A stretch of 40,000 nucleotides of DNA from Geitlerinema sp. PCC 7407 (GTDB taxonomy: Bacteria > Cyanobacteriota > Cyanobacteriia > PCC-7407). Below the pieces are notes generated by a model. The model was given only the letters and a program-made list of their open reading frames with translations. It ran no database searches and had not been told where the DNA came from. Shown here one piece after another: positions 1-40,000 of this stretch; the first letter of the stretch is position 1; every line of letters starts with the position of its first letter. The stretch is taken from positions 3,440,934-3,480,933 of the forward strand of contig NC_019703.1 in the NCBI RefSeq assembly GCF_000317045.1. The letters run 5' to 3'. Made by a program: the position numbers and the translations under genes.

Positions 1-120
1 AACTACTGACTCAATTTTGTCCTGACGATCGCGAAAATTCTTCAGATCTGTTGCATTTTTTCTAAGTGAAACAACATGCGTAGCTAACTGGCTCAACTGT
101 TGACAATCGTCTACGAGCAT
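1..120 (-). CDS. 5' end of an unidentified gene continuing off the left edge (next gene of the helicase/ATPase operon)
   Basis: The minus-strand ATG at 120-118 overlaps the stop (113-111) of the 1032-aa gene by 10 nt. The frame stays open to position 1 (own translation: MLVDDCQQLSQLATHVVSLRKNATDLKNFRDRQDKIESVV...). It is too short for a family call. Confidence 0.3.
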   Translation of the reverse strand, partial: MLVDDCQQLSQLATHVVSLRKNATDLKNFRDRQDKIESVV

Positions 121-3100
121 GGTGATTCTCCTTTAATTTCATGCGCTAGTTGCTGAAGTTCCAGGAGCGATCGCTCAATCCCAATATAACTGGCTTCCAA
201 ATCCCCTGCTCCAGTACTTCTTAAGTCAGCCAAACTTTTTTGGGTCGATTCCGTCGATTTGTCTACCGCTTGTCTCGCAAGGTTCAGGAACCTGGAAATG
301 ATTTCAACAGGACGCTCACTTGCGCTACTCAAGTATTGGAAAAGAAGCCCTATCTCTTCAGTGTTCTGAATCTTTTTCATCAAATCCAGATAACCCTTCA
401 GCCTTGCATTCTCAAAATTTTTCATCGCTTCCATTAAGGCATCACGATTAGAAATACCAGGAATGCCTGCTCCTCTAACCTGGTCAATTGTTTTAGTAAG
501 GGACGCAACTACTTCTTTTTGTGAAAAGTCTTCACCTAGCTCATTAATAAGTTGCTGGTAAACATTGAGTTGGCGGTCGCGCTCTTCCCGAACAGCTTGC
601 TCCAAAAGCTCATCGATTGCCCTCCGGGTGTCACCAATCGCCTTAAATGGCTGGTCTGTGCTGGAATCTGAAACATCAACCTGAGGTTTCCATTCATCAG
701 CAACTGCCTTTAATGGAGAGACTAATTGTGCTGCATCAATCATTTGAAGTACAGCCCTCCCTCCTTTTGTACAAGGAATCCTTGCTTGCAAGATTTCTTG
801 TAGTTTGGGTTGATTCTTTTTCAAGGTATTAAACAGCTTCTGCCAATAATTGGCTCGGCTGCTAATCTCAACTTTTTCCAGATCAGTAAAAACAGCATTA
901 ATGCGATCCTCCAGGTTGTCCGTAGGACGACCCGCCATCCGACCAGCGATCGCCAGCAGCTCAACTACTGCGGGTACAGGATCCCAAGCTTGCCGGGTTC
1001 GAGTTGTACATTTTGGAATTTCATTTAAGACGAAATTGCTCCATTCCTCCAGTTTCCTCGCATAGATCCGGAAGAAGGTTGAGCCATCAGGAAACTTCCA
1101 ATGCTTATAGTGGTTGTAAAGCAGAATAGCTTGAAGAGCGATCGCTGTATCTCCGAGATCATCAGGCACTAAGGGAAGTAGCAGTTCAACATCTCTGACC
1201 TGTGAGGACGTTGCTGCATTGCGAAAATTAATATTACGTTGCTTAAACAGTTTGTCACTGAACTGATTACGCAGAAGCAATTCTGCGTCCCAATCAATCA
1301 TTGCCTCAATGGCTGGAAAGAGCCTACGTCGTAAATCATCTGCTACATTTTGCGGTAGTTGTGTGCCATTTCGCCATTGATCAAGTGCTTGGAGTTGTTC
1401 CTCCAAACCCGTAGGTAGAGTAACTGAATCTGTCTGGTCAAGTATTGGTAGTTTAGCAACGTTCGTAGAAGTTGCTGTAGTCTCTTTTGCGCGTGTTGCA
1501 GTGCTTGTAGTAGGTAGAGAAATTGGAGTGGAAATTTCCTGCTGTTGAATTCCTAAGGCTGGAAGATCAAACGCTGTATGAATTTCAGGGGCAAGGTCAT
1601 GGAGCTTATTGCCATCAGTCCAGAGATTCAGTAGGGCTTCACGGCGACGAGCATTTTCAGCAGTATCTCTGCTCTCAATTTCTCGAATTAGCATCGCACT
1701 GAGTGTACTGCCTCTAAAATGATCCAGCAGAAGCGGAGAAGGAAAACGACCTAGCTTAAGGTCGGAACCATGATACTCAAGTGTATAGCGCAGAACATCT
1801 TTAATCAGAATTCGGGGATTGAAAACGCCTGGATTGGCTCGATCGCGCATCCGCTCAATGGCTTTAGCACTGAAAGGGTATAGCCCCATACCATCCACTT
1901 GCCCAAACCCGTTATGACATGGAGTCCGATAGTCACAATCCATGCAGGCACTAGGAATTGGATTCCGAGGCTCACCTGTTTCCTCTTCTGCATCTTCCAT
2001 CCATGTCTGGATTTCTTGGTTGCCCAACCGAACTGCATTCAAGTACCGCACTGCCAACTGCTGAACATCTGCTTGAGTAACCAGAGACTGATCACCGACC
2101 GCTTCGATATCCAAATTCACGCTAAAGTCAGTCCGTGTTCGGACTGTATCAATCAAGCCCTGGAAATAACCAGTGGTACAAGCGAGGGCTGTCCGCATTG
2201 GACATAGAGCCACCCCTTCAATCTGCTGTGGACGAGCTAAAACAGCTTCCAAAACTTCTCGATCAATTCCCTGTAACTTGGCAAAGTCTTCAATGAGTAG
2301 AATTAGCTCAACTCCCTGACGGGCTAAAGCTCGGCGCACGTCTAACATCAGTTGCTGTAAATCTTCTCGCCCCAGATTCAGGACTTTGGCAACTGCCTCA
2401 TCCAGGTGCTCATTCAGCCAATCTACAGATGCTTGTTGAACTTCATCATCACCAACAAGGAGTGCGTAGAAGGACCGTGCGGCTGCGCTTGCTTTATCGA
2501 TATCTCGAATGTCGCGAGGTAAATCCTCCACAGAAAATTGTCTTCTTTCCTCCACAATTTCAACGGAGTCACGATGCCCTAGTACATGTATTATGAGTTT
2601 GTGAATGATGCCTTCTTCTCTTAACCAATGTTCTCGGAAATAAGGATCAAAAAGCAGTGCTGGCAACGAATCAATTAAACCATTCTGGGTAAAGGAAAGT
2701 CGATTACGGTCATGTTTTCCACTTGGTCCAACCGCAATCGCTAGATTAGCCAAAAGCTGTTCACGAGCTTCAGCTTCACTAAGTGTATTGGTAGCTTGCC
2801 GAAGGCGGTTCCGATACTCGTCAAATTCAGATCCCTCAAGTCCAGTTAAGATACGTTCAATAATGTCTCTTAGGTTAGTGCCGACCTTAGGAATCAACAG
2901 CACTCGATAATGAGGCTCTTGGCGAATACTGCGGATTCGGGTATTCAACCATCGGATCAAATGAGATTTTCCTGTACCCGAAGTTCCCAACACTGGAACA
3001 AAAGCAAAATCTGGGGTTTCCAGAAAATCCTTCAGAAACTTCTCCTCATCATATGGCACTTTAGATTGAGCTTCGGTTAGAGGTTGGCGATACATCTTAA

Positions 3101-3209
3101 TTGGGTGATGGGTCGCCAAAAAGATGTGATCTTCTGGTTGAGTGGCTTCTACATCCATTACTTTACGAACCATATCTGGATGCCAGCATACATACTTACT
3201 GAAAGTCAT
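111..3209 (-). CDS. Large P-loop NTPase of unknown family (DpdH-like by position only)
   Basis: 1032-aa ORF. Walker A GTSGTGKSH at aa 75-83 and a Walker-B-like strand ELILLIEDF at aa 301-309. ATGA start/stop overlap with the upstream 310-aa gene at 3206-3209. The size and its place after an SNF2 helicase, a DEAH helicase and a ~300-aa gene match my recollection of dpdE-F-G-H order; this is not verified. Confidence 0.6.
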   Translation of the reverse strand: MTFSKYVCWHPDMVRKVMDVEATQPEDHIFLATHHPIKMYRQPLTEAQSKVPYDEEKFLKDFLETPDFAFVPVLGTSGTGKSHLIRWLNTRIRSIRQEPHYRVLLIPKVGTNLRDIIERILTGLEGSEFDEYRNRLRQATNTLSEAEAREQLLANLAIAVGPSGKHDRNRLSFTQNGLIDSLPALLFDPYFREHWLREEGIIHKLIIHVLGHRDSVEIVEERRQFSVEDLPRDIRDIDKASAAARSFYALLVGDDEVQQASVDWLNEHLDEAVAKVLNLGREDLQQLMLDVRRALARQGVELILLIEDFAKLQGIDREVLEAVLARPQQIEGVALCPMRTALACTTGYFQGLIDTVRTRTDFSVNLDIEAVGDQSLVTQADVQQLAVRYLNAVRLGNQEIQTWMEDAEEETGEPRNPIPSACMDCDYRTPCHNGFGQVDGMGLYPFSAKAIERMRDRANPGVFNPRILIKDVLRYTLEYHGSDLKLGRFPSPLLLDHFRGSTLSAMLIREIESRDTAENARRREALLNLWTDGNKLHDLAPEIHTAFDLPALGIQQQEISTPISLPTTSTATRAKETTATSTNVAKLPILDQTDSVTLPTGLEEQLQALDQWRNGTQLPQNVADDLRRRLFPAIEAMIDWDAELLLRNQFSDKLFKQRNINFRNAATSSQVRDVELLLPLVPDDLGDTAIALQAILLYNHYKHWKFPDGSTFFRIYARKLEEWSNFVLNEIPKCTTRTRQAWDPVPAVVELLAIAGRMAGRPTDNLEDRINAVFTDLEKVEISSRANYWQKLFNTLKKNQPKLQEILQARIPCTKGGRAVLQMIDAAQLVSPLKAVADEWKPQVDVSDSSTDQPFKAIGDTRRAIDELLEQAVREERDRQLNVYQQLINELGEDFSQKEVVASLTKTIDQVRGAGIPGISNRDALMEAMKNFENARLKGYLDLMKKIQNTEEIGLLFQYLSSASERPVEIISRFLNLARQAVDKSTESTQKSLADLRSTGAGDLEASYIGIERSLLELQQLAHEIKGESPCS

Positions 3210-4138
3210 TGCTGCTCTCCATGGAGATTGTCTCCTAACCAGGTGATATGAGAGATTCGACTATCAGAGCCATCTAGAAATACCCATACTGCTGTATCTG
3301 AAAGCTTGTCTAACTTTATTAGCCCTTCTTCTTCTATACGACGAAGTGAAACGGATGTGACACTTGAGAGATAGTTATGCTCACGTTGTCCAACTTTTTG
3401 CTCAATTTCGTCCCGAAAAGCTCCAGATTCAAAAACAGGACAATACCTGCCTAGATTCAAAATGAATTCATTAACGGGGATTAGCTCAGAATTCTTTTGC
3501 TTGAATACATCCTTGAGAACTTTTCTTAGATAGTTTGTAGGATCTGGAACAATAGCCTTCTTTCCTAAAACTGAATGTCTCCAGCCGAAGTTCAGGAAGC
3601 AGAACCAGTACTCAAACTGCCGAAGACGCTCGTCATTCAATTTGTATGTTTCACCATCACTTAGTCCCGATATCTGGATTGCACCTACTTGTTCACTGAA
3701 AGACTCCACCATACTTTCTGAATCGGTAGGCGCTTCAAATATATCCTGATGAAGATACCAGGCGCAAAGAATGGCTAGATCATGATTCTCATAATTATCT
3801 AAATTAAAGAAAAGTTGGCTGAGAACGGTTGGAAGAAACTCATCACCGAACTGAGGATTCTTGGCTTTAACGGGCAAGTTTGGATGAAGAGCGATATCCT
3901 CATTGTCTGAAATGAATAGCCCTGATTTTATTCCTTCGTTGATTGCAGCGCGAGCCATGGAATATCTATCTTTCTCAGGTTTGTCTTTGACAAAATAATC
4001 TGGAGAAAGAATCCTCTCCAAAGAAGATTTCTTCTCCCTTTGTCCTCTAGTATTTAGCAGGTATCTAAATACACCTCGAATTCTACTTGGTGTAGCTTCC
4101 ACATTCTTCAAAACACTCATAACCCTAATTCTCCACAA
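3206..4138 (-). CDS. Hypothetical protein (DpdG-like by position only)
   Basis: 310-aa ORF with no motif I recognise. It overlaps the upstream helicase gene by 22 nt and the downstream NTPase gene by 4 nt (ATGA), which implies translational coupling in one operon. Confidence 0.55.
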   Translation of the reverse strand: MWRIRVMSVLKNVEATPSRIRGVFRYLLNTRGQREKKSSLERILSPDYFVKDKPEKDRYSMARAAINEGIKSGLFISDNEDIALHPNLPVKAKNPQFGDEFLPTVLSQLFFNLDNYENHDLAILCAWYLHQDIFEAPTDSESMVESFSEQVGAIQISGLSDGETYKLNDERLRQFEYWFCFLNFGWRHSVLGKKAIVPDPTNYLRKVLKDVFKQKNSELIPVNEFILNLGRYCPVFESGAFRDEIEQKVGQREHNYLSSVTSVSLRRIEEEGLIKLDKLSDTAVWVFLDGSDSRISHITWLGDNLHGEQQ

Positions 4139-6651
4139 AGCAAATTTAGGCGAAAACTACGTCCAGTCCAAATATCCTGCAACTTTCGGTGTTTAGCATT
4201 GGGGTCAGGAATATCTTCAGGCAGGAACATAATGAGAGGAATACCTGATTTAAATGGCTGGTAATAGTGAGAAGGTAAAGCCTTGCCCTGGAGGTGATAA
4301 ATCAATGTGGGAACTTTCGGCATTTGCAATGGCTGATAATCTTCAAACAGAAAAACCAATAATTTGCTAAAAACTGTATGCATTGAAGGAGGAGCCACGA
4401 CGTTGAGAATACCTTCACGAATTAACCGTTGGAGAAGTTTGTTGCGATCGCGCGCTCCCTGTCTGCTCTCTGTTGCCTCATAAAAAATAGCGAGTATTGA
4501 CTCTCCTGCTAAAAGCTCCAAAAGCACTTCACCCAGCTGAAATCGCGCTTCTTGCCATACTGGAAGGGGAACTGGCATCACTCCTGAAAAAGGAACAATC
4601 TTCTGTTGGCGACAAAACGGGCAACCACCACAGGATCGTTCAACATGAACACGACGACGTGGTGGGGTGGAACGAGCGGGAATTTTGTATGCCTCTGCAA
4701 AAATCTCAGAAATGCAACGCTTGGATTGCAGCGCCTCTCGCATCAAATTCAGACTCCGACTAGCCCACTGCTGACGCTGATTACGAGCAGGTTCTACTCG
4801 CTCTTGCCAGGTTTCTGGTACCAGATGATAGTCATTGCGAATTTGAATCGTTCGTAAATTCCGATGTCGTGCGATCGCATCGCTAAAAGCCTCATCAGAA
4901 TCGAAAAGTGCCCGTTGCGGAGGCGCTTCTGCATCAATCTCAATCAAATTAGCCCGGCTCATCAAGGTAAGTGTTCGGATATTCCAGTCTTGGTTCCTTA
5001 CACTGGTTGAGTCGAGGTCAAGGTTGTAGGAAGGCCGGACATCGATTGGAACTTGAAACCGCCCATCTGGTAAAGTTATCTGCTTATCGAACATCGCTTG
5101 CCAGCGCATTCTGCCGCGATCGCTTGTAATGTAGGTTATTTCACTTAAAGCAGAAGCAACGTCAAAATCTGACCGAGTATAAAGCGTTAAGGAGAGGGTT
5201 GCTTTTCCATCTCGACCACCGCGTCCGACCTCTTGATAGAAGCGGTCGATTGTTTCTGGTACACACAAATGCACAACTGCACGAACGTCTGGCAAATCGA
5301 CTCCTAACCCAAAGGCAGAGGTAGCAACAACAATATCAATTCGTTGCTCTCGCCAGTCCTGTAAGAGCTGTAAACGCTCTTGTTGGTTGGATTTACCAGT
5401 CATCTTGGCGCAGCGATTGAAGCCTGCTGCTTTTAACTCTCGATGCCACTGGTCTACATCCGCGACCTTGCTACCGTAAAGAATCAGGGGGCGAGGAAGA
5501 TGATGCAGTGCTTCAATTAAGCGTTGTTTCCTTTCTGCCTCATTGACGCAATAGGCAAACCAAAAGGTTGGTTCCGGGCGCAGTTGGACTGATGAAACTA
5601 ACTGGAATGGTCCTGGTTGACCGAAGAGCGTCTCCAGGGTGTCTAGACAGGATTCAGTGACTGTTGCAGTAAGGAGCAGCGTTGGAAATACTGCTACTCC
5701 TTGCTGTTGGGCAACTCGCAATAAGTCTTTTCGCAAGCCTGCCAATTCCTGAAATTCAGGACGGAACTCATCTCCCCATTGCTCTACAATGTGAGCTTCG
5801 TCAATGACCAAATATCGAAGAAACCCCTGCCGTACTGCTTCATAAACACTGAATGCTAAAGACTCAATTAAGCCCTCTGGGGATGTAAATACAATCGGTT
5901 GAGTCCCTTGTCGGATGCGATCGCGGATTTCCTCGCGGCGCTCTTGTCCATCAACAGAAGCATCACTGTAATAGGCGGTTGCAAAATTAATCCCAGTTTT
6001 TTCTTGAAAGGCTCGCTCTTGATCAATGGCTAACGCTACGGTTGGGACGACGACCACTGTAACACCAACTGGTTTTGACTTTAACCATGCTGGTAGATGG
6101 GCACAGAGACTCTTGCCAGAGCCAGTGGGCAGATTAATCACCAGAGTTGATTGTGCTGGCGCGGTGAGAATTGAGCGAATTGCCTCTCGTTGTCCTGTAC
6201 TCTGATAAGTATTGAAACCTAATTCAGCTAGAAAGGGGTCGCCCCCTTCAGGTTGATAATTTCGGCGCACCACTTCCTGAAATAGAGGCACTTCAGGAGA
6301 TTGCTCTTCGGCTTCTGGCAACCAATCAGGTATCCAGGGGCGGGCACTCAAGAGAAAATACTCTGGTTGTTCATCTAGAATGTCCATACTACTCAATTCC
6401 CAAATCTGCCGAGATTTAGGAAAGGGTGCATTGCGAGGAACCTTTAGGATCGGAGAGTTCCCACCTTGTTGCTCAGCTTCTCGCCTCAAAACGTGACGGA
6501 CGAGCGCGGTTAGATCTCCTGGTGCTGGTGTATGGGAACTTGATGCTTGCAATGCTTTTAGCAGGCGACGCTGACAGGCTTCAGCGACATCATCAGTCCC
6601 TTCCATTGCAACAAAGATATTCAGAGCATCTTGAATGGTTTGGAAACTCAT
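4117..6651 (-). CDS. DEAD/DEAH-box superfamily-2 helicase, RecQ-like core (DpdF/DpdJ-like)
   Basis: 844-aa ORF. Motif I NLPTGSGKSL, motif II VIDEAHIV (DEAH), motif III LLTATVT, motif VI QEVGRGGRDG (compare RecQ QExGRAGRDG). C-terminal Cys cluster SCGGCPFC. ATGA overlap with the SNF2 gene at 6648-6651. Confidence 0.85.
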   Translation of the reverse strand: MSFQTIQDALNIFVAMEGTDDVAEACQRRLLKALQASSSHTPAPGDLTALVRHVLRREAEQQGGNSPILKVPRNAPFPKSRQIWELSSMDILDEQPEYFLLSARPWIPDWLPEAEEQSPEVPLFQEVVRRNYQPEGGDPFLAELGFNTYQSTGQREAIRSILTAPAQSTLVINLPTGSGKSLCAHLPAWLKSKPVGVTVVVVPTVALAIDQERAFQEKTGINFATAYYSDASVDGQERREEIRDRIRQGTQPIVFTSPEGLIESLAFSVYEAVRQGFLRYLVIDEAHIVEQWGDEFRPEFQELAGLRKDLLRVAQQQGVAVFPTLLLTATVTESCLDTLETLFGQPGPFQLVSSVQLRPEPTFWFAYCVNEAERKQRLIEALHHLPRPLILYGSKVADVDQWHRELKAAGFNRCAKMTGKSNQQERLQLLQDWREQRIDIVVATSAFGLGVDLPDVRAVVHLCVPETIDRFYQEVGRGGRDGKATLSLTLYTRSDFDVASALSEITYITSDRGRMRWQAMFDKQITLPDGRFQVPIDVRPSYNLDLDSTSVRNQDWNIRTLTLMSRANLIEIDAEAPPQRALFDSDEAFSDAIARHRNLRTIQIRNDYHLVPETWQERVEPARNQRQQWASRSLNLMREALQSKRCISEIFAEAYKIPARSTPPRRRVHVERSCGGCPFCRQQKIVPFSGVMPVPLPVWQEARFQLGEVLLELLAGESILAIFYEATESRQGARDRNKLLQRLIREGILNVVAPPSMHTVFSKLLVFLFEDYQPLQMPKVPTLIYHLQGKALPSHYYQPFKSGIPLIMFLPEDIPDPNAKHRKLQDIWTGRSFRLNLLCGELGL

Positions 6652-9600
6652 TGGGGTCGTGCCTCCCCATTGGGTAATTTCGGCAGTCGTCCAGAGACAA
6701 TGTAGAACCCGACAGAATCAAGACGAATCGCAGGAGTAAGAATCCCTTGAACGAAGATTTGACTTAGTGCTTTCTCCAGTTCATATTCTTGAGCCAGTAG
6801 AGAATCTGAGTGAGCTTGGGCTTGACGCTCTAGACGAAGGCGGAGTTGCTCCACTCGATCGCCCAACTTGCGCTTTGCCTGGGTTGCATACCGCTGACAG
6901 CGATCGCGGAACTGCTGCCGCTCTCGAAGAAGTTTTTCAGATCGGCTTCGAGTGCCTCGACAGAAATACTCCCAGTCATCTTGACTAATAAATTCATCTA
7001 AAACGAATGACCGATCCTTTGCCAGGTTGTAGTCTCGTGTTGGTTCTCTGTGTTGTGAGTACGGACGTTGAAGAATCTCTAATAACTTTGGATCTGTGAC
7101 TGGTTGCATTCCCGTAGTCATCACCAAAGTTTCTACTGAAGGTGGGAAGAGAGCATCAGTTCGACGAATCAGCGCTGTTCTATTCGACTGGGGCCAACCA
7201 TGACTTTGCAAGACTTCATCTAATTTAGACAGGTTTGTTTCTACAACATAATCGAACCGAAAGCCTACCCACTCTGCGCCTTCACTCGATGGCCAACTTT
7301 CCTCATGCCGCCAAAGGGCAAATGCTTGCCCCCGGTCATCCCAACGGACGAAATGAGCTAGTGCATCCAGAAGAGGATGCCCAATGCGGTAAACAGATAC
7401 TCCAGGCTGTTGAAGAGCCTTTCGTCGATTGTACGTTCCTGTTTCAGCAAAACTGCTTGAGAACAAGCTGTAGAGATCTTTGACTGGAACCAGTGTTTCT
7501 CGACGACCTTTCAGGCTAGGTCGGTAAGCAAAGATGTCATCAGAGTTCTGATCCTGTCCATCCTGGAATTCTCGCTTGAACTGCAATGCTTCATAAACCC
7601 AGCCTTCCACCGCTTGCTTAAGCTTTCGATGCTGAGAGTCATAATCCTCAAGTTCCTGGAAATACTGAGCAGCACTTTCTTCCAGCGCATCAATTTCGTC
7701 TAAAGCATTTTGCTCGTCAATACTGACCTTTTCTCTGTGAATCTCATCATGAACGATCGCAATGGATTGCTTTAACCCATAGGCACCAGATTCAAATAAT
7801 GCCTCAGCCAGATCAGGTAACTTGCGATCCACATAAAACTGAAGACTGGCGATAGACTCTTGAAAGATCTTGAAGCCGTCTTTCAAGACTTGAAACCAGG
7901 CATCGTGCAGACTATCTCCTACGTCCGCTCCCGCAAATACAACGTAATTCATTAATTGTCGCCGCCCAATGCGATTCATTCGACCGTGGCGCTGCTCTAA
8001 ACGATTGGGTGACCAAGGCAAGTCAAAATGAATCATCCAGTCAGCAAACTGTAAGTTGTGCCCCTCTTCTCCAGAGGCATCACACACCAGAACAAAGCAT
8101 CGAGGACTTTCTAGAAATTGGGTTGTATTAGCTTCAACCTCATCAATCGATTGTCCTACTTGGTAAGTTGCGATCGCCTCTTGTCCAAAAGCCTCTTTCA
8201 ACGGAGCCACAATCTTTTGACAGGTATAACTAAAACTGGTGAAAACAACTGCTTTGAACGGGCGATCACCATTTTTCGTTCTTAACGTTGTCAGCACCAC
8301 TTGTAATTGGTCAATGCGATCGCCAAACTCAGGTTGCTGCTGTAAGTTGTCTAACAGAGTTTGTAGAATATTACTTTCACCAGGAAAGAGAGGCGTTTTG
8401 AGAAACAACTCCGCTTCTTCACCAAAATCCTGAATCAGCGTTGGAGAAACACCACCACTTAGACGAGCAGAAATCAACTCCTGCAAAAGACCAAGCTCTG
8501 TCCCGCTAGCACGAAAAAGTAAAAGAAAGACGGCTCTGAGCTGCTGCCAGTCCTGATAATCAGGGTCATTCTTCATTCCCAAGGCGCGAACACGCCACTC
8601 ATCCAAATACTCGTGGACAATGAGCGATCGCTCATCTTCGTCATATTCAACTCTAGGAATCACACCCGATTGGTCAAGCAGTACATCCTCCAAACTCTCA
8701 CGGCGATTCCGCAGCATTCGTCGATGTAGACGGTAAGTATCACTAATATGAGTACGAATGGAACGAATTACCCTACTTTGTTCTTCAGAATCAACCTGTA
8801 GAGCTTGCAGGATGGTTTCTAGTTGATTCAACAGTAAAGATAAGCGCTCATCAGAGTTGAAGAGATTTTTGAGCTTACTCAAAGTCATCTTAAGAACGAA
8901 ACTTGAAGCATCCTCTTTGAAGGACAGCAATACCCGCCCGATGTCCTGACGTAATCGTACTCGCTCTTTGAAACCGTCCAGATCTTCAAGGCGGTAAGTC
9001 ATGGGGTCGAGCAAGTGCAGCATCGCCAGAAAAGCCTGTTCATGGTTTAGCGCGGGGGTAGCTGAAAGTAGTAGAACTTGCTTTGCTTGGTGGGCTAATT
9101 TTCTACAAAATTCAAAACATTCTCGCTGTGCTGAGTCCGGTGAAACTGCCATTCCTGCAATATGCTGAGCTTCATCCAGAACCAGAAAATCAGGTTGGAA
9201 TTGAATATGAGTAGAGCGGATGTCCTCAATCGTCAACCAGTCAATCTCTTCGGAGAGATAAAACTTGGCTTCGAGTTCCTGTTGCCACTGCTTCAGCAAA
9301 GGCTTCGGAGCAATTACCAGCACTCGTCCCGTTGGGTTATCCAACAGGTACTGCCGTAATATGACCCCTGCCTCAATCGTCTTGCCCAAACCAACTTCAT
9401 CGGCTAGAAGATACCGCTGAATAGAGTCTTCCAGCACGCGACGAACAACTTCGACCTGATGAGGATAAAGCTCGATGCTAGCAGAGAGCAATCCTGGCAT
9501 ACCACGACTAACAGCCCGCTGCTCAATTAAGCACCGAAAGAAATTAGAGCGGCGATCGTAGAAGAAAGGGGTTTCATGCCCTCTTAAGATAAGTACTTCC

Positions 9601-9938
9601 GTTGGGTCATCAATTGGGCGATTACAACGGACATGGATGTCTTGTTCAACGGCGTAGCAGAACTTCCCATCTGGCAAGTCAATTTCGTAGCGGCGATCGT
9701 CGTCATGCCACTTGTAAATCCTTCCAATCAGCCATGACTCTCTCTCCTCAGACCAGAGGTAGCAGCGGGTGTGCCGTTGAAGAATAACTCGTTCCAGTGA
9801 GCTGATCGGAACGGATTGCTGGATTCGCTCCCCTACTGATACAAAATATTCAATCTGAGCATCAGAATAAGAAATATCCTGAAGCCTCCCAGTTCCTAGA
9901 CTATTAAGACGTGAGCGAACTAGAATACCTGGTTGCAT
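6648..9938 (-). CDS. SNF2-family helicase/translocase (DpdE-like)
   Basis: 1096-aa ORF. SNF2 motifs LADEVGLGKTIEAG (I), LVLDEAQHIA (II), LLLSATPALN (III) and HFDLPWSPNRLEQRHGRMNRIGR (V-VI). Preceded by a 136-bp gap after dpdA. Confidence 0.85.
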   Translation of the reverse strand: MQPGILVRSRLNSLGTGRLQDISYSDAQIEYFVSVGERIQQSVPISSLERVILQRHTRCYLWSEERESWLIGRIYKWHDDDRRYEIDLPDGKFCYAVEQDIHVRCNRPIDDPTEVLILRGHETPFFYDRRSNFFRCLIEQRAVSRGMPGLLSASIELYPHQVEVVRRVLEDSIQRYLLADEVGLGKTIEAGVILRQYLLDNPTGRVLVIAPKPLLKQWQQELEAKFYLSEEIDWLTIEDIRSTHIQFQPDFLVLDEAQHIAGMAVSPDSAQRECFEFCRKLAHQAKQVLLLSATPALNHEQAFLAMLHLLDPMTYRLEDLDGFKERVRLRQDIGRVLLSFKEDASSFVLKMTLSKLKNLFNSDERLSLLLNQLETILQALQVDSEEQSRVIRSIRTHISDTYRLHRRMLRNRRESLEDVLLDQSGVIPRVEYDEDERSLIVHEYLDEWRVRALGMKNDPDYQDWQQLRAVFLLLFRASGTELGLLQELISARLSGGVSPTLIQDFGEEAELFLKTPLFPGESNILQTLLDNLQQQPEFGDRIDQLQVVLTTLRTKNGDRPFKAVVFTSFSYTCQKIVAPLKEAFGQEAIATYQVGQSIDEVEANTTQFLESPRCFVLVCDASGEEGHNLQFADWMIHFDLPWSPNRLEQRHGRMNRIGRRQLMNYVVFAGADVGDSLHDAWFQVLKDGFKIFQESIASLQFYVDRKLPDLAEALFESGAYGLKQSIAIVHDEIHREKVSIDEQNALDEIDALEESAAQYFQELEDYDSQHRKLKQAVEGWVYEALQFKREFQDGQDQNSDDIFAYRPSLKGRRETLVPVKDLYSLFSSSFAETGTYNRRKALQQPGVSVYRIGHPLLDALAHFVRWDDRGQAFALWRHEESWPSSEGAEWVGFRFDYVVETNLSKLDEVLQSHGWPQSNRTALIRRTDALFPPSVETLVMTTGMQPVTDPKLLEILQRPYSQHREPTRDYNLAKDRSFVLDEFISQDDWEYFCRGTRSRSEKLLRERQQFRDRCQRYATQAKRKLGDRVEQLRLRLERQAQAHSDSLLAQEYELEKALSQIFVQGILTPAIRLDSVGFYIVSGRLPKLPNGEARPQ

Positions 9939-10074
9939 GATCCTAGGTTTAAGCTGAGTCAGGCTATATAGATGCAGCCAAACTAGTATTCCCTTCCATA
10001 GAAGACATACTCACACCGATCACTATTGCTACAGCCGTTTACCTAGTATGACCAATTTCTCCTGAAGTGGCTAT

Positions 10075-12210
10075 TTAGGGTTGGGCTAGGAGTTGTTTCA
10101 AATTGCCAGAAAATTCTCTTTCCGCCAATTCATCTTCTGCTTGAGCAGTAGGAGTGGTGAGATGCTTTAGCAACGATTGAAACCGTTTGTAAAAGACATA
10201 GGTATTATGAAACCCACGCCTGCGATTGCGATTATTATTTCTAAAAATTACTACTTCAATTCCAACATCCTGGCAAATCGCGCAATCGCAAACTTTCCAG
10301 GGCTTTTCCTCTAAAACTTCCCGGTATAGAGTCTCATGTGTAGCTCGTCGCTTCGCCTGAGCATCTAGATCAACTTTGCCATCTCGTGGCAGTTCAACCA
10401 GTTCATCGTAGGCTAGCACAGCTTCAAGAGTTGCCTCGACTCCAAGTTTATTCCTGTCGAACTCGCGCAATGCTTTGAGAGCATCTTGCTCTAGCTTGTG
10501 AAGCGTTGGCAAATCAGCGACTCCAGCAGCTACTAGCTTTTTAACCCGCAAACCATTATTTGCAACAGGCGGCACTCGGATCGCTGCGTAGCGTTTCCCC
10601 GTCATCGTATGATAATTTGCTGTTACCCCTAACCAAGCCTGCCGTAACGGGCTTGCCGAATCACAGCTCGTCACTCCCAAGTGCCGAAAGGCAGGGATTG
10701 TATCGATTCGAGCAACACCAAATAGGTGCATTCGCACATGGGATTGAAGGCGTGGGTGTATTGCTTCAAGAATGGGCAGAATTTCGGAGTTTTGGGCACG
10801 CGCCAATCCTCCTAGAGCAATATAGTCATATCCCATTTGAATCAATTCTTGTACCGCTGCTGCATAAGATTCAGGATCCCAACCCTGTGCCACGCCGATT
10901 GGAGTAAATTGATAGCCTCGTTCCTGGTGTTTTCCTAGAAACTCTGCTGCATTTTCAAGTGTTAGTTTGTATCGAAGATCTCGAATGCCTGGAACCGCAA
11001 ATGGACCAACAATAAGGTGATCAATACTGACCCCAAAATCAAAACCAAGGCGTTCATAGTAATCTAAAATTTCATCTGTATTGTAAGGAGGAAGATCCTC
11101 TTTGATATAGCTAAATGCACCGCAATCCCCCATGATCTTTCCAGGGAAACGAACAAATTTATGAACCCCTAGTTCTTCGACTCTATTTCTCTTCGTTTGA
11201 CTTTCATCTATGACAGCTTTAGAGACTAAAACCCCATCATAGTTAGGGGATGGAAAGAAGATTTCATGGGCGTAAACGTCATCAGCATAGGAGTCATGCC
11301 GATTAGATCCAAAGGAATCTGTTAAGAAATTGTACTCAGGATCAACCCGATCATCCCATTCAGGAATAAAGTACTGCATACCCAAGTGAACATTCGGGGC
11401 AGACGGTAAATCGGGGATGGGAATGAATTCACCTTTGTTTTTTTTCGTGGTGACTTGCTTAGGCTTGCTGCTTATTACTAATTGAGGTAGACCTAAATCA
11501 AGTTCAAGTTGAGTCGTTCTATCAATAATTTCCTGAAAACGACAGGGATCTTGGTGAATTTGTTCAAATAGATCAGGTTGCTCTGCCGCAACTAAAGCAA
11601 ATTGTTTGAATAAAAAACCCTTTAACCCTACTGAACCAAAACCGTACTTCTTTGCCTCAGCGTTCGTGAGAGGCAAGACAAATGCTTGAGGATCTGATGT
11701 CTTAATTAAGTTAGAGCAACTCCCTGGAGCTAAGAAAATCCAAGTTTGCTCCTCGTAAAGGGTGAGCGGTAATGAGATTGCTCTTAAATACTTTTCACCT
11801 AGTAGAACAAAAATCAAATCATAGTCAGAAATTATTTTTTCAAGTGATTGATGTATCTTTAATCGTTTTGCCCAGTCATCTATCTCATGCCCTTTCATTG
11901 TGTTGAAAGTGACTTCGTAGGGTGCAATTACACGATCTTCAGGAATCAATCCATAACCTGCTGAGATGATAAATACATCAATTTCAGGCTTCTCTAAAGT
12001 CTTCCGTAGAGTTCGCACACCCTCCATCAATTGGGTATGCTGCATCCCCGTATACATTTCTCCTGCCGGAGCCATAAACTCAGAAAGCTGCTTTTCTCTT
12101 TTGCGGAGTCGAGCAGCGTGCGTAAAATCTTCCTGAGTGAGTTGATTCTCTGGCTTAAATCGCTTTTCCCCGGTACACGATGTAATGATTAAGACACGGG
12201 GGTAGCGCAT
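10075..12210 (-). CDS. dpdA: DpdA-like DNA-guanine transglycosylase (TGT-fold) fused to an N-terminal ~235-aa domain of unknown function
   Basis: 711-aa ORF. From about aa 275 it shows TGT-like features: [25 protein letters not shown]. The TGT zinc motif CxCxxC...H is present as CDCAICQ-(22 aa)-H near the C-terminus. The start overlaps the queC stop by 22 nt. The N-terminal part ([16 protein letters not shown]..., [19 protein letters not shown]) is not TGT-like and is joined by a Lys-rich linker ([15 protein letters not shown]). Confidence 0.75.
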
Positions 12211-12911
12211 CGGTTCTCCTGTTCGTACAATTCTCGCCCTACTAACGTTGCCAGATCGGGTCTACCTGCGTCAATCAGGGCACGATCGCGAATCCGGCAA
12301 GAGTCGCACAACCCACAGGGTTCATCCTCGCCTTGATAGCAAGACCAGGTGAGGTGAATCGGAACACCTAGTTGTAACGCACGATGCACGATATCTACTT
12401 TGGAATCCATAACCAGTGGAGCCACAAGCTTAGGGGCATGCCCTTCTAATCCAGTCTTGGAGGAGAGGGTTGCAAGATGCTGGACAGCTTCTAGGTACTC
12501 CGGTCGGCAATCAGGATAGCCAGAATAGTCTACGGCATTGATTCCCAAATAAATTGCTTCGGCTCCTTTGGCTTCAGCCAGGGATAGAGCGATCGCCAAA
12601 AAGACCGTATTCCGCCCCGGCACATAAGTAATGGGAATCACACCAGGCTTCACACCGTCAGTCGGCACATCCACAGCCTGGTCAGTCAAGGCAGAACCGC
12701 CCCACTGCGCCAAATTCACATCCACCACAAAGTGTTCCTTGATCCCCAAATGTTCAGCGACCCGCTTAGCAGCAATGAGTTCGCGATCGTGCCTTTGTCC
12801 GTAATGGAGCGATAGAGCAATCAACTCGTAACCATCAGCGATCGCCTGAGCAGCAGAGGTCGATGAATCCAGACCACCAGACAATAAAACAATAGCTTTG
12901 GGAGCATTCAT
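12189..12911 (-). CDS. queC: 7-cyano-7-deazaguanine (preQ0) synthase QueC
   Basis: 240 aa. N-terminal PP-loop [11 protein letters not shown]-terminal zinc Cys cluster [20 protein letters not shown]. Typical QueC length. Confidence 0.9.
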
Positions 12912-12935
12912 GGTTCACCTCATGGTAAGGGGTCA

Positions 12936-13166
12936 TTAGCTTGGCGATCGCCAGATGGGTTTTACGTCACTTTCAAATTGGTAAAGTTTACGGCAAAGGT
13001 GCCCGATCTCATCACTGCGAGGTTGTCCGCTTTCTCCGAAGGTTTCTTGCTCCATGTCCTCGCTCATTTGGTCATAAGGATCGTCATCCTCGTGGTTGTC
13101 AGCCCAATATTCCAGGGATGCAAGGATGATGGAAAGTTCGCGGGGGGATAGTTCAATTTGAGCCAC
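12936..13166 (-). CDS. Small highly acidic protein, unknown function
   Basis: 76-aa ORF between queE and queC. It has a GTG start preceded by GAGAGGTG 7 nt upstream, and the queE stop lies 14 nt upstream. By my count it has 18 Asp/Glu against 6 Lys/Arg. No family recognised. Confidence 0.5.
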   Translation of the reverse strand: MAQIELSPRELSIILASLEYWADNHEDDDPYDQMSEDMEQETFGESGQPRSDEIGHLCRKLYQFESDVKPIWRSPS

Positions 13167-13180
13167 TAGCTTTCACCTCT

Positions 13181-13819
13181 CTATCGAATGTTGGTGAACT
13201 TATGAGTTTGTAAGCTAATCCGCCATTCGGAATGGCTGAGAACGTACTCGAAGATTAGCGAGTAGCTATCAGGCGTGCCCCATTCCGGTTGGAGCAACTT
13301 AACCGCATGAGTTGGAATTCTGGCACCGTGCTCCTCCGCCCATATCAAATCAGAGCGGTTGGCAACGACAACCTTCAATTCACTGACCTGAGAATAAATA
13401 CTTGCATGAGGAGGTTTAGAGGGCTTAGGAGAGAATGTGACCCAGTCAAAACTGCCACTAAAGGGGTGTGCGCCGGAAGTTTCCAGATGCACTCGCAACC
13501 CTGCGTTTCTCAAACCAGAACTGAGGCAGGAGAGGTCATGCAACAAGGGTTCGCCACCTGTGATCACAACGATCGCCGGATTTGCTGCTTTAGCTTCTGC
13601 AATCAGGTCAGTCGTATGGCGTTGGGGATGGCGATGGGCATTCCACGAATGTTTGGTATCACACCAGGGGCAACCCACGTCGCAGCCTGCCAAGCGAATA
13701 AAGAAAGCATTTGTACCTGTCCACGCTCCCTCACCTTGAACGGAGTGGAAGGTTTCCACCACTGGCAAGACTGCCGAGGCTGTTTTAGCGGTTGAGGTCG
13801 TGGGGATCAGGCTTGTCAC
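13181..13819 (-). CDS. queE: 7-carboxy-7-deazaguanine synthase QueE (radical SAM)
   Basis: 212 aa. It starts ...FHSVQGEG and carries the radical-SAM cluster motif CDVGCPWCDT (CxxxCxxC). Size and context between queD and queC fit QueE. Confidence 0.9.
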   Translation of the reverse strand: MTSLIPTTSTAKTASAVLPVVETFHSVQGEGAWTGTNAFFIRLAGCDVGCPWCDTKHSWNAHRHPQRHTTDLIAEAKAANPAIVVITGGEPLLHDLSCLSSGLRNAGLRVHLETSGAHPFSGSFDWVTFSPKPSKPPHASIYSQVSELKVVVANRSDLIWAEEHGARIPTHAVKLLQPEWGTPDSYSLIFEYVLSHSEWRISLQTHKFTNIR

Positions 13820-13854
13820 AATGTGCTAATTCGTAGATGTCGCAAGGGTTACTC

Positions 13855-14244
13855 CTAGTCGTCTTCGTACTCAGCCCAGGAATTGGGGGTTTCAGACACG
13901 GCGACCTTGAGCTTTACATCTGAGGGCAATTGCTTTTTCGTCTTTTCATGGATGTATTGAGCAATCATCTCAGCAGTCGTTTCATAGCCTTCAGGGAGGA
14001 CTTCGTTCAAAACAGAGTGGTCAAGCCCCCCTTTGAGCAAGTCTTGCTTTGCCCAGCGAAGCGTGCGGAAGTCCGCTACCATAACGGGATGAGGACAGTA
14101 TTCGGAGGTATGAAGCTGGCTAGAAGTTGCTTCAATGCGTACCCGGTAGGTATGCCCGTGCATCCGCCCACAAGGACCGTCATAGTCTCGAATGTAGTGG
14201 GCAGCATCGAAGGTAAATTCAGTCGTCAGTTTCCACTTGGGCAT
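13855..14244 (-). CDS. queD: 6-carboxy-5,6,7,8-tetrahydropterin synthase QueD
   Basis: 129 aa. FDAAH...CGRMHGHTY catalytic Cys/His motif of the PTPS/QueD family. First gene of the que-dpdA block. Confidence 0.9.
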   Translation of the reverse strand: MPKWKLTTEFTFDAAHYIRDYDGPCGRMHGHTYRVRIEATSSQLHTSEYCPHPVMVADFRTLRWAKQDLLKGGLDHSVLNEVLPEGYETTAEMIAQYIHEKTKKQLPSDVKLKVAVSETPNSWAEYEDD

Positions 14245-14562
14245 GGGGAGCTATCCGATCGCTTATAAACCAGTGGATCTTAGATCCATTCCATATCTAG
14301 CGGCACAGGTCTTAAATTTATATCACTTCACCCTAAATATAGAATCAGTGTTAACGAATATTCTAGATGTGCCCTCTCAGTCTTCTCCTGCACGGATCAG
14401 AGTATGAGATGAGTTCTATATTAGTTCATTTGTCCTATAAAAGTTTCTCTTGACTTGCCAAATGGCAAGTTGAATCTAAAAATTTAGGTTTGAAGGAAAA
14501 AGCAGGTATTTCTCCTCCCAAGCTGGTCATGTGCTCCACCGCGCGGAAACTTTCTCCAAGGT

Positions 14563-15303
14563 TTAGAAGGTGCTGAGAGATCTTGAAATCCATATTTCAG
14601 ATAGATAAAAGTCTCCCTGTTGCTCCAATTCATAATCACCTAGCAGCAAGGCTAACCATACTTTGACAAGCGTCATCTGTGGGTCATGCCGCTGTAGTCT
14701 CTGACAGAGTTGGGAAAATGTCACTTTTAACGTGGATGATTGGACCCATTCACCTAGCTCTCGGGAAATTGCCTCTATCCAGGCAGATACGTCCTCGTCG
14801 TGGGCGATCGCCAACATCTCTTGCACCTGTATGAATTCGTCGTCAGGATCCACACAAGCCCGCAATCCACCCTTCTCCCCTTCCCCCGCAATTGAAGCTT
14901 CTGCAACCTCTTGAGAGGATCGCTTGTGTTGACACGGCTTTGGTTGACGTGTCAGTTCAGACAGGTCAAGATGCATGGTCTGCTGTATCAGTTCGTTTAG
15001 CCAATCCTCTGCAATGAGCGGTTCTGCCTCAACATCTGTCTCCTCCCAATCACTCAACCACCGCATTGCTCTTTGGTGATGTAGATCCGCTAACTGGGCG
15101 ATCGCCCATCCACCTAACCTCAGCTGGTCGATTTTCGACATCTGTCGCAGAACGGGTTCCACATTTTGCCACAGTTGATTCAAGTTAGCCTGTTCTGGCT
15201 CAACTAATGCTTGCTCGAACAATTGTCGGATCGCTATTTCTGCCTGAGCAAACATAGGGAAATTCCTTACTTTGCCTTTAAAGGACAGGGTGCGATCGGG
15301 CAC
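14563..15303 (-). CDS. Hypothetical protein (acidic, Trp-rich)
   Basis: 246-aa ORF. A more likely start is the ATG at 15255 (MFAQAEIA...), preceded by AAGGAA and lying 11 nt after the stop of the upstream gene. No motif recognised. Confidence 0.5.
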   Translation of the reverse strand: MPDRTLSFKGKVRNFPMFAQAEIAIRQLFEQALVEPEQANLNQLWQNVEPVLRQMSKIDQLRLGGWAIAQLADLHHQRAMRWLSDWEETDVEAEPLIAEDWLNELIQQTMHLDLSELTRQPKPCQHKRSSQEVAEASIAGEGEKGGLRACVDPDDEFIQVQEMLAIAHDEDVSAWIEAISRELGEWVQSSTLKVTFSQLCQRLQRHDPQMTLVKVWLALLLGDYELEQQGDFYLSEIWISRSLSTF

Positions 15304-15776
15304 TCACAAGGTTCTAGACGGATCGGTGGCTCAAACTCCGTGATGCCGTATCGCTCCTTCAACGTTACCAAAACCTTTTGTAGGTAGGACTTCACCTGCC
15401 CATTGGTCATACCCATGCAATGGATTGGCTCAGTTTCTGCCAGTTTGTCTGACCCTCTCCACACCGTCACGGCTACTGCATGAAGGTGGGCGTCCTTCCT
15501 TGCTTCTCGGTAAAGGTAAAGTAGCCCGATCTCTGGAAACTCAACTGGAACAGCGATTTTATCTGTTTCCGAAACCGTTGGTTCCTGACGTTGAGACGGC
15601 GATCGCTTCCTCCGTCGTTTGGCATTACTTTCAATTCGATGACGGTAGTGCGATCGCCGTCGGTGACAGCGCTTAGGGTTCCAGCAATCATCACCCGACT
15701 CACCGTGAAGTTGTTGAGCCTGGGCGACTGAAAGCTGGCTACAGTGCAGACATTTTGCCTGGGTAGGGCGTGGCAT
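15267..15776 (-). CDS. Hypothetical protein with an N-terminal Cys-rich (zinc-ribbon-like) segment and an Arg-rich tract
   Basis: The ORF is open from 15857, but the ATG at 15776 (MPRPTQAKCLHCSQ...CWNPKRCHRRRSHYRHR) is the likely start. CxxC...CxxxxC followed by a basic stretch suggests nucleic-acid binding. Divergent from the recombinase gene. Confidence 0.5.
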   Translation of the reverse strand: MPRPTQAKCLHCSQLSVAQAQQLHGESGDDCWNPKRCHRRRSHYRHRIESNAKRRRKRSPSQRQEPTVSETDKIAVPVEFPEIGLLYLYREARKDAHLHAVAVTVWRGSDKLAETEPIHCMGMTNGQVKSYLQKVLVTLKERYGITEFEPPIRLEPCECPIAPCPLKAK

Positions 15777-15927
15777 CCGCTTGAACGCTGAAGTACAGGT
15801 TTGTAGCGTTAGTTTTTGTGTAGTACAGATAATTATAGTTATTTGGAGTAGAATCAAGAAAATCTGAGCTGGCTACCGCAAATTGAGCCTTCCAGCGCTG
15901 CTCTATTTCAACAACGGGATCAACACG

Positions 15928-16959
15928 ATGGCTGAAGCTGAGCCAAAATTCTACTTCTACGACAAAACGGCTCTCGAAGCTTCTCCTGTCCCCGCTACTC
16001 CTGTTGATCTCCGATGGCAGCGTGTAGAGGAGTTTTTGCAGAGCCGAGAGTTTGCGCCAAACACTCGGAAGGCTTACGAGCGGGAGTTGCGGCGGTTCGC
16101 TAATTGGACAGAGAAACCTTGGCACGCGATTACTGCTCAAGATGTCGATCGCTTTAAGGCATTTCTCAAAGAGGGGCGATCGCAAGACACAACGACTGAC
16201 AATCCAGGAGCAGGGAAGCCTTTAAAGGCGGCTTCAAGTAAACGTGCTCTGGCGGCACTGCAAAGTTTTTTCAAATGGTTGAGCAGTTGGGATTACATCA
16301 GTAAGAATCCGACCCTTGTAATTGAGAAGCCCAAACTGGAGCCGTTGTTCTCTAAAGAACTGAAAGCTTCTGAAGTCCGAGCTTTACAGGAAGCTCTGGA
16401 AAACCGGGGAGAGACAGAAGCGAGAGACACAGCACTCTTGGCGGTGCTGGAACACGGACTCAGGGCTTCTGAGATTGCGGCACTTAACATTGAAGATTAT
16501 GACGGAGTGAGACTGCTTATTCGACGCGCAAAAGCAGACAGTGTGGGCGCTGTTCCTCTGCTTCAGCCTGCTCGAAGATCCCTGGATGCTTATTTAGGAT
16601 GGCGTTTACGGCAGGGATTACCAGTTACTCCCAATTCTCCGCTATTTCTCTCAACTTCTAATAACAGCAAAGGGCAGCGACTGAGCTATTGGGGAATTTA
16701 CAAAATCATGAAGGATCTGGCACAGACAGCAGGGGTTGAGGACTTTCATCCTCATCGTTTACGGCATACGTTTGGAACAAAGTTAGTGCTGAAAAAGATG
16801 GACAGCACATTGGCACGACAATTAATGCGGCACAAATCTGAGGCAAGCTTTGAGCGATACACTCGACGGGCACTAGAGATTGAGGCAGAGAACCAGTTTT
16901 ACGAGGTCTTTGGTGAAGAACATCCTGACGGGGCGATCCATCATGGATTAAACGAGTAG
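15928..16959 (+). CDS. Tyrosine site-specific recombinase/integrase (XerC/D-like)
   Basis: The ORF runs from a TTG at 15883, but the likely start is the ATG at 15928 (MAEAEPKF...). N-terminal SAM-like core-binding region. Catalytic residues are present in GLRASEIAAL (Arg), HPHRLRHTFGT (His-x-x-Arg) and HKSEASFERYTR (His...Tyr). Confidence 0.85.
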   Translation: MAEAEPKFYFYDKTALEASPVPATPVDLRWQRVEEFLQSREFAPNTRKAYERELRRFANWTEKPWHAITAQDVDRFKAFLKEGRSQDTTTDNPGAGKPLKAASSKRALAALQSFFKWLSSWDYISKNPTLVIEKPKLEPLFSKELKASEVRALQEALENRGETEARDTALLAVLEHGLRASEIAALNIEDYDGVRLLIRRAKADSVGAVPLLQPARRSLDAYLGWRLRQGLPVTPNSPLFLSTSNNSKGQRLSYWGIYKIMKDLAQTAGVEDFHPHRLRHTFGTKLVLKKMDSTLARQLMRHKSEASFERYTRRALEIEAENQFYEVFGEEHPDGAIHHGLNE

Positions 16960-16989
16960 CTCAACGCCAATTCAGCATAGCAGTGACCT

Positions 16990-18055
16990 TTAGACGAGAA
17001 ATGCGTTCCCTACAAAAATCTCGCGATCGCCCTCCTGAATAAACACATAGACAACAGAAGAATCGTTGGGATCAAACCGAACATTAACCAGGTTTCCGAT
17101 GTAGTTTTCTAGCTTGTCCTCTCCCCTATAATGTTGATGGTTGAGTACCAGCAGTCGATGTTTAAAGAGCGTACGAGTACGAACTGGTAGTCGATACAAA
17201 TCAGAGGTTTCGTTCAGCCCTATAGATTGCTTCCGAGAACTTGGCTCCCATCGTTGAGATTGCCCTTGCTCAGTCGTCTTCAGACTTGATTCCTTTTCCC
17301 AGTAATCTGTGATAAAACGCTGAAGCTGTTGGTTCAATTCCTCTGGAGTGAAGGTTCTTAAATTTTGAGGGGATGATTCAGATTGGTTCTGGCGTTTTTT
17401 GCTTAAATATCCAGGTAGTTTTGAAAGCAATTTCCAATCAACATTCTTAAGATTAAACCTGTCATCATCAAAAAATCTCATTTTTAGCTCCATAATGCCA
17501 TTCCTGACTTAACTGAACTCACTTCCAGTAAAGGTGAATCAAAAGTAGACTCACTATCAGTTGTTATTAACTGTGTAGATGTTCCATACCTACTAGAGGG
17601 TATGCATCAATTCTTGTGAAAGCACTGCACCGTATATCATCAGAACTTGAATGCTATACCTGGTTGCATTGCAAAGCTCACAATACATATTGAAAAGAGA
17701 TGAATGGCTACGGCTAACAACTGGCGGCGAAATTACCGCTACTTCCTTGAAATTAGGCGATCAATGCAATTGCTCTAATCAACCAGTTATCATCATCTTA
17801 CAAAGTCCTTTTAGACATAATGCTCATGTCTAAAACTTACTTATTCTTGAAGGACAAATAGTAAGCAATGATTTTCCGAGAATAGACATCAGTAACGGTG
17901 GTTAACCAAGGACGTTCTGGATTCCCCTGCTTGTTGATAATATGAATGTCGATGCCAGAGCCATCAATCTCGACGATTTGGCTATCGTGATTTTTCTCAC
18001 CTTCGTTGCTGTTGTTTGTGTTCATTGTGAAATCAAATGAGTGTGTTGTGTACAA
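16990..18055 (-). pseudogene. Decayed copy of a TnsB-core-only paralogue (two ORF fragments: 18055-17837 and 17493-16990)
   Basis: The 72-aa fragment (..SQIVEIDGSGIDIHIINKQGNPERPWLTTVTDVYSRKIIAYYLSF) aligns with the first DDE aspartate region of TnsB. The 167-aa fragment (..YRGEDKLENYIGNLVNVRFDPNDSSVVYVFIQEGDREIFVGNAFLV) aligns with the TnsB beta-barrel region. The ~340 bp between them, which should encode the second D and the E, has no open frame. Confidence 0.55.
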
Positions 18056-18097
18056 CTGGTTTATCCATAATTAGTAGAACTGTTATGGATAAACCAG
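18056..18097. repeat. Perfect 15-bp inverted repeat with a 12-nt loop
   Basis: CTGGTTTATCCATAA (18056-18070) and TTATGGATAAACCAG (18083-18097) are exact reverse complements. The repeat lies between the intact and decayed TnsB-core genes. No U-run follows on either strand, so it is not a canonical terminator. Confidence 0.7.
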
Positions 18098-18116
18098 ATT
18101 TCATTGCTAAGCTTAG

Positions 18117-19031
18117 TTAAGACATTGGAACTGCGAAGGCGTGTCCTAGAAATACCTCTTGACCATTGTTCTGCTGATAGACACTAATAGTTGACATGTC
18201 AGTAGGATTGTGGCGGACAACAACAAGCTCCCCTACACGAGTTAGTAGTTGCTCACTACGATACACAAGATTGCGGAAGGTCAGTTGCCCAAACTTTTGG
18301 ACACGACGTTGAGACGGAGGAATAAACAAATCATCTAAAGTTTGTTCAGAAGGACCAGCGGGTTGATTGATTAAGCCCTCCTTCCAACGCTGCGATCGAG
18401 TTTGATTTGGTGCCTTCGGGTAAGGTCGTTGATTGTAGTTATCTACGATGTAATGCCCTACAATCTGCTCCAGTTGTTGCAACTCCAAATACACTTCGCG
18501 GTTAGCTGGAGGTTGTTGAGGAATCTCATTGAATCCAGGTAACAATGCAAAGCAGTCGTGATTGGCTGTCAGAAAGAAACGCTCTACTGAGCCGCCCTCA
18601 GGAGGAGATACACGCTGGTGGAACTGGCATCCTAAATGATGAGTGATTTGATCAAGAGCAGAGGGATCAAGATCACTCGCCATATCAATAACGATGCCTT
18701 CAGGAATACCATGAATCTCCCAATCACAACAAGTTTCATACTGCACCTGAGGTTTCTTTGGTAGCATCGCATGGCGCAACACTGTGAGAATTGAAGCATC
18801 AGAGCTTACATTGAGTTGATAGCCCGCAATGCACCCTGAGTACAAGTCACCAACTACATCGAGAAAGGGATTACAGACTTGGTCGTTAGCAACCTTGACA
18901 GGAACACTTAGTTTCGAACGATTGATTACCCACAATTGATTGCTATGGGTAACACACACATTGGTTTCATTGGTCATGAATAGTTTTGTCTCCATTGAAT
19001 ATAAAGTCCAGTAGCATTTTGCTGATTGCAT
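18117..19031 (-). CDS. TnsB-derived DDE-core protein lacking the N-terminal DNA-binding and C-terminal TnsC-binding regions; first catalytic Asp replaced by Asn
   Basis: 304-aa ORF (likely start ATG 18977, MTNETNV, with GGAG upstream). It aligns by eye with TnsB at 21598-23685: WVINRS against WQVDST (D to N), IVIDMASD against LFTDGGSE (D kept), GGSVERFFLTAN against GGGIERIFKTLN (E kept), and VVVRHNPTDMSTISVY against VTLRYDPRDVTTMFAY. It ends right after ...EVFLGHAFAVPMS. Confidence 0.65.
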   Translation of the reverse strand: MQSAKCYWTLYSMETKLFMTNETNVCVTHSNQLWVINRSKLSVPVKVANDQVCNPFLDVVGDLYSGCIAGYQLNVSSDASILTVLRHAMLPKKPQVQYETCCDWEIHGIPEGIVIDMASDLDPSALDQITHHLGCQFHQRVSPPEGGSVERFFLTANHDCFALLPGFNEIPQQPPANREVYLELQQLEQIVGHYIVDNYNQRPYPKAPNQTRSQRWKEGLINQPAGPSEQTLDDLFIPPSQRRVQKFGQLTFRNLVYRSEQLLTRVGELVVVRHNPTDMSTISVYQQNNGQEVFLGHAFAVPMS

Positions 19032-19159
19032 GATAGTACATTTGAACTATAATGCACATTTTTTTAGGAAAAAGTGAGTTGTCAACTGGCAAAAGTTTTA
19101 CCGATGAGGCAACAAAACTTTGCCCTACTCATACAAGTGATAAAAGACACAACCATTGA

Positions 19160-19687
19160 CTAATATGCCTTCTGGTACTTAACCATTCGCTTGTAAGGCA
19201 TCCCACACTTCTCACAAAAATCATTTGTCAAAATAGACTGTATAGAAAACTTTTTTCGGCACCCTGTTCCAGGACATTTTGAAAGCAGTCGAAGCTGATG
19301 CTGATCGCACCCTTCCGTTGATCGAAGCTGCCATTTCATCTGATGGCATGGATGTTTGAGGTAACAAGCTGCACAAAAGCGAATTGTGTTTTGAACAACT
19401 TCTTCACTTTCAGGAGGTAACATTTCAGCTAACCTCTTGGGACTGATTCCAATTAAAGAACCTACAGCTTTCAGTTCTTTTCGATTTGGGTAAGGGTTGT
19501 ATTGGAACCTTTCCCATCTTGCAAGTACTGGTCCAATACCTGCCTCCTGAGTTAGCCAACTTGGTGTCGAGAGCCTGTTTCCTTTCCCATATCGAAATCG
19601 ATGAAAGTAACTGGGCAAACTCTCACCCTCTAAAGGTTCAACGTATTCTAGTTGAAGTTGAGGTTGTTCTAATTTGGGTTTAGGCAT
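19160..19687 (-). CDS. tniQ: Short TniQ-family targeting protein (type V-K CAST-like)
   Basis: 175 aa. LEGESLPSYFHRFR, LARWERFQYNPYP, RLAEMLPP, IRFCAACY, PCHQMKWQ and CDQHQLRLLSKCPG..C closely parallel the ~167-aa ShCAST TniQ as I remember it (EGESLSHFLGRFRR, ARWERFHFNP, LAQMLPP, IRLCGACY, CDRHQLK). It sits directly after tnsC. Confidence 0.85.
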   Translation of the reverse strand: MPKPKLEQPQLQLEYVEPLEGESLPSYFHRFRYGKGNRLSTPSWLTQEAGIGPVLARWERFQYNPYPNRKELKAVGSLIGISPKRLAEMLPPESEEVVQNTIRFCAACYLKHPCHQMKWQLRSTEGCDQHQLRLLSKCPGTGCRKKFSIQSILTNDFCEKCGMPYKRMVKYQKAY

Positions 19688-19735
19688 CGCTTAAATCCAG
19701 GTCGATTATTTGCTTGTGACCATTCAATGGAACAA

Positions 19736-20665
19736 CTATTTTCTTTTCTTACCTGCTTGTTTATGATTTGCTATTGCCAGCTTAAGTATGTCCTTAGTAA
19801 TTTTGGGTGAACCTTGAATTACAGCCTCAATCGCAGCACTCCTCAGAATGGCATCAAGTGCGCGCAGACTATAGTTGGTAGACTGAATCAGAAGTTTAAT
19901 CAATTCTTTTGATGTCAATCCTGATGGTTCTGGAAGTTTCAATACCTGTTTTTCCCAAATTGCTACCGTTTTTGCAAACTCTGTAGCGCTCATTTTGTCA
20001 AAATGGTAGCGAAATTCAAATCTGCCATCCACTTGTTCATCTCTAGAGATGAGGGTAGTCAATCTATTAGTACCTACGAGAATAATGGACAGTTCGAGAT
20101 CCTCGGTGTTGTAGATGTAGCTAAGTTCAGCTAAAGTTTCATACTTAAAGCGATTTGCCTCATCTAAAATCAGTGTTTCGGTGCGGCGTAATTCAAGTGT
20201 TTCGAGCAATCGTTCTCGTAAGTCGTCTGTTGAACCTTGCAATGCGCGATTGCCCATAACCTGCAGCAATCCTTTATGACATTGCTTTGGACCACAATTA
20301 GGAGTTACTTCCCAATAGACAACGGGCATGTGTCGTTGTTTACCGGATTGAGGTTGTACTGGAACACGAAGCTTATATGCCATGCAACCCATTGTTTTGC
20401 CAACTCCAGAATTACCTTCGACAATTCCAGATTCCCCCGCCAAACGTCGAGTATCTAGCCAATCATGGAGATTGGTGACGGAGGTAAGTGGCACATAAAA
20501 TTTCTTACGCAACCGCTTGATTTCAGCCTGTTTCTCTGGCGACAGTTGCTTGACTGATCCTAATTTTTCTGCGACTTTCACAGCGTTTGTAGCTGTCATT
20601 CCTGCATCTGTTTCTGCATCTGTTTCCGCATCTGTAGCTGGTACTTCAGCGTTTTTGGTTGTCAT
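19736..20665 (-). CDS. tnsC: TnsC/TniB-like AAA+ transposition ATPase
   Basis: 309-aa ORF. Walker A GNSGVGKTMG and Walker B ETLILDEANRF. An alternative start at ATG 20599 (MTATNAVK) would give 287 aa and would exclude the TDAETDAETDAG repeat. Confidence 0.8.
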   Translation of the reverse strand: MTTKNAEVPATDAETDAETDAGMTATNAVKVAEKLGSVKQLSPEKQAEIKRLRKKFYVPLTSVTNLHDWLDTRRLAGESGIVEGNSGVGKTMGCMAYKLRVPVQPQSGKQRHMPVVYWEVTPNCGPKQCHKGLLQVMGNRALQGSTDDLRERLLETLELRRTETLILDEANRFKYETLAELSYIYNTEDLELSIILVGTNRLTTLISRDEQVDGRFEFRYHFDKMSATEFAKTVAIWEKQVLKLPEPSGLTSKELIKLLIQSTNYSLRALDAILRSAAIEAVIQGSPKITKDILKLAIANHKQAGKKRK

Positions 20666-21597
20666 AAAATTTCTGGGTAGGTTGGCAAAAGGTTCGTGTA
20701 AAACTGGGCAGTTAGGCAGGTAGTATCTAAAGCTTGAAAAATAATGGTACTCAGGTACTATTGTTTGTGGTAAAGAATATTCAATGTGTAAAAAAACTTA
20801 ATAAAGCTAGTTAGGAGAATAAGCGAAGGTTCGGTATCCTAGTGCTTGCAAGGTTTTGAAGAGGTTTTCCTGCACCATCTTTCCACTTAACAAGAGGCAG
20901 TATCTTGGCGGATTGACAAATCTTTCGCCGATCCCATTCGCCCCACAACTAAAGACGCGCTAATCGCTGAAGTCCTCCTAAAGAGGACTGGATCAAAGTG
21001 TCATTGAGGACACATTTTGAAGATTGGTGGAGATTGAGCAGATGATGCGGAGATAAGGAAAAGGGGGGACGCAGAGAGCAAGAACGTTGCCTGAAATCCC
21101 CATGTCTCCGTGTCTCGGTGTCTGTGTCGAACCCACTTCCCAACTGCCGAATGCATTTGATCAGAATTCAGTCCGTTTTACTAACTTCTATTAGTCCTGA
21201 ACTGGAAATCAGCAGAGGATGAACGAAGCGACTGAATTTCAGCAGTTTTGCCTATCAATCAGTCCCTTGCACTCAATTACAAATATAAAATGCTGCACAT
21301 CGAGAAGTAGAATGACGATCGCTGGTATTCGTGTTGTTGAACGACTCGTCAGTAGGCAAAGTTTAATGTGATTGGCGATCGCTGGAGATTTCAATAATTG
21401 TCTCTGCTTAATCCAACTTCCAATCCAAATTGCTCTTGGGCACCTGAAGTTACCTTACATTCCTCAACAGGTTACTGGAGACGCAGAACATTCCAAGCAT
21501 TAAATAGAAATTTTGATTCCAGAGGCGGATAAGAGACTATTTCCTCCATTCCAGAAACTCTGAATGCAAGAATGGTCGAAATTTAAGGACAAAGCTC

Positions 21598-23685
21598 CTA
21601 GAAATCCTGTATCATCTCATCCCAATCATAAACTTCTACCTCAGGTATTTCAATATCACCCTCAGATACTACTGTCTCCTTATCTTCTGCACTACCAGAA
21701 CTCCTAGTATTCAACTCTGAACTTTCCTCCTCCATTCCTTCTGAGCTACTTGCTTCTGAACCCGAACTATCTCCAGAGGTACTAGGGTCAGAAGTTTCAC
21801 TACCATCATCACTAGGTAGTGAAACTTCTGAAGTTGGTAGTTCTTCATCTTGAAGAATACTGTCTGCTGGTACTTCATGGAAATCATCATGTTCAGATCT
21901 CCTACGCTGCTTCCTGCTTAATTTTTGGATTTCTGCAACACGAGAATCACGATAGTCAATTTCTCTTAAAACAGACAAGACAGTTTGATTCGTAACAGCT
22001 TTTCCGTCCTCCCTCAACCCTGCGTTAATTACTTCAAGTTCATCTAACGAAAGACGCTCACACTCTAAATCACGAGGATGTATGCGAGCTATAAATTTAC
22101 CTAACCTGTCCTCTGACTCATAGCTGTAAGCAAACATTGTAGTAACATCTCTGGGATCATAACGGAGAGTCACGTATTCACCAGCATAGGAACTTAAGCA
22201 ATCACCACGGTATATAAGGTTCTTGAAGTAAACATCTCCATATTTCTGAACCCTACGATGAGCTTCTTTCATTAAGCAAATATCTAGTTCTCTCTCATCG
22301 ACAAATTCTAGAATGTCTTCTTGTGTGGCTTGCCAACGTTGATAGCGTGTTTGAGTTTTTACCTTTGGATGTTGCCTCCGGTTGTAATTATCAACGAGAT
22401 ACTTAACTAGAAGCATTTCAAGGTCGGTAAGGGTTAGGCAAGCCTCCTTTTCCGCATCTTTAGGGCGGTCTTTAACATTGGAGCCTTTATACCCTGGTAT
22501 TTGAGAGAAAAACTCAGTGTTTAGAGTTTTAAAGATCCGTTCAATTCCGCCTCCATCTGAGGGGCGGAGACGAAGGTAATGAACAAAACCCAGTTTCTCT
22601 GAAACCTGTGAAATATGTTCACAGTCGTGCTCTGAACCTCCATCCGTAAAAAGAACACAAGGTTTTCCCTGTATCCCCCATTCATTTTCGAGGTTGTAAT
22701 CTGGGCCATAGTTCTTAGGCAGAATTGCGTGGCGTAGTGCAAGAGCGACTTCTTTAGACCCAGGACCCAAGAATCCAAGATGGAACCCAACCACACATCC
22801 AGAGTAGGTATCCAAGATGATTGTCAACACGGGACACCCTATTTCAACACCATCCTTATCTACTAATAAAACATCTGCTCTCGTGCTATCAACTTGCCAA
22901 ACATCTTGGCTCCATCTCACAGGAATACTTTGTCCACAACGAGTTTTGACATGATGTTGATGTGGAGACTGTCCTGCATGTCTTACCGTTTTATTCTCCT
23001 GATTAATCAAAGGCTCTAAGATGCGGTAGACAGCCATCTTGCTTGGGTATTGCCCATCTTGAAGACCAAATTCTAATCTGGCTAATTTCTGCACCCTTAC
23101 AAAGACTTGGTATTGATTCATTCTCTGCGAGCCTTTGTTTCGATTGATGTAAGTGTCGATGATGTAACTCGACCATTTAAAGTCCTGATATTTTTCCTCC
23201 AAACGAAACTTTTCAGGAATTGGGTATAGTTTATCGATTCGAGGAGTACCCTTATCAGCTCTTGAGTTAGAGGCGAAGGCTTCTGAGTTTTTCTCTAAAT
23301 ATTTGTTGATTTCCCTTTGAATCGATCGGTCACTTAAACCAAGCTGCTTAGCAGCTTCTTTTTTCCTTTGTTTACGGGTATCCTCATCCCTAGCAGCGCA
23401 TATAGCTCGGATCAATTTGAGCCTGAGCTTCATATCTTTTTCTTTGGGTTCCTTCTTTTTCTTGGAGGAATAAGTGGCTTTAGTGGCATTGTCTGCTTCG
23501 TCAGAATCATCCAGGTCCTTTTCAAGCAGTTCATCCTGGTTCAGTTCTGAAGAATTTTGCGTTACATCTGAATCTGCTTCCAACGATGTATTATTAGCCA
23601 CAATATTTCTCTCAAGTCTGATTAATACACTTTTTCTACGTTGCAACGGATAGACGAGAAATGTGGAGCACATATCTCTGTCCAC
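21598..23685 (-). CDS. tnsB: TnsB, Mu/Tn7-type DDE transposase (type V-K CAST-like)
   Basis: 695-aa ORF (the true start may be internal). HTH-like region LGLSDRSIQREINKY and SRADKGTPRI. DDE triad in VWQVDSTRADVLLVD, VLFTDGGSEH and GGGIERIFKTLNTE. YDPRD beta-barrel motif. An acidic/Ser-rich tail ends EVYDWDEMIQDF (compare ShCAST ...EVWDYEQLREEYGF from memory). Confidence 0.88.
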   Translation of the reverse strand: MDRDMCSTFLVYPLQRRKSVLIRLERNIVANNTSLEADSDVTQNSSELNQDELLEKDLDDSDEADNATKATYSSKKKKEPKEKDMKLRLKLIRAICAARDEDTRKQRKKEAAKQLGLSDRSIQREINKYLEKNSEAFASNSRADKGTPRIDKLYPIPEKFRLEEKYQDFKWSSYIIDTYINRNKGSQRMNQYQVFVRVQKLARLEFGLQDGQYPSKMAVYRILEPLINQENKTVRHAGQSPHQHHVKTRCGQSIPVRWSQDVWQVDSTRADVLLVDKDGVEIGCPVLTIILDTYSGCVVGFHLGFLGPGSKEVALALRHAILPKNYGPDYNLENEWGIQGKPCVLFTDGGSEHDCEHISQVSEKLGFVHYLRLRPSDGGGIERIFKTLNTEFFSQIPGYKGSNVKDRPKDAEKEACLTLTDLEMLLVKYLVDNYNRRQHPKVKTQTRYQRWQATQEDILEFVDERELDICLMKEAHRRVQKYGDVYFKNLIYRGDCLSSYAGEYVTLRYDPRDVTTMFAYSYESEDRLGKFIARIHPRDLECERLSLDELEVINAGLREDGKAVTNQTVLSVLREIDYRDSRVAEIQKLSRKQRRRSEHDDFHEVPADSILQDEELPTSEVSLPSDDGSETSDPSTSGDSSGSEASSSEGMEEESSELNTRSSGSAEDKETVVSEGDIEIPEVEVYDWDEMIQDF

Positions 23686-23722
23686 ATAAGTTCGCTTGTA
23701 CTACATAGTAAAATCCGTTTCG

Positions 23723-23922
23723 GAAAAAGACAACTATTTCGTGAAATATGGGTAGCCCCTGAAAAAACGTGTTTCTGGAAAACGACAACTAATGTGTGAC
23801 ACGTATACAGATTTGCCACAAGTAAGCTCGAAAAGCCTAAAACCGTTTACCTGTAAGAATTGCAGAAATTTTCATCGCGACATTATTGTGTGAAAAAGCG
23901 ACAAATAATTCGTACTTGTACA
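23723..23922. repeat. Transposon end with four direct putative TnsB-binding repeats and an 8-bp TTGTACAA terminus region
   Basis: Plus-strand repeats: GGAAAAAGACAACTATTTCGTGAAAT (core 23729-23743), GGAAAACGACAACTAATGTGTGACAC (core 23784-23798), GCGACATTATTGTGTGAAAAA (core 23879-23893) and GAAAAAGCGACAAATAATTCGTACTTGTACA (core 23900-15, terminus 23917-23922). On the minus strand the end reads TGTACAAGTACGAATTATTTGTCGC, close to the ShCAST left end TGTACAGTGACAAATTATCTGTCG as I recall it. Confidence 0.7.
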
Positions 23923-24192
23923 AGAATTTCTGCCTAAATCAGGCGGGTGTTCAGAGCACCTGGACTTCACCGCAGCGATTTGCAATGCCCGCTGACAGAC
24001 GCTCGACAGAAAAGACCGGAAATCTGCTTCAGCACCTTCGTGCTCGAAAATTCGACGAACTACGCTTCTCGCAGACATCCAACAGACTTAGTTTTAGGCT
24101 CTGCCAGCACAAAAATACTGGGTAATGCCAAGATTCGTGAGCCATATCGGGCAAATTCGGGATAACTGGGAGTAGTCATTTCAATTTCTCCC

Positions 24193-24459
24193 ATGTCAGA
24201 ACAATTGCCGGAGAATTCGATCATTTCAGTGGAACGACAGGGTTCGTCGCCACCCAAACTATGGGAAAGCGAAGCCTTGCTAAAAGCGATTGAGTCTGGC
24301 CTGATTAGCCGCGTTGACTCTCCCCGGGCCAAAGAACTGGCAAGGGTCGGTATGCCGTGCAAGATACTTGCACCAAGGCAGGAATGGAGAACGGGGTATA
24401 TCCGGGTGAGGGTTGAGTTTGTGCCGGGTGAGCTACCTCAAGAGCAAACCGAGCAGTAA
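24193..24459 (+). CDS. KGK-domain-like small protein, paralogue 1
   Basis: 88 aa, MSEQLPENS...GMPCKILAPRQEWRTGYIRVRVEFVPGELPQEQTEQ. The C-terminal pattern G.PC..L.PG..W..G....V.F.P.E matches my recollection of the cyanobacterial KGK domain (PF08872). First of three tandem paralogues. Confidence 0.7.
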   Translation: MSEQLPENSIISVERQGSSPPKLWESEALLKAIESGLISRVDSPRAKELARVGMPCKILAPRQEWRTGYIRVRVEFVPGELPQEQTEQ

Positions 24460-24501
24460 TAGACTGCAACGTCAAAAAGTTGTCATTTTTGGTCTTTTTC
24501 C

Positions 24502-24774
24502 ATGTCAGAAGAATTGCCAGTAGATGCAGTAATCGCAGTGAACGATGATGTTCCAATGCACGAGCGGTTCTTTACCAACGAGTGGTTTCTAGAAAAAATC
24601 CGTAGTAGTTGTGATTACAGAATTTCGTCAGCCAGCCCCATAGGCGAGCGTCTTCTTGCGGAAGGAATACCATGCAAAGTGCTTGAACCAGGCCAATTTT
24701 GGGAAACAGGGTATATCCAGGTACGGGTTGAGTTTGTGCCGGATGAGTTACCTCAGGCATCGAGCGAACAGTAA
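24502..24774 (+). CDS. KGK-domain-like small protein, paralogue 2
   Basis: 90 aa, MSEELPVDAVIAVN...GIPCKVLEPGQFWETGYIQVRVEFVPDELPQ. The start lies 309 bp after the paralogue 1 start and has a similar upstream sequence (tttttccATGTCAGAAGAATTGCC). Confidence 0.7.
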   Translation: MSEELPVDAVIAVNDDVPMHERFFTNEWFLEKIRSSCDYRISSASPIGERLLAEGIPCKVLEPGQFWETGYIQVRVEFVPDELPQASSEQ

Positions 24775-24814
24775 CGGACTGAAAGTCGAAAAGTAGATAT
24801 TTTGAGCTTTTTCA

Positions 24815-25096
24815 ATGTCAGAACACTTTCCATTAGATGCAGTAATCGCGGTCAACTCCGAGGTTGGCATGTACACTAAGCTTTTTAGATCTGACTGGCT
24901 AATATCTCAAATTCAAAAAGGTGCAAATGCTGAGCTAGGTGGCTCAGCTGGCAATTTTTTGTCAGATGATGGATTGCCCTGCGAGGTTCTCCGGCCTGGA
25001 ATGCATTGGCGGTCAGGAAAACTTCACATCAAGATCAAGTTTGTACCTGGTGAGCTGCCACAAGAGCAAAGCGATCAAGCTAGCGATCAGATTTAA
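24815..25096 (+). CDS. KGK-domain-like small protein, paralogue 3
   Basis: 93 aa, MSEHFPLDAVIAVN...GLPCEVLRPGMHWRSGKLHIKIKFVPGELPQEQSDQ. The start lies 313 bp after the paralogue 2 start. Confidence 0.7.
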   Translation: MSEHFPLDAVIAVNSEVGMYTKLFRSDWLISQIQKGANAELGGSAGNFLSDDGLPCEVLRPGMHWRSGKLHIKIKFVPGELPQEQSDQASDQI

Positions 25097-25113
25097 TTAA
25101 GCAGCTAGACATT

Positions 25114-25155
25114 AAGAGAGGCTATGGCTTATGCATCATAGCCTCTCTTATTTTT
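25114..25155 (+). terminator. Rho-independent terminator of the KGK-like gene triplet
   Basis: 13-bp perfect stem AAGAGAGGCTATG (25114-25126) / CATAGCCTCTCTT (25137-25149), followed by ATTTTT. Confidence 0.7.
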
Positions 25156-25230
25156 AGGTTATTTCTTTAGCTATTGAGACTATTTTCAAAACTAATACTT
25201 GATATTTATGAGTGTACAAATAGTAATTTT

Positions 25231-25268
25231 AAAAATACGAAAAAGGTGAGTTTTTAGGCTCACCTTTT
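25231..25268 (-). terminator. Rho-independent terminator downstream of purM
   Basis: Stem AAAAGGTGAG (25241-25250) / CTCACCTTTT (25259-25268). On the minus strand the hairpin is followed by TTTTTCGTATTTTT. It lies 32 nt after the purM stop. Confidence 0.65.
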
Positions 25269-25299
25269 CAGGAGTGTGAGAGGTGCTAGAAGCGTAAAA

Positions 25300-26331
25300 T
25301 TAAGCTTCGGGCAAACCCAAAAGCTGCTTGTTGCCAGGTACGACTTTACCGATTTGATAGGCCAGCAGACCTGACTGTGTGCAGTGCTGAATTACGGCTT
25401 CGGCGGCATCGGGTGGCACGATCAAGACAAAACCGATGCCCATATTGAAGGTGTTGAACATTTCAGCTGGAGCGACTTCACCCGTTTTTGCAAGCCATTC
25501 AAAAACCGGCAACACAGGCCAAGCCTGGACATCGATTTCAACTGTTTGATCGTCTGCCAAACAGCGGGGCAAATTCTCCGGCAGGCCGCCTCCCGTGATG
25601 TGAGCCATGCCGTGAATGGGGAGGCCAGACTGCCGCAAGGCGAGGATGGGCTTGACATAGATTTGGGTTGGCGTCAAAAAGACCTCGCCTAGGCTGGCAC
25701 CGCCCAGATCCGAGGGGCGATCGCCCCAATCAAAGCCGCGATCGCGCACAATCTTGCGCACGAGACTATAGCCATTGCTGTGCACGCCCGTACTGGCAAT
25801 GCCGATCGCCACATCTCCCACACACACCTGCGAGCTATTCAGCAGCGCACTCTTTTCAGCGATGCCCACACAAAAGCCCGCCACATCATATTCTCCGGGC
25901 GGGTAGAAATCGGGCATCTCCGCCGTTTCCCCACCCAAGAGCGCACAGTTCGCCAGCTCACACCCCTTAGCTACCCCCGAGACAACCTGGGCCAGCTGCT
26001 CCGGATCAAGTTTTCCTGTCGCCAGATAATCCAGGAAAAACAGCGGCTCTGCCCCGCAGGTCAGAACATCATTTACACACATTGCCACCAGATCGATTCC
26101 AATGGTGTCATGGCAATTGACCGTTTGAGCGATCTTGAGCTTGGTGCCCACGCCATCGGTTCCCGACACCAAAACCGGTTCTCGATAGCCGCTGGGGAGC
26201 TGAAACGCACCGCCAAATCCCCCCAAGCTTCCCATGACCTCTGGACGGTAGGTCTTTTCGACCATCGATCGGATGCGCTCCACAAAGGCGCGCCCCGCCT
26301 CCACGTCCACTCCCGCTTCCCGGTAATCCAT
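25300..26331 (-). CDS. purM: Phosphoribosylformylglycinamidine cyclo-ligase (AIR synthetase) PurM
   Basis: 343 aa, [20 protein letters not shown]...[13 protein letters not shown]...GGETAEMP. Full-length PurM signature sequence. Confidence 0.95.
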
Positions 26332-26898
26332 AAGAATTACTAATCCTCGTCAGGCAATGATTGCCGGATTATTCTACTGCTCTCCTCCCCCTCATGGAGA
26401 GGTTGAAATTGCCGGAACGATCTTTGCAAAGAGCGATCGCATCTAGCTTGTGTCCTTTCGCACTGGTATAGAGACGTCAGTCTGCGTTTTCTGCCGAAAA
26501 GCGCAAAAAATCCCGGTTGGGCGATCGCAATTGCTTATTGCTGTTGTTCTTTAGGACACCTGAGGGAAAGATCTCTTACAGTCACTTATGGGGATTTCAA
26601 GCAAAATGACTGTAAATCTTTCGTGAAGTTTTCCCGGAGCGCTCAAGACCCGCAAACGCAATAGGAGAGAAACATTTCGCAATATTTTGACATTTTTCTC
26701 ATGTAAAGTTTCGATAAAGTTGCGAACGGTTTCAGCGATACCCTGATCCCGGGAGCAAAAAGTTCGTGTTAATCTGTTGCAGTTCCAGACCAAAAGGCAA
26801 AACCGGAACGAGTACGAGTTAGAGAGAGCGGCTGGCTGATGCACAGCGCTTTCACCTCCGCTCAAGCTCTTTTCCCCAATGCCCTTCATCGTGGACAT

Positions 26899-27966
26899 AT
26901 GAATCGAAAACTTTGGAGCGGTTTCACCACCGCCTTGCTGGTAACAGCGTTCGGCCCGCTATGCGTGGGTCACCTAGAGCCAGTCAAAGCGCTCGAGCAG
27001 GCCTCTAAGTCCAACCCATCTGCTCACACGGAAGCCACTGAGGAAGCCGAAAAGCTGGCAGAGTCTGTGGTTAAGGTTGGTACTTCCCTGTCCGATGCGA
27101 TTTCCGGTGAAAACACGGCAGCTGTTGCCAAAATCCAGGCGCACACGCTCAATGGAAAGCAGGCCGCAACTGTCTACGTTCGGGACATTCCCGTCGTTAC
27201 CTTTCTCAGCGACCAAACAGCAACGCTAGAAGTCTCGGGCCAAACCCAGTCTTCGGCAGACAGTGTCAAAGTCGCATCTACCGAGCCAGTGTTTTCTGGC
27301 AACAAAGAGCTCAATTCTTCTGAAGTTGCAGCTAATCCAAACGATCCTGTATGGCGAGCTACTGAAGCTGCCGCCCAGATTAACCAACTTCACCGCAACA
27401 ACTTTGACGCGACGGCCATCAATGTTCGCTGGGACGCCAGCCGCAAGTTAGCTGTCATTAAAGTTGGGGAGGATGAGCTGCTCCCCATCGATCGCGAGAC
27501 ACAGCTCCCTGATACGACGAAAGATCCAGACCGAGACGCGATCCAGATTACCAACCGTCTCCGTCGCTTGCTTGGAAACGCGCCCCCCGTTCAAGACATT
27601 TCCGGCAAGCCAGCTCCTGCTCCTACGACCGTTGCCCTCGGTCCTGTTCGCCTCCGATTGACCGGTCTGGCCTCCTGGTACGGCCCCGGGTTCCATGGTA
27701 ATCAGAGTGCAAGTGGCGAAGTTTTTAATCAGAATGCATTGACCGCTGCCCACCGATCGCTGCCGTTCGGCACGATGGTGCGCGTTACGAATCTCGACAA
27801 TGGTCGCTCGGTCGTTGTGCGCATTAACGACCGTGGACCCTACAGTGGCGGACGAGTTATTGATTTGTCGGCGGGTGCCGCCCAAATGGTTGGCATGATG
27901 CAAACCGGGGTCGCTCCTGTCCAGCTAGATGTTATCGATGGTCAATCTGCTACGTCGGCACGTTAG
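26899..27966 (+). CDS. rlpA: RlpA-family (double-psi beta-barrel) septal lytic transglycosylase-like lipoprotein
   Basis: The ORF is open from 26839, but the likely start is the ATG at 26899 (MNRKLWSGFTTALLVTAFGPLCVG, signal-peptide-like). C-terminal DPBB motif GLASWYGPGFHGNQSASGEVFNQNALTAAHRSLPFGTMVRVTNLDNGRSVVVRINDRGPY. Confidence 0.85.
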   Translation: MNRKLWSGFTTALLVTAFGPLCVGHLEPVKALEQASKSNPSAHTEATEEAEKLAESVVKVGTSLSDAISGENTAAVAKIQAHTLNGKQAATVYVRDIPVVTFLSDQTATLEVSGQTQSSADSVKVASTEPVFSGNKELNSSEVAANPNDPVWRATEAAAQINQLHRNNFDATAINVRWDASRKLAVIKVGEDELLPIDRETQLPDTTKDPDRDAIQITNRLRRLLGNAPPVQDISGKPAPAPTTVALGPVRLRLTGLASWYGPGFHGNQSASGEVFNQNALTAAHRSLPFGTMVRVTNLDNGRSVVVRINDRGPYSGGRVIDLSAGAAQMVGMMQTGVAPVQLDVIDGQSATSAR

Positions 27967-28332
27967 CAAGATTTTTGAGATGCCCAAGGACACAGATGCT
28001 TTGCTGAGGTTTAGTCGCTTGCGACTCCTGGGTGCATCATCCGGCGAAGCAGCCCCTTTCGCCGTCTTCATGACTAAACCACAGCTTGTTTGAGGCTAGC
28101 CCCTATCCGTAGACAGTTTTTGCAGTGTCCCAGGGCAATCGCTTGCGAGATGGGCGTCCCAGAGGATTTACCACTTACTGACTCGCTCATAGCGCACGTT
28201 ATTCAGAGAGGTGTATCTCTCTTCCGGAATAAATCAGACTCTTCCTTTAGACAGGAGTGAAGTCTAGCAGGGAAAAAGCTTGAGCTTTCTAGAAGATGTC
28301 TAGGATGCCTCTTTTAATTGATTGTTGTCTGG

Positions 28333-28367
28333 CAGCGGGCCATCTAGCGCGATCGCCCGCTGTTTTT
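28333..28367 (+). terminator. Orphan terminator-like hairpin in the rlpA-panC spacer
   Basis: Stem CAGCGGGC (28333-28340) / GCCCGCTG (28355-28362), followed by TTTTTG. The loop contains a HIP1 site. It lies 367 nt downstream of the rlpA stop, so the transcript it ends is unclear. Confidence 0.4.
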
Positions 28368-28525
28368 GCTGGCGGATTTGGGTAAGCCGTGTCGGGTGAC
28401 GGCTAGACCGCGCGATCGCCGATAGCATTGAAAGGGAAGTTGGCCAAAATTGCTGGGGAGGCGATGTGCACTACAGCGCTGAGACGGCTGATAATGATAT
28501 GGGTTTACACGGCGTCATGAAGTGA

Positions 28526-30175
28526 GTGGGGGTTGTGGTGCGACTGTTTAGTACGGTTGCAGCTTTGCGTTGCTACCTAGATCAATATCGGTTGCAACCG
28601 GAGTCGACTGATTCTTCGCAGACGCAACGGAATTTTTCTGGTCCCGGCCGGGACACTTTTCCCCAGCGAACGATTGGTTTGGTGCCGACAATGGGAGCCC
28701 TCCATGCCGGTCACTTGAGCCTCATTCAGCGATCGCGCCAAGACAACGATCTGGTGGTTGTCAGCATTTTTGTAAACCCGCTTCAGTTCGGCCCCAGCGA
28801 GGATTTCGCGCGCTATCCACGGACGCTGGAGCAAGATATGGCCCTGTGCCGCGAGGCGGGGGTCGATGTCATTTTTGCGCCGACGGTCGAGGAGCTGTAT
28901 GGCGATCGCGTGAGCTCAACGCAGATGCTGGTGGGCAGGACTCAGGTCCTGCCACCGGCAGACATGACGCAGGTCCTCTGCGGGCGATCGCGCCCGGGCC
29001 ATTTTCACGGCGTGACCACGGTGGTCACCAAGCTTTTTAACTTGGTGCAGCCAACGCGGGCCTATTTTGGCCAGAAAGATGCTCAGCAGGTGGCCATTCT
29101 TCGCCGGATGGTTCATGACCTGAATCAGCCGGTGGAGGTGGTGGTTTGCCCGATCGTGCGCGAGAGTAGCGGCTTGGCCCTCAGCTCCCGCAATCAATAC
29201 CTCAGCCCCCAGGAGCGAGACGACGCGGCAGTCCTGTATCGGGCGCTCCAGGCGGCGGTGCAGGTCGTTCGTCAGGGCACTTACGGGCGCGAAGCAATTT
29301 TGACCGCCGTCAAGCGTGAAATTGCGACGGTTCCTGCGGTCGAACTGGAATACATTGAGTTGGTTGATCCTGTTATTCTCAAGTCTTTGGATACTGTGCA
29401 AGATTCTGGGTTACTGGCGATCGCCGCGCGCTTAGGAAATACGCGGCTGATTGATAATGTGGTGCTTCGCAATCGTCAGCCCATCGTGGCGATCGACGGT
29501 CCGGCCGGCGCAGGCAAGTCAACGGTGACGCGGCGCGTGGCGGATGCGCTTGGGCTGACCTATCTGGATACAGGGGCCATGTACCGGGCGGTCACCTGGC
29601 TGGCGCTCACGACCGAAACGGCGATCGACGACGAACCGGCGATTGCAGAGATGGTGTATCGCTGCCAGATCGAGTTCCGGCTCGGGGAGGCAGACGCAAC
29701 CTCAGGGGCGATCGCAGGCCAGCGAGTCTTTATCAATGGCGAAGACGTGACTACCGCCATCCGCAGCCCCCAGGTCACTGCGCAGGTATCCGCGATCGCC
29801 GCCCAGCCCGCCGTGCGCCAAGGCCTCATGGAGCAGCAGCGGGCCTACGGTCTCCATGGCGGACTCGTCGCTGAAGGCCGAGACATTGGCACCCACGTTT
29901 TTCCCGATGCCGAACTCAAAATCTTCCTGACTGCGTCCGTACAGGAGCGCGCCCGACGCCGCCAAATTGACCTCAAAAATCAGGGCCACGGCGATATCGA
30001 TCTCGACGAGCTCGAGCGCGCCATCTACGAGCGCGACTACAAAGACAGCACGCGAGAGTCTGCTCCCTTGATCAAAGCGCCCGACGCCATCGAGATCCAG
30101 ACCGACGGTCTCACCATTGCCGACGTGGTCAATCAGATTGTCGGGCTGTATCAAGAAAGATGCGTCCAGGTCTGA
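28526..30175 (+). CDS. panC: Bifunctional pantoate--beta-alanine ligase / cytidylate kinase (PanC-Cmk fusion)
   Basis: 549 aa with a GTG start. The N-terminal half is PanC (VPTMGALHAGHLSLI, FVNPLQF). The C-terminal half is Cmk (IAIDGPAGAGKSTV, P-loop). This fusion is characteristic of cyanobacteria. Confidence 0.9.
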   Translation: MGVVVRLFSTVAALRCYLDQYRLQPESTDSSQTQRNFSGPGRDTFPQRTIGLVPTMGALHAGHLSLIQRSRQDNDLVVVSIFVNPLQFGPSEDFARYPRTLEQDMALCREAGVDVIFAPTVEELYGDRVSSTQMLVGRTQVLPPADMTQVLCGRSRPGHFHGVTTVVTKLFNLVQPTRAYFGQKDAQQVAILRRMVHDLNQPVEVVVCPIVRESSGLALSSRNQYLSPQERDDAAVLYRALQAAVQVVRQGTYGREAILTAVKREIATVPAVELEYIELVDPVILKSLDTVQDSGLLAIAARLGNTRLIDNVVLRNRQPIVAIDGPAGAGKSTVTRRVADALGLTYLDTGAMYRAVTWLALTTETAIDDEPAIAEMVYRCQIEFRLGEADATSGAIAGQRVFINGEDVTTAIRSPQVTAQVSAIAAQPAVRQGLMEQQRAYGLHGGLVAEGRDIGTHVFPDAELKIFLTASVQERARRRQIDLKNQGHGDIDLDELERAIYERDYKDSTRESAPLIKAPDAIEIQTDGLTIADVVNQIVGLYQERCVQV

Positions 30176-30204
30176 TCAAAGCCCAACGCTGCATTTTGCC
30201 AAAT

Positions 30205-30236
30205 AAAAACCGGGGAAGTTTTTCCCCGGTTTTTTC
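30205..30236. terminator. Bidirectional rho-independent terminator between panC-cmk and gltB
   Basis: AAAA-ACCGGGGAA (30209-30217) GTTT TTCCCCGGT (30222-30230) -TTTTTT. It has A-runs and T-runs on both sides. A second hairpin GAGGGGC/GCCCCTC at about 30268-30288 lies nearer the gltB stop. Confidence 0.7.
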
Positions 30237-30298
30237 GTTTGATGACTTTGATAAAAGCGATCGCTTGAGGGGCAGCTTGGCCCCTCGGCTTTAGGCGC

Positions 30299-33200
30299 TT
30301 ACTGCACCGACGTCAGCACTTTGGTCTCCGAAGGATTGGGATTGGCTTCGGGGGTTTCTGCCTCTGACGGCGGCACCACCTGCCAGAACTTGGGCAGGTA
30401 GCTGCTCCAGTCCGCCAAAATCGCCTTCGCTTTCGGGCTGCCGGTGCGCTCGGCGTGAGCCTGGATCAGGGACTTCAGCTGTTCTTCACCAGCCGCCGTG
30501 ATAACCCGCTGCACTTTCACGATTTCTGGGTTGACCTTCGTGGGGAAGGAGCCATCTTCATCGAGGAAGTAGGCTAGACCACCGGTCATGCCAGCACCCA
30601 CGTTACGACCTGAGCGGCCCAGAACAACCACAATGCCACCCGTCATATATTCGCAGCAGTGGTCTCCGGCCCCTTCGATCACGGCTTGGCCCTTGGAGTT
30701 GCGCACTGCAAAGCGCTCGCCGGCCTGGCCGTTGGCGAACAGGACGCCACCGGTGGCGCCGTAGAGGCAGGTGTTGCCGACGATGACGTTTAGAGACGGG
30801 TCGTAGGTGGCGGCGCTAGCGGGCTTGATGATGATTTCGCCGCCGTGCATGCCTTTACCGACGTAGTCGTTGGCTTCCCCTTCGAGCTTCAGGGTCATGC
30901 CCGGCAGGTTGAAGGCCCCAAAGCTCTGGCCCACAGAGCCCTGGAAGTCGAGCTGGATATGGCCTTCGAAGCCAGAGTCGCCGTACTGCTTGGCGATCGC
31001 CCCAGCGAGACGCGCGCCGATGGTGCGATCGGTGTTGACCGCCGTCAGCGACTTTTGCACGCTGCCTTGGTCGCGCACTGCCGCCTGAATGGCGGGGTCT
31101 GCTAGGAGCTGGTCATCGAGGACCGGACCGTTGCTGTGGACGCCGCCATGGTTGAGCCAAGCGCGATCGCTGCGGGTATCGGGCAGCTGGGTGATACAGT
31201 CGAGGTTGAGAGACTGGGTCTTGCTCAGGGTCAGATTGTCCTTCACCTTCAGCAGATCAGCCCGGCCGATCACTTCATCGAGGGAGCGGTAGCCCAGACG
31301 CGCCAGGAGCGAGCGGACCTCTTCTGCCACGAAGTAGAAGAAGTTCACGACGTTCTCCGGGATGCCCCGGAAGCGCTTGCGCAGGTCTTCCCGCTGGCTC
31401 GTGACGCCCACCGGGCAGTTGTTGGTGTGGCAGATTCGGGCCATGATACAGCCTTCGGCGATCATGGCGATGGAGCCGAAGCCGAATTCCTCAGCGCCCA
31501 TCAGTGCGCCAATGAGGACATCCCAGCCGGACTTGAGACCACCGTCAACGCGCAGCACCACGCGATCGCGCAGGCTGTTTTCCATCAGGACGCGGTGCAC
31601 CTCGGTCAGACCCAGTTCCCAAGGGCCGCCGGCGTGCTTGATGGAGCTGAGGGGCGAGGCACCCGTGCCGCCGTCGTGACCCGAGATTTGGATAATGTCG
31701 GCGTTGGCCTTGGCGACGCCAGCGGCCACCGTGCCGATCCCGACTTCAGCAACGAGCTTGACGGACACCTGAGCCAGGGGGTTGATCTGGTGCAGATCAA
31801 AGATCAGCTGGGCCAAGTCTTCGATGGAGTAGATGTCGTGGTGGGGCGGCGGCGAAATCAGCGTCACGCCGGGCTTCGATCGCCGCAGCATGGCAATGTA
31901 GGGGCTGACTTTCTTGCCGGGCAGCTGGCCGCCTTCACCGGGTTTCGCACCCTGGGCCATTTTAATTTCGATCTGCTTGGCGCTCATCAGGTATTCGGGC
32001 GTGACGCCAAAGCGGCCCGAGGCGACCTGCTTGATGGATGAGCTAGCGGTGTCGCCGTTCTTGAGGCCCCGCAGGTGGGGCAGCACGGGGGAGTTACCTT
32101 CGGCATCTACGTCCGAGAGCACCTTGAAGCGCACAGGGTCTTCGCCGCCCTCACCGGAGTTGGACTTGCCGCCGATCCGGTTCATGGCGATCGCCAGGGT
32201 TTCGTGAGCTTCTCGGGAGAGAGCCCCTAGGGACATACCGCCGGTGCAGAAGCGCTTCGCGATGTCAGCCACCGACTCCACCTCTTCGAGGGGGATCGAG
32301 GGGCGATCGCTCTGGAAGTCCAGCAAATCTCGCAGCGCCGTTGCCGGTCGGTTGGCCAGGTGGTTTTGGTAGACCTCATAGTGGTCGTACTGCTTGTCTG
32401 CCACGGCTTTGTGCAGAGACTTGACCACTTCCGGGCTGTGCATGTGGTACTCACCACCGGGCTTGTACTGGACAAAGCCAAAGTTCTCGAGCTTCTTGGC
32501 CGTCAGCTCTGGGAAGGCCCGCTGGTGGAAGGACAGAACTTCCTGCGCGAGTTCCTGAACGCTGAGGCCGCCCAGACGAGAGGCTGTGCCGTAGAAGCCT
32601 AGGTGCAGCAGGTCGCCGCCGATACCGATGGCCTCAAAAATTTGCGCCCCGTGGTAGCTCGACAGCAGCGAAATGCCCATCTTGGACAGAATCTTCAGCA
32701 AGCCCAGCTCCACCGCTTTGCGGTAGTTGTCTTGGGCGCCGGTCAAGGAAATCGCCTCTAGCTTGCCGCGCTCCATCAGCTTTTGGGTCTTGGAGTCAGA
32801 CCACCAGTGGCGGATGGTTTCCAGGGTGAGGTAGGGGCAGACAGCGCTCGCGCCGTAGCCGATCAGGCACGCGAAGTGGTGGGTGCTCCAGCACTGGGCC
32901 GTATCGCTGACGATGGAGGCCTTCATGCGCAGGCCCTGGCGAATCAGGTGGTGGTGCACAGCGCCCACGGCCAGCAGAGGCGGGATATAGCTGTAGCCAG
33001 CGCTTAGGCCCGCTTGACCGGCTGCATCGGCGCGATCGCTCAGGACCAGCACCTGCTTGCCGCTGCGCACCGCTTCAGCTGCCTTCTGGCACAGCGCGGT
33101 GACGGCTCGCTGCAATCCCTCAGGACCATCGGCGATCGCAAACAGCGTCGACAGCGTCTCTGTCGCAAAATCCGACCGGCGAATGGCCTCTAGCTCAGCC

Positions 33201-34975
33201 TCGTTCAGCACGGGCGACTCCAGCTTGATCAAGCGAGCCCCCTCCGCCGAGGTCGCCAGCAGGTTGTGACGTCCGCCGAGCTGCATGCTCAGGGACATCA
33301 CCAGGCTTTCCCGCAGCGGATCGATGGGCGGGTTCGTCACCTGAGCAAAGCGCTGCTTGAAGTAGTCGTAGAGCAGGCGGGGTTTGTCCGAGAGCACCGC
33401 CAGGGGAATGTCATCGCCCATACAGAAGGTCGGCTCCTTCCCTTGGCTGGCCATCGCCTCGATGATCATCTCGACATCTTCAGCCGTGTAGCCAAAGGCG
33501 GTTTGCTGCGTCAGCAGCGTCGAGGCGTCCTGCAAGCAGTTTTCCCCAAAGGATTGGGGGCTGAGGACGAAGCGGTTTTCCTTCAGCCAAGTGCCGTAGG
33601 GGTACTGAGCTGCAACCTGCTTCTTGATGTCCCAGTTCTTGAGGATTTCGCGGGTCTCCAGATTGAACGCAATCATTTGACCTGGGCCTAGGCGGCCTTT
33701 TTCAATGATTTCCGTTTCGGGCAGGTCCACTACCCCAGCTTCCGAAGACACTGCGATGTAGCCATCCCGCGTGATGCTGTAGCGGGCAGGGCGCAAGCCG
33801 TTGCGATCGAGGGTCGCGCCGACATGCTTGCCGTTGCAGAACACCAGCAGCGCCGGGCCGTCCCAGGGCTCCTGCAAACCGCTGTAGTACTCATAAAAGT
33901 CGACGATCTCGGGATGCTCGTTGAGATCGGGCTGGTTTTGGTAGGCCTCCGGCACCATCACCATGAGGGCCTCGAGGGGGCTACGGCCAGACTGAACCAG
34001 CAGCTCCAGCACGTTATCCAGGGTCGCAGAGTCGCTGTTTTCGGGATTGACGGTGGGCTTGAGCTCATCGAGGCGATCGCCCCAGATGGGGTGCGCCAGA
34101 TCCGCCTCCCGCGCCATCATCCAGTTGATGTTGCCAAGCAGCGTGTTGATCTCGCCGTTGTGACCCAGGAAGCGCATCGGCTGGGCCAGGGGCCAGCGGG
34201 GGAAGGTGTTGGTGCTAAAGCGGCGATGGTAAACCGCAAACGGACTCTCGTAGGCAGCGTCTTGGAGGTCGGTGTAGAACTCACCTAGAACCGCCGATCG
34301 CACCATGCCCTTATAGACAATGGTGCGGTTTGAGAACGAGCAGAAGTAAAAGTCTTGCTGAATTTGGGCGGCCTGCTCTCCCAGAGCCTTGCCGACGCGG
34401 CGGCGAATCAAGAAGAGCTCGCGCTCGAGGGCATCCCCTTGAAGCGTGGGGGATTGCACCAAAATTTGTTCGATCTTCGGCTGATTTTCTCGAGCCTGCA
34501 CACCCAAAATCTCGGGGCGAACCGGCACCTCACGCCAGCCGAGCACGGTCAGGCCCGAGGTAGCGCAGCTCTGCTCGACGGCTTGGCGGGCGATCGCAGC
34601 GAGCTCAGCATCTTGAGGCAAGAAAGCCATCCCCACAGCCACCTGCTCAACGGGAGGCATGGTGATCCCCTGAGCTGCACACCAGCTTTCTAGCAGGCGC
34701 CAGGGCACCGCGGTCATGATGCCGGCCCCGTCTCCAGAATCTTGGTCTGCGCTGCAGCCTCCTCGGTGCTCCAAGCAGGTCAAAGCACCCAGCGCTTTTT
34801 CCACCAGTTCATGGCTAGCCCGACCCTGCTGGTCAGCCAAGAAACCGACTCCACAGGCGTCCCGTTCTTCTACCAGCCAGCGCTGACCTGCATACCCTTG
34901 CTGGGGTTCGGGACTCTGCTGGAGAGATTGATGTGCGCTCAGATTTTCCATGATAGGAGGGTTGACTTGGTTCAT
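30299..34975 (-). CDS. gltB: Glutamate synthase large subunit (probably ferredoxin-dependent GOGAT, GlsF type)
   Basis: The ORF is open to 35041 (GTG); the first ATG is at 34975 (MNQVNPP...). The N-terminal amidotransferase Cys is in ERDACGVGF, followed by FMN/Fe-S central domains and a C-terminal GXGXG beta-helix region ([11 protein letters not shown]). No small-subunit gene is adjacent. Confidence 0.95.
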
Positions 34976-35761
34976 ATTCAAGACCGGAGGTGACTGACTA
35001 GCTGCTATCTCGGCCTTGGTGAGGCGCTGCGACCACACCACAAGCCTTTGGTTCGAAAATCAGCGCGGAAGAGCTTTGCCGCGGCAGCAATGCAGCGCCT
35101 AGAAGCTAAGCGCTGCATGGTTAGCTATTTTTCTGTCTCAAAAGGACGATGAGGCTTGAGGGTGGCTGCGCAAGCCCAGAGCGCCTGAATGTATTGACAG
35201 AAGATTGTTGCAAGCCTGGAACTGATTGAAATTCTCTCAGCAATGCAGGCAGCCGCAAGGAAGTTGCTGGTGGCAAGCTGTTTCAACCGTAGGGTCTCTG
35301 ACAGGGCTGCGAACCGCCTCTCAACAGCTGGACCGAAGTTTCGTTGCTCAAGGCTGCGGATTGAGTAGAAGTATTATAGAAGATACTTCGGTTTCGGACT
35401 CACTCACGGCGAAAACGGTTGTTCCGCTAGCGGCTTTTTGATCCCCAAGGCAACTTCGGTAGGGATTGCGGGAGAAAGCAGCTAGACCTTTCGACGTTGC
35501 GTGATGGGCGCTACAAGCTCCAGCGAGGGGAAGCGGGCGTTGATAGCTATACAAATTATGGCAAATTCGGGCGATCGCTAGGGGAGCTAGGTCATTATTC
35601 CTTGATAGTTTGGCGCTGCTAATCAGGGCTCCCAGCGATTTTCGGGAAACTGGCCTGTATCGTTTGGTGAAGAAAAGAACTTTGTCCTGAAAGGCAGACA
35701 CAAATAATGTCTGACGGGGGTCATAACGGCCACGCCTTACGCTCCGCTGTGAGAGGTTTTC

Positions 35762-37714
35762 ATGGGATATCGTCGGACGAATTCTGGGAGAGATGATCAA
35801 GGTTCACTGAAGCCGCGCTCAGCGGTGGCAGGGCGATCGCGGCATTTGCGCTGGCTACTGCTAGGCAGCTTGGCTTTGCTCGGGCTGGCAGCAGCCTTAC
35901 CCAAGCCGGATATAGCGGCAGTCCCTGCGGCGCGCGAGACCGTTACGCCCACCTGGACCGGCGTGGCAAAGGCGATCGCCCAGACACCCTCTAGCAGCGC
36001 AGCCCAACCCCTCCAGGAGGGCCGACGAATTTCGATCAATGGCCGCAGCACGAGCGCGGCTTGGGGCCAGTGGGCCGCCAGCGGCAATTCGGCTCAGCCC
36101 CGGATTGCGATTAGCGATAGCGATTTGCCGAAGGTGCTGGGAATCGACCTGCTCAACACAGACAGCCTCAGCCAGCAGCCTGTTCAGTGGTTTGCCCAGG
36201 GCGGAGTTGCGCTGCCGACGCGGCTCACGGGCCAGCATCGGTATCTGGACATCACGGACTTTGCTCGGAGCCTGGGCTGGACCACAAGCGTCAACGGCGA
36301 CACGCTCCAAATCCAGACACCCACGGCCCAGGTGATCAATGTGCGAGAAGGCCGCCACAGCTGGGGCGATCGCATTGTGCTGGACGTCGATGGACCGATC
36401 CCCTTTGAGATGCAAGAACAGGCCCAAGTGCTGACCCTGAGCCTCGATGCGGCGATCGCCCCTGCCCTGGGACCCGCGATCGCCAAAATGAGCGCTGCCC
36501 CCTCTTCTGGCACCAAACCCTCCGCCACTCCCGCCAACAATCGCCGCTTCCGCAGCATCACCAGCATCAAGCCCAACGGTCGCCAGACCCTCTTGCAGCT
36601 GAGACTACCAGCGGACTCCGCCTATCAATTTTTCACCCTGGCCAACCCCAACCGCATCGTGATTGACGTGCGTCGCGACGCACTGCCCAACCGCAGCATC
36701 GCTTGGGCTCCCGGCGTTCGCTGGCGTCAGCAAATGGTCTCTAGCGGCCGCCGTTCCCATCCCGTTGTCTGGCTTGAGGTGGACCTGCGCCAGCGCGGCC
36801 TGAGTCTTCAGCCGATCACCAGCAGCGCCAGCACGATCGCGGGCATTGAGCCGCTGCTGCGTCTTGCACAGCAATCACGGGCAATCGCGGCCATCAACGG
36901 CGGCTTTTTTAATCGCAACAACAAGCTGCCCCTAGGGGCTATTCGCCAAGAGGGACGCTGGCTCTCGGGTCCGATTCTCAATCGCGGGGCGATCGCCTGG
37001 GATAGCCAAGGCAACATCCAGATGGGCCGCCTCAGCCTTCAGGAAGTCTTGAGCACCGGCAGCGGTCAGCGCTTCCCCATCACCACGCTCAACAGCGGCT
37101 ACATCCAGGCAGGTTTTGCGCGCTACACGCCCACCTGGGGCCCCTACACCCCCCTCAGCGACAACGAGATCTTGATTTTTGTCGAAGGCGATCGCGTCCT
37201 GCGTCAACAAACCACGGGCAAAGCAGGCAGCGGCACCGTCACCATTCCGGCCAACGGGTATCTCCTCGTCGCGCGCTCCAACCGCACTGGCGCCGCCGCT
37301 CTTCCTGCGGGCACCACCCTTACCCTCACCAACGCCACCAATCCCAGCAGCTTTGGTCAATACCCGAACATTATGGGCGGCGGCCCCCTGCTGATCCAGA
37401 ACTCTCAAATCGTCCTGAACGCAGCCGGCGAGCAGTTCAACGCCAACTTTACTCAAGGGGCCGCCGCTCGGAGCGCCCTGGGTCAGACCGCCAACGGCAC
37501 GCTACTCATCGTTGCCACCCACAGCGGCGGTGAAACCGCAGGCCCTACACTGCCAGAAATGGCCCAGATCATGCGAAATTTGGGAGCCGTCAACGCCCTG
37601 AACCTCGACGGAGGCAGCTCCACCACGCTTTACTTGGGCGGGCAACTACTCAACAAACCTCCCCAGAGCGCGGCCCGCGTTCACAACGGCTTGGGTCTTT
37701 TCTGGACCCCCTAA
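35762..37714 (+). CDS. Phosphodiester glycosidase (NAGPA/DUF2233) family protein with N-terminal AMIN-like repeats
   Basis: 650 aa with a signal/TM-like LLLGSLALLGLAAA. It has RIVLDVDGP and NRIVIDVRRD segments (AMIN-like). C-terminal AAINGGFFN...ALNLDGGSSTTLYLGG is typical of the phosphodiester glycosidase family. Confidence 0.75.
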   Translation: MGYRRTNSGRDDQGSLKPRSAVAGRSRHLRWLLLGSLALLGLAAALPKPDIAAVPAARETVTPTWTGVAKAIAQTPSSSAAQPLQEGRRISINGRSTSAAWGQWAASGNSAQPRIAISDSDLPKVLGIDLLNTDSLSQQPVQWFAQGGVALPTRLTGQHRYLDITDFARSLGWTTSVNGDTLQIQTPTAQVINVREGRHSWGDRIVLDVDGPIPFEMQEQAQVLTLSLDAAIAPALGPAIAKMSAAPSSGTKPSATPANNRRFRSITSIKPNGRQTLLQLRLPADSAYQFFTLANPNRIVIDVRRDALPNRSIAWAPGVRWRQQMVSSGRRSHPVVWLEVDLRQRGLSLQPITSSASTIAGIEPLLRLAQQSRAIAAINGGFFNRNNKLPLGAIRQEGRWLSGPILNRGAIAWDSQGNIQMGRLSLQEVLSTGSGQRFPITTLNSGYIQAGFARYTPTWGPYTPLSDNEILIFVEGDRVLRQQTTGKAGSGTVTIPANGYLLVARSNRTGAAALPAGTTLTLTNATNPSSFGQYPNIMGGGPLLIQNSQIVLNAAGEQFNANFTQGAAARSALGQTANGTLLIVATHSGGETAGPTLPEMAQIMRNLGAVNALNLDGGSSTTLYLGGQLLNKPPQSAARVHNGLGLFWTP

Positions 37715-37942
37715 GACCCTCCGCCAGAGGCCTCAGCTTTGAACTCCTTTTACGGAGTGCCCACATTGCTTAAAGAGTTAGTGTAGATTTCCCATCGCAG
37801 CGAGATTACAGATGACATCGGCCCAGATCAGTTTGTTATGGTAGGCCTCAGACCCCCCTATGCGAGGCCTTGGGGATTCTTCAGACCGCCAAGTCCCTCG
37901 CCTTAAAACCGTTCACCTAGGGCTATTTTCAAGGAGAAACCC

Positions 37943-38362
37943 GTGGCTCAACCCCAAGAAATTGCTCACGTCCCCGGCCTTGCGCTCCCAGCTCCTGGAG
38001 CACCCAAAGGCGTAGCAGCAACCGAACTTCGCCCTTGGGGTTCCTTTACGGTCCTAGAGGAAGGCAGGGGCTACAAAATTAAGCGTATCGAGGTCAAACC
38101 CGGTCACCGTCTGAGCCTCCAAATGCATCATCATCGGAGTGAGCATTGGATCGTGGTTTCAGGCACCGCCAAGGTCGTCTGCGGCGATCGCGAACTGCTG
38201 CTGTCGAGCAACCAGTCCACCTACGTCCCGCCTTGTACCAGCCATCGCCTCGAAAACCCAGGCGTGATCTCCCTCGTGCTGATCGAAGTCCAAAACGGCG
38301 AATATCTCGGCGAGGATGACATCGTTCGCTTCCAAGACGACTATGCCCGCGCCGAAAGCTGA
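37943..38362 (+). CDS. Cupin-domain protein (mannose-6-phosphate isomerase type II C-terminal domain-like)
   Basis: 139 aa with a GTG start. RPWGSFTVLEEGRGYKIKRIEVKPGHRLSLQMHHHRSEHWIVVSGTAKV is the classic cupin motif of type II PMI/GMP C-terminal domains. Confidence 0.75.
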   Translation: MAQPQEIAHVPGLALPAPGAPKGVAATELRPWGSFTVLEEGRGYKIKRIEVKPGHRLSLQMHHHRSEHWIVVSGTAKVVCGDRELLLSSNQSTYVPPCTSHRLENPGVISLVLIEVQNGEYLGEDDIVRFQDDYARAES

Positions 38363-38454
38363 ATCAGAACTCGCGCCTTGTAGGCCTGATCGCCAAGTGG
38401 CCTCTGGTTAGCCGCCCCAGCCAAGCCATCTCTAAAACCTAATAGCGTCTCTCC

Positions 38455-38481
38455 AAAGCCTCGCCTTCCCAGCGGGGCTTT
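38455..38481 (+). terminator. Weak terminator-like hairpin after the cupin gene
   Basis: AAAGCCTCGC (38455-38464) / GCGGGGCTTT (38472-38481) with one G-U pair. It is followed only by GTTGGGTTG, a poor U-run. Confidence 0.3.
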
Positions 38482-38641
38482 GTTGGGTTGACAAGCTTTT
38501 TGGCGATCACCCCTCAGCCTATAAACTAAAGAACATCGCTTTTTCCGTCTGCTTCGCAGTCAGCAGAGGTCCATCAGCTGTCTCCAGCAAACAGGCGATC
38601 GCTCCGACCATTCGCTCATCCTCCGACCTTCTGATTTCCCC

Positions 38642-38995
38642 ATGGTTCATTTGAGCAAAGCAGCAGCCAACGAAATTCGGCGTTTGAAATCTCAGCAAAC
38701 CAGCGAAAACGCTCGCGTTCTTCGCATTGGCATGCAATCTGGAGGCTGCTCTGACTGGTCCTACACGCTTGAATTCATTACCGAGCCCAACCCCAGTGAC
38801 CAGCTCACCACCTCAGAAGACCTCACCATCGCGATCGCCGCAGACACCGCTCCCTATCTGGGCGACCTGAGTCTCGACTACTCCGAAGACCTCATGGGCG
38901 GCGGCTTCCGCTTTCACAACCCCGCAGCCGCCAGCACCTGCGGCTGTGGCCACTCCTTTAGCGTCAGCAGCAGCCTAGACTCGTCGCCAGTTTGA
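38642..38995 (+). CDS. Iron-sulfur cluster assembly accessory protein (HesB/IscA/ErpA family)
   Basis: 117 aa. MVHLSKAAANEIRRL...GGCSDWSY...F.NP.A.STCGCGHSF, i.e. the three conserved Cys of A-type carriers (C-x(n)-C-G-C). Confidence 0.85.
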   Translation: MVHLSKAAANEIRRLKSQQTSENARVLRIGMQSGGCSDWSYTLEFITEPNPSDQLTTSEDLTIAIAADTAPYLGDLSLDYSEDLMGGGFRFHNPAAASTCGCGHSFSVSSSLDSSPV

Positions 38996-39021
38996 CAATA
39001 CTCCTCAAAGCTCAGTATGAT
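38992..39021 (+). promoter_or_regulatory. Candidate sigma70-type promoter of the rpsL-rpsG operon
   Basis: TTGACA (38992-38997) and TATGAT (39016-39021) with an 18-nt spacer, about 50 nt upstream of the rpsL ATG. Sequence match only. Confidence 0.45.
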
Positions 39022-39071
39022 TAGAATTTGTTGAAAGTTGGAACGGTTGAAGACCTTACACGCCACAGCTC

Positions 39072-39446
39072 ATGCCCACCATTCAGCAGCTAATTCGTAG
39101 CGAGCGCCAAAAGGCCAAGAAGAAGACTAAGTCGCCAGCCTTGAAGAGCTGTCCGCAACGCCGAGGAGTTTGCACTCGGGTTTACACCACCACCCCCAAG
39201 AAGCCTAACTCAGCCCTGCGTAAAGTCGCGCGGGTCCGTCTAACCTCCGGTTTTGAGGTTACCGCCTACATTCCCGGTATCGGCCACAACCTCCAAGAAC
39301 ACTCCGTTGTGATGATTCGGGGAGGCCGGGTCAAAGATCTGCCGGGCGTACGCTACCACATCATTCGTGGCACCCTAGACACCGCAGGCGTGAAAGACCG
39401 CCGTCAAGGTCGTTCTAAGTACGGCGCCAAGCGGCCAAAAGCTTAA
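39072..39446 (+). CDS. rpsL: 30S ribosomal protein S12
   Basis: 124 aa, [57 protein letters not shown]... Unmistakable S12. Confidence 0.97.
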
Positions 39447-39699
39447 ATTGTTAAGGCTTGGTGACAGCAAGGTTCTCAAGCGCATTGGATCCTCGCGACA
39501 GTCTCAACAGACAAGCATCAAGCCCCAAGGGCTAGTTTATTAGCCTTTTGCCTAGGAGTTTTCGATAGCTTCCAGAGCATCAGCAAATTAGCGCTGCTAC
39601 AATATTCGGGCCACTGAGGGTGTGGCAGACTGAGCCTAAAGCAGGTTCAGTTTTATCATGTACATCGACTTACAGGTTTATTCAGTTTAAGGCTCAGCT

Positions 39700-40000
39700 A
39701 TGTCTCGTCGCGGTGTTATCCAAAAACGCTCGGTTCCCCCAGATCCAACCTATAACAGCCGACTCGTGAGCATGATGATCCGTCGCATCATGCACAGCGG
39801 CAAAAAATCCACTGCACGACGGATCGTCTATGACGCCTTCAAGGTCATTGAAGATCGTGTTGGCTCCGATCCCCTAGAAGTATTTGAGCGGGCTGTACGC
39901 AACGCAACCCCTCTCGTAGAAGTTAAAGCTCGCCGGGTTGGCGGTGCGACCTACCAGGTTCCCATGGAAGTCCGCACAGACCGAGGAATTGCCCTCGCTC
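39700..40000 (+). CDS. rpsG: 30S ribosomal protein S7 (5' part, truncated by the window end)
   Basis: ATG at 39700. Own translation: [53 protein letters not shown]...[15 protein letters not shown]. This is S7, and it follows rpsL in the conserved str operon order. Confidence 0.95.

Follow-up and report, generated by a model that had tools for sequence, protein, structure and literature searches.

The Dpd system of Salmonella Montevideo comprises the modification proteins DpdA, DpdB, and DpdC and the restriction proteins DpdD to DpdK (PMC10164549, PMC5699537). The roles of DpdA, DpdB, and DpdC are established, and DpdC is a DUF328/DUF6884 protein (PMC5699537, PMC10164549, 10.1101/2025.02.24.639861). 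In vitro, the S. Montevideo DpdA requires DpdB and ATP (PMC10164549).

A stretch of 40,000 nt (the window) from Geitlerinema sp. PCC 7407 was compared with these systems; its DpdH matched "protein DpdH [Geitlerinema sp. PCC 7407]" with 100% identity. Nine island ORFs, from queD to a gene encoding 1032 aa, were located on the minus strand throughout. The gene layout given by the initial annotation (ORF coordinates, strand, 22-nt overlap, 136-bp gap, translational coupling, and a fifth downstream gene) was confirmed in full. Very probably, a complete Dpd island for 7-deazaguanine restriction-modification, cyanobacterial in architecture, is present here, and its first two-thirds lie within the window. 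Its modification genes were as follows:

13855-14244, minus strand: queD, 6-carboxytetrahydropterin synthase (AFY67286), the first gene of the preQ0-synthesis/modification operon
13181-13819, minus strand: queE-like radical-SAM 7-carboxy-7-deazaguanine synthase gene (NCBIfam and Pfam Radical_SAM)
12936-13166, minus strand: 76-aa acidic ORF between queE and queC
12189-12911, minus strand: queC, 7-cyano-7-deazaguanine (preQ0) synthase (AFY67284)
10075-12210, minus strand: 711-aa fusion ORF (AFY67283; RefSeq name "DpdA")
11515-12210, minus strand: DpdC-like domain (DUF6884, YaaA fold) of the fusion, residues 1-232 (Pfam, PADLOC, and hhalign)
11380-11514, minus strand: mostly disordered interdomain linker, residues 233-277
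10075-11379, minus strand: DpdA DNA-guanine transglycosylase domain, residues 278-711 (NF041059 and 7UI4)

The linked preQ0 biosynthesis genes were assigned with different margins. The queC product exceeded its cut-off (TIGR00364, 224 bits vs 150; Pfam QueC, 240 bits). The queD product matched Pfam PTPS with 108 bits, and its best NCBIfam match was QueD (75 bits, under the 89-bit cut-off). For the queE-like product, the top five NCBIfam matches were all QueE subfamilies, the best with 125 bits and all under the equivalog cut-offs. The 76-aa ORF had no family match in Pfam, NCBIfam, PADLOC, or PHROGs. It was near-identical in the metagenome relative L027 and open over only the first ~52 codons in Leptolyngbya sp. 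GGD, and its status as a real gene is uncertain. The overlap of queC and the 711-aa ORF was exactly 22 nt (12189-12210), and the same 22-nt overlap was present in Leptolyngbya sp. GGD.

By domain composition, the 711-aa protein is a DpdC::DpdA fusion, with a DpdC/DUF6884 domain, a disordered linker, and a DpdA domain. The N-terminal domain matched Pfam DUF6884 with 52 bits (cut-off of 30) and three PADLOC DpdC HMMs with E values of 4e-9 to 1e-6. In hhalign, it was aligned over 206 columns with the product of the dpdC gene that precedes dpdA on Enterobacter pPOL9A (probability of 96%, E value of 1.8e-9). Its motifs C12xxxK16 and S83-A-G-Y-G87 were invariant across 39 homologues, and it was predicted to be folded with high pLDDT. 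In the linker, alignment conservation was low, and residues 233-260 had pLDDT values below 50. The C-terminal domain matched PDB 7UI4 with an E value of 1.5e-92 (Foldseek TM of 0.88 and rmsd of 2.4 Å). Residues D362, D397, and D517 were aligned to D95, D130, and D256 of S. Montevideo, and the Zn site was kept, with C641, C643, C646, and H668 invariant; Q442 was found in place of H181. As dN/dS was 0.08-0.14 for the DpdC domain and 0.06-0.10 for the DpdA domain, both domains are under purifying selection. The fusion was widespread in cyanobacteria, where RefSeq labels it simply "DpdA", and one homologue (P0022) carried a precomputed DndB domain besides the DUF6884 and TGT domains.

The classification of the island as a Dpd-type 7-deazaguanine locus held: the 711-aa protein scored 481 bits against the DpdA model NF041059 (cut-off of 200). 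Identities as a tRNA TGT (Tgt, 29 bits vs cut-off 307) or an arcTGT (TgtA, 36 bits vs cut-off 350) were rejected. It had also been stated that no ParB-like DpdB, stand-alone DpdC, or DpdD lies between dpdA and the SNF2 gene; it is literally true that DpdB, a stand-alone DpdC, and DpdD are all absent from the window, but the DpdC domain in residues 1-232 of the 711-aa protein had been missed.

The gap between the fusion ORF and the 1096-aa ORF was exactly 136 bp (9939-10074), and the following restriction genes were found beyond it:

6648-9938, minus strand: dpdE, SNF2-type helicase of 1096 aa (AFY67282; NF041062)
4117-6651, minus strand: dpdF, RecQ-like DEAH helicase of 844 aa (AFY67281; NF041063)
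3206-4120, minus strand: dpdG (NF041064; ORF as listed, 3206-4138)
111-3209, minus strand: dpdH, P-loop NTPase of 1032 aa (AFY67279; NF041065)
1-120, minus strand: first 40 codons (5' end) of a dpdI-like gene continuing outside the window

By profile, the four genes after dpdA are the canonical dpdE, dpdF, dpdG, and dpdH. Their products scored 1070 bits for DpdE (cut-off of 500, full-length match), 923 bits for DpdF (550), 116 bits for DpdG (80), and 897 bits for DpdH (450). The profile-HMM search proposed by the initial annotation thus placed DpdA, DpdE, DpdF, DpdG, and DpdH above the NCBIfam equivalog cut-offs. Translational coupling was evident from 4-nt overlaps at 6648-6651 and 3206-3209. 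The start of dpdG is likely the ATG at 4120, where ATGA overlaps the dpdF stop, which would give a protein of 304 rather than 310 aa. DpdG was 45% identical to DpdG of the relatives L016 and L017, whereas DpdE and DpdF were 94-97% identical, and dpdG looks like a swapped, hypervariable cassette.

The fifth downstream gene starts with an ATG at 120, overlaps the DpdH stop, and exits the window. Its 40 residues were 62.5% identical to the start of the 233-aa protein encoded after DpdH in Leptolyngbya sp. GGD, and its position after DpdH was conserved. Homologues of the GGD protein matched DpdI weakly in NCBIfam (51 bits, cut-off of 150) and with an E value of 8e-4 in PADLOC.

Beyond the left edge, the same genome encodes "protein DpdJ" (AFY67277), two genes past DpdH (AFY67279), and DpdK (AFY67268) and "protein DpdD" (AFY67267), eight CDS past dpdJ; their adjacency to the island was deduced from sequential GenBank accession numbers, not from sequence. 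The proposed look to the left of the window for genes like dpdI to dpdK thus returned DpdJ and DpdK by accession, and the DpdI-like homologues stayed under the cut-off. The island had been expected to be ordinary if canonical dpdB, dpdC, and dpdD lay immediately off-window; this is largely the case, with DpdJ, DpdK, and DpdD a few genes past the edge. No nuclease motif had been spotted in the four downstream proteins; a PLD nuclease motif is supplied by the off-window DpdK. The order dpdE-F-G-H-I-J-K-D was shared by the canonical Enterobacter plasmid cluster, Leptolyngbya sp. GGD, and FACHB-261, and the full order in GGD was queD-queE-small ORF-queC-dpdC::A-E-F-G-H-I-J-K-D. Since dpdD stands at the operon end in canonical clusters, there is no reason to look for it between dpdA and dpdE, and its absence before the SNF2 gene, previously taken as an anomaly, is not one.

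Upstream of queD, the window contained the following features:

14563-15857, minus strand: two overlapping-frame ORFs of 246 and 196 aa, between the recombinase gene and queD
15883-16959, plus strand: tyrosine recombinase (XerC/D-like) gene (AFY67289; Pfam Phage_integrase, 86 bits)
19160-23685, minus strand: Tn7-like transposition genes (Pfam Mu-transpos_C, TniB, and TniQ; PHROG transposase)
21598-23685, minus strand: tnsB-like gene of this block
19736-20665, minus strand: tnsC/TniB gene of this block
19160-19687, minus strand: small tniQ gene of this block
23722-23922, no strand: putative transposon end; three repeats resembling TnsB sites, with TGTACA (23917-23922) at the terminus

Judged from these genes, the dpd island is probably cargo inside a Tn7-like transposon. 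The Tn7-like block, que genes, and dpdC::A were 91% identical at the nucleotide level in L027, and the tyrosine recombinase accompanied the island there and on other contigs. The two overlapping-frame ORFs were called as 230 and 169 aa in L027, with 91% of nucleotides conserved; family searches including PADLOC and PHROGs gave no match for them. The stretch at 23722-23922 resembles Tn7-like and type V-K ends, and we take it to be a probable transposon end. For type V-K, cas12k and a CRISPR array would also be expected; neither was present in the window, nor was there any Rfam match, and the other end of the element lies outside the window.

By profile, canonical DpdB is the only component of the PCC 7407 system that is unaccounted for. 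The DpdB model NF041060 had no match among the window ORFs, tblastn gave no hit for DpdB, and no DGQHR gene was found in these 40 kb. The gap is less stark in view of the DndB-like DGQHR gene that relatives carry. The products of this gene passed TIGR03187 but not NF041060; the DndB models scored best (119 bits vs the DndB equivalog cut-off of 328). The trio of the DGQHR protein, a ~285-aa protein, and a small protein was conserved in four independent relatives, where the DGQHR/~285-aa pair stood next to dpdC::A or after dpdD. The ~285-aa partner is kept in PCC 7407 (hyp289, AFY67264), and solely from the accession number of this neighbour we infer that a DGQHR gene is present. The 90% cluster that contains the DGQHR proteins of the relatives had no PCC 7407 member.

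We judge the locus to encode a full Dpd system whose architecture is a cyanobacterial variant. In its proposed mechanism, preQ0 would be made by QueD, QueE, and QueC together with the host GTP cyclohydrolase I (folE was absent from the window). The data here directly cover family membership, domain layout, conserved residues, gene order, and the occurrence of DpdJ, DpdK, and DpdD in the genome; the chemistry, restriction, and DGQHR role are extrapolated from S. Montevideo: the C-terminal DpdA domain would exchange guanine in DNA for preQ0, with Asp362 and Asp517 as the presumed acid and nucleophile pair, and the fused DpdC domain would hydrate the nitrile, giving dADG as the expected mark. Unmodified DNA would be restricted by DpdE, DpdF, DpdG, and DpdH with the off-window DpdI, DpdJ, DpdK, and DpdD, the PLD protein DpdK being the likely nuclease. 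The ATP-dependent helper role of DpdB would probably be filled by the DndB-like DGQHR protein and its ~285-aa partner.

A more far-reaching proposal, which we regard as rather unlikely, is a distinct cyanobacterial Dpd type. Here, one DpdC::DpdA polypeptide would insert preQ0 and convert it to dADG, either free of DpdB or with a non-orthologous DndB-like DGQHR protein and a new ~285-aa partner as loader; DpdG would serve as a cassette for specificity or sensing that can be exchanged, and the system would spread as Tn7-like cargo.

It is unlikely that DpdC::DpdA writes the mark without any ParB/DGQHR ATPase, like phage DpdAs, and that the relatives' DGQHR proteins are accessory or regulatory, as is DndB, a regulator and not a catalyst in Dnd systems (PMC5699537). 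In PCC 7407, GGD, L016, L017, and L027, the fusion gene abuts dpdE and has no DGQHR gene in its vicinity, both of its domains are under purifying selection, and fused dpdA genes on Nostoc, Picosynechococcus, and Paenibacillus plasmids have no annotated DGQHR neighbour. However, the DpdB and ATP dependence of the S. Montevideo enzyme, the DGQHR genes found linked with the fusion in four or more cyanobacterial clusters, the DndB domain of P0022, and the retention of hyp289 argue against this reading.

There is little probability that the island is decaying, i.e., rearranged and partly inactivated, with a restriction operon broken by insertions and DpdB lost. In relatives, dpdJ and dpdK overlap by 4 nt, while eight CDS separate them in PCC 7407, so the restriction operon is interrupted there. 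In the closest relative, dpdI and dpdJ are separated by a Tc-toxin cassette; decayed TnsB fragments lie near the island, and Microcoleus species carry orphan dpdE-I modules. Nevertheless, all nine window genes were intact with full-length profile matches, dN/dS was low, and DpdJ, DpdK, and DpdD were full-length proteins that shared 90% identity or more with those of relatives.

A truly reduced Dpd system without DpdB, DpdC, DpdD, and a nuclease, its base, energy source, and effector unlike those of S. Montevideo, as implied by the earlier description of a "reduced, non-canonical gene set", is highly improbable. Stand-alone dpdB, dpdC, and dpdD are all absent from the 40-kb window, but DpdC is fused to DpdA, DpdE to DpdH are canonical, and the same genome encodes DpdJ, DpdK (PLD), and DpdD at a distance of 2 to 12 CDS past DpdH.

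The full Dpd system of PCC 7407 resembles that of S. Montevideo in its DpdA, DpdE, DpdF, DpdG, and DpdH equivalogs, a DpdC homologue, linked preQ0 genes, DpdJ, DpdK, and DpdD in the genome, and the catalytic Asp triad and Zn site of DpdA. It differs in that DpdC, separate in S. Montevideo, is the N-terminal domain of DpdA, His181 is replaced by Gln, DpdI is divergent, and the DpdB model has no match, relatives having the DGQHR and ~285-aa proteins. Moreover, the island is apparently transposon-borne, and relatives carry a UvrD/PD-(D/E)XK pair after dpdD.

The Enterobacter cloacae plasmid pPOL9A (NZ_CP086409) shares the restriction order dpdE-F-G-H-(I)-J-K-D but has separate dpdC, dpdA, and dpdB on the opposite strand, and the stretch displayed contains no que genes. 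The start of its dpdC is misannotated.

Phage DpdA systems (dPreQ0, dG+, and others; PMC10516641, PMC10484667) also combine a DNA transglycosylase with que genes and lack DpdB, but the phage enzymes fall into other DpdA subfamilies, act on a large fraction of the guanines they target, and have no DpdE-K restriction partner. DndB of Dnd phosphorothioation systems is comparable in that the DndB models score best for the relatives' DGQHR proteins; however, dndACDE are absent, the DGQHR genes are embedded in dpd clusters, and the scores are under the DndB cut-off.

Leptolyngbya sp. GGD, Leptolyngbya sp. FACHB-261, and a Scytonema sp. NIES-4073 plasmid (PGAP annotation) have the DUF6884::DpdA fusion in common with PCC 7407 (54-82% identity), together with DpdJ, DpdK, and DpdD. 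The dpdE-I order of PCC 7407 is kept in GGD and FACHB-261, and the que-dpdC::A-dpdE junction is identical in GGD. In FACHB-261 and Scytonema, the genes for the ~285-aa hypothetical protein, the DGQHR protein, and a small protein follow directly after dpdC::A, whereas PCC 7407 has the 136-bp gap at this position and hyp289 beyond dpdD.

The ORF map of the window agreed base for base with the gene layout in the initial annotation, which had proposed a Dpd-type DNA modification and restriction island. This proposal was borne out by profile searches of the encoded proteins: the 711-aa protein matched the DpdA equivalog, and all four proteins encoded downstream were identified as DpdE, DpdF, DpdG, and DpdH by full-length matches above the respective cut-offs.

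13855-14244, minus strand: queD (ORF map and Pfam; best NCBIfam match below cut-off)
13181-13819, minus strand: queE (ORF map and Pfam; best NCBIfam match below cut-off)
12936-13166, minus strand: acidic 76-aa ORF between queE and queC
12189-12911, minus strand: queC (passes the equivalog cut-off)
10075-12210, minus strand: 711-aa ORF, DpdC::DpdA, with a 22-nt overlap with queC
136-bp gap between the 711-aa and 1096-aa ORFs
Minus strand: 1096-aa ORF, DpdE (1070 bits; cut-off 500)
Minus strand: 844-aa ORF, DpdF (923 bits; cut-off 550)
Minus strand: 310-aa ORF, DpdG (116 bits; cut-off 80), with dpdG at 3206-4120 when read from its likely start
Minus strand: 1032-aa ORF, DpdH (897 bits; cut-off 450)

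The ORFs of dpdE to dpdH are joined by 4-nt or short overlaps; the start of dpdG is most likely ATG 4120, which forms an ATGA with the preceding stop codon. A fifth downstream gene starts at ATG 120 and exits the window. The G+C content is approximately 0.45 over the island and climbs to approximately 0.6 past 27 kb. No tRNA or Rfam family was matched in the window, and promoter and terminator scans of the 136-bp gap and the region upstream of queD yielded no more than shuffled controls. The 76-aa ORF is near-identical in a metagenome contig (L027) and is open for only the first ~52 codons in Leptolyngbya sp. GGD. Two ORFs between the tyrosine recombinase gene and queD (14563-15857) are kept with the island in L027 and matched none of four HMM libraries.

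Residues 278-679 of the 711-aa protein matched the DpdA equivalog at 481 bits against a cut-off of 200. A tRNA TGT identity was rejected, as the tRNA TGT and arcTGT models gave 29-36 bits only. AlphaFold, run with 39 homologues, gave a model that superposed on 7UI4 with a TM-score of 0.88 at 2.4 Å. With residue roles taken from PMC10164549, D362, D397, and D517 are equivalent to Asp95, Asp130, and Asp256, F366 to Phe99, and G467/G468 to Gly206/207. C641, C643, C646, and H668 are invariant in the alignment of homologues, and so is Gln442, which occupies the position of His181.

A distinct domain, folded with confidence, spans residues 1-232; the linker behind it is disordered (pLDDT <50 at 233-260). 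This domain matched Pfam DUF6884 (52 bits; cut-off 30), YaaA/DUF328 weakly, and three PADLOC DpdC models (E 4e-9 to 1e-6), and its profile of 115 sequences aligned to the DpdC of Enterobacter plasmid pPOL9A over 206 columns (hhalign probability 96%, E 1.8e-9). DpdC belongs to DUF328/DUF6884 (PMC5699537; 10.1101/2025.02.24.639861), whose DUF6884 motifs are CxxxK and LSAxxG according to Pfam (PMC11701544); both are invariant in the 711-aa protein and its homologues (C12-K16 and S83-G87). Judged from its sequence, the domain at residues 1-232 is homologous to DpdC, and thus the DpdC that had been thought missing is fused to DpdA. In pPOL9A itself, the "hypothetical protein" upstream of dpdA (L021 18935-19918) is DpdC with its start called too late; the in-frame sequence upstream of the annotated start holds the conserved CTNGK (CxxxK) motif and the true N-terminus. 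A mis-joined gene pair was ruled out for the 711-aa ORF, as the fusion is conserved across more than 100 homologues. Both domains are under purifying selection (dN/dS 0.06-0.14 against three relatives).

The restriction operon continues beyond the left edge of the window. The window DpdH is 100% identical to "protein DpdH [Geitlerinema sp. PCC 7407]", and the order of the genes beyond the edge was inferred from GenBank accessions obtained by exact-sequence look-ups, which are numbered in gene order and paralleled by the RefSeq WP numbers.

AFY67264: 289-aa hypothetical protein (hyp289)
AFY67267: DpdD
AFY67268: DpdK (PLD)
AFY67277: DpdJ
AFY67279: DpdH
AFY67281: DpdF
AFY67282: DpdE
AFY67283: DpdA (the fusion)
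AFY67284: QueC
AFY67286: QueD
AFY67289: tyrosine recombinase

The first 40 codons of the fifth gene are 62.5% identical to a DpdI-like protein of Leptolyngbya sp. GGD, and a DpdI-like gene starting at the window edge fits the single slot (AFY67278) between DpdH and DpdJ. As only this slot separates the two, DpdJ comes directly off-window. Eight CDS separate DpdJ from DpdK and DpdD. In Leptolyngbya sp. GGD, the order is queD-queE-small ORF-queC-dpdC::A-E-F-G-H-I-J-K-D, and E-F-G-H-I-J-K-D also occurs in Leptolyngbya sp. FACHB-261 and in the canonical Enterobacter plasmid; the expected place of dpdD is therefore last in the operon and not beside dpdA. In the closest relative (L017 13848-23096 and L025 1-9586), a Tc-toxin cassette encoding a TcA-like protein of 3095 aa and a TcB/TcC-like protein of 2598 aa lies between dpdI and dpdJ. 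The initial annotation had also found no nuclease motif by eye in the four downstream proteins; the motif it sought belongs to DpdK, outside the window. Of the three proteins it had listed as absent, DpdC is fused, DpdD is encoded off-window, and DpdB alone stays unmatched, with none of the window ORFs matching a DpdB, DGQHR, or DndB model.

A conserved trio of genes was found in four independent fusion-bearing cyanobacterial clusters; one gene encodes a protein of ~285 aa, one a DGQHR protein on the opposite strand, and one a protein of ~85 aa. It directly follows dpdC::A in FACHB-261, an Allocoleopsis plasmid, and a Scytonema NIES-4073 plasmid, and follows dpdD-UvrD-PD-(D/E)XK in L025, the closest long relative. 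The DGQHR proteins of these relatives pass the generic DGQHR model, are DndB-like, and score below the DpdB equivalog. One homologue of 1205 aa (P0022) carries a precomputed DndB domain (PF14072) besides the DUF6884 and TGT domains, and its C-terminal ~500 residues resemble the relatives' DGQHR proteins weakly (30% over 94 residues, E 2e-4). The PCC 7407 version of the ~285-aa protein, hyp289, is encoded exactly three genes beyond DpdD, as in L025, so that a DGQHR gene is likely to be present at AFY67263. In the HMM library searches, hyp289 and the 76-aa, 246-aa, and 196-aa ORFs matched no family. A truly DpdB-free mode of the fusion writer is possible, as a DGQHR neighbour was not seen in the viewed stretches around several fused dpdA genes. 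A DndB-like protein probably substitutes for DpdB.

Right of queD, the window contains two conserved ORFs, a tyrosine recombinase gene, decayed TnsB-like fragments, and an intact set of tniQ, tnsC/TniB, and tnsB.

16990-17493 and 18117-19031: two decayed TnsB-like fragments
19160-19687: small tniQ (175 aa)
19736-20665: tnsC/TniB
21598-23685: tnsB-like gene
23722-23922: end-like TGTACA and three ~23-bp repeats beyond tnsB

The repeats and TGTACA at 23722-23922 are presumably one end of the Tn7-like element whose transposition genes lie at 16990-23922. The small TniQ and the TnsC resemble those of type V-K CRISPR-associated transposons, and neither cas12k nor a CRISPR array was found in the window. 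After the repeats come host genes, namely three KGK-domain genes in tandem, purM, and rlpA. The stretch from the presumed transposon end to purM contains three tandem paralogous units of ~310 bp (24186-25100), of which the plus-strand units 24502-24774 and 24815-25096 encode small KGK-domain proteins.

Positions 10177-22349, from tnsB through dpdC::A, are 91% identical in nucleotide sequence to L027 (1-12037), while dpdE-H are only 66-72% identical, and the break at the dpdA/dpdE junction marks a mosaic. In two other loci (L016 and L017), identity is 94% as far as dpdF. The modification block thus travels with the Tn7-like element, and recombination between it and the restriction block occurs at the dpdA/dpdE junction. 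DpdG (3206-4120) is only 45% identical to its counterparts (L016 8773-9657 and L017 9120-10004), flanked by DpdE and DpdF at 94-97% and DpdH at 83-88%; the nucleotide similarity ends exactly at the dpdF stop and returns near the dpdG 3' end. This indicates that dpdG was replaced as a cassette, apparently one with a specificity or sensing role, and the swap hints at which subunit is under phage selection.

Among the 120 best homologues of the 711-aa protein, nearly all have a length of 640-750 aa and both Pfam domains, and most are cyanobacterial; a fused copy is also present on a Paenibacillus plasmid. Haloarchaeal plasmids match both domains, and at least one (Natronococcus) annotates the DUF6884 protein and the TGT as separate genes. 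The same fusion occurs on plasmids of Nostoc NIES-3756 (L022 12789-18450) and Picosynechococcus PCC 73109 (L023 3832-9403), where a module of helicase, second small TGT-like protein, and helicase replaces dpdE-K, which suggests that the same writer may have other restriction partners. A contig scan also returned ~50%-identical Microcoleus-type loci. In Microcoleus spp. (L003, L006-L009, L012, and L014; e.g., L003 3206-13812), dpdE-F-G-H-I stand alone inside a liv-type ABC transporter operon, with dpdA, dpdJ, and dpdK not nearby; several modules hold a 27-aa relic of the ~285-aa protein gene immediately upstream of dpdE. By gene content, these modules are orphan restriction half-systems.

We found no description of a DpdC::DpdA fusion in the literature, and RefSeq names the fusion proteins "DpdA". 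A GATOR-GC preprint survey anchored on dpdA and dpdB reported one cyanobacterial island, without restriction genes; such anchoring thus missed and under-counted the fusion class in cyanobacteria. The natural fusion, widespread in cyanobacteria and present in Paenibacillus, argues for physical coupling of preQ0 insertion and hydration and offers a putative dADG writer on a single polypeptide. As the fusion clusters repeatedly have a DndB-like DGQHR protein with its partner in place of, or separated from, canonical DpdB, they provide a ready comparison for testing whether DpdA needs the DpdB ATPase.

The suggestion that the system is reduced and works by a different mechanism is not supported, in view of the canonical DpdE-H, the fused DpdC, and the presence of DpdJ, DpdK, and DpdD in the same genome, and is itself of little importance, as the full system already bears Dpd names in RefSeq. 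On its predicted gene content, the island encodes a complete Dpd system whose architecture is a cyanobacterial variant, with a DpdC::DpdA fusion and without an orthologous DpdB. By analogy with the S. Montevideo system, its DNA mark is likely dADG, and restriction would be carried out by DpdE-K together with DpdD.

Follow-up and report, generated by a model that had tools for sequence, protein, structure and literature searches.

On the minus strand of the window, by which we mean the whole 40-kb stretch of DNA that was analyzed, positions 10075..12210 hold an unbroken reading frame for a 711-aa protein composed of a folded domain, a disordered Lys-rich linker, and a predicted complete DpdA. 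The flanking genes and the parts of the protein are as follows.

111..3209, minus strand: DpdH (AAA-type ATPase); NF041065, 897.4 bits, cut-off 450
3206..4138, minus strand: DpdG; NF041064, 116.2 bits, cut-off 80
4117..6651, minus strand: DpdF (RecQ-like DEAD/DEAH helicase); NF041063, 923 bits, cut-off 550
6648..9938, minus strand: DpdE (SNF2-type helicase, Dpd restriction module); NF041062, 1069.7 bits, cut-off 500
10075..11379, minus strand: predicted DpdA (DNA-guanine transglycosylase/preQ0 insertase) domain, aa 278-711 plus the stop codon; NF041059 and PDB 7UI4
11380..11508, minus strand: disordered Lys-rich linker, aa 235-277; pLDDT and poor conservation
11509..12210, minus strand: DpdC-like DUF6884 domain, aa 1-234; Pfam, PADLOC, hhalign, AlphaFold2, and BFVD Foldseek
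12189..12911, minus strand: QueC (preQ0 synthase); TIGR00364, 223.7 bits, cut-off 150
13181..13819, minus strand: QueE (7-carboxy-7-deazaguanine synthase); QueE models at E 2.4e-36, below the equivalog cut-offs, and a Radical_SAM Pfam match
13855..14244, minus strand: QueD (6-carboxytetrahydropterin synthase); PF01242, 108 bits, and TIGR03367, E 4e-21

queC reaches 22 nt into the 5' end of the fusion gene, and dpdE starts 137 nt downstream of the latter. The order with queD, queE, and queC upstream of the fusion is found here and in most relatives. DpdE, DpdF, DpdG, and DpdH all score above their cut-offs. None of DpdD, DpdI, DpdJ, and DpdK was seen in the window, which ends just after DpdH, and the island continues leftward. 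In the relative L003, DpdJ-like, DpdK, and DpdD genes come after DpdH, and in the relative L002 the module closes after a 236-aa gene. Another gene, after DpdH, runs from about position 120 past the left edge of the window. By eye, this frame resembles a ~235-aa protein that follows DpdH in L002 and L004; BLAST gave no match. There are no tRNA genes or Rfam matches in the 40-kb window.

An earlier note on this DNA had proposed that a separate N-terminal domain of ~235 aa, followed by a Lys-rich linker, precedes a TGT-like part beginning near aa 275, and the models bear this out. In an AlphaFold2 model based on a 57-sequence alignment, aa 1-234 form a confident separate domain (mean pLDDT 85.2, pTM 0.80). 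The pLDDT lies below 50 at aa 235-262 in this N-terminal model and at aa 233-260 in the full-length model, a disordered segment that includes a Lys-rich stretch of 15 residues. Both domains are confident in the full-length model, and pTM is down to 0.63, which fits two domains on a flexible tether. Among homologues the linker is poorly conserved and varies in length, with an inter-domain region ~100 aa longer in the homologue P0111. The region to which the earlier note had drawn attention (11389-12210) corresponds to aa 1-274, that is, the N-terminal domain and most of the linker, and its three N-terminal motifs are all present (10 residues each at aa 7-16 and aa 52-61, and 19 residues at aa 81-99).

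The C-terminal half begins with MQYFIPEW at M278. The NCBIfam DpdA model NF041059 matches aa 278-679 with 481.5 bits (cut-off 200) and is covered from profile position 1 to 405 of 406, so the residues ahead of aa 278 are extra to DpdA. PDB 7UI4 matches this half both in sequence (E 8e-93) and in predicted structure (Foldseek E 1.7e-38, TM 0.90, rmsd 2.3 A). Residues were mapped through Enterobacter cloacae DpdA onto the positions named for the Salmonella enzyme (PMC10164549). Asp95, Phe99, Asp130, and Asp256 are kept as D362, F366, D397, and D517. Changes in the pocket are conservative, with His181, Leu236, and Phe265 replaced by Q442, F497, and W526, respectively, and C641/C643/C646/H668 make up the predicted Zn site. 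Judged from its sequence, this half is a complete bacterial DpdA with its catalytic residues intact.

In the N-terminal domain, PF21818 (DUF6884) matches aa 45-148 with 54.3 bits (E 2.1e-14), above its gathering cut-off of 30. The two motifs considered by the Pfam authors to be the probable DUF6884 active site (PMC11701544) are both present, CxxxK as C12-T-G-E-K16 and LSAxxG as I82-S-A-G-Y-G87. C12 is conserved to at least 90%, K16 to at least 90% among the fusions and invariantly once stand-alone relatives are included, and S83 and G87 are invariant in fusions and stand-alone relatives. Candidate active-site residues are C12 and K16 of CxxxK, Y53/G55/Q57/H58, S83-A84-G85-Y86-G87, E91, and P97-Y98. 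In common with DUF6884, a family that includes Bacillus subtilis YfjM, the domain has the CxxxK and (L/I)SAxxG motifs and an above-cut-off score, and its predicted fold matches phage proteins labelled DUF6884. However, YfjM and most members of the family are stand-alone and unlinked to 7-deazaguanine genes, whereas the domain described here is fused to a transglycosylase. Among the best BFVD Foldseek matches are phage proteins labelled DUF6884 or YaaA (E 1e-6 to 4e-4, probability 1.00), with moderate target-normalised TM values of 0.33-0.65. Against the PDB, the best 50 Foldseek matches listed were generic Rossmann/flavodoxin-like ones (E >= 2.7e-3, TM about 0.3), and phmmer and profile hmmsearch of PDB sequences gave nothing meaningful. 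A tblastn search of 50,697 phage records with the domain gave no match.

DpdC is itself a DUF328/DUF6884-type protein (PMC5699537, PMC12235509, bioRxiv 2025.02.24.639861). Our reference DpdC comes from E. cloacae plasmid pPOL9A, where its gene immediately precedes dpdA-dpdB, and it scores 470 bits on PADLOC DpdC. Four PADLOC DpdC models match the N-terminal domain (E 7.1e-10, 2.1e-9, 1.7e-7, and 6e-3). A profile built from this domain and its ~235-aa relatives aligns by hhalign with an enterobacterial DpdC profile over 201 columns at 99.2% probability (E 1.3e-19). Common to both profiles are the CxxxK, YxG, SAGxG, and PYxxTF motifs; the hhalign alignment pairs PYEVTF/PYKATF and further motifs (36 protein letters, not shown). 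The E. cloacae DpdC frame, when extended 5' of the annotated start, opens with ...NLITTCTNGK. Pairwise BLAST against E. cloacae DpdC caught the SAGxG/PYxxTF segment only (E 6e-6), so that the full relationship required profile methods. The NCBIfam scan gave no DpdC match, and NCBIfam appears to be without a DpdC model; RefSeq names DpdC homologues 'hypothetical protein'.

The relationship is distant. Identity to enterobacterial DpdC is about 25% over 105 aa, and the domain is closer to generic ~235-aa DUF6884 proteins (31-57% identity), some of which occur in plasmid contexts without dpd or que genes; this DUF6884 subfamily is thus not confined to preQ0 chemistry. Invariant DpdC His65 aligns with Gln57, with His58 one position further. 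The alignment stops at about DpdC position 248, and the conserved C-terminal ~70 aa by which enterobacterial DpdC is longer (~318 aa versus ~235 aa) have no counterpart; beyond the aligned region come the linker and then DpdA. The earlier note had taken the island to be without DpdC and the N-terminal domain to replace the missing partner. Given the DUF6884, PADLOC DpdC, and hhalign matches, the 'missing' DpdC is present in fused form, and by homology the N-terminal domain is the DpdC partner itself, fused to DpdA, and not a stand-in for DpdC.

The reading that we favor, with a probability of about 0.62, is that the 711-aa protein is a natural DpdC-DpdA fusion, in which preQ0 is inserted into DNA by DpdA and then converted to its amide (dADG) through hydration by the attached DpdC domain. 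QueD, QueE, and QueC, encoded immediately upstream, would make preQ0. The DpdA domain would put preQ0 in the place of a guanine in DNA; judging from Asp256 and Asp95 in the Salmonella enzyme, D517 would be the nucleophile and D362 the general acid/base. Once the base is inserted, the DpdC domain would hydrate its 7-cyano group, turning dPreQ0 into the 7-amide dADG, and the flipped-out base would probably be acted on in a cleft lined by the conserved Cys12/Lys16, Tyr53, and Ser83 motifs. Modified DNA would serve as the self mark for the downstream DpdE-H restriction module. Conversion of dPreQ0-DNA to dADG-DNA is an activity known for Salmonella DpdC only, where it is independent of DpdA and DpdB (PMC10164549), and homology suggests it for the fused members. 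We infer that the N-terminal domain has nitrile-hydratase chemistry, that it acts in cis on DNA, and that the protein works without the DpdB ATPase.

Salmonella DpdA requires the DpdB ATPase (PMC10164549). In agreement with the earlier note, DpdB is not visible within the window, where the island is cut at the left edge: HMM family scans of ORFs of at least 120 aa and of one 76-aa ORF detected no DpdB/DndB, and tblastn with five or six different DpdB/DndB queries against all six frames of the 40-kb window was negative. There is likewise no DndB/DpdB gene within ±10 kb of the fusion in its five closest relatives (L001, L018, L036, L037, and L038; 80-93% identity). In the locus L024 the whole element lies between housekeeping genes and carries queDEC and the fusion but no DndB. 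In addition, YaaA and DUF6884 proteins have been proposed to be DNA binders with a basic cleft that flip bases (PMC11701544). These observations favor an alternative in which the DUF6884 domain is a DNA-engaging, base-flipping accessory that replaces DpdB, amide formation being absent or secondary. We consider this unlikely because 13 of the roughly 30 informative loci hold the fusion together with a DndB-family gene or domain, and in the cyanobacterial protein P0022 DUF6884 and DpdA are covalently joined to a C-terminal DndB/DpdB-like domain; a replacement should not persist together with what it replaces. Moreover, the Cys/Lys/Ser motifs found both in the domain and in the enzyme DpdC hardly vary, which points to catalysis and not to binding alone. 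The Pfam, PADLOC, and NCBIfam scans found no nucleotide-binding or ATPase family match to the domain, and the suggestions that it takes the place of DpdB or supplies ATP use gained no support. A dpdB gene could also be located to the left of the window or in another part of the genome.

Phage DpdA proteins (9g, CAjan, iggy) set a precedent for DpdA-family enzymes that modify DNA without a clustered DpdB and have their own preQ0 genes alongside, but they belong to separate DpdA subfamilies and lack a DUF6884 domain. For the lineage of the window, a speculative scheme is that DpdA works without DpdB and the DpdC-like domain both makes the amide and engages DNA to flip the base, giving an ATP-independent one-polypeptide dADG enzyme that a Tn7-like transposon carries as cargo; we give this scheme a small chance. 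The DpdB-less clade that includes the window bears on whether bacterial DpdA universally needs DpdB.

It is also conceivable, though improbable, that the domain is catalytic with a chemistry unlike that of Salmonella DpdC, acting on free preQ0 before insertion or producing another 7-deazaguanine derivative. The distance from enterobacterial DpdC and the His-to-Gln shift in the YxGxxH motif are consistent with this, as is a stand-alone relative in L034 that directly follows queD-queC in 10.6 kb of visible sequence lacking DpdA; phages are known to hold many alternative 7-deazaguanine derivatives (PMC10516641). However, the island is without further tailoring genes (amidotransferase, QueF, methylase), the core motifs are common with DpdC, and the covalent link to a DNA-bound transglycosylase favors action on DNA.

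The earlier note had likened the domain to both YaaA/DUF328 and DUF6884. The likeness to DUF6884 holds, and that to YaaA is real but weak: PF03883 (YaaA/DUF328) gives 24.7 bits (E 2e-5, aa 18-146; cut-off 29.6) and NCBIfam YaaA NF002543 gives 23.8 bits (E 2.9e-5; cut-off 204), both below their curated cut-offs, and the YaaA structure 5CAJ is absent from the best 50 Foldseek PDB matches listed, none of which reaches E<=1e-3. A remote relationship of YaaA and DUF6884, with a common 'cantaloupe' alpha/beta fold, has been published (PMC11701544). It is very improbable that the domain is a YaaA-type peroxide-stress or iron-homeostasis module with no tie to DNA modification, as these weak matches and the label 'YaaA' on some database relatives might suggest, since the DUF6884 and DpdC matches are far stronger and the domain sits fused to DpdA within a que/dpd operon, a biological context that differs from that of E. 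coli YaaA.

Each of the 120 best homologue clusters listed (53-95% identity) combines PF21818 with PF01702 in about 660-750 aa, and the named members among the at least 120 fusion clusters are all cyanobacterial. Carriers in culture include Allocoleopsis franciscana PCC 7113, Picosynechococcus sp. PCC 73109, and Leptolyngbya sp. GGD. Paenibacillus and Deinococcus have the fusion too, and in haloarchaea (Haloferax) the domain order is reversed. The DpdA model begins exactly at M278, as if adjacent genes had been joined. Nevertheless, a merger of two genes by frameshift or assembly error, the possibility raised in the earlier note, or by read-through is refuted by this conservation as one protein of similar length across independent genomes and metagenomes, by the occurrence of the fusion on complete plasmids in four cyanobacteria and a Paenibacillus, and by a linker that is in frame with no SD-like sequence found upstream of M278, and we regard it as having practically no chance of being correct. 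The missing SD-like sequence also gives no sign of an internal start at M278. Comparative sequence data thus indicate that the fusion is genuine and selected. As the earlier note had supposed, no characterized DpdA of this architecture came to light. We found no description of a DpdC-DpdA fusion in the literature searched; a mention is possible in Thiaville 2016 or Yuan 2018, reportedly studies on the Salmonella enterica serovar Montevideo Dpd system.

Dpd systems are among the largest known restriction-modification systems, and the cooperation of DpdA, DpdB, and DpdC is only partly understood. The system described here resembles the Salmonella Montevideo DpdA/DpdB/DpdC module (Gedara 2023, PMC10164549; DpdA structure PDB 7UI4) in its DpdA, with an equivalog-level score and catalytic Asp residues kept, in its DpdC homology and dpdC-dpdA order, and in the adjacent preQ0 and DpdE-H genes. 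It differs in that DpdC and DpdA form one polypeptide, in its shorter DpdC (about 235 aa versus 318 aa, without the C-terminal extension and at about 25% local identity), and in that no DpdB, DpdD, or DpdI-K is visible in an island cut by the window edge. The domains of the fusion and of the triple-domain P0022 follow the E. cloacae gene order dpdC-dpdA-dpdB. The widespread fusion, the triple DpdC-DpdA-DndB protein, and the reversed archaeal fusion argue for physically coupled steps in vivo, although in vitro the enzymes from Salmonella are able to work apart from one another. The DpdB-less clade may also provide a compact single-gene tool to install dADG in DNA.

The DpdC-DpdA fusion is best seen as a variant, common in cyanobacteria, of the known Dpd system. 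Because of the fusion, surveys that seek dpdA, dpdB, and dpdC as separate genes list hardly any islands in cyanobacteria: GATOR-GC reports 1 of 2335, scored without dpdC and all restriction genes (PMC12235509), compared with the at least 120 fusion clusters found here.

The gene at 10075..12210 (minus strand) is an uninterrupted frame encoding a protein of 711 amino acids. The NCBIfam equivalog model for DpdA aligns to aa 278-679, covering 405 of its 406 positions (1-405), and scores 481.5 bits (cut-off 200). Because the model is matched at nearly full length from aa 278, where M278 opens the DpdA part with MQYFIPEW, the first 277 residues are extra. An AlphaFold2 model of aa 1-274, built on a 57-sequence alignment, is confident (pLDDT 85.2, pTM 0.80) and comprises an alpha/beta domain ending near aa 234, then a disordered stretch (235-262) containing a Lys-rich segment. 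In the full-length model both halves are confident and pTM drops to 0.63, as expected of two domains joined by a flexible tether. The profile start and the structural model thus confirm an earlier note, made from the sequence alone, that described a separate N-terminal domain and a Lys-rich linker ahead of the TGT-like part; the three motifs it had picked out are at aa 7-16, 52-61 and 81-99.

The DpdA portion is intact: Salmonella DpdA, whose crystal structure is known (7UI4), is matched both in sequence (E 8e-93) and in a Foldseek comparison (E 1.7e-38, target TM 0.90, rmsd 2.3 A). Residues named in earlier work (PMC10164549) were mapped via E. cloacae DpdA, whose numbering equals that of the Salmonella protein at every residue checked. 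Salmonella Asp95, Phe99, Asp130 and Asp256 correspond to D362, F366, D397 and D517, and His181, Leu236 and Phe265 to Q442, F497 and W526. These positions and the ligands of the zinc motif CxCxxC...H (C641/C643/C646/H668) are invariant or nearly so in 55 fusion homologues.

By sequence, the N-terminal domain belongs to the DUF6884 family and is homologous to DpdC. Of the two parallels drawn earlier, that to DUF6884 stands (PF21818, E 2e-14, 54.3 bits, gathering cut-off 30), whereas that to YaaA/DUF328 (PF03883) stays below threshold, at 24.7 bits against 29.6, with a similarly weak NCBIfam YaaA match; kinship to YaaA is only remote. DUF6884 is carried by DpdC (bioRxiv 2025.02.24.639861 / PMC12235509), and DpdC of the Dpd system was reported to resemble DUF328 (PMC5699537). 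Four separate DpdC models of the PADLOC defence library match the domain (E 7e-10, 2e-9, 2e-7 and 6e-3). In a canonical island, that of E. cloacae plasmid pPOL9A, an unnamed gene immediately upstream of dpdA-dpdB scores 470 bits on PADLOC DpdC; its true N-terminus, ...NLITTCTNGK, lies upstream of the annotated start. A profile of 29 members of this enterobacterial family aligns with one of the window's domain and 68 relatives of ~235 aa at 99.2% probability (E 1.3e-19, 201 columns), pairing ITSCTGEK of the window with ITTCTNGK of DpdC, MYTG with LYKG, SAGYGL with SAGLGL, and PYEVTF with PYKATF. Among the paired motifs are CxxxK and LSAxxG, proposed by Pfam curators as the DUF6884 active site (PMC11701544) and invariant or nearly so across fusions and stand-alone relatives. 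The premise that the island has no DpdC therefore does not hold, given the PADLOC matches and the profile alignment. In the pPOL9A locus (L017 6953-7918) the RefSeq start of the DpdC homologue is apparently too far downstream, with the TCTNGK motif in frame upstream; its homologues commonly have the full length of 318 aa, and NCBI names this family 'hypothetical protein'.

Caution about a DpdC-type function is warranted because the window's domain resembles generic DUF6884 proteins of ~235 aa more than it does enterobacterial DpdC, has the His of the YxGxH motif offset by one position and is missing the C-terminal ~70 aa of DpdC, and because some ~235-aa relatives occur in plasmid regions free of dpd and que genes. 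Examples of the latter are stand-alone proteins on Pelobacter and Marinobacter plasmids (L029, L030). A relative in Azospirillum argentinense p5 (L031) is one domain of a giant protein of ~9000 aa annotated 'AAA ATPase', and another (L034) directly follows queD-queC with no visible DpdA.

PF21818 and PF01702 occur together in all of the best 120 homologue clusters (53-95% identity, mostly ~660-750 aa), and all organism names attached to these clusters are cyanobacterial. The same architecture is found on one plasmid each of Paenibacillus (689 aa) and Deinococcus (656 aa; dpdE-dpdF come next), and a 964-aa Haloferax protein has the two parts reversed, TGT...DUF6884. This recurrence in the best 120 clusters and in other phyla rules out a frameshift or an assembly error as the origin of the fusion. 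One cyanobacterial homologue (P0022, 1205 aa) carries an extra C-terminal DndB-like (DpdB-family) domain; the fused order C-A(-B) is colinear with E. cloacae dpdC-dpdA-dpdB. In a metagenomic relative with 93-95% nucleotide identity to the window (L037), the fusion gene carries, close to its 3' end and following aa 690, an insertion of ~907 nt (12069-12975) that is absent from the window. Some islands with the fusion also encode a second TGT-like protein, a short one of ~307-345 aa that the window lacks (L016 6159-7082, L020 15043-15966, L026 18938-19876, L021 8782-9816); it occurs in Picosynechococcus and Oscillatoria, where DEAD/DEAH helicases flank it, and also in Paenibacillus and Haloferax.

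Both halves belong to known families and the island is a Dpd island. In the literature searched we found no description of the fusion, its cyanobacterial dominance or a DpdB-less DpdE-H subtype, in keeping with the earlier remark that no characterized DpdA of such architecture was known. In the largest survey published, for which dpdA and dpdB had to be separate genes, one of 2335 islands was cyanobacterial, and it was reported to lack dpdC as well as every restriction gene (PMC12235509). RefSeq labels the fusion proteins simply 'tRNA-guanine transglycosylase DpdA', naming DpdA only; we therefore conclude that the architecture is present in databases but not interpreted there.

The operon reads queD-queE-(76-aa ORF)-queC-[dpdC::dpdA]-dpdE-F-G-H; the overlap between queC and the fusion start is 22 nt, and that start is preceded by an AGGAG sequence. 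DpdC converts dPreQ0-DNA to dADG-DNA independently of DpdA/B (PMC10164549). In the window's system preQ0 would be made locally, the DpdA domain would swap guanine in DNA for preQ0, and at the same site the tethered DpdC domain would hydrate the nitrile, giving the amide, with the linker of ~40 residues holding the second active site near the product of the first; dADG would then mark self DNA for the DpdE-H module. Solely from the near-invariant Cys12/Lys16, we speculate that hydration might follow a Cys-based thioimidate mechanism, as in QueF/nitrilases. The acidic 76-aa ORF (12936-13166, minus strand) is conserved (95% identity in L018, 54% in L001) and has no family match in a PADLOC scan.

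No DpdB/DndB-family protein was detected by HMM scans of the window's ORFs of at least 120 aa and the 76-aa ORF, or by six-frame tblastn of the window with several DpdB/DndB queries. The proposal that the N-terminal domain replaces DpdB fails as a general rule: of ~30 informative loci with the fusion, drawn from genomes, plasmids and metagenomes, 13 have a DndB-family gene or domain, and since the two co-occur, even fused as in P0022, the DUF6884 domain does not generally substitute for DpdB. The window's clade is consistently without a clustered DpdB in the DNA seen, none being found in that available for the window and its five closest relatives (L001, L018, L036, L037, L038; 80-93% identity), and L024, a complete element between housekeeping genes, has queDEC and the fusion and no DndB. 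The island leaves the window at position 1, with a further gene starting at ~120; in relatives the ±10 kb likewise ends at DpdH, and in L003 DpdJ-like, DpdK and DpdD lie beyond DpdH. A dpdB gene may thus be located farther downstream or elsewhere in the genome, and we consider a self-sufficient, DpdB-independent bacterial DpdA unlikely.

Whether a locus has DndB/DpdB goes with its type of restriction module, not with whether it has DpdA (L015, L025, L028, L046, L049, L055 compared with the window, L001, L018, L027, L036-L038, L040, L053). A DndB-family gene or domain is found in all five loci in which a DpdJ-like helicase directly follows and in one (L025) of twelve with a DpdE-H module, a hint that in cyanobacteria DndB may belong with the DpdJ-type module. 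In 15 related loci, on 14 distinct contigs, the gene directly after the fusion encodes a conserved, uncharacterized protein of ~280 aa (L015 2922-3806, L025 5770-6606, L027 12047-12886, L028 12199-13092 and others). The copies compared share 58-68% identity, and a DndB in the opposite orientation often comes next. Neither the window nor its closest relatives have this protein; in Microcoleus loci without an adjacent fusion, 25-30 aa of its C terminus persist as a remnant immediately upstream of dpdE. In Microcoleus vaginatus (L002 3206-13812) and in most of L004-L013, DpdE-F-G-H and a 236-aa gene form a cassette that has neither DpdA nor que genes within ±10 kb of it; the L002 copy is inserted into an operon for a branched-chain amino-acid ABC transporter.

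A Tn7-like module (15883-23685) adjoins the dpd island:
21598-23685, minus strand, TnsB-like transposase
19736-20665, minus strand, TniB/TnsC
19160-19687, minus strand, TniQ
18117-19031 and 16990-17493, minus strand, two further ORFs with a Mu-transposase C-terminal domain
15883-16959, plus strand, tyrosine integrase
The same module precedes queDEC and the fusion in L018 and L024, and the dpd island therefore looks like transposon cargo. GC content is 0.39-0.51 over 1-25 kb, versus 0.55-0.63 for most of the housekeeping sequence beyond ~27 kb. Between queD and the integrase (14563-15857, minus strand) are two ORFs of unknown function (246 and 196 aa), conserved in L018 only (92-95%) and without significant matches in Pfam, NCBIfam or PADLOC. 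The interval that separates the transposase end from purM holds three tandem paralogous small ORFs of 88, 90 and 93 aa (24193-24459, 24502-24774, 24815-25096; 24193-25096 overall, plus strand), which are assigned to no family, recur with a period of ~310 nt and share the pattern MSE.LP...G.PC..L.PG..W.(T/S)G......(V/I).F VP.ELPQ.

Follow-up and report, generated by a model that had tools for sequence, protein, structure and literature searches.

The window analysed here, a 40,000-nucleotide stretch of the genome of Geitlerinema sp. PCC 7407, encodes open reading frames that are 100% identical to proteins of this strain, with accessions running from AFY67279 (dpdH) to AFY67293 (tnsB) in the same order as in the window. 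Its centre holds a set of three minus-strand transposition genes: tnsB (21598-23685; AFY67293.1), a DDE transposase of 695 aa with a Pfam Mu-transpos_C domain and a score of 434 bits to TnsB of the Scytonema hofmanni CRISPR-associated transposon (ShCAST); tnsC (19736-20665; AFY67292.1), an AAA+ ATPase of the TniB family (309 aa; Pfam TniB/AAA_22; 206 bits to ShTnsC); and a short, V-K-type tniQ (19160-19687; AFY67291.1; 175 aa; 149.5 bits to ShTniQ). The ShCAST proteins are the best solved-structure (PDB) matches for all three products, and the gene order read from the right end, with tnsB followed by tnsC and a short tniQ (about 160-180 aa in this class) and with no tnsA, is that of type V-K CRISPR-associated transposons (CASTs). 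Alignment shows that residues D205, D287 and E321 of ShTnsB, which we take to be its catalytic triad, are conserved in the window TnsB, as are the Walker motifs of TnsC. Against the related contig L003, dN/dS was 0.14 for both tnsB and tniQ and 0.35 for tnsC, and judged by these ratios the core genes are under purifying selection. An unusual non-coding spacer of ~930 bp (20666-21597), without an Rfam match, separates tnsB from tnsC; it is also found in L003, yet no other part of the module is so poorly conserved (76-83% identity). A TniQ homologue with 51% identity belongs to a canonical CAST with Cas12k, and the protein search returned a single V-K-type TniQ from the PCC 7407 genome.

The tnsB-proximal terminus, or right end, lies at 23898-23922 on the minus strand and reads inward as 5'-TGTACAAGTACGAATTATTTGTCGC, starting 5'-TGTACA; this sequence occurs once in the window and not at all in shuffled versions of it. 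Three related minus-strand repeats stand close by (23723-42, 23778-97 and 23894-913, against 0.17 expected), with the core GACAnnnnnTTCGTGAAA on the plus strand, and a looser motif scan added a fourth at 23879-95, with four matches at the right end and one elsewhere in the 40 kb. We infer that these repeats would be bound by TnsB. The terminus is 237 bp from the start of tnsB, which leaves no room for tnsA. Scans for the terminus, the repeats and the looser motif found no second transposon end within the window. A preliminary description of this locus is borne out in its recognition of a V-K-type trio and end. Its delimitation of the transposition module as 16990-23922 holds for 19160-23922, where the trio and the end lie, and fails for 16990-19031, which is occupied by two dead copies of tnsB.

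The first of these relics (18117-19031, minus strand; AFY67290.1) comes from a second V-K-type tnsB and retains just the catalytic core and beta-barrel. It is 34% identical to the intact TnsB, scores 185 bits to ShTnsB residues 191-474, and has the first catalytic Asp replaced by Asn. Relatives carry it at lengths between 184 and 304 aa, and its dN/dS is 0.45; given this length range, the lost Asp and the dN/dS, a functional role for the truncated TnsB-like reading frame was judged unlikely. The second relic (16990-18055, minus strand), from a further tnsB, consists of an rve start (17837-18055) and a Mu-transposase C domain (16990-17493; both by Pfam) with frame disruptions; its lengths are variable in relatives, and the relation is supported by pairwise comparisons. 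These internal relics show that the element has a composite history.

Next to the relics is a plus-strand gene for a XerC/XerD-like tyrosine recombinase (15883-16959; AFY67289.1; Pfam Phage_integrase; XerD in the PDB), which scores 128-131 bits against the NCBIfam XerC/XerD models, under their cut-off, and is 343-358 aa long with a SAM-like N-domain; no solved protelomerase was among its PDB matches. Divergent from it on the minus strand are two reading frames without a Pfam or NCBIfam family (14563-15857), conserved with the recombinase as a block and syntenic in L001, L003 and L010. From 14244 to position 1, and onwards past the left edge of the window, runs a minus-strand Dpd (7-deazaguanine DNA modification) island comprising dpdH (111-3209), dpdF (4117-6651) and dpdE (6648-9938), named as such by NCBI; dpdG (3206-4138; NCBIfam DpdG, 116 bits); dpdA (10075-12210; NCBIfam DpdA, 481 bits); and, by Pfam, queC (12189-12911), queE (13181-13819) and queD (13855-14244). 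The island therefore unites the DpdA transglycosylase with preQ0 synthesis genes and the DpdE-H helicase/ATPase genes that define such systems; dpdB/C/D/I/J/K were not seen within the window and would fall to its left. As had been proposed, the element carries both the recombinase and the Dpd island as cargo.

No RNA-guided component was detected in the window. Searches by tblastn with ShCas12k (a query 100% identical to PDB 7n3o_A) and with the first 400 aa of the PCC 7407 Cas12k gave a best E of about 3 in the window, which likewise contains neither the PCC 7407 CRISPR repeat nor its anchor spacer, no tRNA and no Rfam match, whether across its length or in the module itself. The preliminary description was accordingly right that cas12k, tracrRNA and an array are missing from the window, and that no reading frame of ~640 aa is unaccounted for: the 650-aa frame at 35762-37714 encodes an AMIN/NAGPA protein and lies outside the element.

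Published catalogues place these components elsewhere on the chromosome. Row 149 (CP003591.1) of Supplementary Table 1 in Hsieh et al. 2021 lists cas12k (AFY67257.1) at 3406549-3408810 on the minus strand, a CRISPR array at 3405789-3405979, the anchor spacer AGGCAGGGGTCTGCAAA and its protospacer in tRNA-Cys (3405075-3405148), with the TnsB/C/Q and end columns left blank. Supplementary Data 1 of Ziemann et al. 2023 has an entry for a PCC 7407 CAST with its left end (LE) at 3405167 and its right end (RE) at 3464855 (59.7 kb), and gives no regulator for it; this genome is not listed in the supplements of further papers. Taken together, the two tables put cas12k between LE and RE. By accession order AFY67257.1 is 34 genes from tniQ on the same strand, and 37 accessions over 59.7 kb make 1.6 kb per gene, where the window itself has 1.57 kb. 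From gene count, strand, orientation and the empty site, we infer that RE 3464855 is position 23922 of the window.

With a probability of roughly nine in ten, then, the window shows the right-end portion of a single large (~59.7 kb) type V-K CAST that sits downstream of tRNA-Cys in the PCC 7407 chromosome. Per the published tables a cas12k and an array do lie beyond the window within the same element; an intact set so placed is what the preliminary description had itself equated with an ordinary CAST, and on this reading the element is one, already catalogued. On the minus strand its order would be right end (window 23922), tnsB, tnsC, tniQ, ~51 kb of cargo, cas12k, tracrRNA, CRISPR array, anchor guide and left end, and the cargo would consist of the two dead tnsB relics, the XerC/D-like recombinase, the Dpd island and ~21 more genes outside the window. 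The window would stop short of the RNA-guided half, with cas12k, the guide-RNA genes and the left end ~32 kb past its left edge. Of four alternatives offered earlier, the one that holds puts the RNA-guided module past the window, at the far end of the element; the suggestion that the module lacks or has lost its RNA-guided part is contradicted by the published cas12k, array and tRNA-Cys anchor guide within the 59.7-kb LE-RE interval. The premise that cas12k follows tniQ in V-K elements is true of ShCAST and does not generalise, as in the canonical V-K layout of Ziemann et al. 2023 tnsB-tnsC-tniQ sit beside RE and most cargo lies between tniQ and cas12k.

The PCC 7407 Cas12k is 753 aa long by its published coordinates, and the anchor guide against tRNA-Cys measures 17 nt. 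The N-terminal part of this Cas12k is ~34-38% identical to the Cas12k homologues collected. The best 120 matches listed in the Cas12k homology search were all Nostocales-type, with the PCC 7407 type not among them, and a representative search with cluster look-up, yielding ten Cas12k candidates of 720-781 aa, missed it as well. It was recognised, as protein P0277, by way of a 400-aa fragment from a paper supplement. Related contigs supply direct views of the distal half. On the JGI metagenome contig L008 the repeat family is common with PCC 7407, the anchor handle and spacer are identical, and tRNA-Cys is present; its left end, TGTACAATCACAAATTCTTTGTCG, is 60 bp from a GTA PAM in tRNA-Cys. A further contig, L011, links the same array type to a Cas12k 83% identical to that of PCC 7407 over 155 aligned residues. 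The tracrRNA, array and anchor are thus documented for PCC 7407 by the published table, and an identical or near-identical anchor guide is seen directly in L008 and L011. The window right end and the L008 left end match at 20/25 nt and both carry GACAnnnTTCGTGAAA-type repeats, as expected of cognate termini. In PCC 7407 the published coordinates place the PAM end (3405094) about 73 nt from LE (3405167); this distance and the 60 bp of L008 both fall within the 46-82 nt downstream of a GTN PAM that Ziemann et al. 2023 give for V-K left ends. The array spacers of PCC 7407 and L008 had no match in the window or in the collected loci, the repeat and end sequence had none in viral contigs, and an Rfam search of L008 returned nothing beyond the tRNA.

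By analogy with the ShCAST literature, Cas12k and its guide would bind the tRNA-Cys protospacer, TniQ and TnsC filaments would bridge Cas12k to TnsB, and TnsB would integrate the element ~60-80 bp from the PAM. Since there is no TnsA, transposition would be replicative.

Comparison with relatives bears on both the mobility and the history of this element. The 233 bp of the right end (23690-23922) are 100% identical to L003, where the flank differs, and identity between the two remains at 100% for ~750 bp from the right end (in 150-bp windows); the same end occurs in L010, next to yet another flank. Right ends that are identical or nearly so therefore stand at three different flanks (PCC 7407, L003 and L010), and the arrangement from tnsB to the Dpd genes recurs at the two other sites with 91-93% DNA identity, the comparison with a 64.7-kb Logan relative contig covering its first 15 kb. 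The recurrence of arrangement and end at two more sites indicates that the unit has moved in its present form, in whole or at least across the right-hand 15-22 kb. At the chromosomal junction the picture is less tidy. The flank beside the right end (23923-24030) begins AGAAT and equals the region downstream of tRNA-Cys in insertion-free relatives, which were chosen by a PurM at least 90% identical; it is 97% identical to L004 and L005 up to the exact junction at 23922, where in these relatives another 138 bp precede the 3' end of tRNA-Cys. The right-end flank is thus at +139 from the tRNA in relatives, against ~+20 past the tRNA for the left end, so that about 115-130 bp of native sequence are missing beside the right end. 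A single clean insertion does not account for this gap. The deficit also suggests that a 5-bp target-site duplication, earlier proposed to be AGAAT, may not exist and that the junction is not clean.

The most serious competitor to the reading as one large CAST, which we regard as possible while clearly the less probable, holds that the window end with tnsB-tnsC-tniQ is a second V-K-type element without a cas12k of its own, joined to an adjacent element that does carry one. Tandem insertion with subsequent deletion or recombination, or else an intramolecular replicative event, would have produced the fusion, and the 59.7-kb unit would then be a hybrid that may or may not still move as one. This reading gains from the two dead V-K-type tnsB copies directly past tniQ, from a right flank that begins about 115-130 bp farther from the tRNA than the left-end position predicts, where no simple duplication would be expected, and from a block starting 87 bp past tniQ that matches Pantanalinema DNA at 85-95% identity and there adjoins a TniQ that is only 37% identical. 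This block contains the two dead tnsB copies, the XerC/D-like recombinase, the two reading frames without a family and the que/dpd genes; the Pantanalinema locus, a CAST remnant, has no cas12k within 6 kb of queC. Yet the recurrence of the same arrangement and end at two other sites, the purifying selection on the core genes and the single V-K TniQ found for the genome all speak against it, and a hybrid origin would leave the present nature of the element unchanged, as a V-K CAST that has a guide and both of its ends. We put forward as tentative the view that the element is a mosaic rather than a single clean insertion, that V-K CASTs would swap large defence cargo, and that the right-end junction could be an intramolecular replicative scar. 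Such a mosaic might arise by tandem insertion at a common site and subsequent deletion, or via the recombinase; an intramolecular replicative event would be expected of a TnsA-less transposon.

That the element is a fossil unable to move, a CAST remnant in decay with transposase genes intact in appearance only, is highly unlikely. The internal tnsB relics, the poorly conserved 930-bp spacer, the missing flank segment and the lack of a listed CvkR-type regulator are set against full-length tnsB, tnsC and tniQ with conserved catalytic and Walker residues, dN/dS values of 0.14-0.35, the right end shared by three different insertion sites, and 100% identity of the first 750 bp between two hosts. 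Least credible of all is a Cas12k-independent V-K relative, be it a one-ended telomeric transposon associated with a protelomerase (PAST) or a minimal TnsBC element targeting without a guide RNA: such relatives are known in cyanobacteria (Hsieh et al. 2024 preprint), and the window has neither second end nor cas12k and bears a tyrosine-recombinase-family gene downstream of tniQ, but that recombinase is XerC/D-like, the element is interior to the 4.68-Mb contig (at ~3.44-3.46 Mb), its TniQ is near ShTniQ when PAST TniQs are described as more diverged, and cas12k, array and anchor guide are published at the far end, together with LE and RE.

Set beside known systems, the PCC 7407 element shares with ShCAST (8rdu, 8ea3, 7m99, 7n6i) the TnsA-less tnsB-tnsC-short tniQ order, TGTACA termini, repeated TnsB-type sites, a Cas12k partner and, in the relative L008, insertion 60 bp from a GTN PAM; in contrast, its proteins are divergent homologues, its Cas12k is longer (753 aa), ~51 kb of cargo stands between tniQ and cas12k where ShCAST has the two side by side, and a 930-bp spacer parts tnsB from tnsC. 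With cyanobacterial V-K CASTs at large (118 systems in Ziemann et al. 2023 and 282 elements in Hsieh et al. 2021, e.g. AnCAST of Anabaena 7120) it has in common the series tRNA, LE, anchor spacer, array, tracrRNA, cas12k, cargo, tniQ-tnsC-tnsB and RE, but at 59.7 kb it is much larger than V-K examples among the published table entries (about 13-30 kb), has no listed CvkR/Arc regulator, and has its operon unlinked to cas12k in Hsieh et al. 2021. Like PAST and the TnsBC minimal element of CP000117.1 (Hsieh et al. 2024 preprint), it is cyanobacterial and TnsA-less, with V-K-like TnsB and TnsC and no cas12k beside the operon; unlike PAST, it lacks a protelomerase, is not at a chromosome end, and possesses a V-K-type TniQ, a distal cas12k and a published second end, so that it does not belong to that class. 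As in other Dpd islands carried by Tn7-like elements, its defence genes lie between the transposition genes and the far end, and nothing unusual was found in this respect. Tn7-like elements in general reportedly carry defence cargo (Benler et al. 2021).

The main value of these findings is a correction to how V-K modules without cas12k are read: as tniQ and cas12k are normally parted by cargo, which may run to more than 50 kb, the absence of cas12k close to a V-K transposase module does not show that the variant works without a guide. The PCC 7407 tnsB-tnsC-tniQ operon and right end are now linked to a cas12k listed without them in one published catalogue, and a full Dpd DNA-modification island is seen to be carried by a V-K CAST with no fewer than three different insertion sites. 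A modest lead on cargo exchange among CASTs comes, in addition, from the tnsB relics and the shared cargo block.

The tnsB, tnsC and tniQ genes in this stretch of Geitlerinema sp. PCC 7407 belong to a type V-K CAST that is already catalogued, and on every property that could be checked the element is of that type, with its cas12k taken from two published tables. Its right end is the terminus 5'-TGTACAAGTACGAATTATTTGTCGC, read inward on the minus strand from 23922, which occurs once in the window and never in shuffled sequences; three related repeats were found at 23723-23913 against 0.17 expected, and a looser motif yields a fourth. On the minus strand lie tnsB (21598-23685), tnsC (19736-20665) and tniQ (19160-19687, 175 aa). 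When all solved structures were searched, each product matched its counterpart from ShCAST, the V-K CAST of Scytonema hofmanni, best (TnsB, 434 bits over residues 83-625; TnsC, 206 bits; TniQ, 149.5 bits), with Tn6677, Tn7 and other TnsB and TnsC proteins scoring far below. Residues numbered D205, D287 and E321 in ShTnsB, which we take to be the catalytic triad, are kept in the aligned window TnsB, and the Walker motifs are kept in TnsC. In other V-K CASTs tnsB and tnsC are adjacent, whereas here a 930-bp non-coding spacer (20666-21597) separates them; L003 and L010, two related contigs with the same right end, share this spacer, but no other part of the module is so poorly conserved (76-83% identity), and Rfam has no match to it. 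A protein search turned up only one V-K-type TniQ from PCC 7407. A TniQ 51% identical to it sits in a textbook CAST (tnsB, tnsC, tniQ, 5.6 kb of cargo, merR, Cas12k, tRNA-His) whose Cas12k is 66% identical to ShCas12k.

The preliminary description reported a V-K-like trio and transposon end with no cas12k, tracrRNA or array, and this was correct: besides the ShCAST best matches, tblastn of the window with ShCas12k (a query 100% identical to PDB 7n3o_A) gave nothing better than E = 3, and a scan of the 40 kb found no tRNA and no Rfam family. The sole 650-aa ORF encodes an AMIN/NAGPA protein and lies well away from the element. The accompanying premise, that cas12k follows tniQ in V-K elements, is true of ShCAST but fails as a general rule, because in the general V-K layout the interval between cas12k and tniQ holds most of the cargo, the left end is found downstream of a tRNA and next to the array and anchor spacer, and tnsB, tnsC and tniQ are the first right-end genes, pointing away from that end (PMC9938897); tniQ-cas12k distances in other elements are 10-23 kb (Hsieh et al. 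Suppl. Table 1, bioRxiv 10.1101/2021.02.06.429022). For PCC 7407 (CP003591.1), row 149 of that table lists cas12k (AFY67257.1) at 3406549-3408810 on the minus strand, a CRISPR array at 3405789-3405979, a truncated-repeat handle AGGAAGGTTTGAAAG with the 17-nt spacer AGGCAGGGGTCTGCAAA, and the protospacer of this anchor spacer inside tRNA-Cys (3405075-3405148) with PAM context GTGGTA, leaving the TnsB, TnsC, TniQ and end columns blank. The same Cas12k is among the 118 V-K CASTs of Ziemann et al. 2023 (Suppl. Data 1, PMC9938897), with LE_position 3405167 and RE_position 3464855 (59,689 bp); no CvkR/Arc regulator is listed there for the PCC 7407 cas12k. Equating RE 3464855 with window 23922 would put the window start near 3,440,934 and the end of cas12k 32.1 kb to the left of the window. 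The window ORFs match proteins encoded on a 4.68-Mb contig of PCC 7407 with 100% identity, and their accessions climb with coordinate, from DpdH (AFY67279) through the recombinase (AFY67289), tnsB relic 1 (AFY67290), TniQ (AFY67291), TnsC (AFY67292) and TnsB (AFY67293) to PurM (AFY67295); the 37 accessions over 59.7 kb correspond to 1.6 kb per gene, and the density within the window is 1.57 kb per gene.

A cognate left end was found in relatives by scanning JGI metagenomes with the published PCC 7407 repeat. One 1.66-kb contig (L008) carries two repeats, one base off that of PCC 7407, and a handle and anchor spacer that do not differ from those of PCC 7407; after a further 226 bp comes a terminus, reading inward TGTACAATCACAAATTCTTTGTCGTATTTCACGAATTCGTGTC, that matches the window right end at 20 of its first 25 nt and has the same repeat type. 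The tRNA-Cys lies 8 bp beyond this terminus, and the distance from terminus to GTA PAM is exactly 60 bp, where V-K CASTs have PAM-to-LE distances of 46-82 nt (PMC9938897). On a second JGI contig (L011) the array and anchor-guide family share the contig with a Cas12k 83% identical to that of PCC 7407 over 155 aligned residues. This PCC 7407-type Cas12k is called as two ORFs (193 and 510 aa; L011:873-3030), which points to a frameshift in the gene or to a sequencing error. The analysis shows the gene set, the ends, the tRNA-Cys location and, in relatives, the anchor-guide geometry. By analogy with ShCAST biochemistry and structures, Cas12k, tracrRNA and crRNA would bind the protospacer in tRNA-Cys, TnsC filaments capped by TniQ would bridge to TnsB, and TnsB would join the ends at a point ~60-75 bp downstream of the PAM, the end on the cas12k side being the one closest to the target; as there is no TnsA, the reaction would be replicative.

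Immediately past tniQ lie not cas12k but two dead V-K-type tnsB copies, both on the minus strand. The first (18117-19031) is an open ORF of 304 aa comprising the catalytic core and beta-barrel only, without the DNA-binding N-terminus and C-terminal tail; it shares 34% identity with the intact window TnsB, scores 185 bits against ShTnsB residues 191-474 and has an Asn aligned to the first catalytic Asp. The second (17837-18055 and 16990-17493) is frame-broken. In relatives both keep their positions but vary in length, the first copy measuring 184, 230, 248, 286 or 304 aa and the second 66-237 aa. Given this variation and a relic dN/dS of 0.45, against 0.14 for tnsB and tniQ, both copies are read as relics rather than functional genes. 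Beyond them come a XerC/D-like tyrosine recombinase and two divergent ORFs without family match (14563-16959), the recombinase being transcribed divergently from the two conserved ORFs, and then a Dpd island (queD, queE, queC, dpdA, dpdE, dpdF, dpdG, dpdH) that continues past the left edge of the window. A protelomerase-associated transposon (PAST) was considered and rejected: the recombinase is XerC/D-like, with no solved protelomerase among its PDB matches, and the element is interior to the chromosome (a 4.68-Mb contig) with a second end on record. It is a matter of speculation that the recombinase module could serve as a resolvase in a TnsA-less, cointegrate-forming transposon. The block at ~12219-19073 (tnsB relics, recombinase, the two ORFs and queD/E/C) shares 85-95% DNA identity with Pantanalinema rosaneae CENA516 loci (L001, L006), the homology beginning 87 bp past the tniQ stop, yet there it adjoins IS-disrupted remains and a TniQ only 37% identical to that of the window, which suggests that cargo has been exchanged between different CASTs.

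The insertion can be judged against two related contigs that lack it (L004 and L005; host PurM at least 90% identical), which match the window flank at ~97% up to the exact junction. The window junction reads ...GGCAGAAATTCT/TGTACAAGTACG... and that of the relatives ...GGCAAAAATTCT/TGCCTAAAATTTGG..., the slash marking the break. Past it, L004 and L005 have 138 bp that contain a terminator-like hairpin, and then the 3' end of a tRNA in reverse complement; this tRNA has a GGCGGCA acceptor stem and, as its discriminator, U73, the identity base of tRNA-Cys. Because the relatives match up to the junction and then enter tRNA-Cys, all DNA from tRNA-Cys to 23922 in PCC 7407 is inserted, in the orientation that the published coordinates require. 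Both of these independent assemblies stop within the 3' part of tRNA-Cys, ~30 nt in, a hint of repeated sequence or of heterogeneity in the population at this tRNA, possibly another insertion. In the interval separating purM from the transposon end, the window has three tandem paralogous small ORFs (24193-25096; 88, 90 and 93 aa) with a weak KGK-domain match, against two in each relative.

The right-end flank (23923-24030) corresponds to position +139 onward downstream of tRNA-Cys (compared with L004:12300-12578 and L005), whereas the published PCC 7407 coordinate places the left end ~20 bp beyond the tRNA (8 bp in L008), so that ~115-130 bp of native sequence appears to be missing beside the right end; the segment was not found elsewhere in the window, and a clean 5-bp target-site duplication at this junction is doubtful. 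Three explanations are possible: a composite origin from tandem elements, which would explain the tnsB relics too, a later deletion, or an adjacent deletion by an intramolecular replicative event.

The same right end is found with two other flanks, in a 64.7-kb Logan contig (L003) and a 32.6-kb JGI contig (L010), both with the gene order of the window (tnsB, tnsC, tniQ, relics, recombinase, que/dpd). Identity between L003 and the window is 100% for the first 750 bp and 91-93% across the 14 kb of comparable sequence. The three insertion sites, together with dN/dS values of 0.14 for tnsB and tniQ and 0.35 for tnsC, indicate a transposition module that is functional and was recently mobile. The flanks at L003:380-404 (…TTGTACATC/) and L010:9670-9680 (…TGTCCCATC/) both end in CATC, and the L003 flank includes a TGTACA that stops only 2 bp short of the terminus. 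What is added here to the catalogued CAST is the explicit assignment to it of its transposase operon and right end, together with its Dpd cargo and its irregular right junction.

Follow-up and report, generated by a model that had tools for sequence, protein, structure and literature searches.

A core-only TnsB paralogue with a substituted catalytic triad is kept open by selection behind tniQ in a type V-K-related element of Geitlerinema sp. PCC 7407

Introduction

Programmable DNA insertion is a goal for which type V-K CASTs and their relatives are now being engineered; little is understood of how they are regulated in nature, or of what their non-catalytic TnsB protomers do. A transposase-derived inhibitor is known from Tn5, where Inh is produced from the same gene as the transposase via an internal start and keeps the dimerisation region. 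In the strand-transfer complex of ShCAST, two of the four TnsB protomers, numbers 3 and 4, have an architectural and no catalytic role; no N-terminal domain is seen in them, and each docks its oligomerisation helix on the DDE domain of a neighbour (bioRxiv 10.1101/2022.08.05.502904). The ordered part of these protomers (PDB 7SVW, 8AA5, 8EA3) is the DDE domain and the middle (beta-barrel) domain. The MuA core (PDB 1BCO/1BCM), a laboratory fragment of an active enzyme, is the same catalytic domain plus beta-barrel unit and is stable as a fragment.

Additional TnsB-like proteins have also been described. A TnsB fragment beside the full-length TnsB was noted in type V CASTs, and a heteromeric TnsB1:TnsB2 complex was speculated upon (Rybarski et al. 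2021, bioRxiv 10.1101/2021.08.16.456562), in a study that defined no family, gave no rule of position, and analysed neither selection nor catalytic residues. Streptomyces telomeric Tn7-like transposons carry an inactive TnsB paralogue, TnsB1 (Hsieh and co-workers, bioRxiv 10.1101/2024.11.13.623437, Fig. S9). This is a tandem tnsB of actinobacterial telomeric elements, with no described truncation. In the Cas12k-less V-K relatives (PAST), a small ORF downstream of tnsBCQ encodes TnsP, a small DNA-encircling protein that is required for transposition and has no homologues of known function (bioRxiv 10.1101/2024.11.13.623437).

Here we analyse a locus of Geitlerinema sp. PCC 7407 within a stretch of 40,000 nucleotides (the window), where tnsB, tnsC and tniQ on the minus strand are followed by two TnsB-derived genes, copy 1 and copy 2. 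In the literature we found no description of this element, nor of a core-only TnsB arrangement adjacent to tniQ.

Results

The resident element

The resident full-length tnsB (21598..23685, minus strand) encodes 695 aa with an intact D-D-E triad. The protein belongs to the V-K-related clade and scores 434 bits against ShCAST TnsB. It is followed on the same strand by tnsC (19736..20665, 309 aa, TniB/AAA) and tniQ (19160..19687, 175 aa), whose products share 42-44% identity with their counterparts in a Nostoc V-K-like element. The element thus has the TnsA-less tnsB-tnsC-small tniQ operon of the V-K clade that characterizes type V-K CASTs. The cas12k, tracrRNA and CRISPR array that also define these CASTs are missing from the window element: no cas12k-like sequence, no CRISPR or repeat array and no Rfam or tRNA match was found anywhere in the window.

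The left end of the element lies at 23722..23922 (minus strand), with a TGTACA terminus at 23917-23922 and TnsB-site-like repeats at 23722, 23777 and 23893. We considered that the downstream module might be the target site, with the resident element being a cargo-less mini-transposon that ends after tniQ. This was rejected because inverted copies of the left-end repeats were absent between tniQ and copy 1, and anywhere below 19160. End repeats were also sought in a related locus (L003), which had no usable ones.

The gap between tniQ and copy 1 contains a hairpin read from the sequence (19088..19124, minus strand; GGCAAAGTTTT...AAAACTTTTGCC on the coding strand) that is common to the type A relatives. 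It is followed by a promoter-like site (19058..19085, minus strand; TTGACA, 16 nt, AAAAAT), recognized by consensus match only, which lies at the left edge of the module common to different backbones. A GGAG ribosome-binding site at 18990-18993 is kept in the relatives of copy 1.

The first-pass annotation had placed the two genes in the slot where V-K CASTs carry cas12k. The position after tniQ is correct, but the correspondence is positional only: one core-only homologue lies directly upstream of cas12k. Several V-K loci have about 5 kb between cas12k and tniQ.

Copy 1 is a TnsB core with an N-D-E triad

Two same-strand, TnsB-derived genes without the N-terminus and the C-terminal tail had been reported after tniQ, and both are present. 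The ORF of copy 1 (18117-19031, minus strand) had been described as intact with 304 aa. The ORF is open and has this length when counted from the first ATG; however, the extension up to 19031 is unconserved, and the start conserved in the relatives and in the NCBI annotation is the MTNETNV ATG at 18977, with the GGAG site upstream. The gene is therefore 18117..18977, encoding 286 aa with an RNase-H-like catalytic domain and a beta-barrel.

We observed that copy 1 aligned with residues 253-520 of the resident TnsB (34% identity, E=6e-49) and with residues 191-474 of ShCAST TnsB (E=2e-53), and that it was at about the same distance from the ShCAST and L003 TnsBs. An origin by duplication of the resident tnsB was rejected on the basis of the low identity, of these distances and of the failure of the two to group in any bootstrap. 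At the C-terminus, Pfam detected the beta-barrel domain Mu-transpos_C (PF09299, E=8.5e-15). The AlphaFold model (pLDDT 87) had ShCAST TnsB chains as its top structural matches (TM 0.82 with 7SVW_B), aligning over about 280 columns with the 296-304-residue chains of the strand-transfer complex; the MuA core ranked 14-15 among the structural matches.

The alignment with ShCAST TnsB bore out the earlier observation that the first aspartate of the DDE triad is Asn in copy 1 (D205 to Asn, WVINRS) while D287 and E321 are kept; the catalytic residues had been correctly placed. The triads of the close relatives read D-D-E, E-N-E, E-D-E, E-N-E and D-D-E. Compared with a full-length TnsB, copy 1 has the catalytic domain and the beta-barrel, and lacks an intact D-D-E and the N-terminal sequence-specific DNA-binding domains. 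It stops (18117) about 10 residues past the beta-barrel, without the oligomerisation helix and the TnsC-binding tail. Copy 1 lies only about 130 bp from the tniQ stop, and the gap to copy 2 is 60 bp, which leaves no space for the missing domains; no TnsB N- or C-terminal remnant was detected near copy 1 by tblastn.

Copy 1 is predicted to be no enzyme: its own triad is N-D-E, and most members of its wider group show erosion of both the triad and the DGGK loop. Nor would it be able to bind the transposon ends or TnsC, having neither the N-terminal DNA-binding domains nor the oligomerisation helix nor the C-terminal tail.

Copy 1 is kept open by selection

The main alternative to a functional copy 1 is that both copies are relics, that is, leftover tnsB stubs of earlier elements, slowly decaying and functionless today. 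Stops and frameshifts would then be expected. We observed instead that the first 218 codons of copy 1 were open in six sequences from five loci (tree of 0.57 substitutions per site, divergence up to dS ~0.8). No run of a neutral simulation on this tree remained stop-free (0/3000). All four indels were multiples of 3, and substitutions were most frequent at codon position 3, followed by 1 and 2 (855/634/501).

In 12 of the 15 pairs dN/dS was 0.29-0.45, significantly lower than the 0.65-0.70 simulated under neutrality, and the off-frame controls gave about 1.0-1.3. These values, together with the conserved ribosome-binding site, also argue against relics. Copy 1 is thus a real gene that is kept open by selection. 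The purifying constraint is, however, weak. When the window copy was compared with three beta-barrel-deleted relatives, dN/dS was 0.49-0.57, which was not significantly below neutral (p = 0.11-0.24). Copy 1 and the neighbouring integrase had equal dS, so that the lower identity of copy 1 comes from relaxed constraint, its history being no different. Among the closest relatives there have been three losses of the beta-barrel, with a 168-bp in-frame deletion that is shared and a nonsense codon in L008, and the relatives P0003-P0005 end at the boundary between catalytic domain and beta-barrel after an in-frame deletion. These losses, the missing catalytic Asp of copy 1 and the near-neutral pairs are in line with relics.

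A wider group of core-only TnsB genes

A search of cyanobacteria for core-only TnsB genes of about 300 aa next to tniQ had been suggested. Relatives were found, but mostly with 224-233 aa. In Nostoc (L019, L067), Microcoleus (L094/95) and metagenome loci (L096-98), core-only genes of 225-233 aa follow tniQ at a distance of 40-180 bp. The operons of L019 (Nostoc foliaceum FACHB-393) and L094 (Microcoleus sp. FACHB-53) appear to be intact. Core-only TnsB was the commonest ORF family in the slot after tniQ (58 loci), and was carried by only about 5% of the V-K-like loci of GTDB representative genomes, a patchy distribution that would also be expected of relics.

About 20 core-only proteins start 4-20 residues ahead of an SNxxW motif and end at ...DLDI. 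These boundaries are domain-exact, and they are the same in many lineages with identities below 50%, which is difficult to explain by decay. The window copy fits the group in its placement (a separate same-strand gene directly downstream of tniQ) and in its start before SNxxW. It departs from the group in its end and length, with the beta-barrel kept and 286 aa. Copy 1 is accordingly taken as a member of a wider unnamed group of core-only TnsB paralogues in cyanobacterial TnsA-less V-K-related elements.

The first-pass annotation had argued from shared boundaries for a real truncated gene family and against random debris, a claim that would fail if related genes were absent elsewhere and copy 1 evolved neutrally. 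For copy 1, the relatives and the maintenance of the ORF uphold the claim of a conserved, domain-exact family beside tniQ, and dN/dS is below neutral in most pairs. In the wider group, the core-only gene of L094 compared with that of L096 gave a dN/dS of 0.35. The clade P0227/P0235/P0211 has lost the second Asp in all three members, yet has kept ORFs of 224-225 aa; such retention of full-length ORFs by clades without the triad is again not expected of relics.

At least one triad residue was lost in 12 of 20 core-only proteins, against 2 of 36 longer TnsBs, and G288, G289 and K290 were mostly lost. These counts bear on the idea that the core-only DDE protein cuts the 5' ends like TnsA of Tn7, converting replicative into cut-and-paste transposition. 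These elements are without TnsA, and D-D-E is retained in 8 of the 20 proteins, as this idea would need. However, the window copy is itself N-D-E, the erosion of the triad extends to the majority of the group, the GGK loop is gone in nearly all, and there is no DNA-binding domain to position the protein at the ends. We consider a second-strand nuclease very improbable.

In neighbour-joining trees, core-only proteins never grouped with their own resident TnsB (0/200 bootstraps). The split between all full-length TnsBs and the core-only group had 89.5% support (200 bootstraps), a separation to which long-branch attraction may contribute. The clade of copy 1 was the most diverged (distance 1.42), and P0039/P0023 had a separate origin inside the full-length clade.

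The core-only gene did not co-diverge with any TniQ clade, its carrier loci being scattered over the TniQ tree. This is relevant to a possible role in target selection, in which the core-only protein would take the place of Cas12k, of TnsP in PAST or of TnsF in Tn6022, bind some DNA feature and recruit TniQ-TnsC. Such a role would suit the place directly after tniQ, which is the slot of Cas12k and TnsP, and the lack of cas12k, both in the window and over the roughly 8 kb that follow tniQ in L019, L067 and L094. But the carrier tniQ genes lie among those of cas12k-bearing elements and, unlike those of PAST, form no distinct clade. The protein has no recognisable DNA-binding domain and has lost the target-DNA-contacting K290 and the GG loop; one homologue adjoins cas12k, and the module travels with different tniQ types. 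A target-selection partner of TniQ is thus improbable. An assignment of the element to PAST with TnsP was not supported either: judged against the published description, a TnsB homologue stands behind tniQ in place of an orphan small protein.

Copy 2 is an older, broken paralogue

The N region of copy 2 (17837-18055, minus strand) carries VEIDGS and PWLTTVTDVYSR, and thus retains the first Asp, as noted earlier. Within it, the N part is a 62-codon ORF (17837..18025, from the ATG at 18025) that covers the first strands of the catalytic fold. Its first 62 codons evolve like coding sequence. The stop at its end is common to all relatives, falling after about 62-65 codons in each.

The middle of copy 2 (17494..17836, minus strand) had been described as lost. 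No intact middle exists, but the sequence is still there in a degenerate form, frame-broken in the window and in L003. In L004 and L007 the middle is part of a 236-aa ORF in the frame of the N part, which starts 3 codons past the shared stop. The C part (16990..17493, minus strand) is a 167-aa ORF with the end of the catalytic domain and the beta-barrel (Mu-transpos_C, E=4e-8), and is 30% identical to copy 1.

Two further claims about copy 2 could be evaluated. The motif match to ShCAST TnsB (PWLTTVIDTYSR) was correct, although overall copy 2 is the most diverged TnsB-like sequence examined. Nor did the two copies arise by a recent tandem duplication: identity between them is only about 30%, and copy 2 is interrupted in every relative. 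Copy 2 appears to be an older and far more diverged paralogue than copy 1, broken in every relative, with its middle further disrupted in the window. It is probably mostly a relic. This breakage in all relatives fits the view that both copies are decaying.

The inverted repeat and the tyrosine recombinase

The perfect inverted repeat reported between the copies was found at 18056..18097, its 15-bp arms (18056-18070 and 18083-18097) being separated by a spacer of 12 nt. Wherever a relative has both arms, the outer 14 bp of each are unchanged, even in one relative whose flanks have diverged to dS ~0.8. Because the repeat occurs only once in the window, we rejected the idea that it is one att site of a flanking pair. 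When metagenomes were scanned with it, the L004 contig, already known as a relative, was the sole return. Similar palindromes were found neither in L090 nor beside the core-only genes of other lineages.

Convergent with copy 2 lies a gene for a XerC/D-like tyrosine recombinase (15928..16959, plus strand, 343 aa). It belongs to the conserved module and is under strong purifying selection (dN/dS 0.07-0.09). We found no support for it being a protelomerase, the enzyme being of the XerC/D-like type with 343 aa.

The recombinase and the repeat could form a site-specific recombination module, with the TnsB-core genes as accessories or passengers. It might, for example, resolve the cointegrates made by TnsA-less elements or swap cargo between elements. 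The intact recombinase and the invariant arms would be explained in this way. The inner arm ends, CATAA/TTATG, resemble dif, which we take to point in the same direction. A 43%-identical integrase also lies near another degenerate TnsB-like gene in L090, and the identity between the window and L003 rises to about 100% just beside the repeat. However, the identity breakpoint is about 20-60 bp outside the repeat and not inside it, the non-palindromic spacer is long for a Xer-type core site, and no second repeat (in the window) or similar one (in L090 or by the core-only genes of other lineages) accompanies the system. Nothing ties the TnsB-core proteins themselves to recombination, and as an account of these proteins the recombination module has a low probability.

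The module is found behind different backbones

The whole module (copy 1, inverted repeat, copy 2, integrase and Dpd cargo) was found behind three unrelated tnsB/tnsC/tniQ backbones. An origin of either copy from the resident tnsB was rejected on this ground, and the finding also argues against tight co-adaptation of the copy 1 module with any single TnsB.

The same finding favours relics. A new tnsB-tnsC-tniQ set would replace the left part of an element, either by same-site tandem insertion and deletion or by recombination, leaving the old stubs behind. L008 shows such layering directly, with V-K-like tnsC/tniQ, an integrase fragment, the 3' end of a type A tniQ and then copy 1. In Nostoc, synonymous change has reached saturation in tnsB and tnsC, whereas the dS of the core-only gene is 0.056. 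L003 has an extra TnsB fragment upstream of its tnsB, and L093 has a core-only-like ORF beside cas12k with no tnsB, tnsC or tniQ nearby, which looks like debris. A slowly decaying relic is therefore the serious rival to a non-catalytic partner or poison of transpososome assembly. Given the intact reading frames and the dN/dS values of copy 1, we regard it as possible but on the unlikely side.

Discussion

The conserved stub and its recurrence beside tniQ point to a putative, undescribed non-enzymatic helper or brake of transposition. Our leading reading, plausible though held tentatively and falling somewhat short of probable, is that copy 1 is a selected, non-catalytic TnsB core that acts by contact with full-length TnsB during transpososome assembly. 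In such a protein-protein contact, the free core might take the position of a scaffold protomer without supplying the oligomerisation helix. Alternatively, it might soak up the oligomerisation helix of full-length TnsB, the equivalent of ShCAST residues 500-520. Either way, transposition would be tuned, most likely dampened. The data show homology, domain boundaries, loss of catalytic residues, maintenance of the ORF, weak purifying selection and recurrence by tniQ; we infer both what is bound and which way transposition is shifted.

Copy 1 corresponds in extent to the ordered part of ShCAST protomers 3 and 4. These protomers, however, supply the oligomerisation helix that gives them their architectural role, whereas copy 1 lacks it, and its 224-233-aa relatives lack the beta-barrel as well. 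A further point against our leading reading is that most members of the copy 1 family have His at the equivalent of the docking residue R367. Unlike the MuA core fragment, copy 1 is a separately encoded natural protein.

Like Tn5 Inh, copy 1 is a transposase derivative without the end-binding N-terminus and could form unproductive complexes. Tn5 Inh derives from the transposase gene itself and retains the multimerisation region; copy 1, in contrast, is a separate old gene, only 34% identical to the resident TnsB and without the oligomerisation helix. With TnsB1 of Streptomyces it shares being encoded by a second tnsB in the same element, the loss of active-site residues and the interpretation as a non-catalytic subunit. 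It differs in comprising only the catalytic core (with or without the beta-barrel) and in lying after tniQ in cyanobacterial V-K relatives. Compared with the fragment of Rybarski et al., the window gene lies after tniQ with no cas12k, has an eroded triad, and is one of two copies that flank an invariant inverted repeat. The core-only protein shares with TnsP and Cas12k the slot downstream of tnsB-tnsC-tniQ in the same TnsA-less clade. Cas12k, however, is an RNA-guided pseudonuclease, whereas the core-only protein is a TnsB homologue whose tniQ partners form no clade of their own.

More broadly, core-only TnsBs might be a dedicated, long-lived non-catalytic component of the V-K-type machinery, a brake or a scaffold that is exchanged with the cargo side; we consider this extension to the whole group doubtful, though conceivable. 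The core-only protein would then bind full-length TnsB (or TnsC-TniQ) and set the transposition frequency, the product type, or the competition between co-resident elements.

If copy 1 does act in this manner, a recurrent natural TnsB core free of catalysis could be used directly to probe or modulate how the transpososome assembles, and the slot behind tniQ would have a third kind of occupant, after Cas12k and TnsP. Even if the copies are relics, these loci record the repeated replacement of the tnsB-tnsC-tniQ half before a stable cargo half that carries the Dpd DNA-modification defence system, which bears on module exchange in Tn7-like elements.

Organization of the element

The left transposon end has a TGTACA terminus (23917-23922, minus strand) with three repeats of a GAAAAnnGACAAnTAnTT-like site, and is followed, on the same strand, by tnsB (21598-23685; 695 aa, with its D-D-E triad intact), tnsC (19736-20665) and tniQ (19160-19687). 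After tniQ lie copy 1, a TnsB-derived ORF (18117-18977/19031, minus strand), a perfect inverted repeat with 15-bp arms (18056-18097), and copy 2, in two minus-strand ORFs (17837-18055 and 16990-17493). A gene for a XerC/D-like tyrosine recombinase (15928-16959) is convergent with copy 2. The cargo is a Dpd 7-deazaguanine DNA-modification and restriction system (111-14244, minus strand) that includes DpdH, DpdG, DpdF, DpdE, a DpdC(YaaA-like)-DpdA fusion, QueC, QueE and QueD; no DpdB was recognised in the window's cluster. The Dpd cluster reaches past the window start. No right-end repeats were found below 19160 in the window, and the element therefore probably extends past the window start. Both copies probably lie at the head of its cargo side. 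The window contained no tRNA gene, Rfam match, CRISPR-like array or Cas12k-like sequence.

The gap between tnsC and tnsB (20666-21597; 930 bp) has no ORF longer than 64 aa; this gap is 4-10 bp in related elements, L019 and L094 among them. Just outside the element, between the left end and purM, are three tandem paralogous ORFs of 88-93 aa (24193-25096, plus strand), with the N-termini MSEQLPENS..., MSEELPVDA... and MSEHFPLDA....

Copy 1 is a TnsB core maintained as a coding gene

Copy 1 was 100% identical to a protein annotated in Geitlerinema sp. PCC 7407. It aligned with residues 253-520 of the resident TnsB (34% identity) and with residues 191-474 of ShCAST TnsB (E=2e-53). In the ShCAST alignment the first catalytic residue, D205, is replaced by Asn, while D287 and E321 are retained. 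Pfam recognised the beta-barrel, and the AlphaFold model (56 sequences, mean pLDDT 87) matched ShCAST TnsB chains with a TM of 0.82. Intergenic distances and a tblastn scan left no space around copy 1 for the missing N- and C-terminal domains. The first-pass annotation had described both copies as TnsB cores and had assigned the catalytic residues by eye; the alignments, Pfam, intergenic distances and tblastn bear out both points. The ORF was also as described, but its start had to be amended to the conserved ATG at 18977 (286 aa), after a conserved GGAG.

We found five related proteins (59-88% identical) in Pantanalinema rosaneae CENA516 and metagenome contigs. All these close relatives are located after a tniQ, and on their 3' side carry the same inverted repeat and copy 2, with the same recombinase and Que/Dpd genes on contigs that reach far enough. 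Within the close family the triad varies between its six members (N-D-E, D-D-E, E-N-E, E-D-E, E-N-E, D-D-E). The beta-barrel has gone from three members via a common in-frame 168-bp deletion, and in contig L008 a nonsense codon cuts it off.

Across the 15 distinct pairs of copy 1 sequences, Nei-Gojobori dN/dS was 0.29-0.57, and the upper bootstrap bounds all stayed under 1. As transition bias lowers the neutral expectation, we simulated neutral change, for which the value was ~0.65-0.70. In 12 of the 15 pairs dN/dS was significantly under the simulated neutral value; it was not significantly lower between the window copy and the three beta-barrel-deleted forms (0.49-0.57, p = 0.11-0.24). Off-frame controls gave about 1.0-1.3. 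The dS of copy 1 equalled that of the adjacent integrase, i.e. the tyrosine recombinase (0.146 vs 0.161; 0.237 vs 0.243), which has a dN/dS of 0.07-0.09. Substitutions by codon position followed the order 3 > 1 > 2, and all four indels were multiples of three. No sequence had a stop in the common 218 codons, on a tree of 0.57 substitutions per site, and none of 3000 neutral simulations remained without a stop. The low dN/dS, the in-frame indels and the open 218 codons thus establish that copy 1 is maintained as a coding gene, under weak constraint. This weak constraint is a point in favour of the copies being relics, a reading that we regard as a serious alternative; the existence of relatives and the retention of copy 1 as a coding gene argue for a real gene family and not debris, as the first-pass annotation had proposed.

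Copy 2 is largely decayed

Copy 2 retains the first Asp. Over the C part it shares 30% identity with copy 1, and with any full-length TnsB its identity is only 20-23%. Its reading frame is closed after 61-65 codons in every relative, by a stop that all have in common although the codon varies (TAA, TAG, TGA), leaving an N-terminal stub of 62-65 codons (window 17837-18025, minus strand; L004 1113-1310; L007 1634-1831; L008 3011-3196). A 236-aa ORF lies three codons past this stop, in the same frame, in contigs L004 and L007; the middle is damaged further in the window and in L003. The 62-codon N part evolves like coding sequence, with 137/78/210 changes at codon positions 1/2/3 and a dN/dS of 0.14-0.27 (p <= 0.05 vs neutral). 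The C part was indistinguishable from neutral in the single informative pair. Overall, copy 2 is largely decayed.

The two genes are associated with the cargo module

When we compared the genes in front of copy 1, the window shared one tniQ type with L004 and L006 (type A), while a different set was present in L003, L001 and L007 (type B; the L003 TnsB is 41% identical to that of the window). L008 has a V-K-CAST-like tnsC and tniQ, then an integrase fragment, then a 3' stub of the type A tniQ (type C). Between types A and B, DNA similarity sets in ~125 bp before copy 1 starts, where there is a promoter-like TTGACA-16-AAAAAT site. The differing backbones and this similarity edge therefore show that the module (copy 1, inverted repeat, copy 2, recombinase and Que/Dpd cargo) is part of the cargo side and has been combined with three or more backbones. 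The two genes are tied to this module and not to the resident transposase. The first-pass interpretation is partly supported: the gene family and the catalytic residues stood, the decay of copy 2 and the tie to the cargo amend it, and the proposed inhibitory or structural role is plausible.

The layering in L008 (1055-2056) comprises the V-K-CAST-like tniQ, a C-terminal tyrosine recombinase fragment (1591-1812, opposite strand), the last ~65 bp of the type A tniQ, and copy 1. The tnsB-tnsC half is far more diverged than the half from near the tniQ end, both between the Nostoc loci L019 and L067 and between the window and L003. In the Nostoc pair dS is saturated in tnsB/tnsC, against 0.20 in tniQ and 0.056 in the core-only gene; a segment of ~1.4 kb (16700-18099) is ~100% identical between window and L003, within a 91-97% background. 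L003 also has a 79-aa ORF (3523-3762) upstream of its full-length tnsB, ending in the TnsB first-Asp motif SSEVWQLDHTAMDVLLV, which gives that element one more TnsB fragment.

The inverted repeat is a candidate recombination or operator site

All five relatives with both arms have the same outer 14 bp in each arm; this holds even for L008, where flanking identity is down to about 70-75%. Only a few changes occur, at the arm's innermost position and within the spacer. One arm is interrupted by an IS insertion in Pantanalinema. The repeat has no second copy in the window. Folded as RNA it gives -20.8 kcal/mol (z = -3), with no U tract at the repeat. The invariance of the arms, rather than covariation, points to sequence-specific recognition. 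The inner arm ends (CATAA/TTATG) resemble those of dif, and the Xer-like recombinase, itself under strong constraint, is encoded 1.1 kb away; the repeat may therefore be a site for recombination or an operator.

A wider set of core-only TnsB proteins

Of the 79 V-K-like TnsB loci that we fetched from GTDB genomes, two, both in Nostoc, had a second TnsB-core gene directly after tniQ; the L019 protein has 229 aa and retains D-D-E. A search with it returned many 224-233-aa proteins consisting of the catalytic domain alone, which start 4-20 residues before SNxxW and end (...DLDI) exactly at the domain boundary. A separate exhaustive search had also returned proteins of this kind. Genomic context was obtained for four further lineages. 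In Microcoleus sp. FACHB-53, tnsB-tnsC-tniQ is followed after 40 bp by a 225-aa core-only gene, and in a metagenome lineage the gene lies behind a decayed tniQ. In L093 (8001-10921), P0039 (229 aa, triad A-D-E) is directly upstream of cas12k (E=5e-130 to ShCas12k), with no tnsB, tnsC or tniQ within 8 kb. Core-only TnsB was the commonest family as first ORF after tniQ across 58 loci (3/56 once two loci that a search with the family had brought in are set aside).

One or more triad residues are lost in 12 of 20 core-only proteins, against 2 of 36 longer TnsBs. The GGK after the second Asp, whose lysine (K290) contacts target DNA in ShCAST (bioRxiv 10.1101/2022.08.05.502904), is mostly gone. In one clade the second Asp is absent from all members, and the 224-225-aa ORFs are retained. 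Between two core-only lineages dN/dS was 0.35. In an NJ tree no core-only protein clusters with the resident TnsB of its own element, and all full-length TnsBs split from the core-only set in 89.5% of bootstraps (long-branch attraction being possible); P0039 and P0023 have a separate origin inside the full-length clade. The neighbouring tniQ genes are dispersed over the TniQ tree, and in Nostoc, as in the window family, the core-only gene has diverged far less than tnsB/tnsC. The patchy distribution, the missing co-divergence with tniQ, the occurrence behind exchanged backbones and the debris-like locus beside cas12k likewise speak for relics.

The L093 contig was present in 18 samples. Another degenerate TnsB-like group (L089 597-4260, L090 2013-10367; P0066, 318 aa, and P0157, 504 aa) has an 824-863-aa protein without Pfam match on its 3' side and no tnsC or tniQ in either contig; in L090 an integrase 43% identical to the window's and a 745-aa HTH protein precede it. 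Downstream of the L094 core-only gene are three palindromes (8850-9111; core GTCTAAC-n-GTTAGAC, spacing 153 and 80 bp). Matches to cas12k in the GTDB V-K loci L010, L015, L056 and L075 are ~5-6 kb downstream of tniQ, not adjacent; of the 54 loci for which >3 kb downstream was available, only 9 had one in the fetched flank.

Relation to known systems and proposed action

For type V CASTs, Rybarski et al. mentioned briefly that a full-length TnsB stands beside a fragment with the catalytic domain, and raised the idea of a TnsB heterodimer (bioRxiv 10.1101/2021.08.16.456562). Hsieh and co-workers reported that telomeric Tn7-like elements of Streptomyces have tnsB genes in tandem, one of them inactive, and that Cas12k-less PAST elements need TnsP, a small protein encoded after tnsBCQ (bioRxiv 10.1101/2024.11.13.623437). 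TnsP is unrelated to core-only TnsB; both lie after tniQ. Our literature search found no account of core-only TnsB proteins encoded behind tniQ, of the erosion of their triad, or of the PCC 7407 element. We place core-only TnsB, as a variant, among the known truncated or non-catalytic transposase paralogues of Tn7-like elements and not in a category of its own.

In the ShCAST strand-transfer complex, end binding and catalysis fall to protomers 1 and 2. Protomers 3 and 4 have an architectural role: no N-terminal domains are visible for them, the DDE domain is drawn off the DNA, the middle (beta-barrel) domain grips the 5' flaps, and the oligomerisation helix is inserted between NTD2 and the DDE domain of other protomers (bioRxiv 10.1101/2022.08.05.502904). 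The deposited protomer 3/4 chains have 296-304 residues, ~280 of which align with the copy 1 model. A separately encoded core lacks the parts for finding DNA ends or TnsC, and keeps the surfaces used in these protomer contacts. Read most simply, it would join or mimic this portion of the complex but leave it unfinished, and would in this way modulate transposition, most likely downwards.
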